The notes below the pieces were generated by a model. It made no database searches, was not told the origin of the DNA, and saw only the letters and a list, made by a program, of their open reading frames with translations. Shown in pieces: positions 1 through 64,000 of a DNA stretch of 64,000 bases. Position 1 is the first letter of the stretch; every line of letters starts with the position of its first letter. The position numbers were made by a program, and so were the translations under genes. The stretch is from Candidatus Yanofskybacteria bacterium (lineage in GTDB: Bacteria; Patescibacteriota; Minisyncoccia; 2-02-FULL-40-12; GWA2-44-9). The stretch lies in the NCBI GenBank assembly GCA_903830625.1, contig CAIKUK010000015.1, positions 37 through 64,036 of the forward strand. Direction: 5' to 3'.

Positions 1-599
1 TGACGACCGGCCCAGACCTCATTGGAACCTTTGCCAGCCAGTTCTCCGGGTAGACCGTCCGGATGAATGGTGATAATAAATTTGAAAAAGGCTTGGCCGA
101 ATTCCGCTTCCGCTTGGAGAGCCAGCTCGGCGCCATGAGCGCCCGCCCGCTCTTCGGTCGCCAAAACCACAATCATTTTATCTTTCGGATAATTGGTTCT
201 GGAAATTGCGTTCAAACTATCCCGAACAATAGAATAAGGTTCTTTAAAGACCGGCAAGATAACCAGATTATAGACGTCTTGGTGGGCCACAGACGGCAAT
301 TGCGGATTTTCTGCAACTGATGCCAATCGATTAACCCAGTCCACTTTTAAATTTTGGCGCATCTTCATGAATGAAGACCGGATTAACACCGAAAGATAAA
401 CAGTTTTAATGAGCCAGTAGAGGTCAAAAAGGATAATGAAAAAAGTAGCAAAGACAGGTGCTTTAAAAGAGATCAGCACCACTAGAGCTAGGGTGACCCA
501 GGCCAAAAGACCCGGAAAAATTTCCAAAAATCGGTACAACCGGCGATCGCGCGGATTCGACAGGTCAGGAGCATTGCCAACATGAAGATAATCAAGCAT
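1..599 (-). CDS. Glycosyltransferase family 2-like membrane protein. The start codon is near 599 and the 3' end runs off the window start.
   Basis: Open minus-strand frame from the ATG at ~599 to the window edge. Translation MLDYLHVGNAPDLS...LVILPVFKEPYSIVRDSLNAI...KDKMIVVLATEERAG...GLPGELAGKGSNEVWAGR has an N-terminal TM segment followed by a GT2-like P-x-F-K-E-P / GKGSN pattern. It is absent from the ORF track because no stop lies within the window. Confidence 0.4.
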   Translation of the reverse strand, partial: MLDYLHVGNAPDLSNPRDRRLYRFLEIFPGLLAWVTLALVVLISFKAPVFATFFIILFDLYWLIKTVYLSVLIRSSFMKMRQNLKVDWVNRLASVAENPQLPSVAHQDVYNLVILPVFKEPYSIVRDSLNAISRTNYPKDKMIVVLATEERAGAHGAELALQAEAEFGQAFFKFIITIHPDGLPGELAGKGSNEVWAGR

Positions 600-645
600 A
601 GAGGCGTAATTAAAACACAAATATCAGCTTAATGCAACTCTTTAA

Positions 646-1596
646 CTAACCCAAGGCAAGACTGAAGAGGCCATCTTCCAGGTCGCGTTTGCCTTGCTTT
701 GTCCCCTGTTCGAGATCAATAACTTCCTGATAGAGATGCTTGATGTTCGCCAAGGAAAGATGAGCCGTGGCCGAAAGCATTTTCTTAACGACAAACGGAT
801 GAATGCCGGCTTTCTGGGCAATTTGAGACGAAGAAATGTTTCGGTCGGCAAAATCTTTGACCATGAGCATATTTCGGAACTGATAAATCACCATCGAAAG
901 CAAATAATACGGGTCTCGGCCATAGGCCAGCTCCCCGCAAAGCAGTGAGAACGCTTGGGCCCGACGGCCCGAACCTAGAGCGTCAATAAATTCAAAAACG
1001 TTCGGCTCGGTCTCGGTTTTAATAAGCTCGTCAACGCTGGCTAGCGTGATAACGCCCTGGGCATAATTAGCCAGCTTGTCGAGATTGTGAACCCGAGCCC
1101 AACTATCTGTCCCGGCCACAGTGACAAATCTGACTAACGCTCCCGGCGCAAATGATGCCCCCCGAGCCGAAGTTTCTTTTTTGAGCCATGTCTGTAGTTG
1201 TGTGCCTTCCAGATAAGTAAAATTACGAACTAGATTTTTAGAATCCGAGAGAAAAGTGAATAATTCTTTGGGTTTAGCTTGAGCATTAGTTCCGGAATGA
1301 GTAGCTAGAACAACAATCCCCTTGTCGGTTGCGATCTGATACTTCGTGAAAAGTTCGTGCAAAATTTCCGCCGTCTGTAAATTACTGAATATATTATTAA
1401 CCAGAATCAATTTAACCTCGCTAAAAAGCGAAATACTTTTGACCGCTTCGGTTACTTCGGCCACAGCCGAAGGGGCAGTGCCGTCAAGGCGAAACAAATT
1501 AAAACCGCTGCCATGTTTGGCTTGGTAGCTGCGGATTATCGATTCACGGTTGTCGCGCAACCGATAAGTGTCCTCGCCCGAAAGAAAGATAATCAT
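646..1596 (-). CDS. holA: DNA polymerase III delta subunit
   Basis: 316 aa. N-terminal MIIFLSGEDTYRL and overall delta-subunit (HolA) architecture. Overlaps the upstream gene stop by 4 nt. Confidence 0.7.
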   Translation of the reverse strand: MIIFLSGEDTYRLRDNRESIIRSYQAKHGSGFNLFRLDGTAPSAVAEVTEAVKSISLFSEVKLILVNNIFSNLQTAEILHELFTKYQIATDKGIVVLATHSGTNAQAKPKELFTFLSDSKNLVRNFTYLEGTQLQTWLKKETSARGASFAPGALVRFVTVAGTDSWARVHNLDKLANYAQGVITLASVDELIKTETEPNVFEFIDALGSGRRAQAFSLLCGELAYGRDPYYLLSMVIYQFRNMLMVKDFADRNISSSQIAQKAGIHPFVVKKMLSATAHLSLANIKHLYQEVIDLEQGTKQGKRDLEDGLFSLALG

Positions 1597-2603
1597 TGCC
1601 AGGTGGGGTTAACTTCAATCCAAATTTGGCCCGGTGTGAATTTGATTTCATCGCCGGCAGCATTATAAAAATACAACTTGGAATCAAGCCGGGCTGGATC
1701 TTTCTTCCAAGTGCCGGTAATTTTAATACCGTCCTGATAGATTTCGGCGTTCCCCTTTCCGGTGGTGTTAACCACGATGTATTGATCGCCCTCATACAAA
1801 ACATGCGAAGTCGTATCCATTACCGCAATGATGCTCGCTGTTACTTGTTTGTTGGTATTCTTGTCTATTTCCGGCGCTCCGCCTCGGGAACGGGAATATA
1901 AATTAGTGTTCTGATTGTAAATCCACGAAACATTATAGGGAGCTGGGTAATTAAGAATTACCTTTGTGGCGATATTGGAAATGTTTTTGGTCGGTGTGTC
2001 ATCGGCGTGAGGATAGCCGTCGAAGTCTTTAGTTAAGCTGTAACCAAAAGTTTTTGCCTGTTGGAACAACAAATCAAGATTAGAGAATCCATTATGCGGC
2101 GGCTTGATACCCGACTTCCGGTAAAAAATCGTGCCGTCGAATTGAAGGGCATCAATATTGTCCATGATATGACTATTGAGTTGAGCGAGTGCGACATGTT
2201 CCCCGCCCCAATGGGCATAGATAGCATCGAACCCGACCGCTAATGGAATAAAATCTTCTCGGGCGGAACGGATGGAACCGATTTCTTTCGGTGTCTGACA
2301 TTGGAAGATGGCCATAAACCTGGTCACACCATTAGGCGTGACCGGCATTTCGATAACCAGGTCAGCCGCGCCAATACCCGACAAAGGGCGAGCTTCGGGG
2401 TCGGAGGCCATCATTGCCGCCATCGGCCGACGTTGGGCCGTTTCGCAATTCAAACCGGCGATGGAGCTTGGTCTTTTGGGTGTTCCGTCCGAATTAAAAC
2501 TAACCGTAAAACTGCGGCCCGAACCAAAAATCCAGAATAATAATCCGGATAACAAAACGATACCGCCAACAACAAAAATTTTTCTACGATAAGCGCGATA
2601 CAT
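1593..2603 (-). CDS. DUF3048 (YerB-like) membrane-anchored protein
   Basis: 336 aa. N-terminal TM anchor followed by LSGIGAADLVIEMPV..GVTRFMAIF, consistent with the DUF3048/YerB lipoprotein family. Confidence 0.45.
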   Translation of the reverse strand: MYRAYRRKIFVVGGIVLLSGLLFWIFGSGRSFTVSFNSDGTPKRPSSIAGLNCETAQRRPMAAMMASDPEARPLSGIGAADLVIEMPVTPNGVTRFMAIFQCQTPKEIGSIRSAREDFIPLAVGFDAIYAHWGGEHVALAQLNSHIMDNIDALQFDGTIFYRKSGIKPPHNGFSNLDLLFQQAKTFGYSLTKDFDGYPHADDTPTKNISNIATKVILNYPAPYNVSWIYNQNTNLYSRSRGGAPEIDKNTNKQVTASIIAVMDTTSHVLYEGDQYIVVNTTGKGNAEIYQDGIKITGTWKKDPARLDSKLYFYNAAGDEIKFTPGQIWIEVNPTWQ

Positions 2604-2613
2604 GACTATATTT

Positions 2614-3492
2614 TTATTTTAGCACTTGATGAACGGAACAAAAATGGGCCGACCGACCGGCCAGTATAATACATCTTATCACTCCCCCGTCCTTCCGACT
2701 GCATTTTTCTCCCGTCTTCTGATAGGCCTTATGGAGATTTTGAAAATCACCTTTTGTCCCCGAAGGTGTCCGGTAGTCATTCATACTTGAACCTTTATGT
2801 TTTATTGCCAGTTTCAAAATATCCCACATCGCTTTGTAAATGCTTTTTAAATCTTTATCGTCCAAATGTTCCACTCGTGATGTCGGATGCAAATTCGCCC
2901 GCCACAAAATCTCATCGGCATAAATATTTCCGATACCGGCTATGAAATGCGGGTCCATCAGAACCTGTTTGATTCTCCCCTTTTTCTTGATAAAAAGCTT
3001 TTTAAATTCTGGAGATGAGATTTCTAACGGTTCCGGCCCAAGCTCATGGATTTCTTTTAAATCATTGACTTTATCATCATCAACCAGAACAATTTTGCCA
3101 AAGCGCCGTAAGTCGGATAAGGCCAATTGATAACCATTGCTCAAACCCATCACCACGCGGATATACTGATTGTTCCGATCGTCATTCAACGGCCCCTTAA
3201 TCTGGCTCTGCCATTTGCCATCCACTAGTTTCCATTTGCCATATAACAAATGGCCAGACATCTTTTGGTGAATAAAGATGGTCTTTTTACCTTCGATATC
3301 CAAAACAATGTATTTGGCCCGGCGCCGAACGCTTAATATCTTTTTATTCTTTATCTCTTTTTTAAAATGAGCCAATCCTCCGGCTTGGCGCAAAGTCTTG
3401 GCCCAATCTACCCAAACATTACGAAAACGCAGATTGATTAGGTCTTTGCGTAATTCCCTGACGATTGTCTCGACTTCTGGTAATTCCGGCAT
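2614..3492 (-). CDS. mutM: Formamidopyrimidine-DNA glycosylase (Fpg/Nei family)
   Basis: N-terminus MPELPEVETIVREL, the hallmark catalytic P2/E3 start. The H2TH region and C-terminal Cys/His zinc-finger-like tail (GRSAHFCSVHQ) are present, but the finger is a variant. Confidence 0.75.
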   Translation of the reverse strand: MPELPEVETIVRELRKDLINLRFRNVWVDWAKTLRQAGGLAHFKKEIKNKKILSVRRRAKYIVLDIEGKKTIFIHQKMSGHLLYGKWKLVDGKWQSQIKGPLNDDRNNQYIRVVMGLSNGYQLALSDLRRFGKIVLVDDDKVNDLKEIHELGPEPLEISSPEFKKLFIKKKGRIKQVLMDPHFIAGIGNIYADEILWRANLHPTSRVEHLDDKDLKSIYKAMWDILKLAIKHKGSSMNDYRTPSGTKGDFQNLHKAYQKTGEKCSRKDGGVIRCIILAGRSAHFCSVHQVLK

Positions 3493-3547
3493 GGGATGAT
3501 TCTCAACGAAGCAAGCGGATGCGACGCTGAGTTGTTAGAATCTTGCC

Positions 3548-3584
3548 ACCCGCCTAAATTTTTAGAATAAAAACTTAGGCGGGT
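3548..3584. repeat. Palindromic hairpin repeat, family A, copy 1 (ACCCGCCTAAATTTTTAG-aata-AAAAACTTAGGCGGGT)
   Basis: 15-bp near-perfect inverted arms. Lies just downstream of the polA stop. The same element recurs at 17228, 28711 and 62120. Confidence 0.8.
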
Positions 3585-3611
3585 TTCGCGCTATTGTCGA
3601 CTAGACTATGC

Positions 3612-6260
3612 CTACTCGACAACGCTCATTTCGGCCCAATTGTCGCCGGATTTGGCGTCAACAACTATGGGAACACCGAAGTGATGAGCCGATTCCATTA
3701 TTTCTTTTATTTCTCTCGAAACATCCCCGACCATATCGTGCTTCACCTCAAAAAGCAATTCATCGTGGACCTGAAGAAGCATTCGAACCTTATCGCTATA
3801 TTTTTTATCGATAAGCTTCTGAACACCAATCATGGCCAGTTTAATCAGGTCGGCCGATGTACCTTGAATGGGCATATTGATGGCCATGCGTTCCGCCCCG
3901 GCGCGAAGCATGGGCATGGTGGAAAGGATTTCCGGAATCGGCCGACGGCGCCCAAAAAGCGTGGCCACATAACCGTCCTTCCGGGCTTGTTCTTTTACCT
4001 TTTCCAAATACTTCGCCAAGCCGGCAAATTCTTTGTTGTAGTTATCAATAAAAGCCCTGGCCTCATCCCGACTGACACCGGCCGCTCTCTGAAATCCCAA
4101 AAGACCCATGCCATAAAGAACGCCGAAATTCAAAACTTTGGCCTGTCGGCGCATGTTCGGCGTGACTTTATCCGGCACCACGTGAAATACGCCTGCCGCC
4201 GTCCGGGTGTGAATATCCTCGCCCTTTTTGAACGCGCCAGACATGGCCGGATCGCCCGAAAGATGGGCGGCCATGCGCAAATCAAGCTGGGAATAGTCGC
4301 AGGATAGTAAAACAAAATCTTTTTCGGCGATAAAGGCCTTGCGGAATTCTTGGCCGACTTCGGTCCGAATGGGAATGTTCTGTAAATTCGGGTCCTGGCT
4401 CGATAATCGACCCGTGGTCGTGCCGGTCTGGTTATAAGTAGTATGGACTCGGCCACCAGAATCAATCAACGACGGAAATGGCTCAATATAGGTTGTTTTT
4501 AGTTTCTGGAGTTCCCGGTATTTTAAAATTAAGTCAACAATGGGATGTTCGTGAGCCAGTTTTTCCAGTTCGCTATGCGCCGTCGAAAGGGCACCTTTAC
4601 CGGTCTTGCGAACCTTGCTCTTTAAATCCAATTTATCAAACAAAACTACCGATAACTGCTTGGGTGAATTGATATTAAATTCGCCGCCCGCCATTTCGGC
4701 AATCTTTTTTTCAAGGCTATCGATTTCTTTAGTGATTATAGCATCTAGTTTGCGCAATCCTTGGACATCCACCTTGATTCCTGCCCGTTCCATTCGAGCC
4801 AGGATGGGACTTAATGGCAATTCAATAGTGTTCAAAACTTTTTTCAATTCAAATTCTTCCAACTTCGGCTCATAACGTTCTTTAAGCATGGCAATATAGG
4901 CCGGCCGTTTTAAAGGTTCCGGATCCATATCTTCGCTGAACTCCGCAAAGTATAATCTTTCCAGAAGAAAATCTTTAACCTCCGAATTTAGAACGTAAGC
5001 CGCCAGTTTGGTATCAAACGTGAATCCGGCTGGCGCTATCCCTCGCTCCAACGCCCAGCGGGTAATCATCTTAATATCGTGGCCAGTCTTTTTAATTCTG
5101 GAATCAGCCAAAATCTTCCCGAACCGAGCCGAAAGGTTACCATTTTTTAACATTGTCTCCGGGAATCCGAATGACTCGTGTCTGTTTAAGCCCAGCATAA
5201 CCACGCCATCGTGAACATCGATTACAAACTCGCCGGCGGAATCAATCTGGCCCAATATTTTTTCCAATTCTGCCACCGAACCAACGAGAGTGGTTTTAAT
5301 GCCGTCCTTTGAAGTTTTCGGCACATTGGGGGCATCAAATAAACTGGCCGGTTCAGAGGCACTGCCGTCAATCTCGCCCAGACGCTTTATAATACTGTAC
5401 AGGGCCAAATCTTTGAGCAGTTTCTCCAAGGCTGGTTTATCCAAATGTTCCCGCCACTCGGTCTGACCCAAATCAAAATCAATATCGACATCTCGGATAA
5501 TGGTCGACAAATACTTGGAAAAAATTGCTTGGTCTTTGTTGGTTGTTAATCGTTCCACTAGCTTGGGTGTCAGAAGTTTGGGTTGTTTGCCTTTTTTATC
5601 CAGCGCTTCGTAAAGTTTTTCAAGACTGCCAAAATGCTGAATTAAAGCCGAAGCGGTCTTGTCCCCTATCCCTGGCACGCCCGGAATATTGTCGGACGGA
5701 TCGCCTTTCAATCCCTTGTAATCAATGAGCTGATTCGGATTCAAACCATAGCGAGCCACGACTTCTTTTTCGTTATATATCACGGTATCGGTTATGCCTT
5801 TCCGCATCGTAAATACAACCACTTTGTCTTTTTCTACCAGTTGTAAGGTATCCAAATCTCCGGTCATGATAATAACTTGCAAGTCATCAGTGGTCTTGGC
5901 TTGTTCCGCCAGAGCGCCAATCAGGTCGTCGGCTTCAAAACCAGGCTTTTCAAAAATCGGAATGCCGAACTTGGTCAAAATTTCTTTAATATAAGGAATT
6001 TGGAGATAAAGTTCGTCCGGCGCTTTGACGCGATGACTCTTGTATTCGGCGAATTCTTCATGCCGGAAAGTCGCCCCAGGCAAATCGAAAGTGGCGGCGA
6101 TATAATCGGGCTTCAAGTCCTTAATCATTCTAATCATGACCGACATAAAACCAAAGATGGCATTCGTCGGAACGCCGGTGGCAGTATTGAGCGTCGGCGG
6201 CAGGGCATGAAAGGCCCGATGAACCAGCGCGTTGGAATCAATGAGAACAAGTTTTTTCAT
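3612..6260 (-). CDS. polA: DNA polymerase I with 5'-3' exonuclease domain
   Basis: The ORF track runs 3612..6362. The probable true start is the internal MKKLVLIDSNALVHRAFHALPP (5'-nuclease N-terminus) at ~6260, which overlaps the tsaE stop in an ATGA arrangement. Pol I family A motifs are present through the C-terminus. Confidence 0.85.
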   Translation of the reverse strand: MKKLVLIDSNALVHRAFHALPPTLNTATGVPTNAIFGFMSVMIRMIKDLKPDYIAATFDLPGATFRHEEFAEYKSHRVKAPDELYLQIPYIKEILTKFGIPIFEKPGFEADDLIGALAEQAKTTDDLQVIIMTGDLDTLQLVEKDKVVVFTMRKGITDTVIYNEKEVVARYGLNPNQLIDYKGLKGDPSDNIPGVPGIGDKTASALIQHFGSLEKLYEALDKKGKQPKLLTPKLVERLTTNKDQAIFSKYLSTIIRDVDIDFDLGQTEWREHLDKPALEKLLKDLALYSIIKRLGEIDGSASEPASLFDAPNVPKTSKDGIKTTLVGSVAELEKILGQIDSAGEFVIDVHDGVVMLGLNRHESFGFPETMLKNGNLSARFGKILADSRIKKTGHDIKMITRWALERGIAPAGFTFDTKLAAYVLNSEVKDFLLERLYFAEFSEDMDPEPLKRPAYIAMLKERYEPKLEEFELKKVLNTIELPLSPILARMERAGIKVDVQGLRKLDAIITKEIDSLEKKIAEMAGGEFNINSPKQLSVVLFDKLDLKSKVRKTGKGALSTAHSELEKLAHEHPIVDLILKYRELQKLKTTYIEPFPSLIDSGGRVHTTYNQTGTTTGRLSSQDPNLQNIPIRTEVGQEFRKAFIAEKDFVLLSCDYSQLDLRMAAHLSGDPAMSGAFKKGEDIHTRTAAGVFHVVPDKVTPNMRRQAKVLNFGVLYGMGLLGFQRAAGVSRDEARAFIDNYNKEFAGLAKYLEKVKEQARKDGYVATLFGRRRPIPEILSTMPMLRAGAERMAINMPIQGTSADLIKLAMIGVQKLIDKKYSDKVRMLLQVHDELLFEVKHDMVGDVSREIKEIMESAHHFGVPIVVDAKSGDNWAEMSVVE

Positions 6261-6742
6261 TCGTGTTTTGTAATTGATATGTTTCGCTCCTGTTCCGCTA
6301 TATGGTCTACATGGATTACCCAATGGTTTCGGGGCAGAATATCGGCCACTCGTTCGGCCCACTCAATCAAAATAATCGTGCCCGGAAGATGAATAATGTC
6401 TTTTCCAAAAAATGAAAGCAAATCAACTGAGCTACTTAATCGATAACAATCGATATGATAGAGCATATGATACTTTGGAACATTGTTAAGGTGATAATGT
6501 TTCATCAAAACAAAGGTCGGACTTTTCAAGTGTTCTTCTACACCCAGCGCTTCGGCAAAAGCCTGAATGAAAGTGGTTTTGCCTGCGCCCAGTTCCCCTT
6601 CCAAAGCCACGATGATAGGCTGACCCTGGCCTTCGCGCGTCAATACCAACGCCTGTTCTCTGGCGAATTTTTGAGTCTCTTCTGGGCTATGAGAAACATA
6701 TAACATCTTGCTCATAGTAGCTTTTTTGGCTTCTTTTTTCAA
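6257..6742 (-). CDS. tsaE: tRNA threonylcarbamoyladenosine biosynthesis protein TsaE
   Basis: P-loop GELGAGKTTFIQAFA and YjeE/TsaE family length. The track start is a TTG. An ATG (MSKMLYV...) 27 nt downstream is an alternative start. Confidence 0.7.
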   Translation of the reverse strand: MKKEAKKATMSKMLYVSHSPEETQKFAREQALVLTREGQGQPIIVALEGELGAGKTTFIQAFAEALGVEEHLKSPTFVLMKHYHLNNVPKYHMLYHIDCYRLSSSVDLLSFFGKDIIHLPGTIILIEWAERVADILPRNHWVIHVDHIAEQERNISITKHE

Positions 6743-6746
6743 ATGA

Positions 6747-6820
6747 AAAACCGCACTCTTTCGACAACCCTATGAAAGGGATGATTGAGTGCGGTCGCGG
6801 CGAGGCCAAAGGCCTCGCCG
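6747..6820 (-). terminator. Tandem GC-rich hairpins followed by a T-run (read on the minus strand). They terminate the high-GC two-gene operon just upstream of the tsaE start.
   Basis: CGGCGAGGCC-aaa-GGCCTCGCCG perfect 10-bp stem, then CCGCACTC...GAGTGCGG followed by TTTTT on the minus strand. Confidence 0.5.
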
Positions 6821-6826
6821 GAATAA

Positions 6827-7177
6827 CTAGCGGTTTCTCGGATCGTCCCACATAGACCCTTCTGTGAGGACGGAAACCGGAGTAGGTGTTGGTGGAGGAA
6901 CTGTTGGCGGTGGTGTCTGTTGGACCTGGATCACCACTGGGACCGGCTGTGCAACCGCCACTGACGCTGGTTGTACATTCCGAGTCTGACCAAAGACCCC
7001 ACCCAGAATCAGCCACGGAACAATGATGAGAAGTAGTCCTAGTGGAATCACCCACCAGGAATACCTTACCCACCAGGAACCTTCGAACGGACCGAGTCTC
7101 CAATCTCGGTCCGTTCCGATTACCATCGAGCGATTTCCTTGAACCACTCGACGCTGAACATCGAAGCGCTGAGCCAT
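6827..7177 (-). CDS. Hypothetical proline-rich membrane protein (high-GC island gene 2)
   Basis: 116 aa with one TM segment (WWVIPLGLLLIIVPWLILGGVF) and a Pro/Thr-rich tail. Its ATG overlaps the upstream gene stop. GC content is far above the window average. Confidence 0.45.
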   Translation of the reverse strand: MAQRFDVQRRVVQGNRSMVIGTDRDWRLGPFEGSWWVRYSWWVIPLGLLLIIVPWLILGGVFGQTRNVQPASVAVAQPVPVVIQVQQTPPPTVPPPTPTPVSVLTEGSMWDDPRNR

Positions 7178-7965
7178 CAGAGTTCTCCTTTGATTGGGTT
7201 AAAGAACACCCAACCGGAATGATATGGCAGCTCACGCTGGCCCAATTCCTGAGTAGGAACTTGTCGATTCCCTTTCCAGGCCATGACTTCTGCCCAGACT
7301 TGCGAATTGCTGGGAAGTTGTTTTGAAACCTCCCCGCCGGCGGGAATCGAGATATACTCCTCGGGATTATCGCCAACGATATGGACCCGAACCTCCAGAT
7401 CCTCGAATCGGTTTCTGAAGATTCTCCACTCCAGTGGGACGGTTTGAACTGTTTGCACCGTACTGGCCGGCTGTGGTTGTGGTGGCGGTTGATAGCCGCC
7501 ATACACGGGTACAGGATACGCGACGGGCTGGCTCATCGCCATGGCAGCGTTCATTTGCTGTCTCATGACAAGTGACTCTACCAGTCCGACACCCATTCCG
7601 ACGCCGACGCCCATCAGTAGGCTTCGGCCGATGCCGGGATAATGGCCGCTGTATAATCCACCTGAACGGCGCCAACTGTAATCCCCGCCCATCCGCCGAA
7701 CGTCATTCTGGAGTCCGCGGATGACTCTGCCGACTTCGTCACGATTCTCGGAACGAGCGGCTGCCGGCTGGCCCGATGTGGACCGGCCGACATTCCGCCA
7801 CGAGCGATCCGTGCGGATGATCGGCAGTGTCGCTCTTCCATCCGCAGGACGCGTTGCGACCGCTGACCGACCCGAAGCGGGGCGGCCGTTGGCACGTTGT
7901 GCAGACGCCGGAACCGCCGACAGCACGAGACCGATAACGACGAACAACATAAACATCTTTTTCAT
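7177..7965 (-). CDS. Hypothetical secreted Gly/Met/Pro-rich protein (high-GC island gene 1)
   Basis: Start placed at MKKMFMLFVVIGLVLSAVPASA (signal-peptide-like), 9 nt after an AGGAG ribosome-binding site. The track ORF extends further upstream without support. Composition is ~55-60% GC. Confidence 0.5.
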   Translation of the reverse strand: MKKMFMLFVVIGLVLSAVPASAQRANGRPASGRSAVATRPADGRATLPIIRTDRSWRNVGRSTSGQPAAARSENRDEVGRVIRGLQNDVRRMGGDYSWRRSGGLYSGHYPGIGRSLLMGVGVGMGVGLVESLVMRQQMNAAMAMSQPVAYPVPVYGGYQPPPQPQPASTVQTVQTVPLEWRIFRNRFEDLEVRVHIVGDNPEEYISIPAGGEVSKQLPSNSQVWAEVMAWKGNRQVPTQELGQRELPYHSGWVFFNPIKGEL

Positions 7966-8070
7966 GAGCTGTCTCCTAAGCCCCGACGCGGTTTGCGTGA
8001 GGCTAAAACGAATTGATATTGAGTTTTCGAGGTACATTCCCCCCGCTCCTAATACCTACATTATACCACA

Positions 8071-8108
8071 AATGTCACCAATTTGTCTAGTGACAGATGT
8101 CACCACTA
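8071..8108. promoter_or_regulatory. Cluster of three TGTCACC/GGTGACA heptamers upstream of the high-GC secreted-protein gene
   Basis: aaTGTCACCaatttgtctaGTGACAgaTGTCACCact. The same heptamer is massively repeated at 11965-12156. Confidence 0.45.
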
Positions 8109-8130
8109 AAATAGCCCGAAATTTGGCCTT

Positions 8131-8502
8131 TTAATCAATGTTTTTATAATGTCTGATTTTTGCCACTCCCCGCTCCTTATCAAAGGCGACAGAAACAATG
8201 TCCATCTGCCAGGGTTGGTTTTCAGAATAGTGTTGATCGGATAAATAGGTCCGAGCGATACGGACCATGCGATGACGCTTGTCAGCATTAACCCGAAGCT
8301 CAGGTTCAAAACCAGGAATGTCTTTCTTGCTGGCTTTAACCTCAACGAAAATGACTATCCCCTCCTTCTCGGCAATAACATCAATCTCGCCCCAGGGTTT
8401 GCGGTAATTATGGCCCAGAATTTTGTATTTTTTGGATTTTAAATATTCGGCCGCATAATGCTCGGCAAAAAATCCTAATTCGCTTGTTCCGCGAACAGTC
8501 AT
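8131..8502 (-). CDS. yraN: YraN family (UPF0102) endonuclease-like protein
   Basis: 123 aa. FAEHYAAEYLKSKKYKILGHNYR...GEIDVIAEKEGIVIFVEVK pattern typical of YraN. Confidence 0.65.
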   Translation of the reverse strand: MTVRGTSELGFFAEHYAAEYLKSKKYKILGHNYRKPWGEIDVIAEKEGIVIFVEVKASKKDIPGFEPELRVNADKRHRMVRIARTYLSDQHYSENQPWQMDIVSVAFDKERGVAKIRHYKNID

Positions 8503-8724
8503 GAGTAAAACTTAGCATCTTTTTATATCAACACCAATGGTTGACCCGCAGGGTAGGTTTGTGGTACCTTCAATGTACATTCTCGCAAGAGAATTTTCCC
8601 GTTTATAAAGCCTCTTAGCCCCAATCTAATTAAGACCACCCTCACAAATTTAGTTCGCCGGATTCAAACGGCTTTTCGGCCTTTTTCATCTAATTTTGAA
8701 GTTTTTCTCAAGTCTGAAAAATCC

Positions 8725-9780
8725 ATGATAACAACCACTTTAGTGGTTGTTATCATGTTAATCGCGATTAAAGGGCCCACTGGAGACCAACCCGGTATCG
8801 TGGGGAGTGTTGTGCGACACTACACAGAGGAAACATCGGCTTCCATCATCCCTACCGAAACCAAACTCCAGCTGACCGACATTAGTAGTCTTATGGGGAA
8901 TAATGTTCCGGCCACTAACCGAGGTCAAGGAGGCTCTGAAGATTACATTTCTTCAACCGTTTATCTTATCCAAGATGATTCTGTACAAGCGGTCAATTCG
9001 GTGTCAGTGAATTATCTGGACGACATCAAACCGAACAAAATTACCAATTACACAGTCTTACCGGGTGACGCTCTGTCGTTCATTGCTTCAGACTTCGGCG
9101 TCAGTACTGAATCCATTATTTGGGCCAATAAACTCACTGATATCAATAACATTTCCCCAGGCCAAATTCTAAGAATACCCCCAATCTCGGGGGTTATCCA
9201 TTCGGTTCAAAAAGGCGATTCAGTTTCCTCTATTGCTAAAAAATATAACGCCGACAGCGCTAGAATTATAGCTTTTAACGAACTCGGCGATGATTCAAAA
9301 CTTGTTTCAGGAACTGATCTAGTGATACCTGATGGCGAGATGACAAAAGCCACGGCCGGAAGTAAAACTAGCGTTAAATACGGGGCCACATCAAGTGTCG
9401 CCAAAAAATTCGCGTATCTTCCGGACATGGGAGATTATTTCGGAATACCTGCAACTGGTTTTGACTGGGGGATTGTCCACGGCCGCAATAGTGTAGACGT
9501 TGCCAATGCTTGCGGGACGCCAATTAAGGCCTCGGCTAACGGAACAGTGGTCATTGCCTTAAGTTCCGGTTGGAACGGTGGATTCGGCAAGTATATTAAA
9601 CTGGTCCATTCAAATGGCACCGAAACTCTTTACGGGCATTTGAGCAAACTTCTCATTACCGAGGGTGAAGTTGCGGCCAAAGGCCAAGAAATTGGTCTCA
9701 TGGGTACAACGGGTAATTCGACGGGTTGCCATCTCCATTTTGAAGTTCACGGCGCCCGCAATATTCTAGCCAAATACTAA
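8725..9780 (+). CDS. LysM-domain M23 family metallopeptidase
   Basis: Two LysM repeats (GDALSFIASDFGVSTESIIWANKL and GDSVSSIAKKYNADSARIIAFNEL) and a C-terminal M23 core (HGHLS...GTTGNSTGCHLHFEV). The first 33 nt of the ORF form a perfect 14-bp hairpin. Confidence 0.8.
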   Translation: MITTTLVVVIMLIAIKGPTGDQPGIVGSVVRHYTEETSASIIPTETKLQLTDISSLMGNNVPATNRGQGGSEDYISSTVYLIQDDSVQAVNSVSVNYLDDIKPNKITNYTVLPGDALSFIASDFGVSTESIIWANKLTDINNISPGQILRIPPISGVIHSVQKGDSVSSIAKKYNADSARIIAFNELGDDSKLVSGTDLVIPDGEMTKATAGSKTSVKYGATSSVAKKFAYLPDMGDYFGIPATGFDWGIVHGRNSVDVANACGTPIKASANGTVVIALSSGWNGGFGKYIKLVHSNGTETLYGHLSKLLITEGEVAAKGQEIGLMGTTGNSTGCHLHFEVHGARNILAKY

Positions 9781-9801
9781 AGTTAATAAACGCCACCAAA
9801 T

Positions 9802-9828
9802 AAAAAATCGCCTAGGGCGAATTTTTTA
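9802..9828. terminator. Bidirectional rho-independent terminator between the M23 peptidase gene and comM
   Basis: AAAAAATCGCC-tag-GGCGAATTTTTT hairpin flanked by A- and T-runs. Confidence 0.55.
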
Positions 9829-9860
9829 TTTCGAATGAAACAATCTTAATGAATTAGGCC

Positions 9861-11399
9861 TCAGTTGCCTTCCCCAAGTAATTTTTCATTGATTTTTAGA
9901 CTAATAGCTTCAGCGACATGCTGGGGTTTTATTAATTCTGACGATTCAAGATCAGCGATTGTTCGGCTAAGTTTCTTGATTTTATGATAGGCCCGAAAAG
10001 ACAGGGATTTAGAAGCGACTGCACTTTGAAGAAGTTTTTCGGCTTCTGGTTCCAATTGGCACCATTTATCTATGTTCCGATATGAAATCTCGGCATTGGT
10101 AAATATTTTGGAATTTTTAAATCTAGCCAGCTGAATAGCCCGGGCACTGGCTATTTTTTCTCTTATTTCATTGAATTTTTTAACCGACATAGGTTCATGA
10201 GTAGTGGTCGCTGTTTCTCTCGGAACATTAATTTGAATATCAATCCGATCCAAAAGGGGACCGGATATTTTCTTACGATAATGAATAATATTCATCGGCG
10301 AGCAAACACAATTCGCTCTTGGCTCGCCATAATTACCGCATGGGCAAGGATTCATAGCACCCACAAGCGTAAATTTAGCCGGTAAACGAATGGACCCAGC
10401 GGCCCTAGAGACAGTGATTACTCCTTCTTCAAGCGGTTCCCGCAGGCTTTCAAGAACATGACGGGGAAATTCGGGTAACTCGTCCAAAAACAATATTCCC
10501 CGATGAGAAAGGCTGATTTCTCCTGGTTTAGGATTAGTTCCGCCACCGACCATGGCCGGAGCTGAAGTAGTATGGTGCGGACTCCGAAATGGACGTTCAG
10601 ACATAAGAGAAGAACCATTTACAAGGCCCATCGAACTGTAAATTCGCGTCACTTCGATTGCTTCTGGGAATGAGAGGTCGGGCATTAAATCCGCTAAAGC
10701 CTTGGCTAAAAGAGTTTTCCCGGAACCAGGCGGACCGCTCATTAGAATATTATGCCCGCCGGCAGCGGCGACCATAAGAGCGTGCTTAGCTGTTTCTTGG
10801 CCTTTGATAAGACGAAAGGCCTCACCATCATCTTTAGAAACAGTGGGGCCGGGGATTTTATATTTAACAGGCTTTAGTGGTCTAATGCCACTAAGATGTT
10901 CTATTAGTTCAGTGATAGTGCTTACACCAAACACTTTGATATCTCCAACAATTGATGCTTCCCCAGTATTTGCCGTAGGTATAAAAATCTCTTTAAGACC
11001 CAGATTTTTGGACAATATCGCAGCCGAAAGGACGCCATTGACCGGTTTTATGGCCCCATTCAAGGATAATTCCCCTAGAAAGATTTTATCTTCGGTATTA
11101 AATTTAACCTGCCCAGTTTCTAGGAGATACCCGACAGCAATCGGTAAATCATAGGCTGGACCTTCTTTACGGATATCAGCCGGAGCGAGATTGATAATGA
11201 TTTTCTTGTGTTTCGCGCTGGGTGGAATAAGCCCGTTAGACCGAATAGCCGAAGCAATTCTTTCCTTAGATTCTTGAACGGCCTTATCTGGCAAACCGAC
11301 AATATTAAAAGCATGCAAACCAGGCGTAGAATCAACTTCAACTTCGATCAGTTGAGCATCAATGCCATTTATTGAAGCCGAGAATAGACGGACAGACAC
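9861..11399 (-). CDS. comM: YifB/ComM family Mg-chelatase-like AAA+ ATPase
   Basis: 512 aa. N-terminal Lon-like domain, Walker A GPPGSGKT, and overall ComM/YifB architecture. Confidence 0.8.
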   Translation of the reverse strand: MSVRLFSASINGIDAQLIEVEVDSTPGLHAFNIVGLPDKAVQESKERIASAIRSNGLIPPSAKHKKIIINLAPADIRKEGPAYDLPIAVGYLLETGQVKFNTEDKIFLGELSLNGAIKPVNGVLSAAILSKNLGLKEIFIPTANTGEASIVGDIKVFGVSTITELIEHLSGIRPLKPVKYKIPGPTVSKDDGEAFRLIKGQETAKHALMVAAAGGHNILMSGPPGSGKTLLAKALADLMPDLSFPEAIEVTRIYSSMGLVNGSSLMSERPFRSPHHTTSAPAMVGGGTNPKPGEISLSHRGILFLDELPEFPRHVLESLREPLEEGVITVSRAAGSIRLPAKFTLVGAMNPCPCGNYGEPRANCVCSPMNIIHYRKKISGPLLDRIDIQINVPRETATTTHEPMSVKKFNEIREKIASARAIQLARFKNSKIFTNAEISYRNIDKWCQLEPEAEKLLQSAVASKSLSFRAYHKIKKLSRTIADLESSELIKPQHVAEAISLKINEKLLGEGN

Positions 11400-11411
11400 A
11401 AGGATAAAGTG

Positions 11412-11768
11412 TTATTCGGCGTGTTTAATACAAAATGGAGACATAGGCAGTTCCGTAAGACGTTCCATGGAAATATCCTCGCCACACTTCTCACAAACAC
11501 CATAGGTTCCATTTTTGACCTTCTCTTTGGCCTCCAGAATGGCTTCTAGATGATGTTTAAGCTCTTGTTCAATAGCGGTGTTGGTTTCAGTGGTTGTGGC
11601 TTCGCGGGCAATGTCATCTTCTCGGACGTCGCCCTCATAATCAGCCGGCTTAGGCTGAAAACCGCCTGAAGCTGGGTCTTTAACCGCCACTTCCTCTAGG
11701 TCTTTGCGGACAAGAGCTTCTTCTTCCGACAACAAGTGGTCAAATTTTTGTAGGTCTTGCGGGGTCAT
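11412..11768 (-). CDS. DksA/TraR family C4-type zinc-finger protein
   Basis: C-terminal CEKCGEDISMERLTELPMSPFCIKHAE (CxxC-x17-C) and a coiled-coil N-region. The start is taken at MTPQDLQKF. The track ORF extends to 11852 through unlikely N-terminal sequence. Confidence 0.6.
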   Translation of the reverse strand: MTPQDLQKFDHLLSEEEALVRKDLEEVAVKDPASGGFQPKPADYEGDVREDDIAREATTTETNTAIEQELKHHLEAILEAKEKVKNGTYGVCEKCGEDISMERLTELPMSPFCIKHAE

Positions 11769-11964
11769 ATGAGTTTCATGGTATCCGAATACAAAATAAA
11801 AGTAAACTAAAAGGCGCGGATGCCTCGTTAAAGATGATTGCGAGTGTGACACCGCGCCTTAAGACCAAATTTTGCCAACAGTCAGTGACTGTTACAAAAC
11901 TGCCAGCAACTTTCAAGGAACATTACTGAAACAACTTGCCCTTACTCGTTCAGTATAGTCCCTT

Positions 11965-12156
11965 GGTGACACTAGTGTCAATTTTTAAAAGTTGATAAGT
12001 GTCACCATGTCACTAGTGTCACCATGTTTAAACAAATGGCTTTAACAAAAGCTTTTCAATGGTGACACTGGTGACATTTGTTAGTGTCACCATGCTCCCA
12101 AATGTCACCTAGTCACAGGTTATAAACAATGTCACCCGCAGATGTGGGTGACATTG
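11965..12156. repeat. Array of at least 10 GGTGACA/TGTCACC heptamers, including an 18-bp perfect palindrome and an 11-bp inverted repeat
   Basis: GGTGACACTAGTGTCA at 11965, AGTGTCACCATG three times, GGTGACACTGGTGACA, and CAATGTCACCC-gcagatgt-GGGTGACATTG at 12127-12156. The array lies in the 330-bp region upstream of the dksA-like gene. Confidence 0.7.
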
Positions 12157-12180
12157 AAAAAACTATATCGAATTAAACGT

Positions 12181-13563
12181 TTATCTGACTGGAACAGTGA
12201 AGGCATCAATAACAGCGAACATGGCTTCCCGAGAACCGGCTATAACCATAAAGGTTTTACCGCCAGATAATACAAAGGCGTAATCTATAGAATGATCAGG
12301 GTAAGAGAAATTCTTGAAGCGAACTGACACACCATTGTAACTGGTAGATATAAATGAGCCGGTATTTTTAGATGGCGTAATAGACATCACTCCGGACAAA
12401 TTGGCACTCATGGTCGGTTCCCAGCCTTGAAGAATACCGACCGAAGAACTGGCCACTTCGCTAATCATCACTAGCCGAGAACCTGGAACAACACCAGTGG
12501 CTAATCGGCCTTTGTTGTCAAAAGACTCTTTTTGGCCATACAGTAAAAACTTATAATACTGGCCGAACGATGCCGGAAGCGACGACGGATATGCCACTAC
12601 GAAACGGTTTAATAAACCGGAAATCGTAAGCACTTGAGCGCTATCGGAAGCCCCGCTAGCAATATTGATTGCCGTTAGAGTCCCTGCGGTTATATTAGGC
12701 TGAGCACTGATGCCATTCTTAAATGCCATGGCCGGGTCTCCCGCCGATGGAAGCATAATAGTTCCGCCCTGGATCGTAAATATTGTGGAAAGTACGTCTG
12801 GATTGGGAGTGGCCGTCGGAACAAACGTAGCTGTAGGAGTAGGAGTTTCTTCAGCCACTTGGCTAGGACTCTGGATAAAGAAATACCAGTAAAGACCGCC
12901 GAAAACCACTATCACGGCCGCGATAATGATAAAGAAAAGATTTCTGGAACTGGCTGGTTTGGTTTCGGCGGCGGGCGGAACATAGAACTGATTCTTCTGG
13001 TCAGATTTCATTTCAGGAGTCTTGGATGCTTGGGGCATTGTGGGCATAACTGGACGGGGGATAGGTGTAGAAACAGGAGGTTTTGGAGCCTGATTCGGTG
13101 TCGATGGCATTGGAGCTGATTTTGTAGCTGAGGGCATGCTTACGGTCGGGCCTAGTTTAGACGGAGCGGGGGCAGAAGTTACGGGCGGAACAACTGGTTT
13201 GACTGGAACCGGAGTATTATCGATTTTCCTAGGAATATTAACCCCCTGAGGCTGTTGGCCGGCTTTAAGCTTGGATAAATCATCACTCATGGTCCGAATA
13301 GAAGATTGGTATTCTTTGGGAACTGAAGGAACAACCGGAGTCGCTGGAGCGGGATTTGGTCTGGGAGGCAGAGGAACCGAATTTGAAGCTATGGGTGGCG
13401 GACCCATGGGTCGAGGCGGAGGCATGGGTGTTGGTTGGGATATTGAACTTTGAGTCGAAGGAGAAGCTGGGCTTGGCGGGGAACCTTGGGGACGACTTAG
13501 TTCTTTAACTAAATCATCGATGTTTGATTGAGAAGCTGATGAGTTTGGACTTTTGTCGTCCAT
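12181..13563 (-). CDS. Hypothetical proline-rich single-pass membrane protein
   Basis: 460 aa. The N-terminal ~200 aa is Pro/Ser/Thr-rich, followed by one TM (FFIIIAAVIVVFGGLYWYFFI) and a ~230 aa C-terminal domain of unknown function. Confidence 0.5.
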   Translation of the reverse strand: MDDKSPNSSASQSNIDDLVKELSRPQGSPPSPASPSTQSSISQPTPMPPPRPMGPPPIASNSVPLPPRPNPAPATPVVPSVPKEYQSSIRTMSDDLSKLKAGQQPQGVNIPRKIDNTPVPVKPVVPPVTSAPAPSKLGPTVSMPSATKSAPMPSTPNQAPKPPVSTPIPRPVMPTMPQASKTPEMKSDQKNQFYVPPAAETKPASSRNLFFIIIAAVIVVFGGLYWYFFIQSPSQVAEETPTPTATFVPTATPNPDVLSTIFTIQGGTIMLPSAGDPAMAFKNGISAQPNITAGTLTAINIASGASDSAQVLTISGLLNRFVVAYPSSLPASFGQYYKFLLYGQKESFDNKGRLATGVVPGSRLVMISEVASSSVGILQGWEPTMSANLSGVMSITPSKNTGSFISTSYNGVSVRFKNFSYPDHSIDYAFVLSGGKTFMVIAGSREAMFAVIDAFTVPVR

Positions 13564-13751
13564 GGTAATGAGGATTAATTTATTATCTTAAGTCTATCAC
13601 AACAAAAGAAAATGTTGTGCACAGAATTACAAATCCGTTAAAGAATGTCAAAATACGCCCGAGTTCAAGGCGCGCTTGAGTACTAAATTGAGACATGGTA
13701 ACTGCTATGGCGAAAGAGGAACGGAAAGCGCAACGCAGAAATCGGGTGTGT

Positions 13752-15866
13752 TTAGGCGTTCTTTCTTTCCTTCATGGTGAGATTGAGTCTGCCTTGGTCA
13801 TCAATATTCTTGACCCAGACATGAACTTTCTGGCCAGGCTTCACAATATCGCTCGGATGATTAACCCGTTCATTGCTCATCTCGGAAACATGAACTAAAC
13901 CATCGATGCCCGGCAAGATTTCGACGAAAGCGCCAAAATCAAGGATCTTGACGACGGTGCCATCGAATTCATCGCCCGGTTCTGGCTCATAGGTCATTTG
14001 TTTAATCAATTTCAAAGCCTTGTCCATGCCTTCGGCCGTGACCGAAGTCACGAAGACCGAACCGTCGTCTTCAATATCAATCTCGGCGCCGGTCTGTTCA
14101 ATAATGCCATTGATATTCTTGCCGCCCGGCCCAATCAGAGCGCCGATCTTGGCCGGATTAATCTTGATAGTCTGGACGCGAGGCGCATGTGGAGATAAAT
14201 CTTGGCGGTGAGTACCGATGGCAGTAGTAATGACTTTGAGAATTTCCAAACGAGCCTTAAGGGCTTGGGCCAAAGTCTCGGCCACGATCTGCGGAGTAAT
14301 GCCTTCAATTTTTACGTCCATCTGCATACCGGTGACGCCTTCAGCCGTACCAGCCACTTTCAAATCCATATCGCCGTGATGGTCTTCCGGACCTTGGATA
14401 TCGGTCAGAATCTTGTATTTTTCGCCTTTGGAATCCATCATCAAGCCCATGGCAATGCCGGCGGCCGGCGCTTTGATGGGCACACCACCATCCATCAAGG
14501 CTAAACTGGAACCGCAGACCGAAGCCATGGATGAGGAACCGTTGGATGAAAGGATTTCTGAAACCAAGCGGATGGTGTACGGAAAATCGGCTTTGTCGGG
14601 GATAATTGGCTCAAGCGAACGCTCGGCTAAATAGCCATGACCAATCTCGCGTCGGCCCGTCGCCCCTAAACGACCGACTTCACCGACGCTGTATGGAGGA
14701 AAGCCATAGTGATGGAAGAATCTTTTCTTGGTTAGATCAACTTCCATAGACTCCAGCCATTGTTCCATGCCCGGCGCGCCAAGTGTGAGAATGGATAAAG
14801 CTTGGGTCGTGCCTCGATTAAACAAACCCGACCCATGAGTGCGGGGGAGAATGGCTGTTTCGGCGGAAAGCGCGCGCAATTCATCCATTTTACGGCCATC
14901 GGGACGCTTTTCTTCTTCAATAATATTTTTGTGGACGATACGGTCAATTTCTTCTTCGTAAATCGAGCCGGCTTCGTCTAGTTTCTTGTCTAAGTCATCG
15001 GTCTCTTTGTATTTGAGTTTAATCTCGGTCATCAGTTCTTCTTTGATTTGACCAAGACCCTCGTAGAATTCGGATTTGGCCTTGCCCGGCGCGTAAAGCG
15101 CGGCTTGGAGCTTTACTTCCGAGAAACTACGGACTACATTGGCCAGTTCGGCGTCTTGAGTAAAGACGGCCAGTTCTTTTTTCTTTTTGCCGATTTCGGC
15201 GGCAATCTTTTCTTGAAGCTCAATCAAACCTTTGAAGGCCTCAAAGCCCGCAGTAATGGCACCGGTCATGTCTTTTTCGGGAACAATCTTAGCGCCGGCT
15301 TCAATCATGTTTATTTTGCCGGCCGTGCCCGCCACAACAATATCAAAGTCGCTCGTAGCTCGTTCTTGGTAAGTCGGATTGAGAATTAATTTTCCATCTA
15401 CGCGCCCAACACGAAGACCGGCAATCGGGCCGTTGAAGGGGATATCGGAAATCATTAGCGCCAAAGATGCCCCGAACAACGCCGGCATGTCCGGATCGTT
15501 GATACCGTCAAATGACAAGACTGTGGCAATAACTTGAATTTCGTTGCGGATGTTGTGGTTGAAGCGGGGACGAATAGCCCGATCAATTAGCCGGCTCGTG
15601 AGAATGGCGTCTTCGGTCGGACGGCCTTCGCGCTTAATCCATTTGGAACCTTTAATCTTGCCGGCGGCGTAATACTTTTCTTCGTATTCCACCTGCAACG
15701 GCATGTAGTCCACGGCTTTTAATTGAGCCGACATGGTAGCGTTGACCATGACCGTTGTTTCGCCGTACTGAACCACACAAACACCGTTGGCTTGGCCGCC
15801 AAAACGCCCTATTTCCACCGAGAGCGGTTTACCCGCGAACTCGGTCTGGTATTTCTTTACTGCCAT
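13752..15866 (-). CDS. pnp: Polynucleotide phosphorylase
   Basis: 704 aa. Two RNase PH domains, a KH domain and a C-terminal S1 domain, with an N-terminus typical of PNPase. Confidence 0.9.
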   Translation of the reverse strand: MAVKKYQTEFAGKPLSVEIGRFGGQANGVCVVQYGETTVMVNATMSAQLKAVDYMPLQVEYEEKYYAAGKIKGSKWIKREGRPTEDAILTSRLIDRAIRPRFNHNIRNEIQVIATVLSFDGINDPDMPALFGASLALMISDIPFNGPIAGLRVGRVDGKLILNPTYQERATSDFDIVVAGTAGKINMIEAGAKIVPEKDMTGAITAGFEAFKGLIELQEKIAAEIGKKKKELAVFTQDAELANVVRSFSEVKLQAALYAPGKAKSEFYEGLGQIKEELMTEIKLKYKETDDLDKKLDEAGSIYEEEIDRIVHKNIIEEEKRPDGRKMDELRALSAETAILPRTHGSGLFNRGTTQALSILTLGAPGMEQWLESMEVDLTKKRFFHHYGFPPYSVGEVGRLGATGRREIGHGYLAERSLEPIIPDKADFPYTIRLVSEILSSNGSSSMASVCGSSLALMDGGVPIKAPAAGIAMGLMMDSKGEKYKILTDIQGPEDHHGDMDLKVAGTAEGVTGMQMDVKIEGITPQIVAETLAQALKARLEILKVITTAIGTHRQDLSPHAPRVQTIKINPAKIGALIGPGGKNINGIIEQTGAEIDIEDDGSVFVTSVTAEGMDKALKLIKQMTYEPEPGDEFDGTVVKILDFGAFVEILPGIDGLVHVSEMSNERVNHPSDIVKPGQKVHVWVKNIDDQGRLNLTMKERKNA

Positions 15867-16060
15867 ATAGTTTCACCGACGAATTGAGAGAGAGGCAATA
15901 CTGGCCGCAGATTTCGATATTATCAAAAGCTATGGCCAAAATTGAGCCCCATCATTTTGCATCTGTTTCAATCTCTATCGGTTGTTAATTAACTTCGTCA
16001 AAATATACCATAAGTTTCTTATAAAAACAATGAGCCCGCGATGAGCTCATCGCGGGCAGT

Positions 16061-16273
16061 TCAGAAACCTATTTTGTCGCAAAAACGAAAGAAAGCGGCA
16101 CGATACTTGGGTTCACGTTCAGCCCAGCATAGCTCACATTCTGAACCGGCGCCAACAAGTATCCACGCCACACATAGTTTTACAGCCCAGTGTTCGAACC
16201 GAAAGAGCAGAAATAAACCAACTACCAACAACACGACGACCGTACTCCAATCGTGTTCGTAAGCCACTTTCAT
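16061..16273 (-). CDS. Small hydrophobic membrane protein (70 aa)
   Basis: A strong GGAGGTG ribosome-binding site sits 5 nt upstream of the ATG, and there are two predicted TM segments. It lies between pnp and the NYN gene. Confidence 0.45.
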   Translation of the reverse strand: MKVAYEHDWSTVVVLLVVGLFLLFRFEHWAVKLCVAWILVGAGSECELCWAEREPKYRAAFFRFCDKIGF

Positions 16274-16290
16274 TTATCACCTCCCCCACG

Positions 16291-16314
16291 AAAATACCGC
16301 CTTCCGGCGGTATC
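16291..16314 (-). terminator. Rho-independent terminator downstream of the NYN-domain gene
   Basis: TACCGCC-ggaa-GGCGGTA hairpin followed by TTTTCG on the minus strand. Confidence 0.5.
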
Positions 16315-16321
16315 GTCAACG

Positions 16322-16834
16322 TTATTTCAGTAGCACTTTGTCTTTCACTTCTTCTAAATCTAGATAATTGTTGGTGGCTTCGATGAGACGAGCCGAGGTA
16401 GAACGATGGAAACCGGCGACTTCCACGATAGTGCCGTTGAATTTCAAATAATCAACGAGCGGCTCGTAATCGCCGTCGCCCGAAACAATCACGATGACGT
16501 CTACGAGCTTGGAAAGAGTGATGGCATCAATGGCAATAGCCACGTCCCAGTCGCCCTTTTTCATCCCGCCCGGAAAAACTTGAAGGTCTTTGGATTTCAA
16601 TTCAAAACCGGCTTTTTCTAGCGCGCCGAAGAAAGCTTTTTCTTCATCGGTATCGGATTTGACGACGTAGGCGATGGCTCGGACCAGTTCTCGATTGGCA
16701 GTAGTGAGTTTTAAAAGCTCACCGAAATTAACTCGAGCCTTATAGAGATTCTTGGCCGAGTGATACATATTGGAAACATCGACTAATATGCCCACTCTAT
16801 GGTTTTTCCGCTGAGGAACAGTATTCTTATGCAT
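16322..16834 (-). CDS. NYN-domain (LabA-like, PIN-like) protein
   Basis: 170 aa. GILVDVSNMYHSAKN...VIVSGDGDYEPLV, the NYN/LabA signature. Confidence 0.6.
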   Translation of the reverse strand: MHKNTVPQRKNHRVGILVDVSNMYHSAKNLYKARVNFGELLKLTTANRELVRAIAYVVKSDTDEEKAFFGALEKAGFELKSKDLQVFPGGMKKGDWDVAIAIDAITLSKLVDVIVIVSGDGDYEPLVDYLKFNGTIVEVAGFHRSTSARLIEATNNYLDLEEVKDKVLLK

Positions 16835-16888
16835 AAAAAATGAGGTACTAGGGAGTATAAAAAACTGCAGGAGAACCTCGATTAAAAA

Positions 16889-17152
16889 TTATAAACCTAA
16901 CTTCTTGGAGAGAGCGGCGTGGCGCTTGGGATTATCGCGCTTCAAAAAATCCATCAGCCGTTTGCGCTTGGCCACCATTTTCAAAAGACCGAGACGCGAA
17001 CTGTTGTCTTTGTTGTGCTTTTTTAAATGCTTGGCCAACGATTCAATTTCCTTGGTAAACAAAGCCACCTGGGCTTCGGCCGAACCGGTATCTTTGTCGT
17101 GAATGCGAACCTGATCTAAAACTTTTACTTTTTGCTGAGGGGTTAAAGCCAT
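16889..17152 (-). CDS. rpsO: 30S ribosomal protein S15
   Basis: 87 aa. MALTPQQK...TGSAEAQVALFTKEI...HLKKHNKDNSSRLGLLKMVAKRKRLMDFLKR. Confidence 0.9.
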   Translation of the reverse strand: MALTPQQKVKVLDQVRIHDKDTGSAEAQVALFTKEIESLAKHLKKHNKDNSSRLGLLKMVAKRKRLMDFLKRDNPKRHAALSKKLGL

Positions 17153-17227
17153 GGATATATAAATTGCTAACCTCTAATATTAAACCCGAACTTGAATGTA
17201 TTGTAGCATACAAAAAAGCTCTTTGCA

Positions 17228-17295
17228 ACCCGCCTAAATTTTTAGAATTTTTACGAAAAATGTCTGAAAGACATTGTTCTAAAAACTTAGGCGGG
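17228..17295. repeat. Palindromic hairpin repeat, family A, copy 2, with a nested inner hairpin inserted in the loop
   Basis: ACCCGCCTAAATTTTTAGAA ... TTCTAAAAACTTAGGCGGG. The inner AATGTCT-gaa-AGACATT lies in the divergent rpsO/xerC intergenic region. Confidence 0.75.
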
Positions 17296-17343
17296 CAACT
17301 GGCTTCGCTTTGTGTCGCATAACGTTATATAATGCAGATAATG

Positions 17344-17403
17344 GACCAGGTAGTGAAAGTCCGACTGGGTTTGAGAAGCGACGAATAATCACTATTACTG
17401 GTC
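17344..17403. repeat. Inverted-repeat element, family B, copy a (GGTAGTGAAAGTCCGAC ... CACTATTACTGG)
   Basis: Shares its 5' and 3' arms with the copies at 27183 and 35823. This copy is the most diverged. Confidence 0.5.
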
Positions 17404-17458
17404 AATGTACATAACAAGAAATTCGATAGTGCGTGTTTAGGTCTCAAACCTAAGGAGC

Positions 17459-18391
17459 ATGTCGGACTTCTACTACCTGGTGGACTTGAAAACGCTCAAA
17501 ATTCAATACTTGGAACACCTGGAAATCGAAAAGAACCGTTCACCTAAAACGCTCGAGAACTACAACCGGTACTTAGATCGGTTTCTGCAATTTGCTAAAG
17601 TAACTAAGCCGCATGATCTCGATGGTGAGAGGATAAGGCAGTACCGGCTGCACTTGAATCGTCTCACTGATAATTACGGACAGCCCCTGATGAAAGTTAC
17701 CCAGAATTATCACATTATTGCCCTCCGAAATTTTTTGAAATACCTGGCCAAGAGGGGAGTGAAAAGCGTCTCGGCAGAAACCATTGAACTGGGCCGGGCC
17801 GAGGACCGCCACGTCACTTTTCTGGAGCACAGCGAGCTGGACCGGTTGCTCAATGCCCCGGAAGGTTCGGATCTAAACGCCCTGCGCGACCGAGCTATAT
17901 TGCGAATGCTGTTTTCAACGGGCATGCGCGTCTCCGAACTTTGTTCCATGGACCGCAGTAAGATTGACTTGAAGCGAGGTGAGCTTTCAGTGCTCGGCAA
18001 AGGCCGAAAAATCAGATTGGTTTTCTTGTCGGAAGACGCTAAGGACCAAATCGGCCAATATATCGCCAAGCGGACCGACGTGGACGAAGCCTTATTTATC
18101 CGCATTCCGAAAAGCAAGAAATTTTCCAAAGATTCCGACTTGCGCCTCACGCCCCGTTCAATCCAGCGCATCGTCCAAAAATACGCTATTAAAGCCGGCA
18201 TCATCGGCAAACATGTTTCGCCTCACACCTTGCGTCATAGTTATGCCACCGATCTACTCCGCAACGGCGCCGACATCCGTTCCGTCCAAGCCATGCTCGG
18301 CCATTCTTCGGTCACGACCACTCAAATCTACACCCACGTCACCGATACCCAGCTCCGCGAAATCCATAAAAAGTTTCATGATAAGAAATAA
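17459..18391 (+). CDS. xerC: Tyrosine recombinase XerC/XerD family
   Basis: 310 aa. N-terminal core-binding domain and C-terminal catalytic RHRY region (HTLRHSYATDLL...LGHSSVTTTQIYTHV). Confidence 0.8.
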   Translation: MSDFYYLVDLKTLKIQYLEHLEIEKNRSPKTLENYNRYLDRFLQFAKVTKPHDLDGERIRQYRLHLNRLTDNYGQPLMKVTQNYHIIALRNFLKYLAKRGVKSVSAETIELGRAEDRHVTFLEHSELDRLLNAPEGSDLNALRDRAILRMLFSTGMRVSELCSMDRSKIDLKRGELSVLGKGRKIRLVFLSEDAKDQIGQYIAKRTDVDEALFIRIPKSKKFSKDSDLRLTPRSIQRIVQKYAIKAGIIGKHVSPHTLRHSYATDLLRNGADIRSVQAMLGHSSVTTTQIYTHVTDTQLREIHKKFHDKK

Positions 18392-18392
18392 C

Positions 18393-18420
18393 TAAAATCC
18401 GCCGATGAGGCGGATTTTAG
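18393..18420. terminator. Bidirectional terminator hairpin between xerC and the convergent small gene
   Basis: AAAATCCGCC-gatg-AGGCGGATTTTA. Confidence 0.55.
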
Positions 18421-18479
18421 GGCGCGCCAAACGCGCTTCAATTAGTATTGTAAGAATTTACCGGGTCATTCTAGCCAGA

Positions 18480-18731
18480 CTATTCGGCTTCGACTTTAAG
18501 AACAATCGCTCCTTCTCTGACCTTACTGCCCACCTTCAGGCCGACCACGTCGCCCTTTTTGGCGCTGTCCACGTTTTCATGGTCCACCTGCAAAGAGTCG
18601 ACTGTCTGCTCAAAATCAGAGCCATGACCCTCAAATTTTATTTTGTCACCCACTTTGAGGGGAGCGACGAGGTCAACAATGGCGACCTCGCTTTTCCCAT
18701 AATAATGGGTAACTTTTCCGACCGGTTTCAT
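18480..18731 (-). CDS. Hypothetical small beta-rich protein (EF-Tu domain-2-like?)
   Basis: 83 aa: KVTHYYGKSEVAIVDLVAPLKVGDKIKF...GDVVGLKVG. The family is uncertain. A TATAAT sits immediately upstream of the start. Confidence 0.35.
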   Translation of the reverse strand: MKPVGKVTHYYGKSEVAIVDLVAPLKVGDKIKFEGHGSDFEQTVDSLQVDHENVDSAKKGDVVGLKVGSKVREGAIVLKVEAE

Positions 18732-18795
18732 GAGGTTAATTATATAAAAGGGGATTATCTAATGCAAGACCACCTTTTATGGTAATATAAATTTC

Positions 18796-19221
18796 ATGAA
18801 ATGGTATTTTGCCTCTCGAGTAAGACATCAAAACAAGATCATAGAGATTACAGAATTTCTCAAACATAAAGGGCAAGATGTTCTGTCTAACTGGGTCTAT
18901 GAAAGTGCTCTCAAGCCATACCACGAGAACATAGATAAAGTTCAAAAACTGGCAACCGAGGTAACCGCTTCTTTGTTGGCAACTGATATTTTTGTGCTCG
19001 TTAGCGACCCCGAGGGAACCGATATGTTTATTGAGCTCGGCGTTTGTTTGGCCAAGAGCACGACTTCTCCGCGAGATATTAAAATATACATAATCGGTGA
19101 GTATTCGAAGCGATCATTAATGCAACTACATCCATCAATTACGCATTTAAAAACACTGCGTGAAGTATTCGAAAGGGAAGGGATTGATTCCAGTGATTTT
19201 ATTATTCCTTCTTTAGATTGA
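18796..19221 (+). CDS. Nucleoside 2-deoxyribosyltransferase-like (Rossmann/SLOG-like) protein
   Basis: 141 aa. KWYFASRVRH N-terminus and DIFVLVSDPEGTDMFIELGVCLAK resemble the NDT-family conserved blocks. Assigned by motif memory only. Confidence 0.35.
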   Translation: MKWYFASRVRHQNKIIEITEFLKHKGQDVLSNWVYESALKPYHENIDKVQKLATEVTASLLATDIFVLVSDPEGTDMFIELGVCLAKSTTSPRDIKIYIIGEYSKRSLMQLHPSITHLKTLREVFEREGIDSSDFIIPSLD

Positions 19222-19254
19222 AAAAATTCCTCTTACGAGGAATTTTTTCTTTTG

Positions 19255-19338
19255 TGCCCAGGGCCGGACTCGAACCGGCAAGCCCTTGCGAGCGAGACAT
19301 TTTAAGTGTCTTGCGGTTACCAATTTCGCCACCTGGGC
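19255..19338 (-). tRNA. tRNA-Leu (anticodon TAA)
   Basis: Class II cloverleaf on the minus strand: acceptor GCCCAGG/CCTGGGC, anticodon loop CTTAAAA, long variable arm, T-loop TTCGAGT, discriminator A. Confidence 0.75.
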
Positions 19339-19349
19339 AATACCAACGG

Positions 19350-19422
19350 AGGCCACGGTGGGGATCGCACCCACAAATAGCGGTTTTGCAGACCGCCGCG
19401 TTTACTAATTCGCCACGTGGCC
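19350..19422 (-). tRNA. tRNA-Cys (anticodon GCA)
   Basis: 73 nt. Acceptor GGCCACG/CGTGGCC, anticodon loop CTGCAAA, T-loop TGCGATC (G at position 55 is unusual). Confidence 0.65.
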
Positions 19423-20157
19423 AATTTTTTTTAGAACTGTTTCGGTATTCTTATCAATCCTACTAGGACGTAAGCAGAAATAAGCCTTGAAAATATCAAA
19501 TTTTCTCTGCAAATACAAACCATGACTGTCTCCATACATAAAAGAAAATAGTCTTATTGTATCCCTTGTATTATACCGTAAACGATAAGCCCTATTCCCA
19601 TTATAAACTTTGCCTAGACTAACCCCTAGAGTTTTTTCTAATTTTTCTCTAAGGCCAGTTAGAAAATCTTCACTACCAGAAGTAAAAATTACCGAAAGTC
19701 TTTTTAGAATACTCCTTTGAATAAGCCCTTTGCCTCTTTCTAGATACACGCAACCATCCCCATCAAAGTACCCTCGAACAAAATGGGGGAGGACACTAGA
19801 AGGAATACTAGGGAATTTAACTGTCAAAGATTTATCTGGATACATCCCCAAACCAAGCAAGTCATCGTATAAAGCCCTATTACCGATTCTCAAGGAGTAA
19901 GCGGTCCTAGTTTTATAACTTCTGTTTTGATGTTTAAAATGCACAAGTCTTGGTTTTCTTTCTACCACTCTATGCTCTGACCTTAACAGCACCTTTATCT
20001 TTTCGACTGTAGATTTGTCAACGCTCGTGACATTAATATAACTACCTCTCTCGGACTTATACATGCTCCCGTCCGCAAATAAGTAACCCAAAATATAGGC
20101 CATTTCTGGTGTCCAACTCTGGAAAAACTTTTCATCGATTTTATATTTGATACCCAC
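19405..20157 (-). CDS. LAGLIDADG family homing endonuclease (two-motif, free-standing)
   Basis: Motifs LGYLFADGS and VRGYFDGDGCV. The N-terminus KYKIDEKFF resembles I-CreI-like starts. The last 6 codons overlap the 5' end of tRNA-Cys. The GTG start lies inside a 9-bp perfect palindrome. Confidence 0.7.
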   Translation of the reverse strand: MGIKYKIDEKFFQSWTPEMAYILGYLFADGSMYKSERGSYINVTSVDKSTVEKIKVLLRSEHRVVERKPRLVHFKHQNRSYKTRTAYSLRIGNRALYDDLLGLGMYPDKSLTVKFPSIPSSVLPHFVRGYFDGDGCVYLERGKGLIQRSILKRLSVIFTSGSEDFLTGLREKLEKTLGVSLGKVYNGNRAYRLRYNTRDTIRLFSFMYGDSHGLYLQRKFDIFKAYFCLRPSRIDKNTETVLKKIGHVAN

Positions 20158-20222
20158 TTATATAATTATAAGTGGTAAATAATGTTACTGCAAGATTTTA
20201 ATGTACAACGAGATTAAAACTC

Positions 20223-21752
20223 CTAGAGTGTCCGAGCAATACTTTCCTCCTGATAGATTTCTAAGGTGTCCCCGACCTGAATATCGATTGCCGTCTTCGG
20301 GTCAATAATATCAATCCGCATGCCCGTTTCCAAGCCTTCAGCTACTTCAGGCACATCTTGCTTAGCTTGCTGAACCTGGCCGACCTTGGCAATCATGATG
20401 CTTTTGCCGTCGCGCGTCACATCACAGAAAGCGCCACGGACCAATTTGCCCGACAAGACCCGACCACCAATAACTTGGGCTCGAGCGTCTTTTTTAAAGA
20501 GAGCGAGAATTTTGACCTTGCCCAATATTTCCCGGCGAATCTCGGCCACCAATAAAGCGGCCATCTGTTTGCGGATATATTCAATCAGTTCATAAATAAC
20601 ATCAAACGTGGCCAGATTAACATGATCTTTTTCGGCTAATTTGCGGGCGGAAGTTTCTACGGGCACTCGGAAACCGATCACCGAACCGCCACCAGCCGCT
20701 GCAGTGCGCACATCAGAATCGGAGATAGCTCCGATATCATAACTCAACACCGTATAAACGACTTCTTCGGATTTAATCTGCTTAAGCGCCATTTCAATAG
20801 CTTCCAGAGAACTGGAGACATCAGTTTTGATGACTAACTTTAAATATTTCTTGAGCGGATCCAGTTGGGTATGGCTGGTTCTAAGGAAACAGAAGAGGGG
20901 AGTGAGATTAACATTGGCCGCCATGATGTCTTGGGCTGAATCTTTGGTTAAAGCAGTCGTAAACTCACGGCCAATTTCCGGCGGATTCGTCCAGCCCGTG
21001 ATCAAGACCGGCTGAGAGGGTATCGCTGTTTCAAGCCGATTGCCCGTAAAATCTTCCATTGATTTCACTTTACCGATGGCGGTCCCGGCCACGATCCAAT
21101 CGCCGATAGACAAGACTCCTTTGTGAATCAAAGCTGTGGCCACATAACCTCGGTGCTTATCCAGATTGGATTCAATAATGATACCGGTCGCCGGCAAGGA
21201 ACGGTCATCTTTAAGGTCTTCCAATTCGGCTACCAAAAGCACCATGTCCAATAACTCACTGATGCCACGATTTTCTTTGGCGGAAATCTCCACCACCGGC
21301 ACAGTTCCGCCCCAATCTTCCACCAGAATCTCTTCGCCGGCCAAATCTTGTTTCACTTTTTGAACATTGGCCCCAGGTTTATCGGTTTTACTGATAGCCA
21401 CCACGACCGGAATTTTTTCTTCTTTAATAATATGGATGGCTTCCTGGGTTTGAGGCTTGACGCTTTCATCGGCCGCCACCACTAGAATCGCCACGTCGGC
21501 CACCTTGGTTCCGCGAGAACGGATGGCCGTGAAAGCTTCATGGCCCGGCGTATCCAAGAAAGTAATCATCTTGCCTTGAGCGACGGCTTGATAGGCGCCG
21601 ATATGCTGGGTAATACTTCCGGATTCTCCACCGGCTATATTGGCCTTGCGAATAACATCCAATAAACTAGTTTTGCCATGATCGACATGACCAAGCACGA
21701 CTACGATTGGTGGCCGGTTCTCGGAAGCTGATTTTATAGTCGTATTAGCCAT
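20223..21752 (-). CDS. infB: Translation initiation factor IF-2 (short form)
   Basis: 509 aa. G-domain [16 protein letters not shown] plus the IF-2 beta-barrel and C-terminal domains. It lacks the long N-terminal extension. Confidence 0.85.
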
Positions 21753-21858
21753 ATTGGTTCGGTAATTTTACCATTTAAAAACCGTTTAGTCAAAAGAAAT
21801 ATGGCTTTAATAAAGCCATATTTCTGCGAAGAAACAAGGTTTTATTGGCCGCTAAATC

Positions 21859-22167
21859 TTAGACATTTTTTCTTTCGTTGAATTGCCGTTCAATTTCGGT
21901 AGCCACGATAAAATCTCGGTCGGTGACTTTGCCGCCGATGTCAAATCTCTGGAGCTCGAACAAAACTTTGCTGTAAAAAATATGAATATCCGGGTGATGG
22001 TCCATGGATTCAAAGAAAGAAACCAGACCGCTCACGAACCCGAAAGAATCCAAAAAATCTTTGAACTCATATTGCTTGCTGATTTTATCATTGGCAAATT
22101 CCCAGCCCGGCAAGGCCTTAAGTTTCTCACGTATCTCCTCTTCGGTTAAGATAACGGGTTTATCCAT
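21859..22167 (-). CDS. Pterin-4-alpha-carbinolamine dehydratase
   Basis: 102 aa. E-x-H-H-P-x5-Y-x2-V pattern (MDHHPDIHIFYSKVLFEL). Confidence 0.6.
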   Translation of the reverse strand: MDKPVILTEEEIREKLKALPGWEFANDKISKQYEFKDFLDSFGFVSGLVSFFESMDHHPDIHIFYSKVLFELQRFDIGGKVTDRDFIVATEIERQFNERKNV

Positions 22168-22194
22168 ATGGTTAAGCTATGATAGATTATAGTC

Positions 22195-22986
22195 ATGCAA
22201 CCTGATAAAAATCAACCGATTGGCGTTTTTGACTCTGGCCTGGGCGGTTTAAGCATTCTCCGGGAACTTAGGGAGCTTCTTCCGCACGAAAACTTCATTT
22301 TCCTGGCCGATCAGGCTTATGTTCCTTACGGCGAGAAAACTCCGGCCGAACTGATTGACCGCTGCCTAAAAATCGGTGAATTCTTAAAAAACCAGGATAT
22401 TAAATTGATGGTGGTCGCCTGCAATACAGCTACGTGCTATGCCCTTCCCGCATTGCGCCAGAAATATGCCCTGCTTATAGTCGGCACGGTGCCGGCCATA
22501 AAACCGGCATCCGAGAAAACAAAAACGGGCGTTATTGGAATTATCTCCACCGAAGCGACTTCAAAAAGCAAAACATTGGCTGATTTGATAACAGCTCATG
22601 CCCGCGATAAACAAGTTATAAATATTGGCTGTCCTAATCTTGAAGACACAGTTGAAGCTGGGGGATTGGATTCTACCGATACCAATGCTCTGCTTGAAAA
22701 ATATCTTGAACCAATCAAACAATCTTCAGCCGACTGTTTGGTTTTAGGTTGTACTCATTATCCATTCTTAAAACCAGCTATTGTCCAAGTGATGGAACGA
22801 GAAATAGAAATAATAGACTCAGGCGAGGCCATCGCCAAGCGGGTAAAAACATTGTTGGCTAATAACGAAACCTCTGCATCCGAAGGCGCAGTCAAGTATT
22901 TCACCACCAGCGAACCGGACCAATTTAATAACATCGCTTCAAAGCTCCTTAAAGAAAAGATTAAGGCTAAAACTGTTCAAATTTAG
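22195..22986 (+). CDS. murI: Glutamate racemase
   Basis: IGVFDSGLGGLSIL ... VVACNTAT ... LGCTHYP, the hallmark MurI motifs. Confidence 0.85.
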   Translation: MQPDKNQPIGVFDSGLGGLSILRELRELLPHENFIFLADQAYVPYGEKTPAELIDRCLKIGEFLKNQDIKLMVVACNTATCYALPALRQKYALLIVGTVPAIKPASEKTKTGVIGIISTEATSKSKTLADLITAHARDKQVINIGCPNLEDTVEAGGLDSTDTNALLEKYLEPIKQSSADCLVLGCTHYPFLKPAIVQVMEREIEIIDSGEAIAKRVKTLLANNETSASEGAVKYFTTSEPDQFNNIASKLLKEKIKAKTVQI

Positions 22987-23001
22987 GTGCGACTAATAAT
23001 G

Positions 23002-23090
23002 CGGAGAAGGAGGGATTCGAACCCTCGAGGGGGTTTAAGCCCCCTACATCTTTAGCAAAGATGCTCGATAGACCACTCCGACACTTCTCC
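23002..23090 (-). tRNA. tRNA-Ser (anticodon GCT)
   Basis: 89 nt class II: acceptor GGAGAAG/CTTCTCC, anticodon loop TTGCTAA, long variable arm, T-loop TTCGAAT, discriminator G. Confidence 0.75.
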
Positions 23091-23110
23091 CAAAGTTTCA
23101 AAATTATAGC

Positions 23111-24112
23111 TTAATTGTAGTACTTCTTCAAATGTTTTGGATTATGCGAACCAATCATTTTAAAATATCTTTCGACATCTTGCTTACTATTTAATCTAAT
23201 GTGTATACCCGACACAGAAGGGGACATACCTAAATCTCTTAAAATACCAAGCACAGATTCTCTGAGAGGTGCAGAAGCACTGGCAAAATCAATCTTTTTA
23301 TAGGAATACCATTTATTATTTACTTTGTATTTGTTAGTGAATATACAACCATCAGTGTCTACGAGTCCTCGAATACATGCTCTTGAAAATTTAGTATTAC
23401 TTTTTATCCATGATGGTATATCAAATTGTTGCCATACTTTATTGCCAATAACTATCCCGAGGGAGTGCAGATACTTGACCAGGTTACTTCGAGAGATAAG
23501 TAATGTGTTTGTAGACGATTTTATTCTATGGGTAACGCTTGGCTCAACGCCAAATAGCTTCTTCATTAGTTTCTTAACAAAATAACTGTACTCGAGATCA
23601 TCAACATGATGTAATGTTATCGAAATTTGTCTCTCTGTTGTTCCTCCGTCACCCATTAAAACTCCAAAGAATTCTGATAACGCCACTGAAGGCTTGGGTT
23701 TTCGGAAGAGGAGTGGAATTAAAATAGCATTCAGATTAAATTTACCTTCTTTATTCCACCATTTTTGCCAACGCTTTTTTCTATATTCAGGATTAACGGG
23801 AAATTTACCGTATTTTCGCATCACTGTTGCCGCTCCTTTTTTCCCTCCTTCGTAGGTGTACCAGTATCTACCCTTTATTTCTATGTCTTTCGGAAGAGGG
23901 ATAGACGACTTTCTCGAGAGATATTGAGCGACGGCCAGGGGCATAGAACCTTTTTCTTTCTTCCAGTATTCGATGGTCTTTCGATCTACTCCGAATATTT
24001 TAATAAGATTTTGCGAACCAATGCCTAGTTTATTTTCTACGGAATTAATAAATGAGGTCTGTTTACCTTTTTTAAACACTATTCGTTTACTAGAATTAAA
24101 CCGCTCTATCAT
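23111..24112 (-). CDS. LAGLIDADG family homing endonuclease (two-motif) with N-terminal extension
   Basis: Motifs FFGVLMGDGG and IRGLVDTDGCI. 333 aa. The gene sits between two Ser-type tRNA genes. Confidence 0.65.
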   Translation of the reverse strand: MIERFNSSKRIVFKKGKQTSFINSVENKLGIGSQNLIKIFGVDRKTIEYWKKEKGSMPLAVAQYLSRKSSIPLPKDIEIKGRYWYTYEGGKKGAATVMRKYGKFPVNPEYRKKRWQKWWNKEGKFNLNAILIPLLFRKPKPSVALSEFFGVLMGDGGTTERQISITLHHVDDLEYSYFVKKLMKKLFGVEPSVTHRIKSSTNTLLISRSNLVKYLHSLGIVIGNKVWQQFDIPSWIKSNTKFSRACIRGLVDTDGCIFTNKYKVNNKWYSYKKIDFASASAPLRESVLGILRDLGMSPSVSGIHIRLNSKQDVERYFKMIGSHNPKHLKKYYN

Positions 24113-24188
24113 ACTCCCATTTTACCACAAAAAGTGGCTGGTATTATCCACATGGAAATGCTATAATACCTAATAAACCAAGAGTTTT

Positions 24189-24279
24189 GGAGGAGTGCGT
24201 GAGTGGATAAAAACGAGCAGTTTACTAAACTGCCAAGCTCGCAAGAGCTTCGTGGGTTCGAATCCCACCTCCTCCGCCA
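24189..24279 (+). tRNA. Class II Ser-like tRNA with apparent ACT anticodon (atypical)
   Basis: 91 nt including an encoded CCA. Acceptor GGAGGAG/CTCCTCC, 3-bp D-stem, anticodon stem GCAGT/ACTGC with loop TTACTAA, long variable arm, T-loop TTCGAAT, G73. It differs from the neighbouring tRNA-Ser(GCT) loop by G34 to A. Confidence 0.5.
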
Positions 24280-24339
24280 AAACAATGATTTAATTCTTAA
24301 AGGTCGAGTACTTGATTAACTTAATCTAACTATAAAACT

Positions 24340-24495
24340 ATGGTAAAAGGAAACTTTATTGGTGCGGCAATTGTTGCAATCATCTACACGGTCTATATTG
24401 TATGGAACCCCCTTCCAACGAAATCGCAAACAGCGTTAATATTGGTGATTCTTAACGCTTTAACTATCGTATTGTTGTCTTTTGCGTTCAAATAA
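24340..24495 (+). CDS. Possible 51-aa small membrane protein
   Basis: MVKGNFIGAAIVAIIYTVYIVWNPLPTKSQTALILVILNALTIVLLSFAFK has two hydrophobic helices. It ends 6 nt before the next membrane-protein gene. No clear ribosome-binding site. Confidence 0.25.
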   Translation: MVKGNFIGAAIVAIIYTVYIVWNPLPTKSQTALILVILNALTIVLLSFAFK

Positions 24496-24501
24496 CACTA
24501 A

Positions 24502-25179
24502 GTGAAAATTCATTCCTGGCATTTTATTACTAGTTCAATAGTCTTATTTCTGCTAGATTTTTTAATTTTAGCTAATAAGACAATTTTCCCGAGCCAAGAT
24601 CTAGGAGGGGTTCAAAAAGTTATCGCCATTATTTGCGCCTTAGTTTTTATCGTAGGAATTGTATGGGCTATATTTGAACCGTTTTCGAAAACAACGACGC
24701 AGTCAGAGGCACGGGGAAGCCGACTTGCTTTGACCACATTGGAGATTGTTTTTAACCGACTTTTTGCATTTTTGCTGGTTTTATCCACTCTCCCACTTTT
24801 CTTAAATATACTAACCCTCCCGACAATTATTATCTTTGCCATATTTGCTTCTTTTATTTGGTTCGGTAAAAAATATCACCCTATCACCAATATTATTTTT
24901 CTAATCGTCGCTCTGGGTGTTTATTTTGTCCCGATTACACTCATCGACTGGGGGATTTTCCGTGTTTTAAAGGAATTCCGGATTGGCGGCTTTAATTTTA
25001 ATCAATTTTCCCTGCTCTTTTGCATTGCACCGCTTATCTTTATCTCTTTTTCAATCAGAAATGTTTTGGGTAACATTTTGACTTACTTTAAAATCGGTGC
25101 CCGACGCAATATTTATTTTTTTATTTCCTTGGTTATTGCGCTGATAGCGCCTTGGATTTATCCGCTTTTGAGTAGATAG
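24502..25179 (+). CDS. Hypothetical polytopic membrane protein
   Basis: 225 aa, GTG start, ~6 predicted TM segments. No recognisable family. Confidence 0.45.
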   Translation: MKIHSWHFITSSIVLFLLDFLILANKTIFPSQDLGGVQKVIAIICALVFIVGIVWAIFEPFSKTTTQSEARGSRLALTTLEIVFNRLFAFLLVLSTLPLFLNILTLPTIIIFAIFASFIWFGKKYHPITNIIFLIVALGVYFVPITLIDWGIFRVLKEFRIGGFNFNQFSLLFCIAPLIFISFSIRNVLGNILTYFKIGARRNIYFFISLVIALIAPWIYPLLSR

Positions 25180-25196
25180 AGCTGTGCTTATCTTTT

Positions 25197-25904
25197 TTAT
25201 CCTCTCGCAATTGCCAGAGCCATGACCGATACTGCGCCCGCGTTTTTTAAAATGCGGGCGCATTCGTTCAAGGTTGCGCCGGTGGTGCAAACATCGTCCA
25301 CCAAGATAATGGCCCGACCGCGAAAAGTTTCGGGATTGAGACAAATGTAAAGACCTTGAACATTTGAAAGACGTTCAGGCCGGTCTTTCAAATCCGCTTG
25401 AGGCGTACCATGAACGGAGCGAATTAATCCTTCGCCGACATCTAAACGATAATGACGAGCAATCAACTGGGCCAGAAGTTCAGCCTGATTAAATCCGCGC
25501 CAATATTCCCGAGTTTTGAAAAGAGGCACCGGAACCAAAAGGGGATTACCTCGCACGATTGAGAAATAGTCACGCTTGGCCAGATGGTCAAGATGTTTGA
25601 AAGCCAGTTGGCTAAGCGGCTGGGCCAAATTCGGCAAAAAACGGTATTTGAAAAGTTTGATGGCTGACGCCACGTTGCGGTCTTTAAAATCACTAGCCAC
25701 GAACAATTGGTCAACGGCATAAGCTTCCCGGCAAAAGACACAAGTCTTACCCAAAGGCGTCGGCCGTTGGCAACCGATGCATTCATTTTGTTTTTTGACC
25801 GGCAAAGCATTGAAACAAGACTGACAAAGATATTCCTTGTTCAAGTATTTACCACAAACGATGCACCGATAGGGAAAAATGATATCAATAAGCCAGTTCA
25901 ACAT
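25197..25904 (-). CDS. comFC: ComF family competence protein (phosphoribosyltransferase domain)
   Basis: N-terminal Cys4 zinc finger (CIVCGKYL...CQSC...CIGC...CVFC) and C-terminal PRTase motif AIILVDDVCTTGATL. Confidence 0.8.
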   Translation of the reverse strand: MLNWLIDIIFPYRCIVCGKYLNKEYLCQSCFNALPVKKQNECIGCQRPTPLGKTCVFCREAYAVDQLFVASDFKDRNVASAIKLFKYRFLPNLAQPLSQLAFKHLDHLAKRDYFSIVRGNPLLVPVPLFKTREYWRGFNQAELLAQLIARHYRLDVGEGLIRSVHGTPQADLKDRPERLSNVQGLYICLNPETFRGRAIILVDDVCTTGATLNECARILKNAGAVSVMALAIARG

Positions 25905-25926
25905 ATGATGGGGATAAAGTATGGTA

Positions 25927-25952
25927 TTGACAGACAGTTCCTGTGATATAAT
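25927..25952 (+). promoter_or_regulatory. Candidate sigma70-type promoter for the pilM operon
   Basis: TTGACA followed by a 14-nt spacer and TGaTATAAT. The spacer is short, but the extended -10 TG is present. Confidence 0.35.
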
Positions 25953-26051
25953 TCAAATGCTCCTACAAATTACTAATCCTTACAAATATACCAATAAAAT
26001 CAGTTTCGGTTATTTGTACATTCGTGCCAATTCGTAATTAGTAGTAACTAT

Positions 26052-27101
26052 ATGTTCAATCTTTTTGGATCGAAAAGCAAACTCGGCATTGATATCGGCA
26101 CGGCTTCAATTAAAGTTGTCGAACTGGAGAACAATAACAACCGCTTCGCGCTCAAAAACTACGGTCTCTTTGAGATGAAGAGCGACAAGAACACTCCTGC
26201 TGGCGAACAAAGCATCCTTAAACTTCCAGACAGCGAGATTATTTGGGGCATTAAAGAAGTGCTTAAGAAATCAAAAATCTCCGGCCGAGAGGTGATTGCT
26301 TCTATTCCGGCCTTTTCTACTTTTGCCACCGTTATCAAAATGCCCTACCTCTCCGAAGACGAATTGGCTAAAGCCATTCCATTTGAAGCCCGCAAATATG
26401 TGCCTATACCACTGGAGGAAGTGGTGCTGGATTGGTCTATTATCGGTGTGGTCGGCGAAGGCGCCCGACCGACAGTGGAAATATTCCTCGCCGCCGTTCC
26501 CAAAGACGAAACTGCTCGTTATCAAAGCATCATGGCCGGTGCGGGATTAAATCTAAAAGCTCTGGAATTGGAAAACTCCGCACTTATCCGCGCGCTTCTG
26601 GGAAATGATCTTGCGCCGACGGCCATCGTTAATATCGGCGGCCGCAGCACGTCCATTGTCGTCGTCAGTAAGGGTTACGAACGCCTTTCGCACAATTATG
26701 AAGTGGGCGGATTTGAAATTACCAAGAGCATTTCCCGCTCATTGAACATCAGCCTGGATAAAGCCGATGACCTCAAAAAGTGCCTGGGGATGAAGCAAGC
26801 CGACGAAAACATTATCAATGAAGCCATGAGCACTTTGATTGATATGATGGCTTTTGAAACTAAAAAGACCATCAGTTCATTTGAAAATTCCCAAAACGAA
26901 AAAGTGGCTCGTATTTTGCTGGTCGGGGGCATGGTTAATATGCCCAACTTCTTGAATTATTTTAAACAGAAACTGGGCCAAGAAGTTTTCGCCGGCAATG
27001 CTTTCGCCCGCATTGTCTATCCACAGGGTCTGGCCCCGGCCATCGGGGAACTGGCCAGTACTTTTGCCGTCGCCGCCGGTCTGGCTATGCGAGATATATA
27101 G
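26052..27101 (+). CDS. pilM: Type IV pilus assembly protein PilM
   Basis: Actin-like ATPase fold with N-terminal GIDIGTASIKVVEL. First gene of the pilus operon. Confidence 0.8.
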   Translation: MFNLFGSKSKLGIDIGTASIKVVELENNNNRFALKNYGLFEMKSDKNTPAGEQSILKLPDSEIIWGIKEVLKKSKISGREVIASIPAFSTFATVIKMPYLSEDELAKAIPFEARKYVPIPLEEVVLDWSIIGVVGEGARPTVEIFLAAVPKDETARYQSIMAGAGLNLKALELENSALIRALLGNDLAPTAIVNIGGRSTSIVVVSKGYERLSHNYEVGGFEITKSISRSLNISLDKADDLKKCLGMKQADENIINEAMSTLIDMMAFETKKTISSFENSQNEKVARILLVGGMVNMPNFLNYFKQKLGQEVFAGNAFARIVYPQGLAPAIGELASTFAVAAGLAMRDI

Positions 27102-27182
27102 AGCCGTGTTGATAATATAAGACGTTAAAGTGGAGTAATGAGATATAATGTAGTAGTGAGAGTCGGTTTACTTTTTAATAAT

Positions 27183-27318
27183 GGCCGGGTAGTGAAAATT
27201 CGACTGGTTTTCTTTAGCGCCATTCGTAACATCACATCTGGCTATAACAATTTAGAGATTCGTAAGCTGTGGCTCACCTAAGAAAACGGTGGTGCAGGTC
27301 GAATTTCTACTATCCCGG
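27183..27318. repeat. Inverted-repeat element, family B, copy b (CCGGGTAGTGAAAATTCGAC ... GTCGAATTTCTACTATCCCGG)
   Basis: ~20-bp terminal inverted repeats enclose ~95 nt. The 3' arm abuts the GTG start of pilN. Confidence 0.6.
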
Positions 27319-27875
27319 TGGCTGATAAAGGCGGAATACAATTACTCCCTGAGAACAGAAAGAGGATTGACGTTAAGATTCCAGGAGAGAACAGGCTGAT
27401 TTACACAGGCGCTATTCTTATTGTGCTGGTGTTGGTTTTGGCGGGAGGATTATGGATTTATAGCGGAAGTTTGACCAATCAAATTAAGGCCGATGATGAC
27501 CAAATAACGGCTCTGGAAAAACAACGCGACGCCAAAGCGGAACAGAATTTAATTACTTTGGCCAAACAGCTCAGTATTACCAGTCAGATTCTCAAAAACC
27601 ATACCTACTGGTCGGTCGGACTTTCTAAAATAGAATCCGCGCTCCAAAGCAATGTTCAATTTAAATCATTTTCAGCTACCTTGGGCGAAAACAGTCTTCA
27701 TATCCGGGCCACGAGCGATAATTACACCACGATTGCCAAACAATTAGCCGCCTTTGTGGCCGATGATGCGATTAAAGACATCTCTCTCGACGGGGTTAAT
27801 GCTCTTACCTCCGGCAAGCTTGATTTCAATATTAGAGTTGGATTTGACCCCGCAAAATTCTTAACAAACCAATGA
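27318..27875 (+). CDS. pilN: Type IV pilus assembly protein PilN-like
   Basis: GTG start. IQLLPENRK (PilN INLLP-type motif), followed by a single TM and a periplasmic coiled coil. Confidence 0.55.
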   Translation: MADKGGIQLLPENRKRIDVKIPGENRLIYTGAILIVLVLVLAGGLWIYSGSLTNQIKADDDQITALEKQRDAKAEQNLITLAKQLSITSQILKNHTYWSVGLSKIESALQSNVQFKSFSATLGENSLHIRATSDNYTTIAKQLAAFVADDAIKDISLDGVNALTSGKLDFNIRVGFDPAKFLTNQ

Positions 27876-28399
27876 GTTTACCCCGCACCTATATCGGAGC
27901 CTTTCTTATAGCTATAGCCGGAATCATTTTCTGGACATTTTTGTTGCCAACCTATGACAATGTCATGGACCAACGCAATGCCTTAACTGAACGAGCCACT
28001 CTTCTAAACGACCGCCAGGCCATAATCAATAAAATTAATGACATGGCCAAAGAATATGCAACCAGGGCCACCGACATAACCCGTTTCACGTCTATCATCC
28101 CGGCTAAAAAAAGTGCGCCGGAACTGGTCTCATCCATTCAAGCTCTGGCTACTCAAAACGGCCTCCAACTCACAACTATTACTTTGAGCGGAAATTCAAA
28201 CCCAGAGGCCAACACCTACCAAAGACAACCCGTTGATCTCGGACTCAGTGGCAGTTATCTGGCCTTCAAATCTTTCTTAATGGCTCTGGAGAGAAATATC
28301 CGTCTGATTGATATTGTTTCTATAGACGCCAGTCCGACGGCTGAAAATTCTCCCATCATCGGTTTCCAGATTAAAGGCAACGCTTATTATATAAAATGA
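27872..28399 (+). CDS. pilO: Type IV pilus assembly protein PilO-like
   Basis: 175 aa with an N-terminal TM and a PilO-like C-terminal domain (VDLGLSGSYLAFKSFLMALERNIRL). The start overlaps the pilN stop. Confidence 0.55.
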   Translation: MSLPRTYIGAFLIAIAGIIFWTFLLPTYDNVMDQRNALTERATLLNDRQAIINKINDMAKEYATRATDITRFTSIIPAKKSAPELVSSIQALATQNGLQLTTITLSGNSNPEANTYQRQPVDLGLSGSYLAFKSFLMALERNIRLIDIVSIDASPTAENSPIIGFQIKGNAYYIK

Positions 28400-28671
28400 C
28401 GACCTCGCCATCATCTTCAAAACTTTATGTCGCCCTTATTGTCTTGGCCGGCTTAGTCGGCGGATATATCGCATACAGCCAATGGATTAAACCGTTCGAG
28501 GTCTCAACCCCGGCGCCTCTTATCAGTAACAAGGACGGTTTATCGGCTTTTAAAAACTTAAAAATAGATTTTAAAGTTTTGGACGACCCAGCTTACAAGA
28601 GTCTCATTACTTCCGGTGAATCGCCGGTCAACCCTGGCGTCACTGGCAAGAAAGATTTGTTTGCCCAGTAA
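28396..28671 (+). CDS. Small membrane-anchored pilus-operon protein (PilP-like?)
   Basis: 91 aa with an N-terminal TM. Translationally coupled to pilO (ATGA overlap). Confidence 0.4.
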   Translation: MTTSPSSSKLYVALIVLAGLVGGYIAYSQWIKPFEVSTPAPLISNKDGLSAFKNLKIDFKVLDDPAYKSLITSGESPVNPGVTGKKDLFAQ

Positions 28672-28710
28672 GCTTTTGTCCAGGAGTGTAGCGATTGGTT
28701 ACAAAAGCTT

Positions 28711-28747
28711 ACCCGCCTAAGTTTTACTTCGTAAAATTTGGGCGGGT
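28711..28747. repeat. Palindromic hairpin repeat, family A, copy 3 (ACCCGCCTAAGTTTTA-cttcg-TAAAATTTGGGCGGGT)
   Basis: Lies between the pilO-operon segment and pilB. May act as an internal terminator or attenuator. Confidence 0.75.
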
Positions 28748-28807
28748 GACAAGTTTCTAGCAACTCAGCGTCGCTATCAGATAGCTAGCTTCGTTGGGAA
28801 ACATCTC

Positions 28808-30562
28808 ATGCCCCAGCAAATACCCACCACCCTATTTCAGGAACTGATTAAGGCTAAAATTATTACGCCCGAACAGGGCGCTGGCATAGAAGCCACGGTC
28901 AAGAAAGAGGGGAAGGACTTGGGACGAATTTTAATCGAGCAAGGCATCATTTCCGATGATGATCTGGCCACGCTTAAATCAAAGCTCTATCGATTGCCAG
29001 TCATGCATCTGGCGGAAATTGAGCTTAGCCACGAAGCTCTCAAAGACGTCAGTGAAAGCGTGGTCAATTTTTACAAAATCACGCCTTTCGGCAAGGAAAA
29101 CTCAATCCTTAGGATTGGCATTATCAACCCGGAAGACGTTGAGGCTCTGGAAGCTCTGAAGTTCGTCGCCACGGACAAAGGCCTCACTCTTGAGAAATAT
29201 GTCATTAATTACAAAGATTTTGATGCTATCGTTCAAAACTACCGAACTCTTTCAGGAGAAGTAGGCCAGGCTATAGAATCTCTAAACGATGAGTTTGATA
29301 AAAAAGTTACCGCTGCACCAGGTCAAAGCCTAGAAGAAATTACCGCCGAAGCGCCGGTGACCAAGATTGTCGCCGTTATTATCAGGCACGCCGTCGATTC
29401 GCGAGCTTCAGATATTCATATTGAACCCTTTGAAGACCGGGTCCGCGTTAGATTTCGTATTGATGGCATTCTGGTTATTGCCCTCACCCTTCCCAAGAAC
29501 TTAGCCCCGGCAGTAGTGACGCGCATTAAGATTCTTTCCGACTTAAAAATAGATGAAACTCGTCTGGCCCAAGACGGCCGTTTCTCCACCCGCCTCAATG
29601 AACGCAAAGTGGACTTTCGTGTTTCGACGTTCCCGACCAAAAACGGAGAAAAAGTGGTCATGCGTATTTTGGACCCGTTGTCAGGTTCAATCGAATTACC
29701 TGATCTTGGCTTGGATGGCAGAAATTTGGAAGTGATCGTCCGGGCTATGGCCAAACCATTCGGTTCAATTCTGATTACCGGCCCGACCGGTTCCGGAAAA
29801 TCAACTACCTTGGCCGGCATGCTTAAGCGTATTAATACCGACGACCTGAACATCGTTACCCTGGAAGATCCGATTGAATATTATGTCGACGGCGTGAACC
29901 AATCTCAAATCCACGAAGAAATCGGCTATACGTTCGCTTCTGGGTTGCGCCATATTCTCCGCCAAGACCCTGACGTGATTATGGTCGGAGAAATTCGAGA
30001 CAAAGAAACAGCCTCTTTGGCCACTCAAGCCGCTTTAACCGGCCACATCGTGCTTTCCACTCTTCACACCAATGATGCCATCGGCGTGGTACCCCGTCTC
30101 GTGGATATGGGCGTAGAAAATTATCTTATTCCATCAACCTTAAATGTCGCTGCTGCTCAGCGTTTGCTCCGCCGATTATGCGCCGATTGCAAGCTTCAAA
30201 CCAAAGCCAATCCGGCCGAGACGGTGATTATTGAAACCGCCTTAAAAGACATGCCCATTTCTTATCAAAAAGAGTTTCTGTCTAAAGACGGCTACACTAT
30301 CTATAAACCCAACCTGGAAAACCCGTGCAAACAATGCGGCGGCAAGGCCTTTAAGGGCCGGCTCGGTATTTTTGAAATGCTTGAAATGACGACAGAATTC
30401 GAAAAAATAATTCTGGGTAATATATCCGAATCAGCGATGCGGGAAGAAGCCAAGCGTCAAGAGATGATTACCATGTATCAGGACGGTATCTTAAAAGTCT
30501 TAAGGGGGATTGTCTCGCTGGAAGAATTATTGGAAGTGGCCCAAGCCGGGGAGAGCGCTTAA
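28808..30562 (+). CDS. pilB: Type IV pilus assembly ATPase PilB (GspE family)
   Basis: 584 aa. Walker A ITGPTGSGKSTTL, the GspE N-terminal domain and a C-terminal tetracysteine motif. Confidence 0.85.
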   Translation: MPQQIPTTLFQELIKAKIITPEQGAGIEATVKKEGKDLGRILIEQGIISDDDLATLKSKLYRLPVMHLAEIELSHEALKDVSESVVNFYKITPFGKENSILRIGIINPEDVEALEALKFVATDKGLTLEKYVINYKDFDAIVQNYRTLSGEVGQAIESLNDEFDKKVTAAPGQSLEEITAEAPVTKIVAVIIRHAVDSRASDIHIEPFEDRVRVRFRIDGILVIALTLPKNLAPAVVTRIKILSDLKIDETRLAQDGRFSTRLNERKVDFRVSTFPTKNGEKVVMRILDPLSGSIELPDLGLDGRNLEVIVRAMAKPFGSILITGPTGSGKSTTLAGMLKRINTDDLNIVTLEDPIEYYVDGVNQSQIHEEIGYTFASGLRHILRQDPDVIMVGEIRDKETASLATQAALTGHIVLSTLHTNDAIGVVPRLVDMGVENYLIPSTLNVAAAQRLLRRLCADCKLQTKANPAETVIIETALKDMPISYQKEFLSKDGYTIYKPNLENPCKQCGGKAFKGRLGIFEMLEMTTEFEKIILGNISESAMREEAKRQEMITMYQDGILKVLRGIVSLEELLEVAQAGESA

Positions 30563-30575
30563 CCGAATCTGTATT

Positions 30576-31646
30576 ATGGAAAATCCTCAAAAATATATCG
30601 AAGAACTCCTCACTGTGGCTGCCCAAAACGGCGCTTCAGATTTGCATCTTTCTCCATCAGCTTATCCGACACTTCGCGTAGACAGCCGGTTAGTGCCTCT
30701 TATAAACTACGGCATTTTGAGTACAGAAACACTAAAAGAAGTCATTTCTACCATTCTTGGCCCTGAACGCCAGACCCGCTTCCTTTCGGAAAAAGAAGTC
30801 GACTTCTCGATTGAAATTAACGGGAGCCGATATCGCGCCAATGTTTACCAGTCCCGAGGCTCGTACGCGGCCACACTCCGGCTTATTCCAGAACAGATTA
30901 AAACCTTGGCTGAACTCAACCTGCCGCCGATACTGAATATTTTTACCAAACTTTCACAAGGGTTTGTGCTAGTGGTCGGGCCTAATGGCCAAGGCAAATC
31001 AACCACTTTGGCCAGCCTTTTAAACACCGTCAACAGAGAACGGGGCGAGAAGATTATTACGATCGAAGACCCGATTGAGTATATCTTCACGCCGGAAAAA
31101 AGCATTGTTGACCAACGGGAAGTTTATCAAGACACGCTTTCTTTCAGTAAGGCCATCCGCTCTTCGCTTCGGGAAAATGTCAACGTGTTAATGATCGGCG
31201 ACATGAGAGATTATGAAACTATGAGCGCCGCCGCCACCGCCGCCGAGACCGGCCACTTGGTCTTCTCTAGTCTTCACACTAACAGCGCTTCTCAAACCAT
31301 TGAACGGATTATCGATGCTTTCCCACCCAGCCAGCAACCCCAGATCCGCAACCAGCTCGCCTCGACTATTTCCGGTATTATTTCCCAGCGCCTGGTGCCT
31401 CGGATTCAGGGCGGTCTCGTCCCGGCGGTAGAAATTCTGATCGCCACTGCCGCCGTCCGGGCTCTTATCCGGGATAATAAACCCAGACAACTCGATCAGA
31501 CCATTGAGACTAATCAGAATATTGGTATGATATCTATGGATAAATCATTAGCCGATTTAGTCAGACGAAAAGAAATCAGCCTTGAGCGAGCCGAATTTTA
31601 CTCGATAAACCCGGATAATTTACGTAATCACAATCATGGAATATAA
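30576..31646 (+). CDS. pilT: Twitching motility ATPase PilT
   Basis: Start at MENPQKYIEELL. Walker A VVGPNGQGKSTTL. ~357 aa, PilT-sized. Confidence 0.8.
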   Translation: MENPQKYIEELLTVAAQNGASDLHLSPSAYPTLRVDSRLVPLINYGILSTETLKEVISTILGPERQTRFLSEKEVDFSIEINGSRYRANVYQSRGSYAATLRLIPEQIKTLAELNLPPILNIFTKLSQGFVLVVGPNGQGKSTTLASLLNTVNRERGEKIITIEDPIEYIFTPEKSIVDQREVYQDTLSFSKAIRSSLRENVNVLMIGDMRDYETMSAAATAAETGHLVFSSLHTNSASQTIERIIDAFPPSQQPQIRNQLASTISGIISQRLVPRIQGGLVPAVEILIATAAVRALIRDNKPRQLDQTIETNQNIGMISMDKSLADLVRRKEISLERAEFYSINPDNLRNHNHGI

Positions 31647-32844
31647 ATATCAAGCTAAAAATACCGTCAACCAGATTGTGGAGGGGATAATAGACGCTCC
31701 TTCTCAAGATGAAGCTGTTTCAATCCTCCACAATAAACAGCTGGTGGTTTTATCACTAACGATTCTTAAGAAAGATGTGCTTTCCAAAGACCTGAACCAA
31801 GTTCTTTCAAGAATAAAAACAAAAGATATTGTTGTCTTTACGCGCCAGCTTTCCACTCTCATTGAAGCCGACATGCCTCTGGCCGAAGGTCTGCGCACCC
31901 TGGCTCAACAAACCGAGAAACCTGGATTAAAGAAAATCGTCATGGACGTCGCTCAAAGCGTCGAAGGCGGATCATCGCTTTCGGCGGCCCTGGGCGATCA
32001 CCCCAAAGTATTCACCACCTTTTTTGTTAAACTTGTCCAAGCAGGAGAAGCTTCGGGTAAACTCCAAGGTTCATTATCTTATCTCGCCGATTATCTGGAA
32101 CGCAGCCAGAGTATTAACTCCAAAATCCGGGGGGCATTGGTTTATCCGGCTTTCGTGGTTTCCGCGCTGATTATTGTCGCGCTGATTATGGGTATTTATG
32201 TCTTGCCTCAATTACTCAGCGTTTTCGAAGATTCGGGTGTCACTAATTTACCTTTTACCACCCGCATGCTTATGGCTGGAACAGCCTTTCTTAATGATTA
32301 CCTCTATTATATCTTGGCAGTTTTGATTATTGGCGGATTCCTTATCACTCGATTTTTGAGAACACCCCGAGGCAAGATCTGGCGGGATAACTTTTTGGTT
32401 AACATGCCTTCTCTCGGAAAAGTTGTTCAGAATCTTTATCTGGCCCGCATGGCCGAAAGCCTGTCCACGCTCATTAAATCTGGATTGCCGATTCTCGACG
32501 CTTTGAGAATAACGGCCGACCTGGTCGGCAACGAGAATTACCGAGTAATCATTCTGGCCTCTGAAGAAAATGTCCGCAGTGGGGGCAGTATCTCCGAAAT
32601 TCTTAGTCAGCATAAAGAAATGCCGGCATTATTCAGCTCGATGGTGGCCATCGGGGAGCGGACCGGCAAACTCGACTACATGCTCGAGCATATTTCTAAG
32701 TTTTATAAATCCGAATCGGAAACGGCTATCGGCAGTATCACTCAGCTTATTGAACCGATTTTGGTGTTGGTTCTCGGATTTGCGGTGGCTATTCTTGTTT
32801 CAAGCATCCTTTTGCCGATTTACAGTCTGGTCGGATCCGGCTAA
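31636..32844 (+). CDS. pilC: Type IV pilus inner-membrane platform protein PilC (GspF family)
   Basis: 402 aa with two GspF repeats and three TM segments. Confidence 0.8.
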   Translation: MEYKYQAKNTVNQIVEGIIDAPSQDEAVSILHNKQLVVLSLTILKKDVLSKDLNQVLSRIKTKDIVVFTRQLSTLIEADMPLAEGLRTLAQQTEKPGLKKIVMDVAQSVEGGSSLSAALGDHPKVFTTFFVKLVQAGEASGKLQGSLSYLADYLERSQSINSKIRGALVYPAFVVSALIIVALIMGIYVLPQLLSVFEDSGVTNLPFTTRMLMAGTAFLNDYLYYILAVLIIGGFLITRFLRTPRGKIWRDNFLVNMPSLGKVVQNLYLARMAESLSTLIKSGLPILDALRITADLVGNENYRVIILASEENVRSGGSISEILSQHKEMPALFSSMVAIGERTGKLDYMLEHISKFYKSESETAIGSITQLIEPILVLVLGFAVAILVSSILLPIYSLVGSG

Positions 32845-32927
32845 GACCAATCTTAGTGTTGATATCTAAGCTTGTACTCTTTGAAACGTGTCATATAATG
32901 AAGGCAATAAATTAAGCAAACTCATCC

Positions 32928-33461
32928 GTGTTTACTAAAAAATCGTTTCGTCTCTCCCGAGGTTTTACCTTGGTTGAGTTGCTCGTGGTTATCGCCATTA
33001 TCGGTGTTCTAGCCACTTTGCTCCTCTTACAGCTCAACGTGGCCCGTCAGCGCGCTCGCGATGCCAAACGTATTGCTGATGTTAACCAAATCCGAACTTC
33101 AGCCGAACTCTATTTCGATGATAATGGACACTACCCAGCTGAAAGCATGGCCGTCATGAAAACAGATGTTAAGGTTGTGCCAAGATATTTAGTTCATATG
33201 CCAGTAGACCCACTCAGTGGCAGCGACTATGGATACGACTATTCGGGAACTGATTTGACTAAGCCGACAAAATTCCAAGTCTGGGCCAAACTTGAGCAGG
33301 GAGCACAAGCCTTAAAATCTGACAGTGATATTAATTCGACTGGCTGGAGCGGAGTCCTGCCTAGTAGCAATGGCGGGCTTGATACCGGTGTTGATAATGA
33401 CGGTGCCGGTTGTCCGACTGTTACTCCTTCTGACTGTATTTACGACCAGGGTCAACAATAA
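32928..33461 (+). CDS. pilA: Type IV pilin (probable major pilin)
   Basis: GTG start. Leader [12 protein letters not shown] followed by [21 protein letters not shown] (class III signal with E5). Followed by a strong terminator. Confidence 0.75.
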
Positions 33462-33473
33462 ATCATATTCTAA

Positions 33474-33503
33474 AAACCCCCGCGGAAGCGGGGGTTTTGT
33501 GTT
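33474..33503 (+). terminator. Rho-independent terminator after the pilin gene
   Basis: AAAAACCCCCGC-ggaa-GCGGGGGTTTTGTG. Confidence 0.7.
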
Positions 33504-33516
33504 AAGATAGATATTA

Positions 33517-34269
33517 ATGAATTCGGCAATCATTCTTTCTGTTATTGGCGGATTGATTTGGGGCAGTTTTTTAAACGTGCTCCTGTGGCGCTTGCCCGAA
33601 GAGAAGAGTATCGGCGGACGATCCCATTGCCGGGATTGCCACCATCTTCTGGCTTGGTACGACCTAATCCCAGTCTTAAGTTTTATCGTCCTTAAAGGCC
33701 GATGCCGGTATTGCCATACTCCAATTCATATTAGATACCCAGTAGTTGAAATCAGTACCGCTACTGTGCTGGCCCTTTTTTTCGCCGTTCGCCAGCCATT
33801 ATTAGGCCTTGAAGTAGTCATGACTGTGTTCGCACTCCTGATTTTAACTAGCCTGTTCTTTTTTGACTTATTCTATTTAGTTCTCCCTGATGTATTAATT
33901 TTCCCGGCCATTATAGTTTATGCGATTTACGACCTGATTAAAGCTGTCAACCCGTTTTCATACTTCTTAACCGCATTACTTTCGGCCGGTCTTTTTGCTA
34001 TACTTTACACAGTATCCCGTGGCAAAAAAATGGGCTTTGGCGATGTAAAATTGGCAATTTTAATAGGCTTGATTCTGGGATATCCATTTGGATTCTTGGC
34101 CATTGTCGGAGGTGTGTGGCTAGCGGCCATTGTCTCTATCATTCTTCTGGCCCTGAAAAAGGCCGCGCTTCAAGATGCCATTCCATTAGGTTCGTTTCTT
34201 GCTCTGGCCACCATTCTTTCTATTATTTTTTATCATGAAATACTTCCATTGGCTAAATTTTTCCAATAG
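33517..34269 (+). CDS. pilD: Prepilin peptidase PilD (A24 family)
   Basis: N-terminal Zn-binding CRDCHH...CRYCH and the catalytic region GFGDVKLAILIGLILG. Confidence 0.8.
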   Translation: MNSAIILSVIGGLIWGSFLNVLLWRLPEEKSIGGRSHCRDCHHLLAWYDLIPVLSFIVLKGRCRYCHTPIHIRYPVVEISTATVLALFFAVRQPLLGLEVVMTVFALLILTSLFFFDLFYLVLPDVLIFPAIIVYAIYDLIKAVNPFSYFLTALLSAGLFAILYTVSRGKKMGFGDVKLAILIGLILGYPFGFLAIVGGVWLAAIVSIILLALKKAALQDAIPLGSFLALATILSIIFYHEILPLAKFFQ

Positions 34270-34813
34270 TTCCAGCCTGCATAGGCAGACGGGATTTACA
34301 CTGGTCGAAATGAGTGTGGTCGCGGCAATTATTGGATTTTTAAGTACGGCACTCATTATTAATTTTTCCCGGACCAGAATTGATATCGACCAGAGCGCCA
34401 ATTTGATTATGGCGGCTGTTCGCGAAGCCCAGACCAAAGCTGTTTCTAGTACTCTCTATGCCGGTTATAATCCTTGTGGTTACGGCCTTCATTATGTTTC
34501 ACCGACTCAATTTATCATCTATGTCGGCCAAGACGCATCGACCGTGGTCTGTTCGAGTATTGCCAATAAAAATTATCAAGCCGGAAGAGACGCCCTACTC
34601 GGAATCCAATCATTCAGTGACCCTAATATACAATTCACCGCGCCATTCAACGATATTTTCTTTCTGCCCCCTAATCCAAAAACGTACCTGAACAACAACG
34701 CCTCGCTCAATCAACCCCCAATTACTATCCAAATCAGATCCATCGGCGGAGTTTGCCCTCAAAATTGCCGGACAGTCTATGTTTATCCGTCAGGGAAAAT
34801 TGAAGTCCAATAA
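34235..34813 (+). CDS. Pseudopilin / minor pilin 1
   Basis: GFTLVEMSVVAAIIGFLSTALII class III signal. The start is taken at MKYFH and overlaps the pilD end. Confidence 0.6.
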   Translation: MKYFHWLNFSNSSSLHRQTGFTLVEMSVVAAIIGFLSTALIINFSRTRIDIDQSANLIMAAVREAQTKAVSSTLYAGYNPCGYGLHYVSPTQFIIYVGQDASTVVCSSIANKNYQAGRDALLGIQSFSDPNIQFTAPFNDIFFLPPNPKTYLNNNASLNQPPITIQIRSIGGVCPQNCRTVYVYPSGKIEVQ

Positions 34814-35298
34814 TGTTTAAATTTTTAAATAATCAAAAGGGATTTACTCTAGTCGAGACACTTGTCTCGCTAGTTATTTTAACTGTGGCTCTTATTCCGA
34901 TTCTTAATCTTTCCACCAGCGCCGCCAGGGTCAGCGCAACAGTTCAAGATAACCTGGTGGCCTCCGGGCTGGCTCAGGAGGGGATAGAGGTTATCCGGGC
35001 GGTGCGCGACACCAATTGGTTCAATAACCGGGCTTTCGATTTTGGTTTAAGTAACGGCGATTACCGAGTGGAGTGGAATTCGACAGTCTTGCTTTCGCTT
35101 GGCAGCAATCCTGCCCTTAATCTAAATAACGGACAATATACTTACTCGGGCGGGACACCCTCTAAATTCAGCCGGACCATCACGATTACAAAAGTTAATG
35201 CGGGCGAATTAAAGGTTGTCAGTCAAATCAATTGGCTGGGACGGTCTAACGATGCCAAGTCCATCACGGCCGAAGATCATTTGTTTAATTGGAGATAA
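34813..35298 (+). CDS. Pseudopilin / minor pilin 2 (PilV/GspI-like)
   Basis: MFKFLNNQKG followed by FTLVETLVSLVILTVAL. Confidence 0.65.
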   Translation: MFKFLNNQKGFTLVETLVSLVILTVALIPILNLSTSAARVSATVQDNLVASGLAQEGIEVIRAVRDTNWFNNRAFDFGLSNGDYRVEWNSTVLLSLGSNPALNLNNGQYTYSGGTPSKFSRTITITKVNAGELKVVSQINWLGRSNDAKSITAEDHLFNWR

Positions 35299-35796
35299 TG
35301 TCTAGAAATTTAAATTCCCAAAAAGGATTCACTTTGGTCGAGGTTATCATATCGGCTTTTGTTTTTTCTATCATCGCTATTGTCGTAAGCGGATTGTTCG
35401 TCCAAATTTTAGCCCTGGAACGCCGAGCTTTTGCCTCCCAAAAAATTCAAGAGAACGGTCTTTTTATCATGGAACTGATGTCGCGCGAAATTCGCGTCAG
35501 CCAAATCCAAAATCAAGATTCTTTGAATTGCACTGCCACTTCACTGTCCATTATTCACCCCGTTAACGGCCCAGTGGTCTACTCGTTGAACAATGGCGTT
35601 CTCCAACGCACCGCGGAAGGCGTGGTTACCGATCTAAGTTCATCTACGGTCGCATTTTCACGATTGAATTTCTGTGTTATGGGTTCGGGACCAGCTGATG
35701 CCCAGCAGGCCAGAGTAGCTATTCTGGCTTCTATTCAAAATAAAACCGGCCGAGAAATATTAACCACTAGTTTTGAGACCACAGTCTCTTCCCGCG

Positions 35797-35816
<20 letters not shown>
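35298..35816 (+). CDS. Pseudopilin / minor pilin 3 (PilW/GspJ-like)
   Basis: MSRNLNSQKG followed by FTLVEVIISAFVFSIIAIV. Confidence 0.65.
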
Positions 35817-38236
<2,420 letters not shown>

Positions 38237-38254
38237 TCATGCTAATTTAATCAG

Positions 38255-38557
38255 ATGCTATCCGATAAAGAACTGGACCATATTGCTAAACTGGCGAGAG
38301 TAAACGTGGCCCCTGAGAAAAGAGAAACGCTGAAGAAAGACCTTTCGGCGATTTTGGATTACATGGAAAAACTGAACAAAGTTGACACCAGTTCTGTGGA
38401 ACCGCTTTATCAGACGACGGGATTGGTAAACGCCACTCGAAGCGATGAACCGCGCCAAGAATTTCCGATGACCGAAAAATTGGAAGAATTATTGATCGGC
38501 CAAGCGCCGGCTCGCAAAGAAAGATTTGTGAAAGTTAAATCCATTCTTAAGAAATGA
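38255..38557 (+). CDS. gatC: Glutamyl/aspartyl-tRNA amidotransferase subunit C
   Basis: 100 aa. [15 protein letters not shown]...[13 protein letters not shown], typical of GatC. Confidence 0.8.
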
Positions 38558-39966
38558 TCCCCGAAAACCTGACTATTGTAAAAGCCCGAGCCGGCCTCAA
38601 CCGAGGCGATTTTTCGGCGGAAGAATTATTTTCCCATTACCATAAAAAGATCCAGGAAAAGAACGAAGAGATTTTTGCTTACTTAACTCCTTTTAATGAA
38701 CCGGGTCCGATAACCAAAGAGGGGGCTTTAGCTGGCATACCCTGCGCTATCAAAGATAATATGCTCATTGAAGGCACCCGCACGACTGCCGGTTCTAAAA
38801 TTCTGGAAAATTATATCGCTTCCTATACCGCCACCGCCGTCACTAAATTAAAAAAGGCCGGCGCTCTGATTTTGGGCAAAACAAACCTGGACGAATTCGC
38901 CATGGGCAGTTCCACTGAGAATTCGGCTTACGGCCCGACCAAAAATCCGCTGGATACTACCCGTATCCCGGGCGGTTCTTCCGGCGGTTCGGCCGCGGCT
39001 GTGGCCGGGGATTTAGCTGTCTTTGCTTTAGGTTCCGATACTGGCGGTTCTATCCGCCAGCCGGCGGCGATGTGCGGTATTGTCGGACTAAAACCAACTT
39101 ATGGCCGAGTTTCGCGACACGGTTTGATTGCTATGGCTTCATCGTTTGATCAGATTGGCCCGCTAACCAAAACCGTGGAAGATGCGGCTATTGTTTTAAA
39201 CGAGCTCTGTGACCACGATATTTTTGATTCCACGACGGTCAACAATGAAGTGCCAGATTTTACCACCACTCTTAATGATTCCATCAAAGGTTTGACCGTC
39301 GGCGTGCCGAAAGAATTTTTCGGCACCGGACTTTCAGCCGAAGTTGAAGAGCGAGTAAAATCAGGCATTGCTAAACTAAAGGAGCTCGGCTGTAAAATTA
39401 AAGAAATATCTCTGCCGAACTTTGAATACGCTCTGGCCGCTTATTATATTGCCGTGCCCAGTGAAATCTCGGCTAACTTGGCGCGCTTTGACGGTATCCG
39501 TTATGGCCATTCGGTTCAAAATGGCGAAAACCTGATTGACACCTATTTTAAATCCCGCACCGAGGGTCTGGGGCCAGAACCGGTTCGCCGGATTATGCTC
39601 GGCGCTTATGCCTTATCATCCGGTTACTATGACACTTATTATTTGAAAGCCCAAAAAGTCCGCGCGCTTATTAAAAAAGATTTTGATGAGGCGTTTAAAA
39701 AAGTTGATGTTATTGTCGGACCGACAGCACCCCACACCGCTTTCAAGATAGGGGAGAAGGTTTCCGACCCATTAGCGTTATACTTAGAGGATATTTATAC
39801 CGTGCCCTTGAATCTGGCCGGACTGCCAGGCATCTCGATTCCTTGTGGTTTAGGTTCAGTCAGTAAAATGCCAGTTGGATTACAGATTATCGGCAAACCA
39901 TTTGATGAATCCACCCTATTACGTGTCGCGCATCAACTTGAACAAGCTTTGAAATCCCGCACATAA
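38554..39966 (+). CDS. gatA: Glutamyl/aspartyl-tRNA amidotransferase subunit A (amidase)
   Basis: Amidase signature [12 protein letters not shown] and Ser-cisSer-Lys region. 470 aa. Confidence 0.85.
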
Positions 39967-39975
39967 ACGCTATAT

Positions 39976-40161
39976 ATGTTCCATGTATATGTGTTAAAGA
40001 GTGTAAAATTTGATAAGCTATACATCGGGATTACGGATAATATTCGACGAAGGGTATTGGAACATAACTCAGGCGTCTCTAAATCTACGAAGAAGTATAC
40101 GCCGTGGAGATTGGTGTACTACGAAACTTACTTGTCAGAAAAAGATGCACGAAATAGATAA
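39976..40161 (+). CDS. GIY-YIG nuclease family protein (short, 61 aa)
   Basis: FHVYVLKS...KLYIGITDNIRRRVLEHNSG contains the GIY, YIG, R and EHN motifs. It terminates earlier than typical ~90 aa members. Confidence 0.6.
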   Translation: MFHVYVLKSVKFDKLYIGITDNIRRRVLEHNSGVSKSTKKYTPWRLVYYETYLSEKDARNR

Positions 40162-40235
40162 TTAAAGTTAAAACACTATGGACAGACTTTTCGACGTCTC
40201 AAGGAACGCTTGACGGAAAGCCTGGGATAGCGTTT

Positions 40236-40823
40236 ATGTGCGGGATGGACCAAATCTATAACCAATTTCTATTCGCGCTCTATCAATGGACTTCTGGTCA
40301 AGTCGGTAGTTTTAATATGGCCGATATCGCTGTTAATTTCCAGAATGCCTTTCTAGATTCTCCATTAGTTCATTTTATTGAAGTTTTCTCGGCGATTATC
40401 ACGATTGTTTTTGGCGCTGCCGCCGTTTACTTAGTGATTAAGCGCAAAGAATTTGATGAAAAAATAGCCAGCCAAGAAGTCGTACCGGCTCAAGCCGTCG
40501 GCGGTAGTCCGTTGAAAGACCAGTGGAATGATATTCTGCGCCATATTGATTCTATCCATGAAGGCGAATGGAAGTTTGCCGTGATTGAAGCCGACACCAT
40601 CGTGGATAATGTTTTAAAAAATTATTTCCCGGGCGACACGATGGGGGATCGCCTGATGAATATCGATAAAACCAAACTCCTGTCCATTGATGACCTCTGG
40701 GAAGCTCACAAGATCCGCAACCATTTGGCTCACGATCCCAATTATTTTCTCCGCCATGCCGAAGCTCTCCGCGCAGTCCGCCTTTTTGAATCCACTCTCA
40801 AAGAACTCGGGATATTAGAGTAA
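40236..40823 (+). CDS. Hypothetical membrane-anchored protein with HEPN-like R-x4-H motif
   Basis: One TM (VHFIEVFSAIITIVFGAAAVYLVI). The C-terminal helical domain contains KIRNHLAHDPNYF. Family uncertain. Confidence 0.35.
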   Translation: MCGMDQIYNQFLFALYQWTSGQVGSFNMADIAVNFQNAFLDSPLVHFIEVFSAIITIVFGAAAVYLVIKRKEFDEKIASQEVVPAQAVGGSPLKDQWNDILRHIDSIHEGEWKFAVIEADTIVDNVLKNYFPGDTMGDRLMNIDKTKLLSIDDLWEAHKIRNHLAHDPNYFLRHAEALRAVRLFESTLKELGILE

Positions 40824-40829
40824 GATAAA

Positions 40830-40880
40830 ACGCCAGCAGTTGTACCGGGTAGGGCAACTGGCTGGCGTTTTCCGGAATTT
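40830..40880. terminator. Convergent-gene terminator hairpin
   Basis: AAAACGCCAGC...GCTGGCGTTTT with an inner stem, between the 40236 (+) and 40912 (-) genes. Confidence 0.45.
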
Positions 40881-40911
40881 CTTCCGGGAAAGGATTGGGA
40901 CATTGGGCCTC

Positions 40912-41154
40912 CTATGATTGGACGTCAGGATCTATCCCAGGAAAGTGTTCGAAAAGCTCGATTTCCATTGCCATTACTGCATCCGCAAGTTCCGGATTCT
41001 CGAGTTCGCGCCGGTAAGCAGTCATCTCCCGGACTAGTTGCTCGGCTTCCCGATTACTTTCGTCGGATGGCCTGCGCCTCAGGAGCACGTTCTTACGATT
41101 GCGAAGACTTACAAGCTCATCCGATCTCGGTGATACTTTCAAGGTGGGCTTCAT
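40912..41154 (-). CDS. Hypothetical 80-aa protein (higher GC than surroundings)
   Basis: A strong GGAAGGAGG ribosome-binding site sits 6 nt upstream of the ATG. The protein is charged and Arg-rich. ~52% GC. Confidence 0.45.
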   Translation of the reverse strand: MKPTLKVSPRSDELVSLRNRKNVLLRRRPSDESNREAEQLVREMTAYRRELENPELADAVMAMEIELFEHFPGIDPDVQS

Positions 41155-41254
41155 GGCTTTTCCTCCTTCCTTTGAATGTGCCCACTAGATTAGGGACACG
41201 GGAACTGGCCCGATTTTAGAGGATGTTTTAGTCTATGTCAAGTAATGGTGGCGG

Positions 41255-41959
41255 CTATTTGCCGAAACGGCGTTTTTCTTGGCCGTAAGATTCTAATGCG
41301 GATTTGAATTCCTTAACCGAGAAATCAGGCCACAGGGTTTCTGTAAAAAATAACTTGGCGTCGGCTACGTCCCACATTAAGAAACCGCTTGACCAATGAG
41401 GGGCGCCGCCGGTTCGAATTACCAAATCAACCGGAGGTAAATCTTTAGTCCAAAGATTATTTTTAACTGTTTGGTCGGTAATTTTTAGGCTAGGATTCTG
41501 GATTTTTTGTTTGGTTATATTTTGTATGGCCTCTTTCATTTCATCCAAACCGTCATAAGCCATTAAAAGCGTTAGGTGATGGCGTTTATAGGAAGCGGTT
41601 TTATCAACGACCTCGCGGATTATTTTTTTTAGCCGTTCGGGAAAGAATTCTGACCAGCGGCCCAAAACATGGACTCTTACTTGGTAATCATCCACGGTGC
41701 TATCCTTAAGTAATCTCTTAAAATGATTTTCAAAAACTGAATATAAATATTTAACTTCCACGGCTGGACGTTTTTTAATATTACCCAACGATGAACCCCA
41801 CATGGTCAGATAGGGGATTTTAAGTTCCAACGCCGATTTTAAAATTCCCTCGCTTGTTTCGGCGCCGGCATCATGGCCAAAAAAGGCCCTGAGATTTTGT
41901 TTCCGGGCCCAGCGTCTGTTGCCATCGGGAATAATTGCTACATGTTTCGGTAATCTCAT
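41255..41959 (-). CDS. uppS: Undecaprenyl diphosphate synthase (isoprenyl transferase)
   Basis: HVAIIPDGNRRWA N-terminal motif and a C-terminal RFG. 234 aa. Confidence 0.85.
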   Translation of the reverse strand: MRLPKHVAIIPDGNRRWARKQNLRAFFGHDAGAETSEGILKSALELKIPYLTMWGSSLGNIKKRPAVEVKYLYSVFENHFKRLLKDSTVDDYQVRVHVLGRWSEFFPERLKKIIREVVDKTASYKRHHLTLLMAYDGLDEMKEAIQNITKQKIQNPSLKITDQTVKNNLWTKDLPPVDLVIRTGGAPHWSSGFLMWDVADAKLFFTETLWPDFSVKEFKSALESYGQEKRRFGK

Positions 41960-41960
41960 T

Positions 41961-42036
41961 TGGTGGACCGTAGCGGGCTCGAACCGCTGACCTCTTCGAT
42001 GCCATCGAAGCGCTCTACCAGCTGAGCTAACGGCCC
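41961..42036 (-). tRNA. tRNA-Ala (anticodon GGC)
   Basis: 76 nt with CCA. G3:U70 identity pair, D-arm GCTCAGCTGGTAGAGC, anticodon loop ATGGCAT, T-loop TTCGAGC. Confidence 0.75.
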
Positions 42037-42038
42037 AT

Positions 42039-42704
42039 CTATTTACTCATCATTTTGCCCAATGTAAGTAAATCGTGAAATATGCTTGCTGAGAAGTAAT
42101 CTATCACACATACTCCCTTGTAGTCTAATTTTTTAGACGGTTTACCAATAGTTCTTGCATCAACTCTTGCTTTGTAAAATTGTTTTTTATCAATACCGGT
42201 TGTTCGAACCCAAAATTTATCTAGGGCTTTTATGTCCTGGTCGGCACGACATAAAACCGTAATCCTGAATTTTGCTTCATCGATAACATAACAGGATCGC
42301 AATAACTTTAGAAAAAGTTTGATGATTCCCGGATCTGAATTGCCCAGTCGCAAACTTCCTCTCATACTTTTTGTCCCTTCGCCCAGATACAGAGCCACCA
42401 AAACCAATTTGGCAGCTTCTTTATTATTATTTAACAGATTAATAAAATCTAAATTATCATTCTCTATATTATCAAAATATTTTTTTCTTTTGTTCTTTTG
42501 CACCAAGATGGACTGAATACGCGCTTTTATTAATTTTTTATTTACATTTCGGGATAATTTTTCTTTTTGTTTTTGGGACAATTCTAAGTTGCTCAACCAG
42601 TAGGAGAGCGTGCTTTTTGAAACTCTGGGGAGCAAAGACCCGATTTCTGAATATGTTTTCCCTTGTTTTCTCAAAACCACTGCTTTATTACGAAAATCAT
42701 GCAT
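42039..42704 (-). CDS. LAGLIDADG-like endonuclease with N-terminal HTH domain (single motif)
   Basis: LVLVALYLGEGTKS motif and N-terminal HTH-like LRKQGKTYSEIGSLL. The stop lies 2 nt from tRNA-Ala. Confidence 0.4.
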   Translation of the reverse strand: MHDFRNKAVVLRKQGKTYSEIGSLLPRVSKSTLSYWLSNLELSQKQKEKLSRNVNKKLIKARIQSILVQKNKRKKYFDNIENDNLDFINLLNNNKEAAKLVLVALYLGEGTKSMRGSLRLGNSDPGIIKLFLKLLRSCYVIDEAKFRITVLCRADQDIKALDKFWVRTTGIDKKQFYKARVDARTIGKPSKKLDYKGVCVIDYFSASIFHDLLTLGKMMSK

Positions 42705-42893
42705 ATCAGTATTGTACTATAGACCTTATCTATGTTCAACTGCATTAAGTTGATAATCCTTGAGATTAGATGGTATTTATGGCATGATAGAGGACAAGTT
42801 TAAAAATAACTTGCCCTCGTCGTTCAACGGATAGGACAGGAATTTCCTAAATTTCAAATCTAAGTTCGACTCTTAGCGGGGGCACAAACATTT

Positions 42894-44345
42894 ATGCGAC
42901 TACCGTCGGAAATAAAATCTATTCTTACAACCTTCCAAAAAGAGGGTCTGGAAGCTTACGCCGTAGGCGGCTGCGTCCGCGATTTGATGCTCAATAAAGA
43001 ACCGAAGGATTGGGATGTCACCACTAACGCCGCGCCGGAGAAAATTCAGGCCCTGTTTCCGGAACATGTTTATGAAAACACCTTCGGCACGGTGGCCATC
43101 AAGACCGGTTCTCAAGATCCGGCCTTGGCGCTGGTGGAAGTGACGCCTTACCGCATTGAAGGCAAATACACCGACAAACGCCATCCTGACAGCGTGAAAT
43201 TTGCCGACAAACTGGAAGACGATCTTTCGCGCCGGGACTTTACCATCAATGCCATAGCCATGAGTCTTGAGGGCGATATCGTTGATCCGTTCCAAGGGCA
43301 GAAAGATAATCAAAATAAAATCATCCGAGCTGTTGGCGACGCCGAAAAAAGATTTGATGAAGACGCTTTGCGTCTGCTTCGGGCTGTCCGCTTTGCCGCC
43401 ACGCTGGGATTTGAAATTGAAGCCAAGACCAAAGAGGCGATTGTAAAAAATGCCGAATGGTTGCGGGCGATTTCCAAAGAACGCATCCGCGACGAGTTTG
43501 TAAAAATAATCGAAGCCGATAATGCCTATGCCGGCATGCTTCTTTTGGAAGAAACCGGCCTTTTGAAATATATCATCCCTGAATTAGTGGAAGGAGTGGG
43601 TGTGGATCAGAACTTGCATCATATCTACAACGTCTGGGAACATGCTACTCAAGCTCTTAAATACACCGCCGAAAAGAAATATTCTTTGGCGGTCCGCTTG
43701 GCCGCGTTATTTCACGATATCGGCAAACCGCGCTCCAAACGGGGCGAGACCCATGAAAACTCCACCTTCTACGGCCATGAGGTAATTGGCGCTCGTATGG
43801 TGGCCGAGATTATGGACCGGCTTAAATTCTCCAAAGACATTTCCGAAAAGGTCATCAAGCTGGTTCGGTATCATATGTTTTACTACAGCGTGGACGAAGT
43901 CACCGAATCATCGGTCCGCCGGCTTTTGGTGAACGTCGGCCAGGAAAATGTGGAAGACCTGCTCAAAATCCGCGAGGCTGATCGCGTTGGTTCGGGCCGG
44001 CCCAAAGCCATTCCCTACAAACTGCGCCACCTTAAATACATCATTGATAAGGTTTCCCGCGACCCGATTTCGGTTAAAATGCTCAAGATTAACGGCGAAG
44101 ATGTCATGAAAGAACTTGCCATAACCGGCAGTCCCAAGGTAGGATTAATCCTCAATTCGCTGTTAGCCGAAGTTTTGGACGATCCGGCCAAGAATACCCA
44201 GGAATACTTGACCCAGAGAATCCACGAATTGAATAAGTTAACCGCCGACGATTTGCAAAAAGCCCTGGACCGAATAGAAAAGGCCCGGGAAGCCGAAGAT
44301 AAAGAAATGATGCAAAAATACCATGTCCAAAAAGATTCAGATTAA
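42894..44345 (+). CDS. cca: CCA-adding tRNA nucleotidyltransferase with HD domain
   Basis: Polymerase-beta head GGCVRD...D-x-D plus an HD domain (HDIGK). 483 aa. Confidence 0.8.
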   Translation: MRLPSEIKSILTTFQKEGLEAYAVGGCVRDLMLNKEPKDWDVTTNAAPEKIQALFPEHVYENTFGTVAIKTGSQDPALALVEVTPYRIEGKYTDKRHPDSVKFADKLEDDLSRRDFTINAIAMSLEGDIVDPFQGQKDNQNKIIRAVGDAEKRFDEDALRLLRAVRFAATLGFEIEAKTKEAIVKNAEWLRAISKERIRDEFVKIIEADNAYAGMLLLEETGLLKYIIPELVEGVGVDQNLHHIYNVWEHATQALKYTAEKKYSLAVRLAALFHDIGKPRSKRGETHENSTFYGHEVIGARMVAEIMDRLKFSKDISEKVIKLVRYHMFYYSVDEVTESSVRRLLVNVGQENVEDLLKIREADRVGSGRPKAIPYKLRHLKYIIDKVSRDPISVKMLKINGEDVMKELAITGSPKVGLILNSLLAEVLDDPAKNTQEYLTQRIHELNKLTADDLQKALDRIEKAREAEDKEMMQKYHVQKDSD

Positions 44346-44760
44346 GCGGTTTGACAAGTCATTGCCTCTGCCAGAATACAAAACCAAAGGGGCGGCCGCT
44401 TTCGACCTGGCGGCCAGAGAAGAGATAACTATTGCACCGAATACTATTGGTTATATTCCCCTGAACGTGGCCATTGAGACGCCGAAAGATCATCTGCTTT
44501 TAGTGGCGGCAAGAAGCTCGACCCACAAGCTCGGCCTGATGCCCATTCATGGTGTCGGCATCGGCGATTCGGATTATCGGGGCGACGAAGACGAATACAA
44601 AATGCCGGCGTATAATTTTACAAAGAAGTCGGTCACCATCGAGAAAGGAACGCGCGTCGCTCAGGGGATACTGGTCAAGTTCACCCGCGCCAATTGGAAG
44701 GAAGTGAAAAAGTTGACCAGCCAGACCCGCGGGGGATTCGGAAGCACAGGACATAAATAA
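44323..44760 (+). CDS. dut: dUTP diphosphatase
   Basis: 145 aa with dUTPase motifs, including a C-terminal GGFGSTG. Confidence 0.8.
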   Translation: MSKKIQIKRFDKSLPLPEYKTKGAAAFDLAAREEITIAPNTIGYIPLNVAIETPKDHLLLVAARSSTHKLGLMPIHGVGIGDSDYRGDEDEYKMPAYNFTKKSVTIEKGTRVAQGILVKFTRANWKEVKKLTSQTRGGFGSTGHK

Positions 44761-44881
44761 AAGCTAGCAAAAACCTTAAAAATCTGATAAAATAGATAAT
44801 GAAAACGGGCTATGGTGTAGCAGTAGCACGCACCGTTCGGGTCGGTGTAGCTCCGATGCAATTTCGGATAGCCCGACATAT

Positions 44882-45772
44882 ATGAGAGATCGTGTCAATG
44901 TCAAATGCCGGAACTGCGGGAAAGTATTCCCAAAATACTACGTTCACGTTCGAGAGAACAAAGAATTGGGTCACAATTTTTATTGTTCTCCAGAATGTTT
45001 GTCTAAATTTAAAAAGACAGGAAAGTGGTTGATCTGTGGAAACAAGAACTGTAATAATAAATTCTATCGTGTTAAACACGCCGTCCTAGATCATAATTTT
45101 TGTTCTAAATCTTGTGCTGCCATTATAAATAACCAAAAATATCCAAAATATCCATTGAGACCATGCAAGAATCCAACTTGTACAAAAATGCACCGAAGAA
45201 CAGGGTCTTTCTATTGTTCTCTAGAATGTTCTCGGTCATTCGCGTACAAAGAAAGATTCACCTATACAAAAGAGGAGATTATTCTCGCTATTCAAAAGGC
45301 CACAAAAGAGTTAGGGAGACCGCCAGCAAAGAGAGAGTTAAAACATATATCTGATAAATGCGCAGGCATGTTTGGCTCTTGGAATAATGCCGTCCTCGCC
45401 GCAGGCCTGGAACCTCATCGTTCAGATGATCATCGTATGTACAAACGAACTCGAACCAAGGCCCATGACGGTCATATTTGTGATTCTGTATCCGAAGCAA
45501 TTATCGACAACTGGCTTAGTAAAAATAATATCTCTCACACACGAAACGCAAAATATCCAAGCACTAACCACAAAGCTGACTGGGGAATAGGGGATGGAAA
45601 AATATTTGTAGAATATTTTGGTCTCGCAAAAGACAGCCCTCGATATGACAGAGAAGTAAAAGTTAAGAAGAATATTTGTCGAAAACATAGAATTAAATTA
45701 GTTGAAATTTATCCGTCCGACCTGTATCCTATAATGGCTCTGGATAGAAAGTTCAGGACGATAACCCTCTAG
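44882..45772 (+). CDS. Zinc-ribbon-rich protein with C-terminal DUF559/Vsr-like PD-(D/E)xK endonuclease domain
   Basis: N-terminal CxxC/CxxC repeats (CRNCGK...CSPEC...CGNKNC...CSKSC...CKNPTC...CSLEC), a middle helical repeat (EEIILAIQKATKELGRP), and a C-terminal ADWGIGDGKIFVEYFGL...REVKVKKNICRKHRIKLVEI resembling DUF559. Confidence 0.4.
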   Translation: MRDRVNVKCRNCGKVFPKYYVHVRENKELGHNFYCSPECLSKFKKTGKWLICGNKNCNNKFYRVKHAVLDHNFCSKSCAAIINNQKYPKYPLRPCKNPTCTKMHRRTGSFYCSLECSRSFAYKERFTYTKEEIILAIQKATKELGRPPAKRELKHISDKCAGMFGSWNNAVLAAGLEPHRSDDHRMYKRTRTKAHDGHICDSVSEAIIDNWLSKNNISHTRNAKYPSTNHKADWGIGDGKIFVEYFGLAKDSPRYDREVKVKKNICRKHRIKLVEIYPSDLYPIMALDRKFRTITL

Positions 45773-45774
45773 TC

Positions 45775-46452
45775 ATGCGCGTTGCCATCGTCGGTAACAA
45801 TAAAGCCGAAGCGGAAAAGCTGGCGGAGAAAGCGGGCTTCACTTTAGCGGACGACAAACTGGATTTCGTCATCAGTTACGGCGGAGACGGCACGTTGATG
45901 AAAGCCGAATTTCAGTATCCCGGCATTCCGAAAATAGTTTTGAAAGACAGTTTGATCTGCAAAGTTTGTTCAGCACTTCCCAATGAGGCTGTTCTTGAAA
46001 AAGTAGTGCAAGGAAGCTATGAAATAAAGCAGTTAATTAAAATTGAGGCGACAATAGACGGCAAAACCATCACGGGTATGAACGACGTTATCGTCCATAA
46101 CGCCAATCCGCGCCATGGCATCCGCTATCAGCTCTGGATTGATGACCGACAGCTAGGCGATACCATCATCGGTGACGGTATCGTGGTGTCCACGCCTCTG
46201 GGCTCAACAGCCTATTACCGGAGCATTACCGACAGCACTTTCGAAACCGGTATCGGCCTAGCCTTCAACAACAGTACCGAGCAGATGGACCACATGGTTC
46301 TTGATGATCAGAAAACCATCAAATTGAAACTGACCCGCGGTCCAGCGGTTGTCTATGCCGATAATCAAGATATATTCTTTGAACTGAAAGAGGGGGACGA
46401 AATAGTTATTAAAAAATCGCCATCCATTACCCAATGGGTGATTGTGGAATAA
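45775..46452 (+). CDS. nadK: NAD+ kinase
   Basis: GGDGT motif and DGIVVSTPLGSTAYYRS. Confidence 0.75.
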   Translation: MRVAIVGNNKAEAEKLAEKAGFTLADDKLDFVISYGGDGTLMKAEFQYPGIPKIVLKDSLICKVCSALPNEAVLEKVVQGSYEIKQLIKIEATIDGKTITGMNDVIVHNANPRHGIRYQLWIDDRQLGDTIIGDGIVVSTPLGSTAYYRSITDSTFETGIGLAFNNSTEQMDHMVLDDQKTIKLKLTRGPAVVYADNQDIFFELKEGDEIVIKKSPSITQWVIVE

Positions 46453-46526
46453 GGGCCCATAGTAAAACGGTATTACGCGGCATTCGCATTGCCGAGGTCC
46501 GAGTTCGATTCTCGGTGGGTCCACCA
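46453..46526 (+). tRNA. tRNA-Ala (anticodon CGC)
   Basis: 74 nt with CCA. G3:U70, anticodon loop TTCGCAT, T-loop TTCGATT. Confidence 0.7.
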
Positions 46527-46566
46527 ACAGGAATTTTGCAAATTGGTTTCGTGATACAATAGGCAC

Positions 46567-48618
46567 GTGCCAATGACTAATCCTATACTCAAGGGGTTGA
46601 ACGAGAAGCAAATTGAGGCCGTCAAGACTATTGAGGGCGCGGTTTTGGTTATTTCTGGGCCAGGTTCAGGCAAGACCAAATGCTTGACCCATCGGGTGGC
46701 TTGGATGATTCACAAAGGCATTGACCCGGTCAATATCCTAGCGATTACTTTTACCAACAAAGCGTCTGGGGAGATGAAGGAGCGCATCCAGAAATTGTTG
46801 GGGGCGAATAAAAAATCAAAAACCGAAATGATGCCGACCATCGGCACCTTCCATGCTTTAGGCTTGCGGATCCTGCGCAAAGAAATCCATGTTCTGGGCT
46901 ACCAATCCAATTTCAATATCTGCGATTCGGATGAACAGCTTTCCATGATGAAACGGATTATGGGCAATCTGGAGATTGACCCCAAGCGTTACAACCCCCG
47001 AAGCATGCTCGCCAAGATTTCTAAACTTAAAACCTCGCTCATCTGGCCGGACGATTATGCGCCCCATGAATTCATGGAAAAGCTAATCGCTAAATTGTAT
47101 GGCCATTACCAGAACGGCTTGAGAGAAATGAATGCGCTGGATTTTGACGATTTAATCGTGCTGACGGTCAAAATATTCAAAGAAAACCCCGAAATACTCA
47201 AAAAATATCAAAATTGGTGGAAATATATCATGGTGGACGAGTATCAGGACACCAGCCACGACCAGTACCAGTTCGTTCAGCTTCTGGCCGGCAAATACAA
47301 GAACATTTTTGCCATCGGCGACGATGCCCAATCCATTTATGCTTTCCGCGAAGCCGACATCCGCAACATTCTGAATTTCCAGAAAGATTACCCGAAAGCC
47401 AAGATCATTATGCTGGAACAAAATTACCGTTCCACCCAGACTATTCTTGCCGCCGCCCAGAATATTATTTCCAACAATAAGAATCAATTCCCGAAAACTC
47501 TTTGGACCGACAACGAAGCGGGGGAGAAGATATTGGTCAAAGAAACGCTCAATGAGCGGACCGAAGCCAATTTTATTATTTCTCAAATCGTAAAATACAT
47601 GCGCAAGGGCTATGGCTTGAATTCATTTACGGTTTTGTACCGCACTCACGCTCAATCCCGTTCCATGGAAGAAGCGCTCATCAGCCACGGCTTGCCGTAC
47701 CAGATCGTCGGCGGTCTGAAGTTCTATGAACGCAAAGAAATTAAAGACATCATGGCCTATTTGAAGTTAATCCAAAATCCAGCCGATATTTTAAGTTTGG
47801 AACGCATCTACAATGTACCGTCGCGAGGTATCGGCCACTCCACTTACCAAAAAATTATCGCTGTCGGCAAAAAACCTGCCCGAACGGCTCCAGCCCGACA
47901 AAGTCATTCTGGCGAGGAAGTCGTTCAGTCGGGCGGGGATTTATTTGAAAGCTTGGCTGAATTAGTGGCCAAGGAAGGCGAATCCAAAAAAGGCACGGCT
48001 CTGAAAAATTTCCACAAACTTCTGACCGATCTCCGTAAATTCGCCGAAAGCCACACCTTAACCAAAACGTTAAAGCACATCGTGGAAACCATTAATTACG
48101 AAGCCTATCTTCGCGCTCAAGCCTTGGCCAAAAACGCCAAAGCTGATGATGTGGAATCGCGTCTGGAAAACATTTCCGAATTATTCACCGTCGCCCGCGG
48201 TTATGATGTCCTGGAACCGGAAGCCGGCCGTGGTAGATTCTTGGAAGAAATCGCGCTTCTTCAGCAGGCCGATGCCATCAAAGATAACGCTATCCGGATT
48301 ACCTTAATGACCATGCATTCCTCCAAGGGCCTGGAGTTCCCGGTGGTGTTCATCATCGGTATGGAAGAAGGCCTTTTCCCGCATGCCCGTACGCTTTATG
48401 CGCCCCATGAGATGGAAGAAGAGCGCCGTCTCTGCTATGTTGGTATTACCCGAGCCAAAGAACGGCTGATTCTGACCCATGCCAAATACCGCAATATTTT
48501 CGGCACCACCGAAGTCAATCTGCCGTCCAGATTCTTAAATGAAATATCACAGAACTTATTGGACCGCCAGTTTGCCGACCCGATGAGCGATTACGAAGAA
48601 AAAATTTCCTACGACTAA
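46567..48618 (+). CDS. pcrA: ATP-dependent DNA helicase PcrA/UvrD family
   Basis: 683 aa. Walker A ISGPGSGKTKCL and SF1 helicase motifs throughout. Confidence 0.85.
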   Translation: MPMTNPILKGLNEKQIEAVKTIEGAVLVISGPGSGKTKCLTHRVAWMIHKGIDPVNILAITFTNKASGEMKERIQKLLGANKKSKTEMMPTIGTFHALGLRILRKEIHVLGYQSNFNICDSDEQLSMMKRIMGNLEIDPKRYNPRSMLAKISKLKTSLIWPDDYAPHEFMEKLIAKLYGHYQNGLREMNALDFDDLIVLTVKIFKENPEILKKYQNWWKYIMVDEYQDTSHDQYQFVQLLAGKYKNIFAIGDDAQSIYAFREADIRNILNFQKDYPKAKIIMLEQNYRSTQTILAAAQNIISNNKNQFPKTLWTDNEAGEKILVKETLNERTEANFIISQIVKYMRKGYGLNSFTVLYRTHAQSRSMEEALISHGLPYQIVGGLKFYERKEIKDIMAYLKLIQNPADILSLERIYNVPSRGIGHSTYQKIIAVGKKPARTAPARQSHSGEEVVQSGGDLFESLAELVAKEGESKKGTALKNFHKLLTDLRKFAESHTLTKTLKHIVETINYEAYLRAQALAKNAKADDVESRLENISELFTVARGYDVLEPEAGRGRFLEEIALLQQADAIKDNAIRITLMTMHSSKGLEFPVVFIIGMEEGLFPHARTLYAPHEMEEERRLCYVGITRAKERLILTHAKYRNIFGTTEVNLPSRFLNEISQNLLDRQFADPMSDYEEKISYD

Positions 48619-48619
48619 A

Positions 48620-49405
48620 ATGGAAAAAATTATCGCCAAAAAATCTCTCGGCCAAAACTTTCTCGTCAACGAAGGTATTATTGCCAAAATTGTAAAAGCA
48701 GCCGAACTGACGGCCGAAGACACGGTATTGGAAGTTGGACCGGGCACAGGCAATCTCACCCGAGCGCTATTAGAAACTGGCGCCAGAGTGATTGCCGTGG
48801 AAAAAGATCATCGCGTCATTGAAGATTTAAACGCGGAATTCAGCTGCGCTCAAATTGAAATCATGGAAGGCGATATTTTGAATTTTAAACCGGATGAGCA
48901 TGGCCTCACGGAAGGGGAGTACAAAATCGTGGCCAATCTGCCGTACTACATTACTTCGCATTTTATCCGGACCGTTTTTGAAGAATGGCCACAGCCAGCA
49001 TTAATGATTTTGATGGTTCAAAAAGAAGTGGCTAAACGCATCGTGGCCAGACCGCCGGACATGAACCTCTTAGCTTTGTCCGTGCAGTACTACGCCAAGC
49101 CGGAAATTATCACCCCCGTCAGCCGAGGCAGTTTCCGGCCGTCGCCAACTGTGGATTCGGCGGTCATCAGGCTTATTCCGCGAACCGAATATTATCTGAC
49201 CGCCGAAAAAGAAGAATTATTTTTTGCCATTCTTAAATCGGCTTTTGGCGGAAAAAGAAAACAGCTCATCAATACGCTGCCGACAATCATCAGTAAAAAC
49301 AAGCAGGGCACCGCTGAACTCCTGAATCAAGTCGGCCTTAGTCCCGAAACCCGCCCCGAAACTGTCGACATCGCCAGCTGGCTCATTCTCGTAAATAGCC
49401 TATAA
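48620..49405 (+). CDS. rsmA: 16S rRNA (adenine1518/1519-N6)-dimethyltransferase
   Basis: SLGQNFLVNEGIIAKIV...VLEVGPGTGNLT SAM motif. KsgA family. Confidence 0.85.
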   Translation: MEKIIAKKSLGQNFLVNEGIIAKIVKAAELTAEDTVLEVGPGTGNLTRALLETGARVIAVEKDHRVIEDLNAEFSCAQIEIMEGDILNFKPDEHGLTEGEYKIVANLPYYITSHFIRTVFEEWPQPALMILMVQKEVAKRIVARPPDMNLLALSVQYYAKPEIITPVSRGSFRPSPTVDSAVIRLIPRTEYYLTAEKEELFFAILKSAFGGKRKQLINTLPTIISKNKQGTAELLNQVGLSPETRPETVDIASWLILVNSL

Positions 49406-49776
49406 TGGGGACTGTGAAAAGACTTCTTCTTGTGTTATTAATATCCCTACTAATACTCGGCGGTTTCCCCGTTTTTACTAATGCGTTAAGCCTAGGTTAT
49501 CCTTTTGGTGGAAAAATCAAAAGCGTTACAATATGCACTTGTCCCGCTTCTTTTGGTTGGCAAATAACAGTAGGACCACCACGGCCTGGCATATTTATGT
49601 ATAGTCCGTTTTTTTCTAGATTATTTTCTTATTATAAAATAATGACCCCAGGGTCATATGTTCTGGGTGTTGCTTCGGGATACATGGCTTGTCTTCCAAT
49701 AAGTACCACTGGGTGTGGTGCCCCAATCGGTCCTGGCGGACCCCTTATCCGATTTGTCGGTACATCTGTTCGGTAA
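49405..49776 (+). CDS. Small secreted Cys/Gly-rich protein
   Basis: 123 aa with a signal peptide (MGTVKRLLLVLLISLLILGGFPVFTNA) and 6 Cys. First gene of the putative secretion block. Confidence 0.45.
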   Translation: MGTVKRLLLVLLISLLILGGFPVFTNALSLGYPFGGKIKSVTICTCPASFGWQITVGPPRPGIFMYSPFFSRLFSYYKIMTPGSYVLGVASGYMACLPISTTGCGAPIGPGGPLIRFVGTSVR

Positions 49777-49893
49777 TCAGGATAGGACTCAAAAGTATCA
49801 ACATCTTGTAGTCAGCTTATACACTTAAATGGTGCTATAATTGCATTAGGCAAAAGCCCACGATTTTTGCGTAAAATAACGCAAAAAATTATC

Positions 49894-50808
49894 ATGCCAA
49901 ACAAAATTAAGATCACCTTAACTATTGTGGCTATAGTAGCTGTGTTTTCGGTTTATGAACTAGCCCAATATGTTCACACTATAGCGAACGGGAATTCTAC
50001 CCTCCAACAAGGTTCTCCTTTACCAAACCCCGATGATGATCCCGACCATGACGGACTTAACAACCAGCAAGAGGTAATTTGGGGGACTGACCCATTTAGT
50101 CCCGATAGCGACGGTGATGGCTTTAAAGACGGCGAAGAAGTAAATTCAGGCCATAATCCGCTTATCCCCGGACCAGATGATTTAATTAATGCTGACAATC
50201 TTACTCAGCAATTTTCTGAATTGACGGCATCGGGCCTTTATTCAGGCGACTTAAAACCGGAGAGTGAAAATTATGCTCAAGCACTTTCCGATATTACGAC
50301 AACGGTTGCTGATTCTGGAAAATACTTATTTACAGAGAAGCCAACTCCAACTGGATTTATCATTATCAATGGGGGGGCACAAAATGATATTCAGTATCTA
50401 AAAAATGTAACCCCTCTTATCAATGAATTTCAGGGATTATTGGCCGAACAATATGAAGGCCTTATCTCGACTCTAAATATTATTGGGGACCAAGGATTTG
50501 GCGATCCGTCGATTAAATCTTTTTTTTCCGCTCAAACATCTTCTTACGCTAATATTTTTCAGCAAGCTTCGGGCTTGAAAATACCGAAAGATTTTGAAAA
50601 AAATCATTCTCATTTTTTAAGTCTGCTTGAGCAAATGCATGACATCAGTGACGCAATTAGTAAGGGTGACACTGATCCGGTCAAGGCTTCAACCGCTCTT
50701 GGCGCTCTTGGCGATATATATCAAAATTACACTGGTTTCTTAACCGATTACCAAAAAATAATCGAAGCTCGGGGTCTTGATTTAAATTCCATCTCAAGCT
50801 CTCAATGA
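49894..50808 (+). CDS. Membrane-anchored protein with thrombospondin type-3-like Ca-binding repeats
   Basis: Start at MPNKIKITL. DPDHDGLNNQQE...DPFSPDSDGDGFKDGEE repeats. Preceded by a TGcTATAAT extended -10 and a hairpin. Confidence 0.45.
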   Translation: MPNKIKITLTIVAIVAVFSVYELAQYVHTIANGNSTLQQGSPLPNPDDDPDHDGLNNQQEVIWGTDPFSPDSDGDGFKDGEEVNSGHNPLIPGPDDLINADNLTQQFSELTASGLYSGDLKPESENYAQALSDITTTVADSGKYLFTEKPTPTGFIIINGGAQNDIQYLKNVTPLINEFQGLLAEQYEGLISTLNIIGDQGFGDPSIKSFFSAQTSSYANIFQQASGLKIPKDFEKNHSHFLSLLEQMHDISDAISKGDTDPVKASTALGALGDIYQNYTGFLTDYQKIIEARGLDLNSISSSQ

Positions 50809-52712
50809 TTAAAAAAATCTTTTCTATTGTTTTAGTGGTTGGTATTATATCGAATTGTTTTACTTTTTTATTGATACCGAACCCAGTCCGAGCTAGTGTT
50901 ACATCCAGTACTGCAAAATTCTCTGGTTGCGCAACCGGGAACATTGCCGGAACATATCTCTCAAATCAACTCGCGAATGCAGTCGCGAAATTAAAGAAAA
51001 AGATTACTAGTGTTGCCGGCAAGTTATCCAAAGTACCGGTTGACGACTCAACCACCCAAAGCAATATTGACACCACAAACATTCAATATATCACCAAAGA
51101 ATACGTCACTGATGTCATTGCTCGATGCGCAGCCCGAGTAATCCTAAACGCAATCGTCGGAAATACTTATAACATCATGCGTACGAACGGCCGGGACGGA
51201 GGAGTCACTTTTGTGCGAAATTGGGCTAATCTTCAAACGGCGGCTCAGTATCGCGGCGAAAATATTTTTCGAGCCGAATTAAGCACCGCTAAACTTTGCG
51301 GCTATCTCGCAAATGATATAAAAAAGGCCTTCGGAGTAGACCCCAAAAAACAAACGCCACTAGGTAGTAAACAGAACACCAGAACTGATTCTTTGCAAAC
51401 TTTTGGTTTGGCAGTGAACTGTACCATGCCTGCCGATTTTACCACTCAAAAATATCAACAAGATTTCGCCGGTAATGGTGGATGGGATACTTGGGCCCTA
51501 ATGATGGAGCCCCAGAACAATCCTTACGGAGTAGCTCTTCTTTCAAAAGATGAGATCCAAAAACAAAGAACGCTGCAACAAAGCGCAGATACCAATCAGG
51601 CCCTTGCGGGCAGGGGATATATTGGCACGAGTGGCAAAGGAACAACGGGAAGCTGCGCGGTTAAAAGTCCTAATAGCGCAAGTTGTATTGTCTATAATGA
51701 TATTAAAACCACCGGTAGCTATATCGCTGACAGTATGGCCGCCAGTATAAACGCCGAGTTAAGCTGGATTACTAGCGCTCAAGGTCTTGGCTCAATCATT
51801 GCGAATGCCACCGAAGTGCTTCTTAATCGTCTCCTAGATCAAGGTAACCCTGATGAAGGAAGCTATCGAGAACCCGGAGATCCTGGTATTGACTTTAGTG
51901 TTCCCAGTTCCGAAATTCCGCCATCAGAAGAATTGTGCGTAACAGATCCCCAGAAATCTACTTTAACTGATATTATCACACAGGCTCTAATAGTCCGTGA
52001 TTTAAACATAGGAGATTTTGAAGACACGTTTGGTGTAGATCGTGGAAAATTCAAGAGAGATGCAACCGCCGCTATTCTTAATAAAACATATACCGACTTG
52101 TATGACTTTGAAAAAACCATTACCGATCCGACCCAGAATGAAATTAAAAATCTCATCCAGTCGTGGGAAACAATTATTAGAGGAGCAGCCGAATCAATTA
52201 AAGGGATGCAGTGGAACACTCAAGTTGAAAAAACTGATATTGACCGTCAACTTACTGAAATCAAGAAATCTATTTCCACAATTAAGACCCAGGCTGACAG
52301 CCTCATCATATGTGGTTCGACTATCCCGCCTGATGGAGGTGGTGAACCGGCTGTTCCACCCCCCGCTGATGCCGGTAAGCATGGCGACCATACGGTTGAG
52401 GTGGCCGCGGCAAGAGATGAGCTAATCGCAGAAGGTAAACAATTCCCTGATCCTAGTGCATCTGATGAATGTTATCGTTTTGAGATTGTTAAAAGAGCGG
52501 TTCCAAAGATAGGTGACGGGGCAGGTTATCTTGGTGGCAAAAAACCGGGCCAAAATAATTGCGGTGGTTTTGCTGTTGATATCATCGCTTTCCCTGATGG
52601 ATATATTTACGATGTATTGATAGGAGATAAGAGTATGCCCGGGTGGAATCCTACTGGATGCGGAACTGTTGCAACCAATGGCACGTGCCCGGATCTTTAT
52701 CGGGCGCCTTAA
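50805..52712 (+). CDS. Large secreted protein of unknown function (635 aa)
   Basis: Signal peptide followed by a Ser/Thr/Gly-rich mature region. No recognisable catalytic motif. Confidence 0.5.
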   Translation: MIKKIFSIVLVVGIISNCFTFLLIPNPVRASVTSSTAKFSGCATGNIAGTYLSNQLANAVAKLKKKITSVAGKLSKVPVDDSTTQSNIDTTNIQYITKEYVTDVIARCAARVILNAIVGNTYNIMRTNGRDGGVTFVRNWANLQTAAQYRGENIFRAELSTAKLCGYLANDIKKAFGVDPKKQTPLGSKQNTRTDSLQTFGLAVNCTMPADFTTQKYQQDFAGNGGWDTWALMMEPQNNPYGVALLSKDEIQKQRTLQQSADTNQALAGRGYIGTSGKGTTGSCAVKSPNSASCIVYNDIKTTGSYIADSMAASINAELSWITSAQGLGSIIANATEVLLNRLLDQGNPDEGSYREPGDPGIDFSVPSSEIPPSEELCVTDPQKSTLTDIITQALIVRDLNIGDFEDTFGVDRGKFKRDATAAILNKTYTDLYDFEKTITDPTQNEIKNLIQSWETIIRGAAESIKGMQWNTQVEKTDIDRQLTEIKKSISTIKTQADSLIICGSTIPPDGGGEPAVPPPADAGKHGDHTVEVAAARDELIAEGKQFPDPSASDECYRFEIVKRAVPKIGDGAGYLGGKKPGQNNCGGFAVDIIAFPDGYIYDVLIGDKSMPGWNPTGCGTVATNGTCPDLYRAP

Positions 52713-52721
52713 ACTGAATGC

Positions 52722-54779
52722 ATGCAACTTAAACAAAGACATAAAATCATCAGCATAGTCACTCTTCTGACGTTTTTGTCTTTCTTTTTACCGACTCAAT
52801 TTGTCCATGCCGGGTGGTTCTCTCTCGTATCATCAAGTCTCTCGGATGTCATTATGTACATTTTCGCGGAGGTGTTTTTTGTAATTGGTCAACTGACAGC
52901 CATTGCCGCCAAGGCTTTGAACATGGCGGTATTTGTCCGGCCGGGGAGCAATCTTCTTGTCGTTGAGACGACTTGGAAAATCTTGCGTGATTTTTCGAAC
53001 ATGATTTTTATTGTTCTTCTAATCTATATGGCCTTTGCAACCATATTTGACCAGGGAAAATATACCTTCAAAGATATGATTGTTCGGTTTGTGATTGTCG
53101 CCGTTCTTATCAATTTCAGCTTGGTCATTGGTAATATTATTATCGATGCAGGCCAAGTTTTGACTAATATTTTCTTAGGCAGTATCGGCAATCTCGGCGA
53201 CCGGCTCGGAACATATTTAAATCCGAGCCTTCTTTTGCCGGGCGTAACAAATACGAGCAGTGCTACCTTGGCCCAATTAACAGACCTGGGGGGCGGGGGA
53301 TTTATTTCGCTTATCTTTGCGATTATTCTTTCTTTGATATTTCTTTTTAGCTTATTGGTCGCACTGGTCTTTGCGATTATCCGCACCCCGATTATATGGG
53401 CCTTGCTTATTGTTTCACCTTTAGCCTGGATGAGTCACATTCTCCCTAGTTCCAATGTTTGGTGGAAAAAGTGGTGGGGTCAATTCTGGGGCTGGAACCT
53501 GTTTCTGCCGGTTTATTTATTCTTTATGTATTTAGGTTTGGTATTTCTAAGCCAGCGCGATGTGATTATAAACGCGGTTATCCAAGCCCAAACAGCAAGT
53601 GGAACTAACCCGGCCAATGCTCCTCTCCTTGAAGGCTTAGGGAATTCACTTTCTTTTAATCTTGTCTTTTTCTATCTTTTTGCCGCTTTCGTGATGGTTG
53701 GCGGCACCTGGGCCGCCAACAAAACCACCAGTCTTATGGGTACCGGTTTTGACAAAGGCCTCGGCTGGGCCAAATGGGCGGTTAAACGTGCACCATTACC
53801 ATATATAGGAAACCTGCAAGCTGCAGAAGATGCGAGTAAGGCTCGGCGTGATCAATTTAAAAAAGAAGGTTTCAAGAATCCTTGGCTTAATAAGGTATAC
53901 GGTGGTGCTGATGCCCAATCCCGAAAATTAGCAAGAACTTCGGATAGATTTGGGGTTAGCGAAAGAAATGCAGTTGAGAAACAAGAGGCAGCGGAAATCG
54001 GAACACAGAAAGCCAAGATGAGAAACGTTAACACTAACGAGTTGAGATCAAGAATGAATTCAGGTTCAAAAACTCAGCAACTAGCAGTCAGAGAATTACT
54101 TAAAGAGCGAAACCAATTGAGTGGAGATGAAATTATTTCAACTTATCATATGTATGGTGGAGACCGCAACGAGAACGGTAGAAAGTTTATTGGCAGTGTT
54201 GATTACGGTAAATTGTCCAGCATGGAACGAGAGGCGATATTTGGAGAGAGTACAGATCCTCAAGTTCAGCAAAAAATTGCAATCGTTATGGCAGAAAAGG
54301 GGAACATGGGTGCCAATCCAGCTGACTGGCTCGAACGAATGGCAACAAACCTTTACGCTCAAAGCTCTGAAAGAATAGAATTTATCCAAAAAGCAGAAAA
54401 AGAAGACTTCATGTCAACCATAGAAGCCAAATCAAGATTGGCAAGAGCTGGTAAAATTGAAATTAAAGATGGAGGAGGAGCGATTATCACTACTGCCCCC
54501 CAGATACTTGAGGCTAGGGTAAATAAAATGAAAGCCGATGTTTTGGCTGAAGTAGATAAAAAAACATGGAATCCTGCTCTCAATCCCAACTTCCTAGCGG
54601 CAGTGCAGACGAAAGTCAACGCTTTGCAAGCATCGCAGGCCCCACAACCGGGAGGTATCGGTCCGGGTGGTGTTCCAATACCTCCAAAACCGGGCGGAGG
54701 TGAAGTTTTCAAGAATAATATATTAAAAGAGATTACTGATCCTACAAAACTTGGATTTGTAAATCAAATAGTAATCTGA
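52722..54779 (+). CDS. VirB6/TrbL-like polytopic membrane protein with a long hydrophilic C-terminal tail
   Basis: 685 aa. At least 6 TM segments in the first ~330 aa (W-rich LLIVSPLAWMSHIL, WWKKWWGQFWGWNLF), followed by a charged ~350-aa tail. Confidence 0.4.
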   Translation: MQLKQRHKIISIVTLLTFLSFFLPTQFVHAGWFSLVSSSLSDVIMYIFAEVFFVIGQLTAIAAKALNMAVFVRPGSNLLVVETTWKILRDFSNMIFIVLLIYMAFATIFDQGKYTFKDMIVRFVIVAVLINFSLVIGNIIIDAGQVLTNIFLGSIGNLGDRLGTYLNPSLLLPGVTNTSSATLAQLTDLGGGGFISLIFAIILSLIFLFSLLVALVFAIIRTPIIWALLIVSPLAWMSHILPSSNVWWKKWWGQFWGWNLFLPVYLFFMYLGLVFLSQRDVIINAVIQAQTASGTNPANAPLLEGLGNSLSFNLVFFYLFAAFVMVGGTWAANKTTSLMGTGFDKGLGWAKWAVKRAPLPYIGNLQAAEDASKARRDQFKKEGFKNPWLNKVYGGADAQSRKLARTSDRFGVSERNAVEKQEAAEIGTQKAKMRNVNTNELRSRMNSGSKTQQLAVRELLKERNQLSGDEIISTYHMYGGDRNENGRKFIGSVDYGKLSSMEREAIFGESTDPQVQQKIAIVMAEKGNMGANPADWLERMATNLYAQSSERIEFIQKAEKEDFMSTIEAKSRLARAGKIEIKDGGGAIITTAPQILEARVNKMKADVLAEVDKKTWNPALNPNFLAAVQTKVNALQASQAPQPGGIGPGGVPIPPKPGGGEVFKNNILKEITDPTKLGFVNQIVI

Positions 54780-55273
54780 TGAAAATTATCACGCCATATA
54801 ATATTGATTTGGATATCCTTTCGGCAGATGAGACTCTTTGGTCTTCTTTCGCAAAAAAATTCGTCATCTTACCTAAAGACGTGAAAGACATCCTCCTTTT
54901 AGACAATACCACGGCTTTCCTTCTAGATATCTCCCATCAGTTAACTTTGAACGAGGAGCAAACAAAAGAATTAACCAGAATAATCAGAGACGTCCTTCTG
55001 GGAGACATATTTATCAATGACATGTCCGCGACCATTTCCCAAAAACTAAACGCTGACCAACAAACAGCCCAACAAATTCGAGACAAGATTGTAAAAGAAT
55101 TGTTCGCCTCCGCTATCGAAGATATCAAAAAAATACAACAAGACAAGTTCCCGGACCGAGTTGGGCAGGGAAGTGTAAGTACAATGCCTCAACCGCCAGC
55201 TCCGCCACAAATGAAGAATGTGCCGCCAGTTAATCAGAGCAATGTTATCGATCTAAGAAACCAACCACAATAA
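54779..55273 (+). CDS. Hypothetical protein in the secretion block
   Basis: 164 aa, soluble, with a PQPPAPPQ tail. Confidence 0.4.
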   Translation: MKIITPYNIDLDILSADETLWSSFAKKFVILPKDVKDILLLDNTTAFLLDISHQLTLNEEQTKELTRIIRDVLLGDIFINDMSATISQKLNADQQTAQQIRDKIVKELFASAIEDIKKIQQDKFPDRVGQGSVSTMPQPPAPPQMKNVPPVNQSNVIDLRNQPQ

Positions 55274-55279
55274 ATAATC

Positions 55280-55603
55280 ATGAGATTCCAACTGCCACAA
55301 TTTATTGAGACGGAGATAAAGATTGTTGGGCCATTTACACTCAAGCAATTCTTGTGGGTAGTGGCGGGGGCGGTGTTTATCTTTTTGGATTTCAGTTTGT
55401 TGACCGGGATTGTCGCCATTATCATCGCTGTGCCAATTGTGGGCCTTGCCGGAGCGTTTGCGTTTCTAAGAATTGACGATATGCCGTTGATTAATTATTT
55501 CGCCAACATGCTTTCCTACTCATTCGGCTCAAAAAAATATCTTTACAGAGACGAAGGCCCTACTAATTACAAATCGGGACCGAATATACAAATGAAGAAC
55601 TGA
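55280..55603 (+). CDS. PrgI/VirB3-like small two-TM protein
   Basis: 107 aa with two hydrophobic helices after an N-terminal ~25 aa. Position and size match Gram-positive T4SS PrgI. Confidence 0.35.
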   Translation: MRFQLPQFIETEIKIVGPFTLKQFLWVVAGAVFIFLDFSLLTGIVAIIIAVPIVGLAGAFAFLRIDDMPLINYFANMLSYSFGSKKYLYRDEGPTNYKSGPNIQMKN

Positions 55604-55652
55604 CTGATTTTATTCGTATATTAGTAAGGATTAGTAATTGGTAGTGTATAAT
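55559..55652 (+). repeat. Direct repeat copy A (~90 bp), containing the AAGGATTAGTAATTGGTAGT motif and a TATAAT
   Basis: ~85% identical to 56318-56405. Spans the last 15 codons of the PrgI-like gene plus the leader of the next gene. Confidence 0.7.
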
Positions 55653-55662
55653 CTATAGAAGT

Positions 55663-56310
55663 ATGGCTAATCAATCCACCAAAGAACTCGTCGCCGTCGC
55701 CGATATCAAAGACAGTATTATCTTGCTGAAGAACGGCTCCTTGCGAGCCATGATTGAAGTTTCGGCGGTTAACTTTGAATTGCGTTCTGAAGAAGAACAA
55801 ACAGGCATTTTGCAGAACTTCCAGCGCTTTTTGAATTCGGTGGATTTTCCGCTGCAGATGATTGTCAATTCGCGCCAGCTGAACATGGACGAGTATCTCA
55901 AAACTGTTGATGCGGTCGCCGAATCGGCCACTAATGAGCTTCTTAAAATCCAGGCCATTGAATACAGCAAGTTCGTCAAAGAATTGCTGGAGCTTTCCAA
56001 TATCATGACCAAGCATTTCTATGTTGTTCTGCCGTTCTATGTCTATGAAACACCGACCAGTACCGGACTTCTGGAAACGGCCAAAAGTATTTTCAAAAAA
56101 TCCCAGACCGTCGTCCAAATCAAACCCGAACAGCTTGAAACTTATCGCACCCAGCTCATGCAACGGGCAGAATTAATCCTGGACGGACTGATCGGCATTG
56201 GTCTTAAGGCCCACCTGATGGAAGGCCAGGAAATTAATAATTTGTATTACAGTTTATATAATCCGGGCGAAAAAATGACCACCGCGGCACCTGACAAACT
56301 ACCAACTTAA
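55663..56310 (+). CDS. VirB4/TrbE-family N-terminal domain (stand-alone ORF)
   Basis: SIILLKNGSLRAMIEVSAVNFELRSEEEQ matches the conserved N-terminal block of VirB4/CagE/TrbE ATPases. 215 aa. Confidence 0.5.
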   Translation: MANQSTKELVAVADIKDSIILLKNGSLRAMIEVSAVNFELRSEEEQTGILQNFQRFLNSVDFPLQMIVNSRQLNMDEYLKTVDAVAESATNELLKIQAIEYSKFVKELLELSNIMTKHFYVVLPFYVYETPTSTGLLETAKSIFKKSQTVVQIKPEQLETYRTQLMQRAELILDGLIGIGLKAHLMEGQEINNLYYSLYNPGEKMTTAAPDKLPT

Positions 56311-56317
56311 TAAGTTT

Positions 56318-56405
56318 CCTACCAATTACAAATCCCGCGCGAATATACGAATGGGGAACTAACCGATTTTATTTGTATATTAGTAAAGATTAGTAATTAG
56401 TAGTC
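56318..56405 (+). repeat. Direct repeat copy B (~90 bp), lying between the two VirB4-derived ORFs
   Basis: Carries stop codons at its 5' end and supplies the ATG for the downstream ATPase ORF. Confidence 0.7.
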
Positions 56406-56410
56406 CAATT

Positions 56411-58162
56411 ATGCCTGACGTAACCCCACAACCCCAGACCCTACCCGAAATGCTTGCCCCGGCGGCGATGTCGGTCTCTTCGAATTATATCCAAATCGGG
56501 CCTAAATTCGCCCGGACAATTTTTCTGGCCACTTATCCGAGGTATTTAAACACGAATTGGCTTTCGCCGATTATCAATCTTGACCGCGCTTTTGATGCCG
56601 CCATATTTGTTCATCCCAAGAGTACGTCTGAAATTTTAAAACAATTGCGCGACCAGCTGGCTCGTTTGCAAGCCCAAGCGATGGAAGAAGCTTCCAAGGG
56701 CAAGGTCCGCGATCCGATTCTGGAAACAGCCATGGCCGATATTGAAGTTCTGCGCGACCAGCTTCAACAGGGAACCGATAAATTCTTTGAGCTCGGCGTT
56801 TATATCACGATTTACGAGAACAGCGTCAAAGAATTAAACGACACCGAAGGCAAGATCAAAGGCCTTTTGGAGTATCAGCTTATCTTTGCCAAGCCGGCGA
56901 CTTTCCGCATGATGGAGGGTTTTAATTCCACCCTGCCAACAGACGACGATCAACTCAATGTCCACACCTCGCTCAATACCGAACCTTTATCTTCGCTCTT
57001 CCCGTTTATTTCTTTCGACCTCACTTCCAATTCGGGTATTCTCTACGGCATCAACACTCACAATAACTCTCTGGTGTTGTTTGACCGATTTAAACTAGAA
57101 AATTACAACTCGGTCGTGTTCGGCAAATCCGGCGGCGGCAAAAGCTACACTATCAAGCTTGAGATTCTGCGCAGTCTTGTTTTTGGCACTCAAGTTTTGA
57201 TTATCGACCCGGAAGATGAATATAAATATCTGGCCGATACGGTTGGCGGATCGGCGGTTAAGATTTCCATTAATTCCGACCAACATGTTAACCCGTTTGA
57301 TTTACCGGCCCCCAAAGAAGGGGAACTCGGCGCCGATGTCTTCCGTTCGCATATTCTTGATCTTTCGGGTCTGATGAAATTGATTTTGGGCGAGCTTACC
57401 CCAGAAGAATCGGCTATTCTGGACGAAGCCCTCATTCAAACTTACGCCATTAAGGATATATCGCCCGAATCAGACTTCACTAAGCTGCCTCCGCCTGTTC
57501 TGGGCGACCTCCAGAGTATCCTGGAAGGCCTGACCGGCGCCGAATCAATGGCGACACGCCTTAAGAAGTATACTTCCGGCACGTTTGCGGGATTCTTGAA
57601 CCAGCCGACTAACGTTCCACTAGATAATCAAATGATTGTTTTCGGCATCCGCGACATGGAAGAAGAATTGCGCCCGATTGCCATGTACCTGATTTTGAAT
57701 TTCATCTGGGTCAAAGTCCGGCGCGATATTAAACAGCGCATTATTCTGGTGGACGAAGCCTGGGTGCTGATGAAGTACGAAGTCGGCGCCAACTTCTTGT
57801 CTAATATCGCCAAGCGCTGTCGTAAATATTTTACCGGCCTAACTACTATTTCCCAAGATATTCCTGATTTCCTGGCCAGTCCGCAAGGCAAAACCATTCT
57901 CACTAATTCCTCAATTCAAATTTTGATGAAGCAGTCGCCAGCGGCGATTGATATCGTTCAGCAGACTTTCAACCTCACCGATGCCGAAAAATTCTACATC
58001 CTGGAAGCCCGCGTCGGCTTTGGTCTGTTCTTCCTGGGCCAAAATCACATCGGCATCCGCATCGTTGCTTCCTACGCCGAAGACCAAATCATTACTTCCG
58101 ACCCGCGCCAAATCCTGGAAATTGAAAAAGCCAAAGAAGAATGGGCTAACATGCAAAAATAG
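56411..58162 (+). CDS. VirB4-like conjugal-transfer-type ATPase (C-terminal ATPase portion)
   Basis: Walker A VVFGKSGGGKSYT, Walker B RIILVDEAWVLM. 583 aa. Together with the upstream 215-aa ORF it totals ~800 aa, the usual VirB4 length. Confidence 0.65.
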   Translation: MPDVTPQPQTLPEMLAPAAMSVSSNYIQIGPKFARTIFLATYPRYLNTNWLSPIINLDRAFDAAIFVHPKSTSEILKQLRDQLARLQAQAMEEASKGKVRDPILETAMADIEVLRDQLQQGTDKFFELGVYITIYENSVKELNDTEGKIKGLLEYQLIFAKPATFRMMEGFNSTLPTDDDQLNVHTSLNTEPLSSLFPFISFDLTSNSGILYGINTHNNSLVLFDRFKLENYNSVVFGKSGGGKSYTIKLEILRSLVFGTQVLIIDPEDEYKYLADTVGGSAVKISINSDQHVNPFDLPAPKEGELGADVFRSHILDLSGLMKLILGELTPEESAILDEALIQTYAIKDISPESDFTKLPPPVLGDLQSILEGLTGAESMATRLKKYTSGTFAGFLNQPTNVPLDNQMIVFGIRDMEEELRPIAMYLILNFIWVKVRRDIKQRIILVDEAWVLMKYEVGANFLSNIAKRCRKYFTGLTTISQDIPDFLASPQGKTILTNSSIQILMKQSPAAIDIVQQTFNLTDAEKFYILEARVGFGLFFLGQNHIGIRIVASYAEDQIITSDPRQILEIEKAKEEWANMQK

Positions 58163-58164
58163 CC

Positions 58165-58695
58165 ATGGCCATGGAAGAAGATGGAATAAAGCACAACGAG
58201 GAAGTGCTTCGAAGTAAGAACAGGGTACCAACCGTTAATGAGCACAACGAGGAAGTGCTTAAACTTAAACTTGACCAAGAACGAACCGAGTATAATCAGC
58301 GGCTGGCTACAGAGCAGGAGGAACGAGAGCCATACTCAACAAAACCAGCAGAAAAGATGGGCTTGTTATTTTTTATTTTTGCCATGTTCTTTTGTGTTAT
58401 CGGCGATTTAATAGATTTTTTTACGGGTGGCACTATCGGTTGGCTGATTGGTTTGTTTATTGACGGTATTCTGGCCCTTATGTTTGGCTTGTCCAAAGCG
58501 GGCCGAAAACAATTTAAACGGATGGCAGTCGGTTTAATCGGCGAAAGTTTTCCGATTATTGCGACCTTGCCACTAAGAACTATTTTTTTAATCTGGTCTT
58601 TTGTCAGTTCACATAGTAAGATGGCCAGGAAAGCTGGGGATAAACTTGAACGTCAAACTAGTAAGGCGGAGCCAATCCTTAGTGTCACTGGATAA
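58165..58695 (+). CDS. Hypothetical membrane protein
   Basis: 176 aa with a charged N-terminus and three TM segments. The N-terminus contains a duplicated 19-nt segment. Confidence 0.4.
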   Translation: MAMEEDGIKHNEEVLRSKNRVPTVNEHNEEVLKLKLDQERTEYNQRLATEQEEREPYSTKPAEKMGLLFFIFAMFFCVIGDLIDFFTGGTIGWLIGLFIDGILALMFGLSKAGRKQFKRMAVGLIGESFPIIATLPLRTIFLIWSFVSSHSKMARKAGDKLERQTSKAEPILSVTG

Positions 58696-58700
58696 ATCAT

Positions 58701-59786
58701 ATGGAAGGTAGCCAAAAACAACTTCTTATCCTGATAGTAATCACGGCTTCGCTGACCTCTTTTTTGGCGGGCTATCTTTTAACCCAGCCGGCTGGACAAA
58801 GCGCCGATGTTATTCAGCAACAGCGGGGTGCTTTAATTGACCGCTTTAGCGATATTCCCGGCAATACCACCCCCACACCATTGCCTCCAGGACTGCTTCA
58901 GGCCACTGCCGAATCTTCTCTTTCAGCCACCAACTCTCCTGACAGCAACGCCGTCTTGTATTACCACCCGATCAATGGTTTTGTGTCTAAACTTGACCTT
59001 GAAACTCGTAAAAATACTATCATTTCCACCACTCAATTAAACAGCTTGACCAATGTCATCTGGTCGCCAAACAAAAACCGCGTGATTACGGTCTCCAGAA
59101 GTTCGGCTGGGCCAACATATAAATATTTTGATTATACTACCCGAGAAAATGGCTTGTTGGGCGCCAATATTAAAGATGCTGTTTTTTCTCCCGATAGCCA
59201 AAGTATAGCTTTGGTCCGTTCGGCTGGAGGCGATAGTAATATAGAGATTACCGATTTTAAAGGCAAGAACTCACAGACAATTCTAAAAACTCGACTCACT
59301 GGTATTCGTCTTTTCTGGCCAAGTAATAATATTCTGTCGTTTATCGCCAATGACGCCAATATGGGCACTCAGAGCCTTTATATTGTCACAGAAAACGGCG
59401 ACCTCAGTCAGCTTCTGGGAGGGGAGTATGGTCTGACTGTACACTGGTCTCCTGATGGATCGAAGTTATTATACTCAGTCCGAGAAAATGAGAAGGTAGT
59501 ATTGCAACTTTTTGATGTTGCTTCCAAACAATCCCAAATCTTGCCGGTACAGACCAGCGCCACAACCTGCGCTTGGCCTTTGAACCAACACTCAATAATC
59601 TGCGCCGCCGAAACCGAAGGTGAAACTTCAATCACTCAAATAAACTTGACCGACAATTCAACAAAAATATTATTTTCTAATCTGATTATCTCACCCAAGG
59701 ACGTTTTCATGTCTCACTTGGAAGACTTCGTTGTCATCACCAGCGCCGGCGACCAAAGCATCTGGGAATTGAAGCTAGCCCAATAA
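58701..59786 (+). CDS. Membrane-anchored beta-propeller-like (TolB/PD40-like) protein
   Basis: 361 aa with an N-terminal TM and repeated ...SPD(G/S)...L...motifs suggestive of PD40/WD40-like blades. Confidence 0.4.
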   Translation: MEGSQKQLLILIVITASLTSFLAGYLLTQPAGQSADVIQQQRGALIDRFSDIPGNTTPTPLPPGLLQATAESSLSATNSPDSNAVLYYHPINGFVSKLDLETRKNTIISTTQLNSLTNVIWSPNKNRVITVSRSSAGPTYKYFDYTTRENGLLGANIKDAVFSPDSQSIALVRSAGGDSNIEITDFKGKNSQTILKTRLTGIRLFWPSNNILSFIANDANMGTQSLYIVTENGDLSQLLGGEYGLTVHWSPDGSKLLYSVRENEKVVLQLFDVASKQSQILPVQTSATTCAWPLNQHSIICAAETEGETSITQINLTDNSTKILFSNLIISPKDVFMSHLEDFVVITSAGDQSIWELKLAQ

Positions 59787-59787
59787 T

Positions 59788-59817
59788 TAAAAACACCCTC
59801 TATGGAGGGTGTTTTTA
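59788..59817. terminator. Bidirectional rho-independent terminator
   Basis: AAAAACACCCTC-tatg-GAGGGTGTTTTT. Confidence 0.7.
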
Positions 59818-59839
59818 ATTTATAGTTCCATAAGAGTTA

Positions 59840-60211
59840 TCAGGGCCCAACCAAAATAGCCCAGTATAAGAAAGAAGAAAATGTAACTACTGGGATAAAA
59901 TATACGAAAAATATTCCCACTCTATTTTGATTTTGCTGCCATAGGGGAGCTAGAGAGATTAAAGAAAGAACAACCCAAAGAAAAGTCGAAATTCCTCCCA
60001 AAAATCCAAATATCATAAATCCCCAGGGAATAAATAAATTGTAGGCAAAAAAGATGAGGCAAAAAACTATTGAAAAGATTAACCACCTTGAAACTTTTGA
60101 ACCAAAGAGTTTGTCGCGTCTAAATAAAAAAATAGACCATAAGCTTAAAATTACAGGAAAACCAAAAAGGATTATTATTACCAGCCATGAAATTATCTGA
60201 TCAATTGTCAT
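59840..60211 (-). CDS. Hypothetical membrane protein
   Basis: 123 aa with four hydrophobic helices. Downstream of jag. Confidence 0.4.
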   Translation of the reverse strand: MTIDQIISWLVIIILFGFPVILSLWSIFLFRRDKLFGSKVSRWLIFSIVFCLIFFAYNLFIPWGFMIFGFLGGISTFLWVVLSLISLAPLWQQNQNRVGIFFVYFIPVVTFSSFLYWAILVGP

Positions 60212-60220
60212 TTAACAAAA

Positions 60221-60697
60221 TTAAGACCGGTAAGGCTTCACCACGATGCGGCGCTGTGGTTCTTGGCCGATACTCTCGGTAGTAACATCGGAGATGGCGG
60301 CCAGCTCCATGTGAACAATACGGCGTTCGTAGGGGGACATGGGGACAAGGGCTTCAGCTCGTTGAGTATTACGGACGCGCTGGACTGCTTCTTTGGCCAA
60401 CGTGGCGACATAGGTCGCTCGGGATTTTTTATAATCATTCACATCCACAAACAAAGTCAGTCCCTCGGTTTGTTTCAAGAACAGGCTGCGCATGACATGT
60501 TCCAGAGCCTGAAGATTTTGGCCGTTTTTACCAATCAAGAATTTGGCATCTTCGGGCGCGGAAATCGAAGCAAAGACAATCTCTTTGTCGCCGACTTTTT
60601 CTTCCCGAACAACTACTTCACACGCCACATTCATGGGTGTAATGATCCGTTTGATAGTTTCGGTGATATTATTCTTTTGTTCAGGGGTAAGGCTCAT
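60221..60697 (-). CDS. jag: Jag/KhpB-type KH and R3H domain RNA-binding protein
   Basis: 158 aa with KH (LIGKNGQNLQALEHV) and R3H (YERRIVHMEL) signatures. Canonical position after yidC. Confidence 0.75.
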   Translation of the reverse strand: MSLTPEQKNNITETIKRIITPMNVACEVVVREEKVGDKEIVFASISAPEDAKFLIGKNGQNLQALEHVMRSLFLKQTEGLTLFVDVNDYKKSRATYVATLAKEAVQRVRNTQRAEALVPMSPYERRIVHMELAAISDVTTESIGQEPQRRIVVKPYRS

Positions 60698-60811
60698 CCC
60701 GTTAGAAGTAATTTAAACAGCCGATACGGTTTAACAAAGGGCTGATTTGTTTTACTTTGATTATCATATTAATTTATTAGCGGACCCATTGTGGGTTACT
60801 TCTAACGGGAC

Positions 60812-61513
60812 TCATTTGGCGGTTCTTAAGTAAAGTTGCTCTCCGATTGAAAAGGTGGTTGTGGTTATCCAGTATAGTATCAGACCCGCCTGAATATTCC
60901 AACCGATAATCACAATCATGATTGGGAAGAAATAAAGCATCTGAGTATTCAAAGCGGCCATCTGAGGGTTAGCGCCGCCGGCTTTCATGTAGGCCATACT
61001 CTGTTTAGCTTGAATAAATTGCAAAACACCGGCCAAAATAGCCAGAATAATATTCCGACCGGAAATACTAATCAAGCCCAGGAATAGGGGGTTGATAGAA
61101 CCCGGGTTTTGGACAAACGGATACAACATCCCCAAGCTTTGTGGATTTAGGCCAGCGATAAAAACCTGATAGAGCGCTATGAGAATGGGGAGCTGAATCA
61201 ATAAAGGCAAACAACCAGCCAAAGGATTGACGTTGTGTTCTTTGTAGAGTTGCATCATCGCCGCGCCTTGAGCAGCTTGGTCGTGTTTGTGTTTCTCTTT
61301 AATAGCCTGGATGTGAGGATTGATGGCATTTAAAGCCCGCTGGGAACGCTGGGCTTTTATCGAAAGAGGTAAGAAGATAAAACGAATAACAATGGTCAGA
61401 GCGATAATGCCCAGGCCCAAGTCATGATTGGGCATAAAATTAGAAAGAAAAATCAGCGCATTAAAGAGTGGGATATAGATAACAATTTTAAAAAATGAAA
61501 ATATGGAACTCAT
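60812..61513 (-). CDS. yidC: Membrane protein insertase YidC (short form)
   Basis: 233 aa with 5 TM segments. Conserved LYKEHNVNPLAGCLPLLIQLPI region. Confidence 0.8.
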   Translation of the reverse strand: MSSIFSFFKIVIYIPLFNALIFLSNFMPNHDLGLGIIALTIVIRFIFLPLSIKAQRSQRALNAINPHIQAIKEKHKHDQAAQGAAMMQLYKEHNVNPLAGCLPLLIQLPILIALYQVFIAGLNPQSLGMLYPFVQNPGSINPLFLGLISISGRNIILAILAGVLQFIQAKQSMAYMKAGGANPQMAALNTQMLYFFPIMIVIIGWNIQAGLILYWITTTTFSIGEQLYLRTAK

Positions 61514-61740
61514 GATGGATAATCAACACCTCCCGAAGTTAACGGATTACAGCGTATGATGCGACCCAAAGCTTTCCAGGAACCCCTAATGGCGCCGTGT
61601 TTGTGGACAGCTATTTCGGCATATTCGGAACAGGAGGGATAAAACTTACAGGGCGTATAGACCAGGCCTGGCACTTGAGCCAAACGAAGCCATGATGCCA
61701 CTTGGCGATAAAAGCGAATAAAAAATAGGATAGGATTCAT
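61510..61740 (-). CDS. yidD: Membrane protein insertion efficiency factor YidD
   Basis: Start at MNPILFFIRFYRQ. CKFYPSCSEYA motif. The track ORF has an unsupported N-terminal extension that overlaps rnpA. Confidence 0.75.
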   Translation of the reverse strand: MNPILFFIRFYRQVASWLRLAQVPGLVYTPCKFYPSCSEYAEIAVHKHGAIRGSWKALGRIIRCNPLTSGGVDYPS

Positions 61741-62075
61741 ATAAATTTGGCTTGACGCAAGACAGCCACAAAATCGTCCCGAATAACTGATGTTTCCGTC
61801 GGGATTTTCTTCGTGACCACTACTACGGTATCGCATGATGGCATATTGGGCAAGCGTTCGGGCCAAACAACATCGGCCAGGAGCCGCCGAACCTTGTTTC
61901 GGAGTACCGCTTTCGGGGCAAACTTGGCCGCGACAATAAAACCGAAGCGCGGATAACCCAGAGAAGACGATAGAAACTTCATGAATAAAAAGGTGCCATT
62001 TAAAGCCTTTCCTTTTTTGAAAACTAAATCAAACTCCTTCTTTTTTTTGAGACGATTCTTGGTAGGGAGAGCCAT
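61737..62075 (-). CDS. rnpA: Ribonuclease P protein component
   Basis: ALPTKNRLKKKKEFDLVFKKGK...RNKVRRLL, typical RnpA. The start is taken at the second Met. Confidence 0.75.
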   Translation of the reverse strand: MALPTKNRLKKKKEFDLVFKKGKALNGTFLFMKFLSSSLGYPRFGFIVAAKFAPKAVLRNKVRRLLADVVWPERLPNMPSCDTVVVVTKKIPTETSVIRDDFVAVLRQAKFI

Positions 62076-62119
62076 GCGATTATAGCCCACGAGTGAAACG
62101 AGTGGCTGCTATAATCAGC

Positions 62120-62156
62120 ACCCGCCTAAGTTTTGCTTCGCAAAATTTAGGCGGGT
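62120..62156. repeat. Palindromic hairpin repeat, family A, copy 4 (ACCCGCCTAAGTTTTG-cttcg-CAAAATTTAGGCGGGT)
   Basis: Lies between rpmH and rnpA. Confidence 0.8.
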
Positions 62157-62195
62157 AAATATTTGCAACCAATCGCTTTGCTCTTGGGCAACTAT

Positions 62196-62342
62196 TTAGA
62201 CAGTCAAACTTTTGCGACCCTTGCGGCGTCGGCGGGCCAGGACAGTTCGACCATTCTTGGTGTGCATGCGGGACAAAAAACCATGTTTTCTTTTGCGCTT
62301 TGCTTTTTTAGGTTTATAGGTGAGAGCGATGGACTTGGACAT
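62196..62342 (-). CDS. rpmH: 50S ribosomal protein L34
   Basis: Not in the ORF track because it is under 60 aa. The minus-strand translation [48 protein letters not shown] matches L34. Confidence 0.8.
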
Positions 62343-62626
62343 AGATAAGCTTATTTAGTTTATTCCAGTATAGCTAAAAAATGGCCCCGGGTCAATTTTA
62401 CCACTGAATCTTTGTGATTAAAAAATAAGTTTGACAATAAAACAAACAACAATACCTTGCTCACAGCACTTCAATGGCATGGTCAATATTTACTATTTTT
62501 TTACACTTGCTATACCCAAAGGAGTGGATTTGATAACTGCGACGACTTATGAACACCATATCCACTGTTCAACGTTTCATAAAAATTTTATTCAGTATAA
62601 TGAACCTGTAATTATCCCACCAATCA
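62343..62626. promoter_or_regulatory. Candidate oriC / dnaA promoter region
   Basis: AT-rich 284-bp region between rpmH and dnaA with DnaA-box-like 9-mers (TTATCCCAC, ATATCCACT, and GTGGATTTG on the opposite strand). Confidence 0.5.
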
Positions 62627-64000
62627 ATGACGAACGAAGAATTATGGAAGGCGGTACTTGGTGAAATGGAGCTCTCTCTGACTCGGGCGAACTTTATTAC
62701 CTGGTTCAAAAACACCACTATCGTCGCCCGAGACCATAGTTCTATTGTCGTTAGTGTTCCCAATGGATTTATCAAAGAATGGCTCGAAAACAAGTTCAAT
62801 AAGAAAATTCTTCAATCTATCCGGGGTCTGACACCGGAGATCAGAGAGGTAAAATACTCCATCGGCAAACCCAAAGCGGAATTGGTACGGCAGGATATAT
62901 CGCGGATTATCCTCGAAAAAGAGCTGGAAGAGAAAACAAATGTTGTCCAAACTGATACTGATGTCGACAATCTCACCAACCTTAACAAGCGCTATTCTTT
63001 TGATTCGTTTGTGGCCGGCTCCAGTAACGATATGGCCCATGCCGCTTGTTTAGCCGTCACTAAAAACTTGGGGAAGGTTTACAACCCACTTTTTATCTAC
63101 GGTAATGTCGGCTTAGGTAAGACCCACTTGATCCAGGCGGTAGGGAATCGGGTCGCAGAAAACAAAGAACGAAAAGTTTTATACCTCCAAGCCGAACGCT
63201 TTGCGGCCCAAATCGTCGAAGCGATTATGAATCGAACTATTGAGGACTTGAAAGGGCAGTACGCCCGGCTCGACCTCCTTATTCTTGACGATGTTCAGTT
63301 TATTGCCGGCAAAGTAAAGGCCCAAGAAATTGTTTTTTCCACTTTTAATGAACTCTATGGAAAGAATAAGCAAATCATTTTATCGTCGGACCGGCCACCG
63401 GCGGCTATTCCAACTTTAGAAGAACGCCTCCGATCACGCTTTGAAGGCGGGATGATTGCTGATGTCGGCGTGCCCGACCTGGAGACTCGTTTAGCCATCT
63501 TGAAACAGAAGCTGATTGGTAAAAATGTAGATTTAAATGAAGAAATACTTTCTTATATCGCCACCCATATGCAGAAAAATATTCGCGAATTGGAAGGCGC
63601 TCTTAACCGAGTGGTAGCTTTCACTCAGATCTACAACAAGGTGCCGGAAATTAAAGAAGTCAAAAATATTCTCAACACTTACCTCAGTACGCCATACCGA
63701 AAAACTTCACCTCAAGTTATACTGAAGGCGGTGGCTGATTTTTATAACATTTCCGCCGCTGACCTTATTAAAAGGAGCCGTAAAAAAGAAGTGGTTCGAC
63801 CCAGACAGGTGGCCATGTTCTTATTGCGCGATGAAACAAAGCTTTCATTTCCCGAGATTGGCCAAAAACTTGGCGGCAGAGATCACTCCACAGTTATTCA
63901 TGCTTGTGAAAAAATAAGAAACGAATCAACAATTGATGAGCCTCTTAAACAAGAACTGACTTTAATCAAAGAACGTGTGTATAACTCTTTTGATAAGTAG
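62627..64000 (+). CDS. dnaA: Chromosomal replication initiator protein DnaA
   Basis: 457 aa. AAA+ Walker A GNVGLGKTHL and a C-terminal DnaA-box-binding HTH (DHSTVIHACEKI). The stop codon is the last triplet of the window. Confidence 0.9.
   Translation: MTNEELWKAVLGEMELSLTRANFITWFKNTTIVARDHSSIVVSVPNGFIKEWLENKFNKKILQSIRGLTPEIREVKYSIGKPKAELVRQDISRIILEKELEEKTNVVQTDTDVDNLTNLNKRYSFDSFVAGSSNDMAHAACLAVTKNLGKVYNPLFIYGNVGLGKTHLIQAVGNRVAENKERKVLYLQAERFAAQIVEAIMNRTIEDLKGQYARLDLLILDDVQFIAGKVKAQEIVFSTFNELYGKNKQIILSSDRPPAAIPTLEERLRSRFEGGMIADVGVPDLETRLAILKQKLIGKNVDLNEEILSYIATHMQKNIRELEGALNRVVAFTQIYNKVPEIKEVKNILNTYLSTPYRKTSPQVILKAVADFYNISAADLIKRSRKKEVVRPRQVAMFLLRDETKLSFPEIGQKLGGRDHSTVIHACEKIRNESTIDEPLKQELTLIKERVYNSFDK

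Follow-up and report, generated by a model that had tools for sequence, protein, structure and literature searches.

A class II tRNA-Ser(ACU) gene in a Patescibacteria-type contig and the widespread, probably functional isoacceptor family to which it belongs

The window, meaning the whole stretch of 64,000 nucleotides analysed here, looks like a contig of Patescibacteria (CPR) type, with a short IF-2, ComF, type IV pilus genes, the standard genetic code and a GC content of 45%. ARAGORN calls eight tRNA genes in it, including a tRNA-Ser(act) and a tRNA-Ser(gct) that lie 1.1 kb apart in divergent orientation and are separated by a gene for a LAGLIDADG protein. The locus comprises the following features:

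24189..24279, plus strand: tRNA-Ser(ACU) gene, class II, G73, CCA encoded (ARAGORN, Rfam tRNA model, minimum free energy of the cloverleaf, co-varying family)
24222..24228, plus strand: anticodon loop TTACTAA (read from the sequence and from the covariance-model alignment)
24224-24226, plus strand: anticodon A34-C35-U36, with A37 and A38 next in the loop
24159..24167, plus strand: candidate extended -10-like promoter element TGCTATAAT, 21 nt upstream of the mature 5' end (sequence)
23001..23090, minus strand: canonical tRNA-Ser(GCU), loop TTGCTAA, CCA not encoded (ARAGORN; Rfam, 53.8 bits)
23111..24112, minus strand: free-standing LAGLIDADG homing-endonuclease-like gene, 333 aa (open reading frame; Pfam LAGLIDADG_3, PF14528, E=9e-10)

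The tRNA-Ser(ACU) gene folds into a complete cloverleaf composed of a 7-bp acceptor stem (GGAGGAG/CTCCTCC), a 3-bp D stem (CGT/ACG), a 5-bp anticodon stem (GCAGT/ACTGC), an 18-nt variable arm that includes a 6-bp stem, and a T arm (GTGGG-TTCGAAT-CCCAC) followed by G73 and the encoded CCA. This fold has a minimum free energy of -36.2 kcal/mol, with a z-score of -4.15 relative to shuffled sequences. The Rfam model RF00005 matches positions 24189-24276 with 49.6 bits against a gathering score of 29 (E=3e-9), and the model alignment places A-C-U on positions 34-36, within the seven-base loop UUACUAA. Both Ser tRNAs were missed by a whole-window Rfam scan at the gathering threshold, an effect of the speed filters, and a rerun of 22900-24400 with permissive filters returned both well above threshold. 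A sequence-only reading of this DNA had described a class II Ser-type tRNA with an ACT anticodon, and the call is borne out by ARAGORN and the Rfam tRNA model. Every element of the cloverleaf that it listed (7-bp acceptor, 3-bp D stem, long variable arm, TTCGAAT, G73, CCA) is present, and the covariance alignment puts ACU, not another triplet such as GCU or UGA, at positions 34-36. Its canonical tRNA-Ser(GCT) neighbour with a TTGCTAA loop is confirmed by ARAGORN, Rfam and the sequence, and its adjacent homing-endonuclease gene by the Pfam LAGLIDADG_3 match and two motifs in the reading frame.

The long variable arm with its stem, the 3-bp D stem and G73 assign the gene to class II tRNA-Ser, and it keeps the GG of the D loop, TTCGAAT as its T loop, and T-stem pairs resembling those of other Ser tRNAs. 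Seryl-tRNA synthetase (SerRS) finds its identity elements in the variable arm and acceptor stem and does not contact the anticodon, with the acceptor pairs G1-C72, G2-C71 and A3-U70 known from the E. coli and T. thermophilus enzymes. These pairs are present in the window tRNA (GGA...TCC), and A3-U70 occurs in 103 of the 106 listed members of the ACT family described below, although the search pattern does not force it. Because all known SerRS identity features are present and the synthetase is blind to the anticodon, the tRNA is predicted to be serylated. Two other assignments were considered and do not fit. tRNA-Sec and allo-tRNAs combine an acceptor stem of more than 7 bp with a short T stem, and their anticodon is UCA or another recoding triplet; their 8/5, 8/4 or 9/3 acceptor/T geometry is incompatible with the standard 7/5 geometry and ACU anticodon found here. 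A tRNA pseudogene or decayed duplicate is incompatible with the pairing of all stems, the covariation of the family stems and the conservation of orthologues.

The candidate promoter element TGCTATAAT was not listed by a promoter consensus scan, since no -35 hexamer matched. The same type of scan identifies TTGAAG-17-TATAAT upstream of the window tRNA-Ser(GCT), and GCTATAAT, similar to TGCTATAAT, is positioned just upstream of that gene. No stem is the same in the two Ser tRNAs, whether acceptor, D, anticodon, variable or T, which argues that the ACT gene is no fresh G34A copy of its neighbour. In the window, tRNA-Ser(ACU) also lies near murI; metagenome contigs anchored on MurI (38-56% identity) contain no Ser tRNAs, so this linkage is not conserved.

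We searched GTDB species genomes, one per species, with the pattern TTACTAA-N{20,32}-GGTTCGAATCC-N8-CCG, which has 21 fixed bases and for which our arithmetic gives about 3.5 chance matches in 596 Gb. At least 120 loci match, and ARAGORN calls Ser(act) in 114 of them among the matches listed. The pattern fixes the ACT anticodon, the T loop and G73, and its counts are lower bounds rather than measures of prevalence; some orthologues carry C32 (CTACTAA), so a TTACTAA pattern undercounts the family. An anticodon arm made blind to A or G at position 34 (GAGCAGTTTNCTAAACTGCCAAG, N at 34) gave 0 matches in JGI metagenome contigs. According to the record labels, 64 of the loci listed belong to named Patescibacteria lineages (Paceibacteria, Saccharibacteria, Microgenomates, Nomura-, Zambryski-, Taylor-, Magasanik-, Woese-, Levyi-, Collier- and Roizmanbacteria, and Minisyncoccia). 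Another 27 come from third-party (TPA) genome bins that carry a Gammaproteobacteria or Pseudomonadales label; their GC of 0.35-0.49, tRNA sequences and order of Ser and Arg tRNAs look like Microgenomates, and we suspect that these labels are mistaken. Fourteen loci are labelled Planctomycetota or Verrucomicrobiota, 13 of them at GC 0.50-0.69; locus L035 under these labels has a GC of 0.36 and clusters with viral copies. Carriers of the anticodon are many Patescibacteria and some Planctomycetota and Verrucomicrobiota, and the anticodon is also common in viral (phage) tRNA arrays.

The ACT genes frequently reside among other Ser tRNA genes. Of the 114 ACT genome loci listed, 61 have Ser(gct) in the fetched stretch, which spans at most 8 kb, often at a distance of 100-300 bp, and ACT often forms part of a tandem Ser cluster, such as Ser(tga)-Ser(act)-Ser(gct), with members tens of nucleotides apart. 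ComF lies near ACT in 24 loci among the matches listed.

Alignment of the 106 distinct ACT tRNA sequences from the genome matches listed reveals a strongly co-varying structure. Standard pairs make up 99.4% of 2542 stem cells, and 18 of the 24 stem pairs change on both sides, in 541 cells; four of the stem pairs are fixed by the search pattern and carry no information. None of 500 shuffles reaches the observed pairing and covariation, and sliding the partner by 1-3 columns leaves 35-57% pairing. With pattern-forced columns excluded, the nearest neighbour of an ACT tRNA is another ACT tRNA, not the local GCT, in 113 of the 114 listed, and mean identity is 0.64 between ACT tRNAs, 0.54 between ACT and TGA, and 0.50 between ACT and GCT. 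These nearest-neighbour and identity figures define the ACT tRNAs as an isoacceptor lineage of their own, which by its identities (0.54 versus 0.50) appears somewhat closer to the UGA type than to the GCU type. The nearest relatives of the window tRNA in the census listed are likewise ACT tRNAs, with up to 80% identity. The pairs G30-C40 and U31-A39 of the ACT tRNAs are common to the Ser(UGA) type. They were considered as a family-defining recognition element and rejected, given that Ser(TGA) and Ser(CGA) have both; close relatives with A30-U40 and C32 also oppose G30-C40 as a family mark.

The census pattern also matches at least 120 viral loci in IMG/VR. ARAGORN calls Ser(act) in 119 of those listed, in each case inside a tRNA array, typically Thr-tgt, Gln-ttg, Asn-gtt, Ser-act, Ile-tat, Glu-ttc, Lys-ttt, Arg-tct. 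Control searches of IMG/VR gave 1 match for a composition-matched permuted loop (TTATCAA) and 10 for the Ser(AGA) loop. Only one of the 119 viral Ser(act) loci listed contains Ser(gct), making ACT the only AGY decoder in the fetched stretch of the other 118. Across about 770 tRNA genes in the viral loci listed, the only other anticodon starting with A is that of Arg(acg), encoded in four loci. In the 91 distinct viral copies, pairing holds for 98.9% of the cells in the acceptor, anticodon and T stems, each position showing several pair types. Among the matches listed, the nearest neighbour is of its own kind for 109 of the 114 copies from genomes and for 114 of the 119 from viral contigs. Three bin contigs (L022, L035 and L074) look like phage DNA. 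A BLAST search of 50,697 GenBank phage records with three ACT anticodon arms and a full viral ACT tRNA, non-exhaustive for anticodons as a short-query search, returned only Ser(TGA) and Ser(GCT), including a Ser(GCT) of phage phi92 that matches one ACT-type arm at 22 of 23 bases.

The gene between the two Ser tRNAs provides an anchor that is independent of the anticodon. Its 333-aa product carries two LAGLIDADG-type motifs in one chain (LMGDGG and LVDTDG) and an N-terminal HTH-like region, and the gene lies 77 nt from tRNA-Ser(ACT). The protein has 301 homologues at E<=1e-10, nearly all of about 333 aa, and a Ser tRNA gene is situated directly beside the LAGLIDADG gene in 12 of the 12 homologue loci fetched. 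In the cases examined, the gene is usually 8-30 nt upstream of Ser(GCU), and its Ser-tRNA-adjacent form spans Parcubacteria- and Microgenomates-type lineages. It also occurs in six ACT loci among the matches listed, with about 107 of the 114 ACT loci listed having no such gene nearby. We describe it as a sporadic, well-conserved, free-standing gene for a predicted homing endonuclease; its absence from most ACT loci indicates that it inserted into the intergenic region of the Ser tRNAs and did not give rise to the ACT gene.

The census fixed ACT and so cannot show conservation of A34, and loci picked through LAGLIDADG homologues were used instead (contigs fetched for 12 of the 301). At the five closest homologues fetched (54-79% identity), Ser(ACT) adjoins the LAGLIDADG gene in all five. 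Three of these loci (L286, L270 and L287) share the window arrangement ACT(-), endonuclease(+), GCT(+). L270 and L286 show the order ComF-...-ACT-endonuclease-GCT, with PilM also called in L270, and L287 follows the order ACT-endonuclease-GCT-IF2-...-Cys-Leu as in the window, with no ComF or PilM within the stretch fetched. Seven more distant homologues were fetched (44-52% identity). At six of them, Ser(GCT) lies 8-30 nt downstream of the endonuclease gene, with no ACT within 3 kb, and the seventh (L282) has the same arrangement. The presence of Ser(GCT) without ACT at six of twelve Patescibacteria loci indicates that tRNA-Ser(ACU) is not universal.

The aligned orthologues keep A-C-U, with compensatory changes at acceptor pair 5:68 (G-C to A-U), in the D stem, at pair 30:40 (G-C to A-U) and throughout the variable arm. 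One orthologue (L283) is identical to the window tRNA except for a wholly different, still paired variable arm. Comparison with orthologous loci, which the sequence-only reading had put forward as a check, thus shows co-varying stems and an unchanged ACT in all five of the closest relatives. The sequence comparisons point clearly to purifying selection on both the fold and the anticodon of tRNA-Ser(ACU) genes.

We regard it as likely that the gene encodes a functional elongator tRNA-Ser(ACU) of an old isoacceptor family, inherited vertically and coexisting with tRNA-Ser(GCU). The gene would be transcribed from its own extended -10 promoter, and the transcript would be processed into a canonical class II tRNA. 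SerRS would serylate this tRNA via the long variable arm, the acceptor stem and G73, with the anticodon not read. EF-Tu would then deliver it to the ribosome, where an A34 predicted to be unmodified, beside an A37 that may carry t6A, would pair in Watson-Crick fashion with U3. The tRNA would read AGU and essentially nothing else, and tRNA-Ser(GCU) would cover AGC and, by wobble, AGU. On paper, tRNA-Ser(ACU) is redundant, as the GCU tRNA can read AGU.

Serine AGY may be the one split box in which G34 can become A34. It would tolerate A34 because SerRS ignores the anticodon and ACU barely reads AGA or AGG, which code for Arg. Published identity sets suggest that G34 of the remaining NNY split boxes is either a synthetase identity element or a site of queuosine. 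On balance, we lean slightly towards tRNA-Ser(ACU) being a natural, widespread and selected decoder with an unmodified A34 in a split box.

Earlier work treats this anticodon as absent or very rare. Reviews list the A34 anticodon of the Ser/Arg box as universally missing (PMC8007984), and a GtRNAdb survey of 4047 bacteria by Raval et al. (2026) found split-box ANN tRNAs to be extremely rare and sporadic, in every case together with the GNN tRNA (bioRxiv 10.64898/2026.05.15.725136). The rarity of bacterial A34 outside Arg-ACG, as stated in the sequence-only reading, agrees with both. Over-expressed Ser-tRNA(ACU) improved the growth of E. coli, and other split-box ANN tRNAs were mostly neutral or harmful, with Ile-tRNA(AAU) the sole further growth-improver (bioRxiv 10.64898/2026.05.15.725136). 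Schmitt et al. (2024) found that an orthogonal ACU tRNA in E. coli reads AGU at 9.4% and AGG at 0.36%, with AGC and AGA below detection and A34 unmodified (PMC11066159). Unmodified A34 may also read beyond U, as in the Mycoplasma Thr and E. coli Gly-ACC tRNAs, to go by the citations in PMC11066159. tRNA-Ser(ACU) itself is listed in passing for an Acidithiobacillus tRNA array (PMC4758250) and appears in a table for the chlorovirus ATCV-1 (PMC4810235). It goes unmentioned in a 2026 paper on the tRNA genes of 95 complete genomes of Patescibacteria. In a literature search of incomplete coverage, which leaves an earlier description possible, we found no paper that treats tRNA-Ser(ACU) as a conserved family.

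Codon usage at the carrier loci bears on what the tRNA would decode. In the window, AGT and AGC occur at 10.7 and 10.3 per 1000 codons, with AGT making up 51% of AGY. The AGT share is 64% in low-GC carrier loci (GC <0.5, mostly Patescibacteria), 68% in viral loci and 33% in GC-rich carrier loci of Planctomycetota/Verrucomicrobiota type, where AGC is preferred. AGT/(AGT+AGC) follows how strongly U-ending codons are preferred in general, and AGU is not singled out. Codon-usage matching was rejected as a sufficient explanation, with AGU unpreferred in the window and minor in GC-rich carriers. Per 1000 codons, the window has about 8.4-8.7 of the Arg codon AGA; low-GC carrier loci have 11.9 and viral loci 17.2.

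An inosine-modified decoder, one of three explanations offered by the sequence-only reading, is unlikely. The tRNA would be functional and its A34 converted to inosine by a TadA-like enzyme, yielding a Ser(ICU) that reads AGU, AGC and possibly AGA. Precedent exists, as the well-studied, long-kept bacterial A34 tRNAs (Arg-ACG and Leu-AAG) are all I34 substrates and the split-box Phe-tRNA(AAA) is deaminated in E. coli (bioRxiv 10.64898/2026.05.15.725136). The loop U33-A34-C35-N36-A37 resembles that of Arg-ACG, and four of the viral loci listed also encode Arg(acg). The substrate loop of TadA is U33-A34-C35-G36, however, and position 36 of tRNA-Ser(ACU) is U, not G. ICU would also read AGA (Arg), a codon that carriers use 8-17 times in every 1000. 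Arg(ACG) occurs in 0 of about 130 genome loci, among the matches listed and the anchored loci, and Arg(GCG) in 10. Common AGA, U36, and Arg(gcg) without Arg(acg) at the genome loci together render inosine unlikely. A scan for the TadA-like motif HAE...PCxxC in the window and 120 loci, which comprise little sequence per genome, returned a single Cdd-like ORF, at L091, and no such deaminase ORF in the 64-kb window. The engineered ACU tRNA in E. coli kept its A34 and read neither AGC nor AGA (PMC11066159).

A second alternative, quite improbable as the main cause, is that A34 is kept to escape an anticodon-loop nuclease or toxin that cuts tRNA-Ser(GCU), with the ACU tRNA serving as a resistant spare in phage-host or episymbiont-host conflict. 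This concerns the cause of selection, and normal AGU decoding could go on alongside it. Evasion of host anticodon nucleases is known for phage tRNAs whose anticodon loop is altered. tRNA-Ser(ACU) is strongly enriched in phage tRNA arrays, where, among the matches listed, Ser alone has the odd anticodon. Its coexistence with the GCU tRNA in Patescibacteria, which live on other cells, also fits such a conflict. However, neither the window nor the loci yielded a nuclease specific for Ser(GCU), and the chromosomal copies are old and syntenic and are not linked to defence islands.

We consider very unlikely a Ser-charged tRNA with a non-decoding job, whether as an aminoacyl donor for cell-wall, lipid or cyclodipeptide synthesis or as a regulatory tRNA. 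Decoding redundancy where Ser(GCU) is present, murI nearby in the window and a cyclodipeptide synthase gene directly after tRNA-Ser(GCT) at one related locus could each hint at such a job. Against these observations, the murI linkage is not conserved, the D-loop GG, T loop and Ser-like T-stem pairs are retained with no non-proteinogenic hallmarks, and in 118 of the 119 viral loci listed the stretch fetched has no other AGY decoder. An ACU anticodon also decodes AGU in vivo (PMC11066159).

The other two explanations of the sequence-only reading, a recent duplicate with an anticodon mutation (a G34A mutant of Ser(GCT)) and a non-functional by-product of the homing endonuclease, are prompted by a LAGLIDADG gene 77 nt away and a Ser(GCT) gene 1.1 kb away, and a decaying copy of either kind is extremely improbable: every stem is intact, the sequence differs from the local GCT gene throughout, compensatory change runs across an ACT family whose members are nearest to one another, ACT is kept in orthologues at 54-79% endonuclease identity, the endonuclease gene is absent from most ACT loci listed (about 107 of 114), and its distant homologues adjoin Ser(GCT) with no ACT within 3 kb.

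A functional tRNA-Ser(ACU) can be set beside several known systems. With tRNA-Ser(GCU) it shares class II architecture, G73, the pairs G1-C72, G2-C71 and A3-U70, the loop bases C35-U36-A37-A38, often the same cluster and presumably the same SerRS; it differs in having A34 for G34 and in its separate sequence lineage. Pair 30:40 is mostly C-G in GCT tRNAs and G-C in ACT tRNAs, as in Ser(UGA) and Ser(CGA). Arg(ACG), with TadA, and the Leu(AAG) of Lactobacillales also keep a gene-encoded A34 over long evolutionary times. These two serve four-codon boxes and have A34 converted to inosine, whereas Ser(ACU) belongs to the split Ser/Arg box and has U36, an inosine in it would misread AGA, and the carriers examined use Arg(GCG).

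Mycoplasma tRNA-Thr(AGU), as far as it is covered in PMC11066159, is another natural tRNA of bacteria; its A34 probably functions unmodified, and the genome that carries it is reduced. Its codon box has four members, which makes loose reading harmless, and the tRNA stands in for its G34 counterpart; Ser(ACU), by contrast, serves a two-codon box and coexists with the G34 tRNA. The Acidithiobacillus and ATCV-1 entries share the anticodon and amino-acid type and come from mobile or viral arrays like the IMG/VR cases. They differ in being list entries only, with no tie to a family or to Patescibacteria, and are likened here by description rather than by sequence. The engineered E. coli ACU tRNAs share the anticodon and are AGU-specific, unmodified, and non-toxic or beneficial, but have an artificial body, either that of M. 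jannaschii tRNA-Tyr or that of a G34A E. coli Ser tRNA (PMC11066159; bioRxiv 10.64898/2026.05.15.725136).

The genome and viral matches listed comprise more than 230 natural tRNA-Ser(ACU) genes, carried by lineages that tRNA surveys barely cover: Patescibacteria, Planctomycetota/Verrucomicrobiota bins and uncultivated phages. The surveys cited above used GtRNAdb-type databases, composed mostly of cultured organisms (PMC8007984; bioRxiv 10.64898/2026.05.15.725136). A conserved and widespread isoacceptor is an outcome beyond the three explanations of the sequence-only reading.

Wobble A is avoided almost universally unless it is converted to inosine, and the reason is a long-standing question. 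If the proposed role is correct, tRNA-Ser(ACU) would be a natural exception with which the causes of A34 avoidance (mistranslation, synthetase identity, modification or ribosome geometry) could be tested, and its unmodified A34 in a split box would represent an anticodon class that reviews treat as universally prohibited. Its persistence would follow from serine being the only NNY split-box amino acid with an anticodon-blind synthetase and from ACU sparing the Arg codons. The finding would also bear on annotation pipelines that flag such tRNAs as suspect, and on how codon adaptation is estimated for Patescibacteria and phages. A natural system for testing why A34 is avoided elsewhere would then be available in Patescibacteria, in many environmental phages and in some members of Planctomycetota and Verrucomicrobiota.

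The window encodes two LAGLIDADG proteins, both on the reverse strand:

23111-24112, reverse strand: gene for a 333-aa LAGLIDADG protein, one of a large family of uniform length
19405-20157, reverse strand: second LAGLIDADG ORF, 250 aa, between IF-2 and tRNA-Cys

The 333-aa protein has 301 homologues at E<=1e-10, uniform in length, and in all loci examined its gene type directly adjoins a Ser tRNA gene. These comprise loci anchored on homologues of the protein (L270, L272, L274, L276, L277, L279, L282, L283, L286, L287, and L288) and further loci with the gene beside a Ser tRNA (L013, L020, L031, L043, L103, and L113). Among them, the LAGLIDADG gene usually precedes Ser(GCU) by 8-30 nt and shares its orientation, and the adjacency to a Ser tRNA gene is common to Parcubacteria- and Microgenomates-type lineages. 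The protein looks like a free-standing homing endonuclease with the Ser-tRNA region as its homing site. On a Pacebacteria contig (L277 and L278), tRNA-Ser(GCT) is immediately followed on its downstream side by a gene for a cyclodipeptide synthase (Pfam CDPS; 4103-4792), an enzyme whose substrates are aminoacyl-tRNAs.

The 3' end of the 250-aa ORF runs 18 nt into the tRNA-Cys gene. At the equivalent spot, locus L287 carries a GIY-YIG gene (5750-6082) and locus L072 a bare 105-nt spacer (2435-2540). The IF-2/tRNA-Cys intergenic site seems to be a recurrent landing place for differing endonuclease families.

Both Ser tRNA genes of the window score 50-54 bits when Rfam searches their region alone, but are missed by the whole-window scan (1-64000, gathering threshold), which lists five of the eight ARAGORN tRNAs and also misses one further gene:

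44806-44877: tRNA-Pro(cgg), detected by ARAGORN

In the IMG/VR matches listed (L122-L241), which lie on uncultivated viral contigs as long as 320 kb, the tRNA arrays regularly include tRNA-Ser(ACU). Its usual neighbour is Asn(gtt), and Ser(GCU) is nearly always absent from the same stretch. BLAST of deposited GenBank phages found none with tRNA-Ser(ACU). Two of the viral contigs bear further ARAGORN calls: on L125 (~6894) a class II tRNA whose anticodon has four bases (gaga), and on L132 (~2704) an amber suppressor-like CTA-anticodon tRNA ('Pyl').

A set of TPA_asm loci from third-party genome bins (L010, L014, L023, L032, and ~23 others) are titled 'uncultured Gammaproteobacteria' or 'Pseudomonadales'. 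Their GC is 0.35-0.49, their Ser/Arg tRNA clusters are Patescibacteria-like, and the nearest ACT tRNA relatives of these bins, own label excluded, are named Patescibacteria in 15 of 25, the commonest outcome. The taxonomic labels look wrong.

tRNA-Ile(UAU) is common in the Patescibacteria and phage loci examined here (L030, L056, L089, L104, and 19 viral loci). The review that lists A34 absences gives the UAU anticodon as missing in prokaryotes (PMC8007984), and surveys built on cultured organisms may have overlooked this tRNA as well. Patescibacteria-type loci also carry tRNA-Arg(GCG), often within a Ser/Arg tRNA cluster (L013, L023, L027, L031, L032, L048, L061, L081, L115, and L279), and Arg(ACG) was never seen among the Patescibacteria-type loci listed. 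The presence of Arg(GCG) and absence of Arg(ACG) suggest that the lineages concerned decode CGY without inosine and that they may lack TadA.

What the first reader, a model, noticed from the sequence alone, without database searches (positions are those of the whole stretch)
49405..59786. Gram-positive-style type IV secretion-like block with a VirB4 gene split by a 90-bp duplication
The contiguous plus-strand genes are: a small Cys-rich secreted protein, a thrombospondin type-3-like repeat protein, a 635-aa secreted protein, a VirB6/TrbL-like 685-aa polytopic protein, a PrgI/VirB3-like protein, then VirB4 in two pieces (a 215-aa N-domain and a 583-aa ATPase with Walker A/B). The two VirB4-derived ORFs are separated by a copy of the ~90-bp segment that also precedes the first piece, including the last 15 codons of the PrgI-like gene and a TATAAT. 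No relaxase or VirD4 coupling protein is visible in the window. A relaxase-less T4SS adjacent to a complete type IV pilus and competence set, close to oriC, may be an uptake or host-interaction apparatus rather than a conjugation system. The internal duplication looks like a recent rearrangement that may create two independently initiated VirB4 polypeptides.
Basis: partly seen in the sequence, partly recalled or inferred. Interest (0 to 1): 0.65.

Follow-up and report, generated by a model that had tools for sequence, protein, structure and literature searches.

The report
Patescibacterial T4SS with palindromic repeat insertions
This is the ordinary, already published chromosomal type IV secretion gene cluster of ultra-small Patescibacteria; its two-gene VirB4 is ancestral, and the "90-bp duplication" is two copies of a dispersed palindromic repeat that looks like the gene-less remnant of a widespread small nuclease-gene cassette.

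Summary
The ORFs and the 87-nt repeat (55559-55645 and 56318-56404, 85% identical) are real. The explanation given for them is not.

**The split is ancestral.** ORF1 (215 aa) and ORF2 (583 aa) are colinear with full-length VirB4. All 120 best ORF1 homologues are stand-alone proteins of about 215 aa. Six relatives keep prgI, the ORF1 gene and virB4 as separate genes. This is the TrsD + VirB4 layout already described for Patescibacteria (PMC12102498). That paper also covers the missing relaxase and the position next to dnaA.

**The repeat is not a local duplication.**
- A third copy lies at 25958-26048.
- Its core occurs in 34 stretches of other genomes, always intergenic.
- A relative with 97% identical DnaA lacks both copies.

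The two copies are therefore separate insertions. One of them rewrote the last 15 codons of prgI.

**By-product.** The arms are arrays of TACNAAT heptamers. The same arms bracket GxxExxY (PD-(D/E)XK nuclease-like) genes. Of 76 GxxExxY loci fetched by protein patterns alone, 47 carry both arms. The window's repeats therefore look like gene-less miniatures of that cassette. I found no description of this link.

The T4SS part is already known. The repeat family is a modestly interesting lead.

The parts
49405..49776 (+). 123-aa protein with an N-terminal signal-like segment and 4 Cys. No family hit. First gene after ksgA in the conserved block.
   Evidence: ORF and sequence. No Pfam or NCBIfam hit. 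A small ORF occupies the same position in L038.
49867..50808 (+). 313-aa protein with bacterial thrombospondin type-3 repeats.
   Evidence: PF18884 TSP3_bac, E 1.3e-10. Syntenic in L001, L036 and L038.
50805..52712 (+). 635-aa protein with an N-terminal hydrophobic segment. Function unknown.
   Evidence: No Pfam, NCBIfam or PDB sequence hit. The syntenic gene varies in length (428-551 aa) in relatives.
52722..54779 (+). 685-aa polytopic membrane protein with a helical C-terminal domain. Candidate VirB6/TrbL analogue, weakly supported.
   Evidence: No Pfam hit for the window protein or four orthologues. 15 of 95 homologues carry a precomputed PF19590 TrbL_3 hit (weak hit in L042). The AF2 model has pLDDT 79.5. 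Foldseek gave no significant PDB hit, but TrwI/VirB6 chains recur at E 0.1-0.5.
54779..55273 (+). 164-aa conserved ORF of unknown function between the polytopic protein and prgI.
   Evidence: Present in L036, L040, L041 and L042; absent in L001 and L038. No family hit.
55280..55603 (+). PrgI/VirB3-like protein, 107 aa. Its last 15 codons (55559-55603, stop included) are encoded by element copy A.
   Evidence: PF12666, 38 bits against a cutoff of 27. The ancestral tail ..YQDETNQNDILNKQK is replaced by ..YRDEGPTNYKSGPNIQMKN. Homology to L001 stops at 55555.
55559..55645 (+). Palindromic element, copy A. It has a left arm of TACNAAT heptamers, a 21-nt centre and a right arm of ATTNGTA heptamers. 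It fills the prgI-trsD junction.
   Evidence: Absent at the orthologous junction in L001, L038, L040, L041 and L042. 77% identical to a virtual internal deletion of the L034 GxxExxY cassette.
55663..56310 (+). TrsD-like protein, 215 aa. It is the stand-alone homologue of the N-terminal part of VirB4.
   Evidence: Precomputed PF26593 TraC-like. NCBIfam hits to VirB4_plasma positions 101-266, TrsD positions 14-181 and CD1110 VirB4 positions 11-155. 38% identical to residues 1-210 of the fused 797-aa P0239. The top 12 Foldseek PDB hits are all TrwK/VirB4, from a low-confidence model.
56318..56404 (+). Palindromic element, copy B. It fills the trsD-virB4 junction.
   Evidence: Absent at the orthologous junction in L001, L038, L040, L041 and L042. 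85% identical to copy A and 73% to copy C.
56411..58162 (+). VirB4 ATPase core, 583 aa, lacking the first ~190 positions of full-length VirB4.
   Evidence: 4ag5 at E 4e-41 and TrwK residues 307-737. CD1110 VirB4 positions 188-733 of 752, 347 bits against a cutoff of 325. 52% identical to P0239 residues 229-796. Walker A and B motifs present.
58165..58695 (+). 176-aa protein with C-terminal hydrophobic segments. Syntenic downstream partner of virB4.
   Evidence: An ORF of 84-191 aa sits in the same position in all relatives. No family hit.
58701..59786 (+). 361-aa TolB-like beta-propeller protein. Last gene of the syntenic block.
   Evidence: TIGR02800 TolB propeller, E 1.8e-11 but below its cutoff; PD40 repeat. 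Syntenic in all relatives.
25958..26048 (-). Palindromic element, copy C, between the divergent comFC-like (25197-25904, minus strand) and pilM (26052-27101, plus strand) genes.
   Evidence: Flanking genes identified.

Best explanation
**The gene block.** Window 49.4-59.8 kb is the conserved chromosomal type IV secretion locus of a Paceibacteria-type Patescibacterium. It sits between uvrD-ksgA and jag-yidC-dnaA. It contains:
- a PrgI/VirB3-like protein;
- a stand-alone TrsD-like protein, homologous to the N-terminal part of VirB4;
- a VirB4 ATPase core;
- a weakly VirB6-like polytopic protein;
- several lineage-specific secreted or membrane proteins.

**The split.** The two-gene VirB4 is the normal, ancestral state of this lineage. 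By inference, the TrsD-like protein supplies in trans the VirB3- and membrane-proximal N-terminal part that full-length VirB4 carries in cis. Also by inference from published Tn-seq in a Saccharibacterium, the machine serves epibiotic host interaction rather than conjugation.

**The repeat.** The "90-bp duplication" is two separate insertions of an 87-nt palindromic element into the prgI-trsD and trsD-virB4 junctions. In close relatives these junctions are tight: 2-4 nt in most, 38 nt in L041, an overlap in L038. A third copy lies at the comFC-pilM junction. The first insertion replaced the C-terminal tail of PrgI with element-encoded residues.

**Origin of the element.** Its arms are inverted arrays of four TACNAAT heptamers ending in CTAC...GTAG. 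The same arms bracket about 0.47-kb cassettes that encode a GxxExxY (PD-(D/E)XK nuclease-like) protein. The window's copies are therefore most likely ORF-less, MITE-like derivatives of that cassette, formed by internal deletion.

**What is shown and what is inferred.** Shown: homology, synteny, presence/absence of the element, and the association of the arms with GxxExxY genes. Inferred: how the element moves, its effect on expression of the operon, and the T4SS substrate.
For: **The split is ancestral**
- The best 120 of 653 ORF1 homologues are all 199-228 aa.
- Of 2016 cluster representatives hit, 148 of the top 150 are not full-length VirB4; only two are fused, at 797 and 898 aa.
- The fused P0239 aligns colinearly with ORF1 and then ORF2.
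- NCBIfam places ORF1 at VirB4 positions 11-155 and ORF2 at positions 188-733.
- The top Foldseek hits for ORF1 are all TrwK/VirB4.
- Six relatives keep separate prgI, trsD-like and virB4 genes in the same uvrD-ksgA...yidC-dnaA context.
- PMC12102498 reports 2,272 TrsD homologues in Patescibacteria, 1,664 of them next to virB4. It also reports the lack of relaxases and the proximity to dnaA, dnaN, ksgA, rnpA and rpmH.

**The repeat is a dispersed element**
- There is a third copy in the window.
- The 24-nt core gives 34 stretches in species-representative genomes of many Patescibacteria classes and of some Bacteroidota.
- All 41 instances are intergenic, and most lie within about 20 nt of a flanking ORF end.
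- L001, whose DnaA is 97% identical, lacks both copies. Its homology to the window breaks exactly at the element borders.
- The PrgI tail is replaced.

**Link to the GxxExxY cassette**
- The arms bracket TIGR04256 genes in L034, L032 and L015.
- I fetched 80 GxxExxY loci by protein patterns alone; 76 have at least 100 nt on both sides. Of these:
  - 54 have at least 2 TACNAAT heptamers upstream (0 in the wrong orientation);
  - 50 have at least 2 ATTNGTA heptamers downstream (3 in the wrong orientation);
  - 47 have both.
- Heptamer density is about 20 per kb next to the gene, against 0.5-0.9 per kb further out.
- The arms abut or overlap the start and stop codons.
- Copy A is 77% identical to a virtual internal deletion of the L034 cassette, including a vestigial ATGAAG start.
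Against: - No target-site duplication was seen, and no known transposase lies near the arms. The way the element moves is therefore open.
- The insertion sites differ from L001 by more than a clean insertion; a few flanking bases differ as well.
- The GxxExxY gene could be a passenger rather than the mobilising enzyme.
- No GxxExxY gene lies in the 64-kb window.
- The VirB6 assignment is weak.
- The ORF1 structural model has low confidence, pLDDT 55.5.
- The T4SS function is extrapolated from a different class (Saccharimonadia).
- Only three copies of the element are visible because only 64 kb of the genome is available.
Confidence: 0.85

Rival explanations
1. A recent local duplication of about 90 bp, comprising the end of prgI and the leader of virB4, was inserted into a previously intact virB4. 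It split the gene into two independently initiated polypeptides.
For: Two direct copies flank ORF1. ORF1 and ORF2 are colinear with VirB4.
Against: - The split occurs without the repeat in every relative examined and in all 120 best homologues.
- The copies are only 85% identical.
- A third copy lies 29.6 kb away, and the family occurs in many genomes.
- The prgI tail is the derived, element-encoded part, not the source of the repeat.
Confidence: 0.02
2. Assembly artefact. The second copy is a mis-assembly of a repeat.
For: The sequence is a metagenome-assembled contig, and repeats can be mis-joined.
Against: - The copies differ at 13 of 87 positions.
- The flanking coding sequence is continuous and syntenic with relatives.
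- A Logan assembly of ERR4194640 is 100% identical over 8,070 nt.
Confidence: 0.01
3. The palindromic elements are host cis-regulatory modules. They could be operator arrays for a DNA-binding protein, promoters, or mRNA hairpins that set the PrgI:TrsD:VirB4 ratio. On this reading they were recruited at these junctions for a function and are not selfish insertions.
For: - Each copy folds into a long hairpin, z about -2.7 to -3.1.
- Heptamer arrays look like protein-binding sites.
- The elements sit exactly between genes, often 5-20 nt before a start codon.
- The variable heptamer positions pair somewhat more often than chance, 21 of 48 against 14.2 +/- 3.0.
Against: - There is no orientation preference relative to flanking genes, about 19 against 13.
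- The flanking genes are functionally diverse.
- Very close relatives lack the elements at the same junctions.
- Promoter-like and terminator-like sites are not enriched.
- Rfam gave nothing.
- More than half of the variable positions do not pair.
- This reading does not exclude a selfish origin.
Confidence: 0.1
4. The element is mobilised by a conventional enzyme encoded elsewhere, for example a Y1/RAYT-type or DDE transposase. GxxExxY genes are merely frequent passengers or preferred neighbours of the arms.
For: - The CTAC...GTAG termini and the lack of target duplications recall REP/REPIN-RAYT systems (the comparison is from my own knowledge).
- No nuclease activity has been shown for GxxExxY proteins; PF13366 is listed as 'function unknown' in PMC3424549.
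Against: - No transposase family appeared among the 52 flanking ORFs, although only the top 25 families were shown.
- The arms abut or overlap the start and stop codons of the GxxExxY ORF in a fixed orientation in about 62% of independently fetched loci. That is the signature of one unit, not of chance neighbours.
Confidence: 0.2

Closest known systems
Patescibacteria-clade, MPF_FATA-related chromosomal T4SS (Quinonero-Coronel et al. 2025, PMC12102498; Wang et al. 2023 as cited in PMC12857230)
   Same: VirB4, an adjacent TrsD homologue and PrgI/VirB3. No relaxase or coupling protein nearby. Location next to ksgA, rnpA, rpmH, dnaA and dnaN. Paceibacteria-type synteny.
   Different: Nothing essential. 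This genome additionally carries palindromic elements in two intercistronic junctions and an element-encoded PrgI tail. No VirB2-like pilin was identified here, but I ran no dedicated pilin profile.
TrsD + TrsE of staphylococcal plasmid pGO1 (TraD/TraE of pSK41), the MPF_FATA subclass with a separate protein homologous to the VirB4 N-terminus
   Same: A protein of about 200 aa, homologous to the VirB4 N-terminal portion, is encoded immediately upstream of the VirB4 ATPase.
   Different: ORF1 scores only 30.8 bits against NCBIfam TrsD (cutoff 200), so it is a distant relative and not a member by the curated threshold. The context is chromosomal and lacks a relaxase rather than being a conjugative plasmid.
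Bacterial MITEs and other small palindromic intergenic repeats (Correia elements, RUP, ERIC, REPINs; general knowledge and PMC10969869)
   Same: Short (about 90 nt), with inverted terminal arms. Multi-copy, intergenic, variable centre. Present or absent at orthologous sites. Can extend or replace the ends of ORFs.
   Different: The arms are arrays of four TACNAAT heptamers with a free fourth base. No target-site duplication was seen. The full-length partner carries a ~131-aa PD-(D/E)XK-like gene instead of a recognised transposase.
GxxExxY protein family (TIGR04256; Pfam PF13366 PDDEXK_3), listed as function unknown with 'multiple transfers' in PMC3424549
   Same: The ORFs bracketed by the arms are clear members, at 104-107 bits against a cutoff of 35.
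   Different: The window holds no GxxExxY gene, only the arms. I found no published link between this family and heptamer-array inverted ends or ORF-less derivatives in the held library.
REP/REPIN-RAYT systems (from my own knowledge)
   Same: Palindromic extragenic repeats with a conserved GTAG-type terminus and no target duplication, associated with a small single-gene partner.
   Different: The arms are AT-rich direct heptamer arrays, not GC-rich 20-40-nt hairpins. The partner is PD-(D/E)XK-like, not a Y1 transposase.

Membership tests
Patescibacteria-clade MPF_FATA-like T4SS | VirB4-family ATPase with Walker A and B motifs | tested here: met
   4ag5 at E 4e-41. NF045971 at 347 bits against a cutoff of 325. 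GKSGGGKS and IILVDE motifs.
Patescibacteria-clade MPF_FATA-like T4SS | VirB3/PrgI homologue next to virB4 | tested here: met
   PF12666, 38 bits against a cutoff of 27.
Patescibacteria-clade MPF_FATA-like T4SS | TrsD-like protein (VirB4 N-terminal homologue) encoded next to virB4 | tested here: met
.
Patescibacteria-clade MPF_FATA-like T4SS | VirB6/PrgH-like polytopic membrane protein | tested here: inconclusive
   No Pfam hit in the window protein or four orthologues. PF19590 in 15 of 95 homologues. TrwI/VirB6 chains appear only at E 0.1-0.5.
Patescibacteria-clade MPF_FATA-like T4SS | No relaxase or VirD4-type coupling protein near virB4 | tested here: met
   No such Pfam or NCBIfam hit in the ORFs scanned across the 64-kb window. 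The rest of the genome was not seen. ORFs 12181-13563 and 7177-8037 have no family.
Patescibacteria-clade MPF_FATA-like T4SS | Chromosomal position near dnaA, dnaN, ksgA, rnpA and rpmH | tested here: met
   ksgA at 48620-49405. DnaA at 62627-64000, 97% identical to the L001 DnaA. Synteny. Literature.
Patescibacteria-clade MPF_FATA-like T4SS | Needed for epibiotic growth; substrate other than conjugative DNA | not testable with these tools
   Known only from Tn-seq in Ca. Southlakia epibionticum (PMC12857230).
NCBIfam TrsD/TraD subfamily (NF041427) | Score at or above the curated cutoff (200 bits) | tested here: not met
   30.8 bits, E 2.3e-7, profile positions 14-181 of 201. ORF1 is homologous but not a member by the curated threshold.
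Gene split by a recent local duplication | Close relatives carry the intact single gene | tested here: not met
   All relatives have two genes.
Gene split by a recent local duplication | Exactly two, near-identical, local copies of the duplicated segment | tested here: not met
   85% identity. A third copy 29.6 kb away. 34 stretches in other genomes.
MITE-like non-autonomous element | Short, multi-copy and dispersed, with terminal inverted repeats | tested here: met
MITE-like non-autonomous element | Presence/absence polymorphism at orthologous sites | tested here: met
   Window against L001, L038, L040, L041 and L042.
MITE-like non-autonomous element | Target-site duplication | tested here: not met
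   The flanks of 18 full elements show no consistent duplication.
MITE-like non-autonomous element | A longer, gene-bearing element with the same ends | tested here: met
   GxxExxY cassettes. The gene is not a recognised transposase.
MITE-like non-autonomous element | Demonstrated transposition | not testable with these tools
   Needs population or strain-resolved data, or an experiment.
REP/REPIN-RAYT | Associated Y1 (RAYT) transposase gene flanked by the repeats | tested here: not met
   The bracketed gene is TIGR04256 GxxExxY. No Y1 family appeared among the top families of flanking ORFs.
Rfam structured RNA | Match to any curated covariance model | tested here: not met
   Only tRNAs reached gathering score. 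Nothing better than E 2 over the repeat region.

The most novel reading that the evidence does not exclude
GxxExxY genes (TIGR04256 / PF13366) belong to a widespread family with no assigned function. They may be the autonomous form of a compact mobile cassette of about 0.47 kb. Its ends are inverted arrays of TACNAAT heptamers. The cassette occurs in more than one phylum (many Patescibacteria classes, some Bacteroidota). The small PD-(D/E)XK nuclease would recognise the heptamer arrays and drive insertion flush between genes. ORF-less miniatures such as the three in this window would then spread in trans, even into the intercistronic junctions of the T4SS operon, whose homologue is reported essential in Saccharibacteria, and rewrite gene ends as they go.
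Probability: 0.4. Interest if true: 0.6.

Novelty: new member of a known kind. Interest (0 to 1): 0.4.

Why it matters
**For the finding as stated**, it matters little. The relaxase-less T4SS next to oriC and its TrsD + VirB4 layout are published features of Patescibacteria. This window is one more example.

**The repeat has more value.**
- It warns that "duplications" inside compact CPR operons can be insertions of a dispersed palindromic element. Such insertions separate tightly packed, possibly translationally coupled genes and replace protein tails.
- It connects that element to GxxExxY genes. This gives a testable hypothesis for a large protein family without a known function: a nuclease that binds TACNAAT arrays and mobilises its own cassette.
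- It offers a possible marker of DNA exchange between Patescibacteria and Bacteroidota.

Tried and rejected
- **Rfam.** The gathering search of the whole window and the E-value search of 55450-56500 found only tRNAs and noise.
- **Promoter and terminator scan of 54.7-56.7 kb.** No excess over shuffles, and nothing inside the repeats.
- **Viral contigs.** No match to the element core.
- **PDB sequence searches.** Nothing for ORF1 alone, for the 635-aa protein or for a profile of the 685-aa protein.
- **Structure prediction.** I redid it with database homologues.
- **ORF1 model.** Low confidence, pLDDT 55.5. I use its VirB4 fold hits only as supporting evidence.
- **Is the element a gene-specific regulator?** Its orientation relative to neighbouring genes shows no clear bias. 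The flanking genes are diverse housekeeping genes.
- **Is the hairpin kept by compensatory changes?** There is only a modest excess of pairing at the variable positions. My first run used one wrong index, which I corrected.
- **Transposase between paired arms (L022, L008).** None; the intervening genes are pseudopilins and a beta-CASP RNase.
- **Are the Bacteroidota hits mis-binned CPR contigs?** No. They carry T9SS sorting domains.
- **Literature.** Searches for a described CPR palindromic repeat or for GxxExxY mobility found nothing relevant in the held library.

Full report
**1. The observation**

The repeat is real. It spans 55559-55645 and 56318-56404, is 87 nt long, 85% identical, and the copies start 759 nt apart. 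Its 24-nt core had no chance match in shuffled sequence. Copy A covers the last 15 codons, stop included, of the PrgI-like gene.

Three details are wrong or missing:
- The TATAAT at 55647-55652 lies just outside the repeat and has no counterpart after copy B.
- A 164-aa ORF at 54779-55273 was omitted.
- Most importantly, the repeat is not confined to this locus. A third copy lies at 25958-26048 on the minus strand, between a comFC-like gene and pilM.

**2. The genes**

- *Family matches.* Pfam confirms TSP3 repeats in the 313-aa protein and PrgI in the 107-aa protein.
- *ORF2 (583 aa)* is a VirB4 ATPase.
  - It matches the Thermoanaerobacter VirB4 C-terminal domain (4ag5) at E 4e-41 and TrwK residues 307-737.
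  - It matches the NCBIfam CD1110-type VirB4 at 347 bits, above the cutoff of 325, on profile positions 188-733 of 752.
  - Walker A and B motifs are present.
- *ORF1 (215 aa)* carries the precomputed Pfam family PF26593 'TraC-like'.
  - It hits the N-terminal positions of several VirB4 models: CD1110 positions 11-155 and Mbov_0397 positions 101-266.
  - It hits the TrsD/TraD model at positions 14-181, E 2e-7, below the cutoff.
- *Colinearity.* A fused relative of 797 aa (P0239) aligns with ORF1 over residues 1-210 (38% identity) and with ORF2 over residues 229-796 (52% identity).
- *Fold.* A low-confidence AF2 model of ORF1 (pLDDT 55.5) still gave TrwK/VirB4 chains as its 12 best PDB matches, followed by a sharp drop to unrelated proteins.
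- *Conclusion.* The two ORFs do correspond to contiguous parts of VirB4.
- *The 685-aa polytopic protein* is only weakly VirB6/TrbL-like.
  - It and four orthologues have no Pfam hit.
  - 15 of 95 homologues carry a TrbL_3 hit.
  - TrwI/VirB6 appears among its fold matches only at E 0.1-0.5.

**3. The split is ancestral**

- All 120 best ORF1 homologues, down to 63% identity and from several Patescibacteria lineages, are stand-alone proteins of 199-228 aa.
- An exhaustive search of cluster representatives gave 2016 hits. Only two of the best 150 are fused, full-length proteins.
- In relatives L001, L040 and L042, prgI, the trsD-like gene and virB4 are separate genes 2-4 nt apart. L041 has a 38-nt gap and L038 an overlap.
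- All lie in the same context: uvrD, ksgA, the secretion genes, jag, yidC, (rnpA, rpmH), dnaA, dnaN.
- The reading frames of the two genes relative to each other differ between relatives. Programmed frameshifting is therefore not an explanation.

This is the arrangement described by Quinonero-Coronel et al. 2025 (PMC12102498):
- It is the most abundant T4SS component in Patescibacteria, with 2,272 homologues, 1,664 of them next to virB4.
- It is otherwise known from the pGO1 subclass of MPF_FATA systems.

The same paper reports the general lack of relaxases. It also reports that coupling proteins are rarely near virB4, and that the locus lies close to dnaA, dnaN, ksgA, rnpA and rpmH. A 2025 review summarises the Tn-seq evidence that the T4SS and the type IV pili are essential for epibiotic growth of a Saccharibacterium (PMC12857230).

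Within the window I found no relaxase or coupling-protein family in any large ORF that I scanned. The pilus and competence genes are present. They lie about 13 kb away, behind ligA, gatA, cca, uvrD and ksgA.

**4. What the repeat is**

- *Shape.* Each copy is an imperfect palindrome that folds into a long hairpin.
- *Spread.* The 24-nt core GTATATTNGTAANGATTAGTAATT occurs in 34 stretches of species-representative genomes. Almost all are Patescibacteria of many classes.
  - Several copies occur in single genomes: nine stretches of the one MAG DATEBW01.
  - Three Bacteroidota MAGs also carry it. Their contigs are genuine, because they encode T9SS sorting domains.
- *Position.* All 41 instances are intergenic. 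Most lie within about 20 nt of a flanking ORF end, without a clear orientation preference. They sit beside functionally diverse genes. In L022 they lie between pseudopilin genes.
- *Anatomy.* Left arm CTACGAATTACGAATnnnTACnAATATACGAA, a variable centre of 2-120 nt, right arm TTCGTATATTCGTAAnGATTAGTAATTnGTAG. Each arm is thus four TACNAAT heptamers with a free fourth base. The free positions pair only slightly more often than chance. This argues for recognition as a DNA motif rather than a conserved RNA stem.
- *Negative results.* Rfam has nothing. Promoter-like and terminator-like sites are not enriched. No target-site duplication is apparent.

**5. The two copies are insertions**

- L001 is very close to the window: DnaA is 97% identical and ORF1 94%. 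It has neither copy.
- Its nucleotide homology to the window stops at 55555, resumes at 55659, stops again at 56303 and resumes at 56427 (alignments).
- The conserved PrgI tail of relatives (..YQDETNQNDILNKQK) is replaced in the window by ..YRDEGPTNYKSGPNIQMKN, which is read from the element.
- Copies A and B are closer to each other (85%) than to copy C (79% and 73%). They probably derive from the same source copy within this genome.
- L036/L037, with 77% ORF1 identity, carry a different 138-nt palindrome in the trsD-virB4 gap. This junction has therefore been invaded more than once.
- An assembly artefact is excluded by the divergence of the copies and by an identical Logan assembly.

**6. 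Where the element comes from**

- In L034 the two arms lie 445 nt apart and enclose a 135-aa ORF. The left arm runs into its ATG, and its stop codon lies in the right arm.
- L032 and L015 show the same arrangement.
- The ORFs are clear GxxExxY proteins (TIGR04256, 104-107 bits against a cutoff of 35; Pfam PDDEXK_3).
- As an independent test I fetched 80 metagenome loci using only protein patterns of this family. 76 have at least 100 nt on both sides. Of these:
  - 54 have at least two TACNAAT heptamers within 110 nt upstream (none in the opposite orientation);
  - 50 have at least two ATTNGTA heptamers within 110 nt downstream (three in the opposite orientation);
  - 47 have both.
- Heptamer density is about 20 per kb next to the gene, against 0.5-0.9 per kb further out.
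- The last left heptamer typically ends 0-5 nt before the ATG or overlaps it. The stop codon often lies inside the first right heptamer. The median distance between the outermost heptamers is 463 nt.
- A virtual internal deletion of the L034 cassette, keeping 42 nt on the left and 46 nt on the right, is 77% identical to window copy A. The match includes a vestigial ATGAAG start.

The window's repeats are therefore best read as ORF-less miniatures of a GxxExxY cassette. The window itself has no GxxExxY gene.

PF13366 is listed as 'function unknown', with 'multiple transfers' between divisions, in the PD-(D/E)XK survey (PMC3424549). I found no paper in the held library that links it to such ends.

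**7. How it most likely works**

- *Shown:* the locus is a member of the Patescibacteria T4SS type, with a separately encoded N-terminal VirB4 module.
- *Inferred:* the TrsD-like protein assembles with the VirB4 core and PrgI/VirB3 at the membrane. It would supply in trans what full-length VirB4 has in cis. The machine would serve host interaction rather than conjugation.
- *Shown:* two element insertions separated three genes that are almost contiguous in relatives, and one changed the PrgI tail.
- *Inferred:* the insertions abolish any translational coupling and add hairpins to the transcript. All ORFs remain intact, so the locus is probably functional.
- *Inferred:* two direct copies, 85% identical, now flank the trsD-like gene. 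They could in principle mediate its deletion.
- *Open:* how the element moves. The most economical hypothesis is that the GxxExxY nuclease recognises the heptamer arrays. A separate transposase remains possible.

**8. Verdict**

The T4SS, its missing relaxase, its position near oriC and its two-gene VirB4 are already known. The proposed 'split by duplication' is refuted. The repeat is a new family of a known kind of element (a small palindromic, MITE-like repeat). Its link to GxxExxY genes appears undescribed and deserves follow-up.

Noticed in passing
L034:5024-5472; L032:4609-5098 (minus strand); L015:5259-5738 (minus strand); loci L043-L122: GxxExxY genes (TIGR04256 / PDDEXK_3, about 131 aa) sit in compact cassettes of about 0.47 kb. 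Their ends are inverted arrays of TACNAAT heptamers that abut or overlap the start and stop codons. Of 76 independently fetched loci, 47 carry both arms. The window's 87-nt repeats share these arms.
   Followed up: yes
L019, L020, L028, L029 (Bacteroidota MAG contigs): The same arm core, and in L028 and L029 complete short elements, occur in genuine Bacteroidota contigs that encode T9SS Por_Secre_tail proteins. The element family therefore spans at least two phyla. This could reflect horizontal spread.
   Followed up: partly
L036:8657-8794 (same in L037): A different 138-nt palindrome fills the trsD-virB4 gap of a relative with 77% ORF1 identity. Its outer arms are GGATTTACAACCTTAGCCC... and ...GGGCTAAGGTTGTAAATCC. 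The same junction has therefore been invaded independently by another element.
   Followed up: partly
window 3548-3600, 28711-28763, 62120-62172: A second repeat family: a GC-rich hairpin, ACCCGCCTAAGTTTT...AAAATTTAGGCGGGT. It occurs at three intergenic sites: fpg/polA, pilO/pilB and upstream of dnaA. It could be a terminator-like or REP-like element.
   Followed up: no
window 19405-20157 (minus strand), 23111-24112 (minus strand), 44882-45772 (plus strand): Two free-standing LAGLIDADG-domain ORFs lie on either side of infB (20223-21752), beside two tRNA genes. An ORF with an HNH homing-endonuclease-associated repeat lies before uvrD. There are several selfish-endonuclease-like genes in 64 kb.
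   Followed up: no
window 58190-58209 and 58241-58260: A perfect 20-nt direct repeat, 51 nt apart, lies inside the 176-aa ORF downstream of virB4. It encodes a repeated HNEEVL peptide.
   Followed up: no
L041:2080-2331 (minus strand): One relative has a HicB-like antitoxin gene inserted between the 168-aa ORF and prgI. This is another sign that the operon tolerates insertions.
   Followed up: no
L001:5632-7997, L038:5372-8001 and window 54779-55273: The 164-aa ORF between the polytopic protein and prgI is absent from the very close relative L001 and from L038. It is present in L036, L040, L041 and L042. It is therefore a variable component of the locus.
   Followed up: no
L004 / L023 (CAYPRN01) and L015 (CAZPVP01): MAGs labelled 'uncultured Gammaproteobacteria' carry the element. 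Contig CAYPRN010000003.1 is 32,685 nt long, the same length as the longest contig recorded for the Paceibacterota TrsD homologue P0057. The taxonomic label is therefore probably wrong.
   Followed up: partly
window 12181-13563 (minus strand) and 7177-8037 (minus strand): ORFs of 460 aa and 286 aa have no Pfam hit. The 460-aa ORF also has no PDB sequence match.
   Followed up: partly
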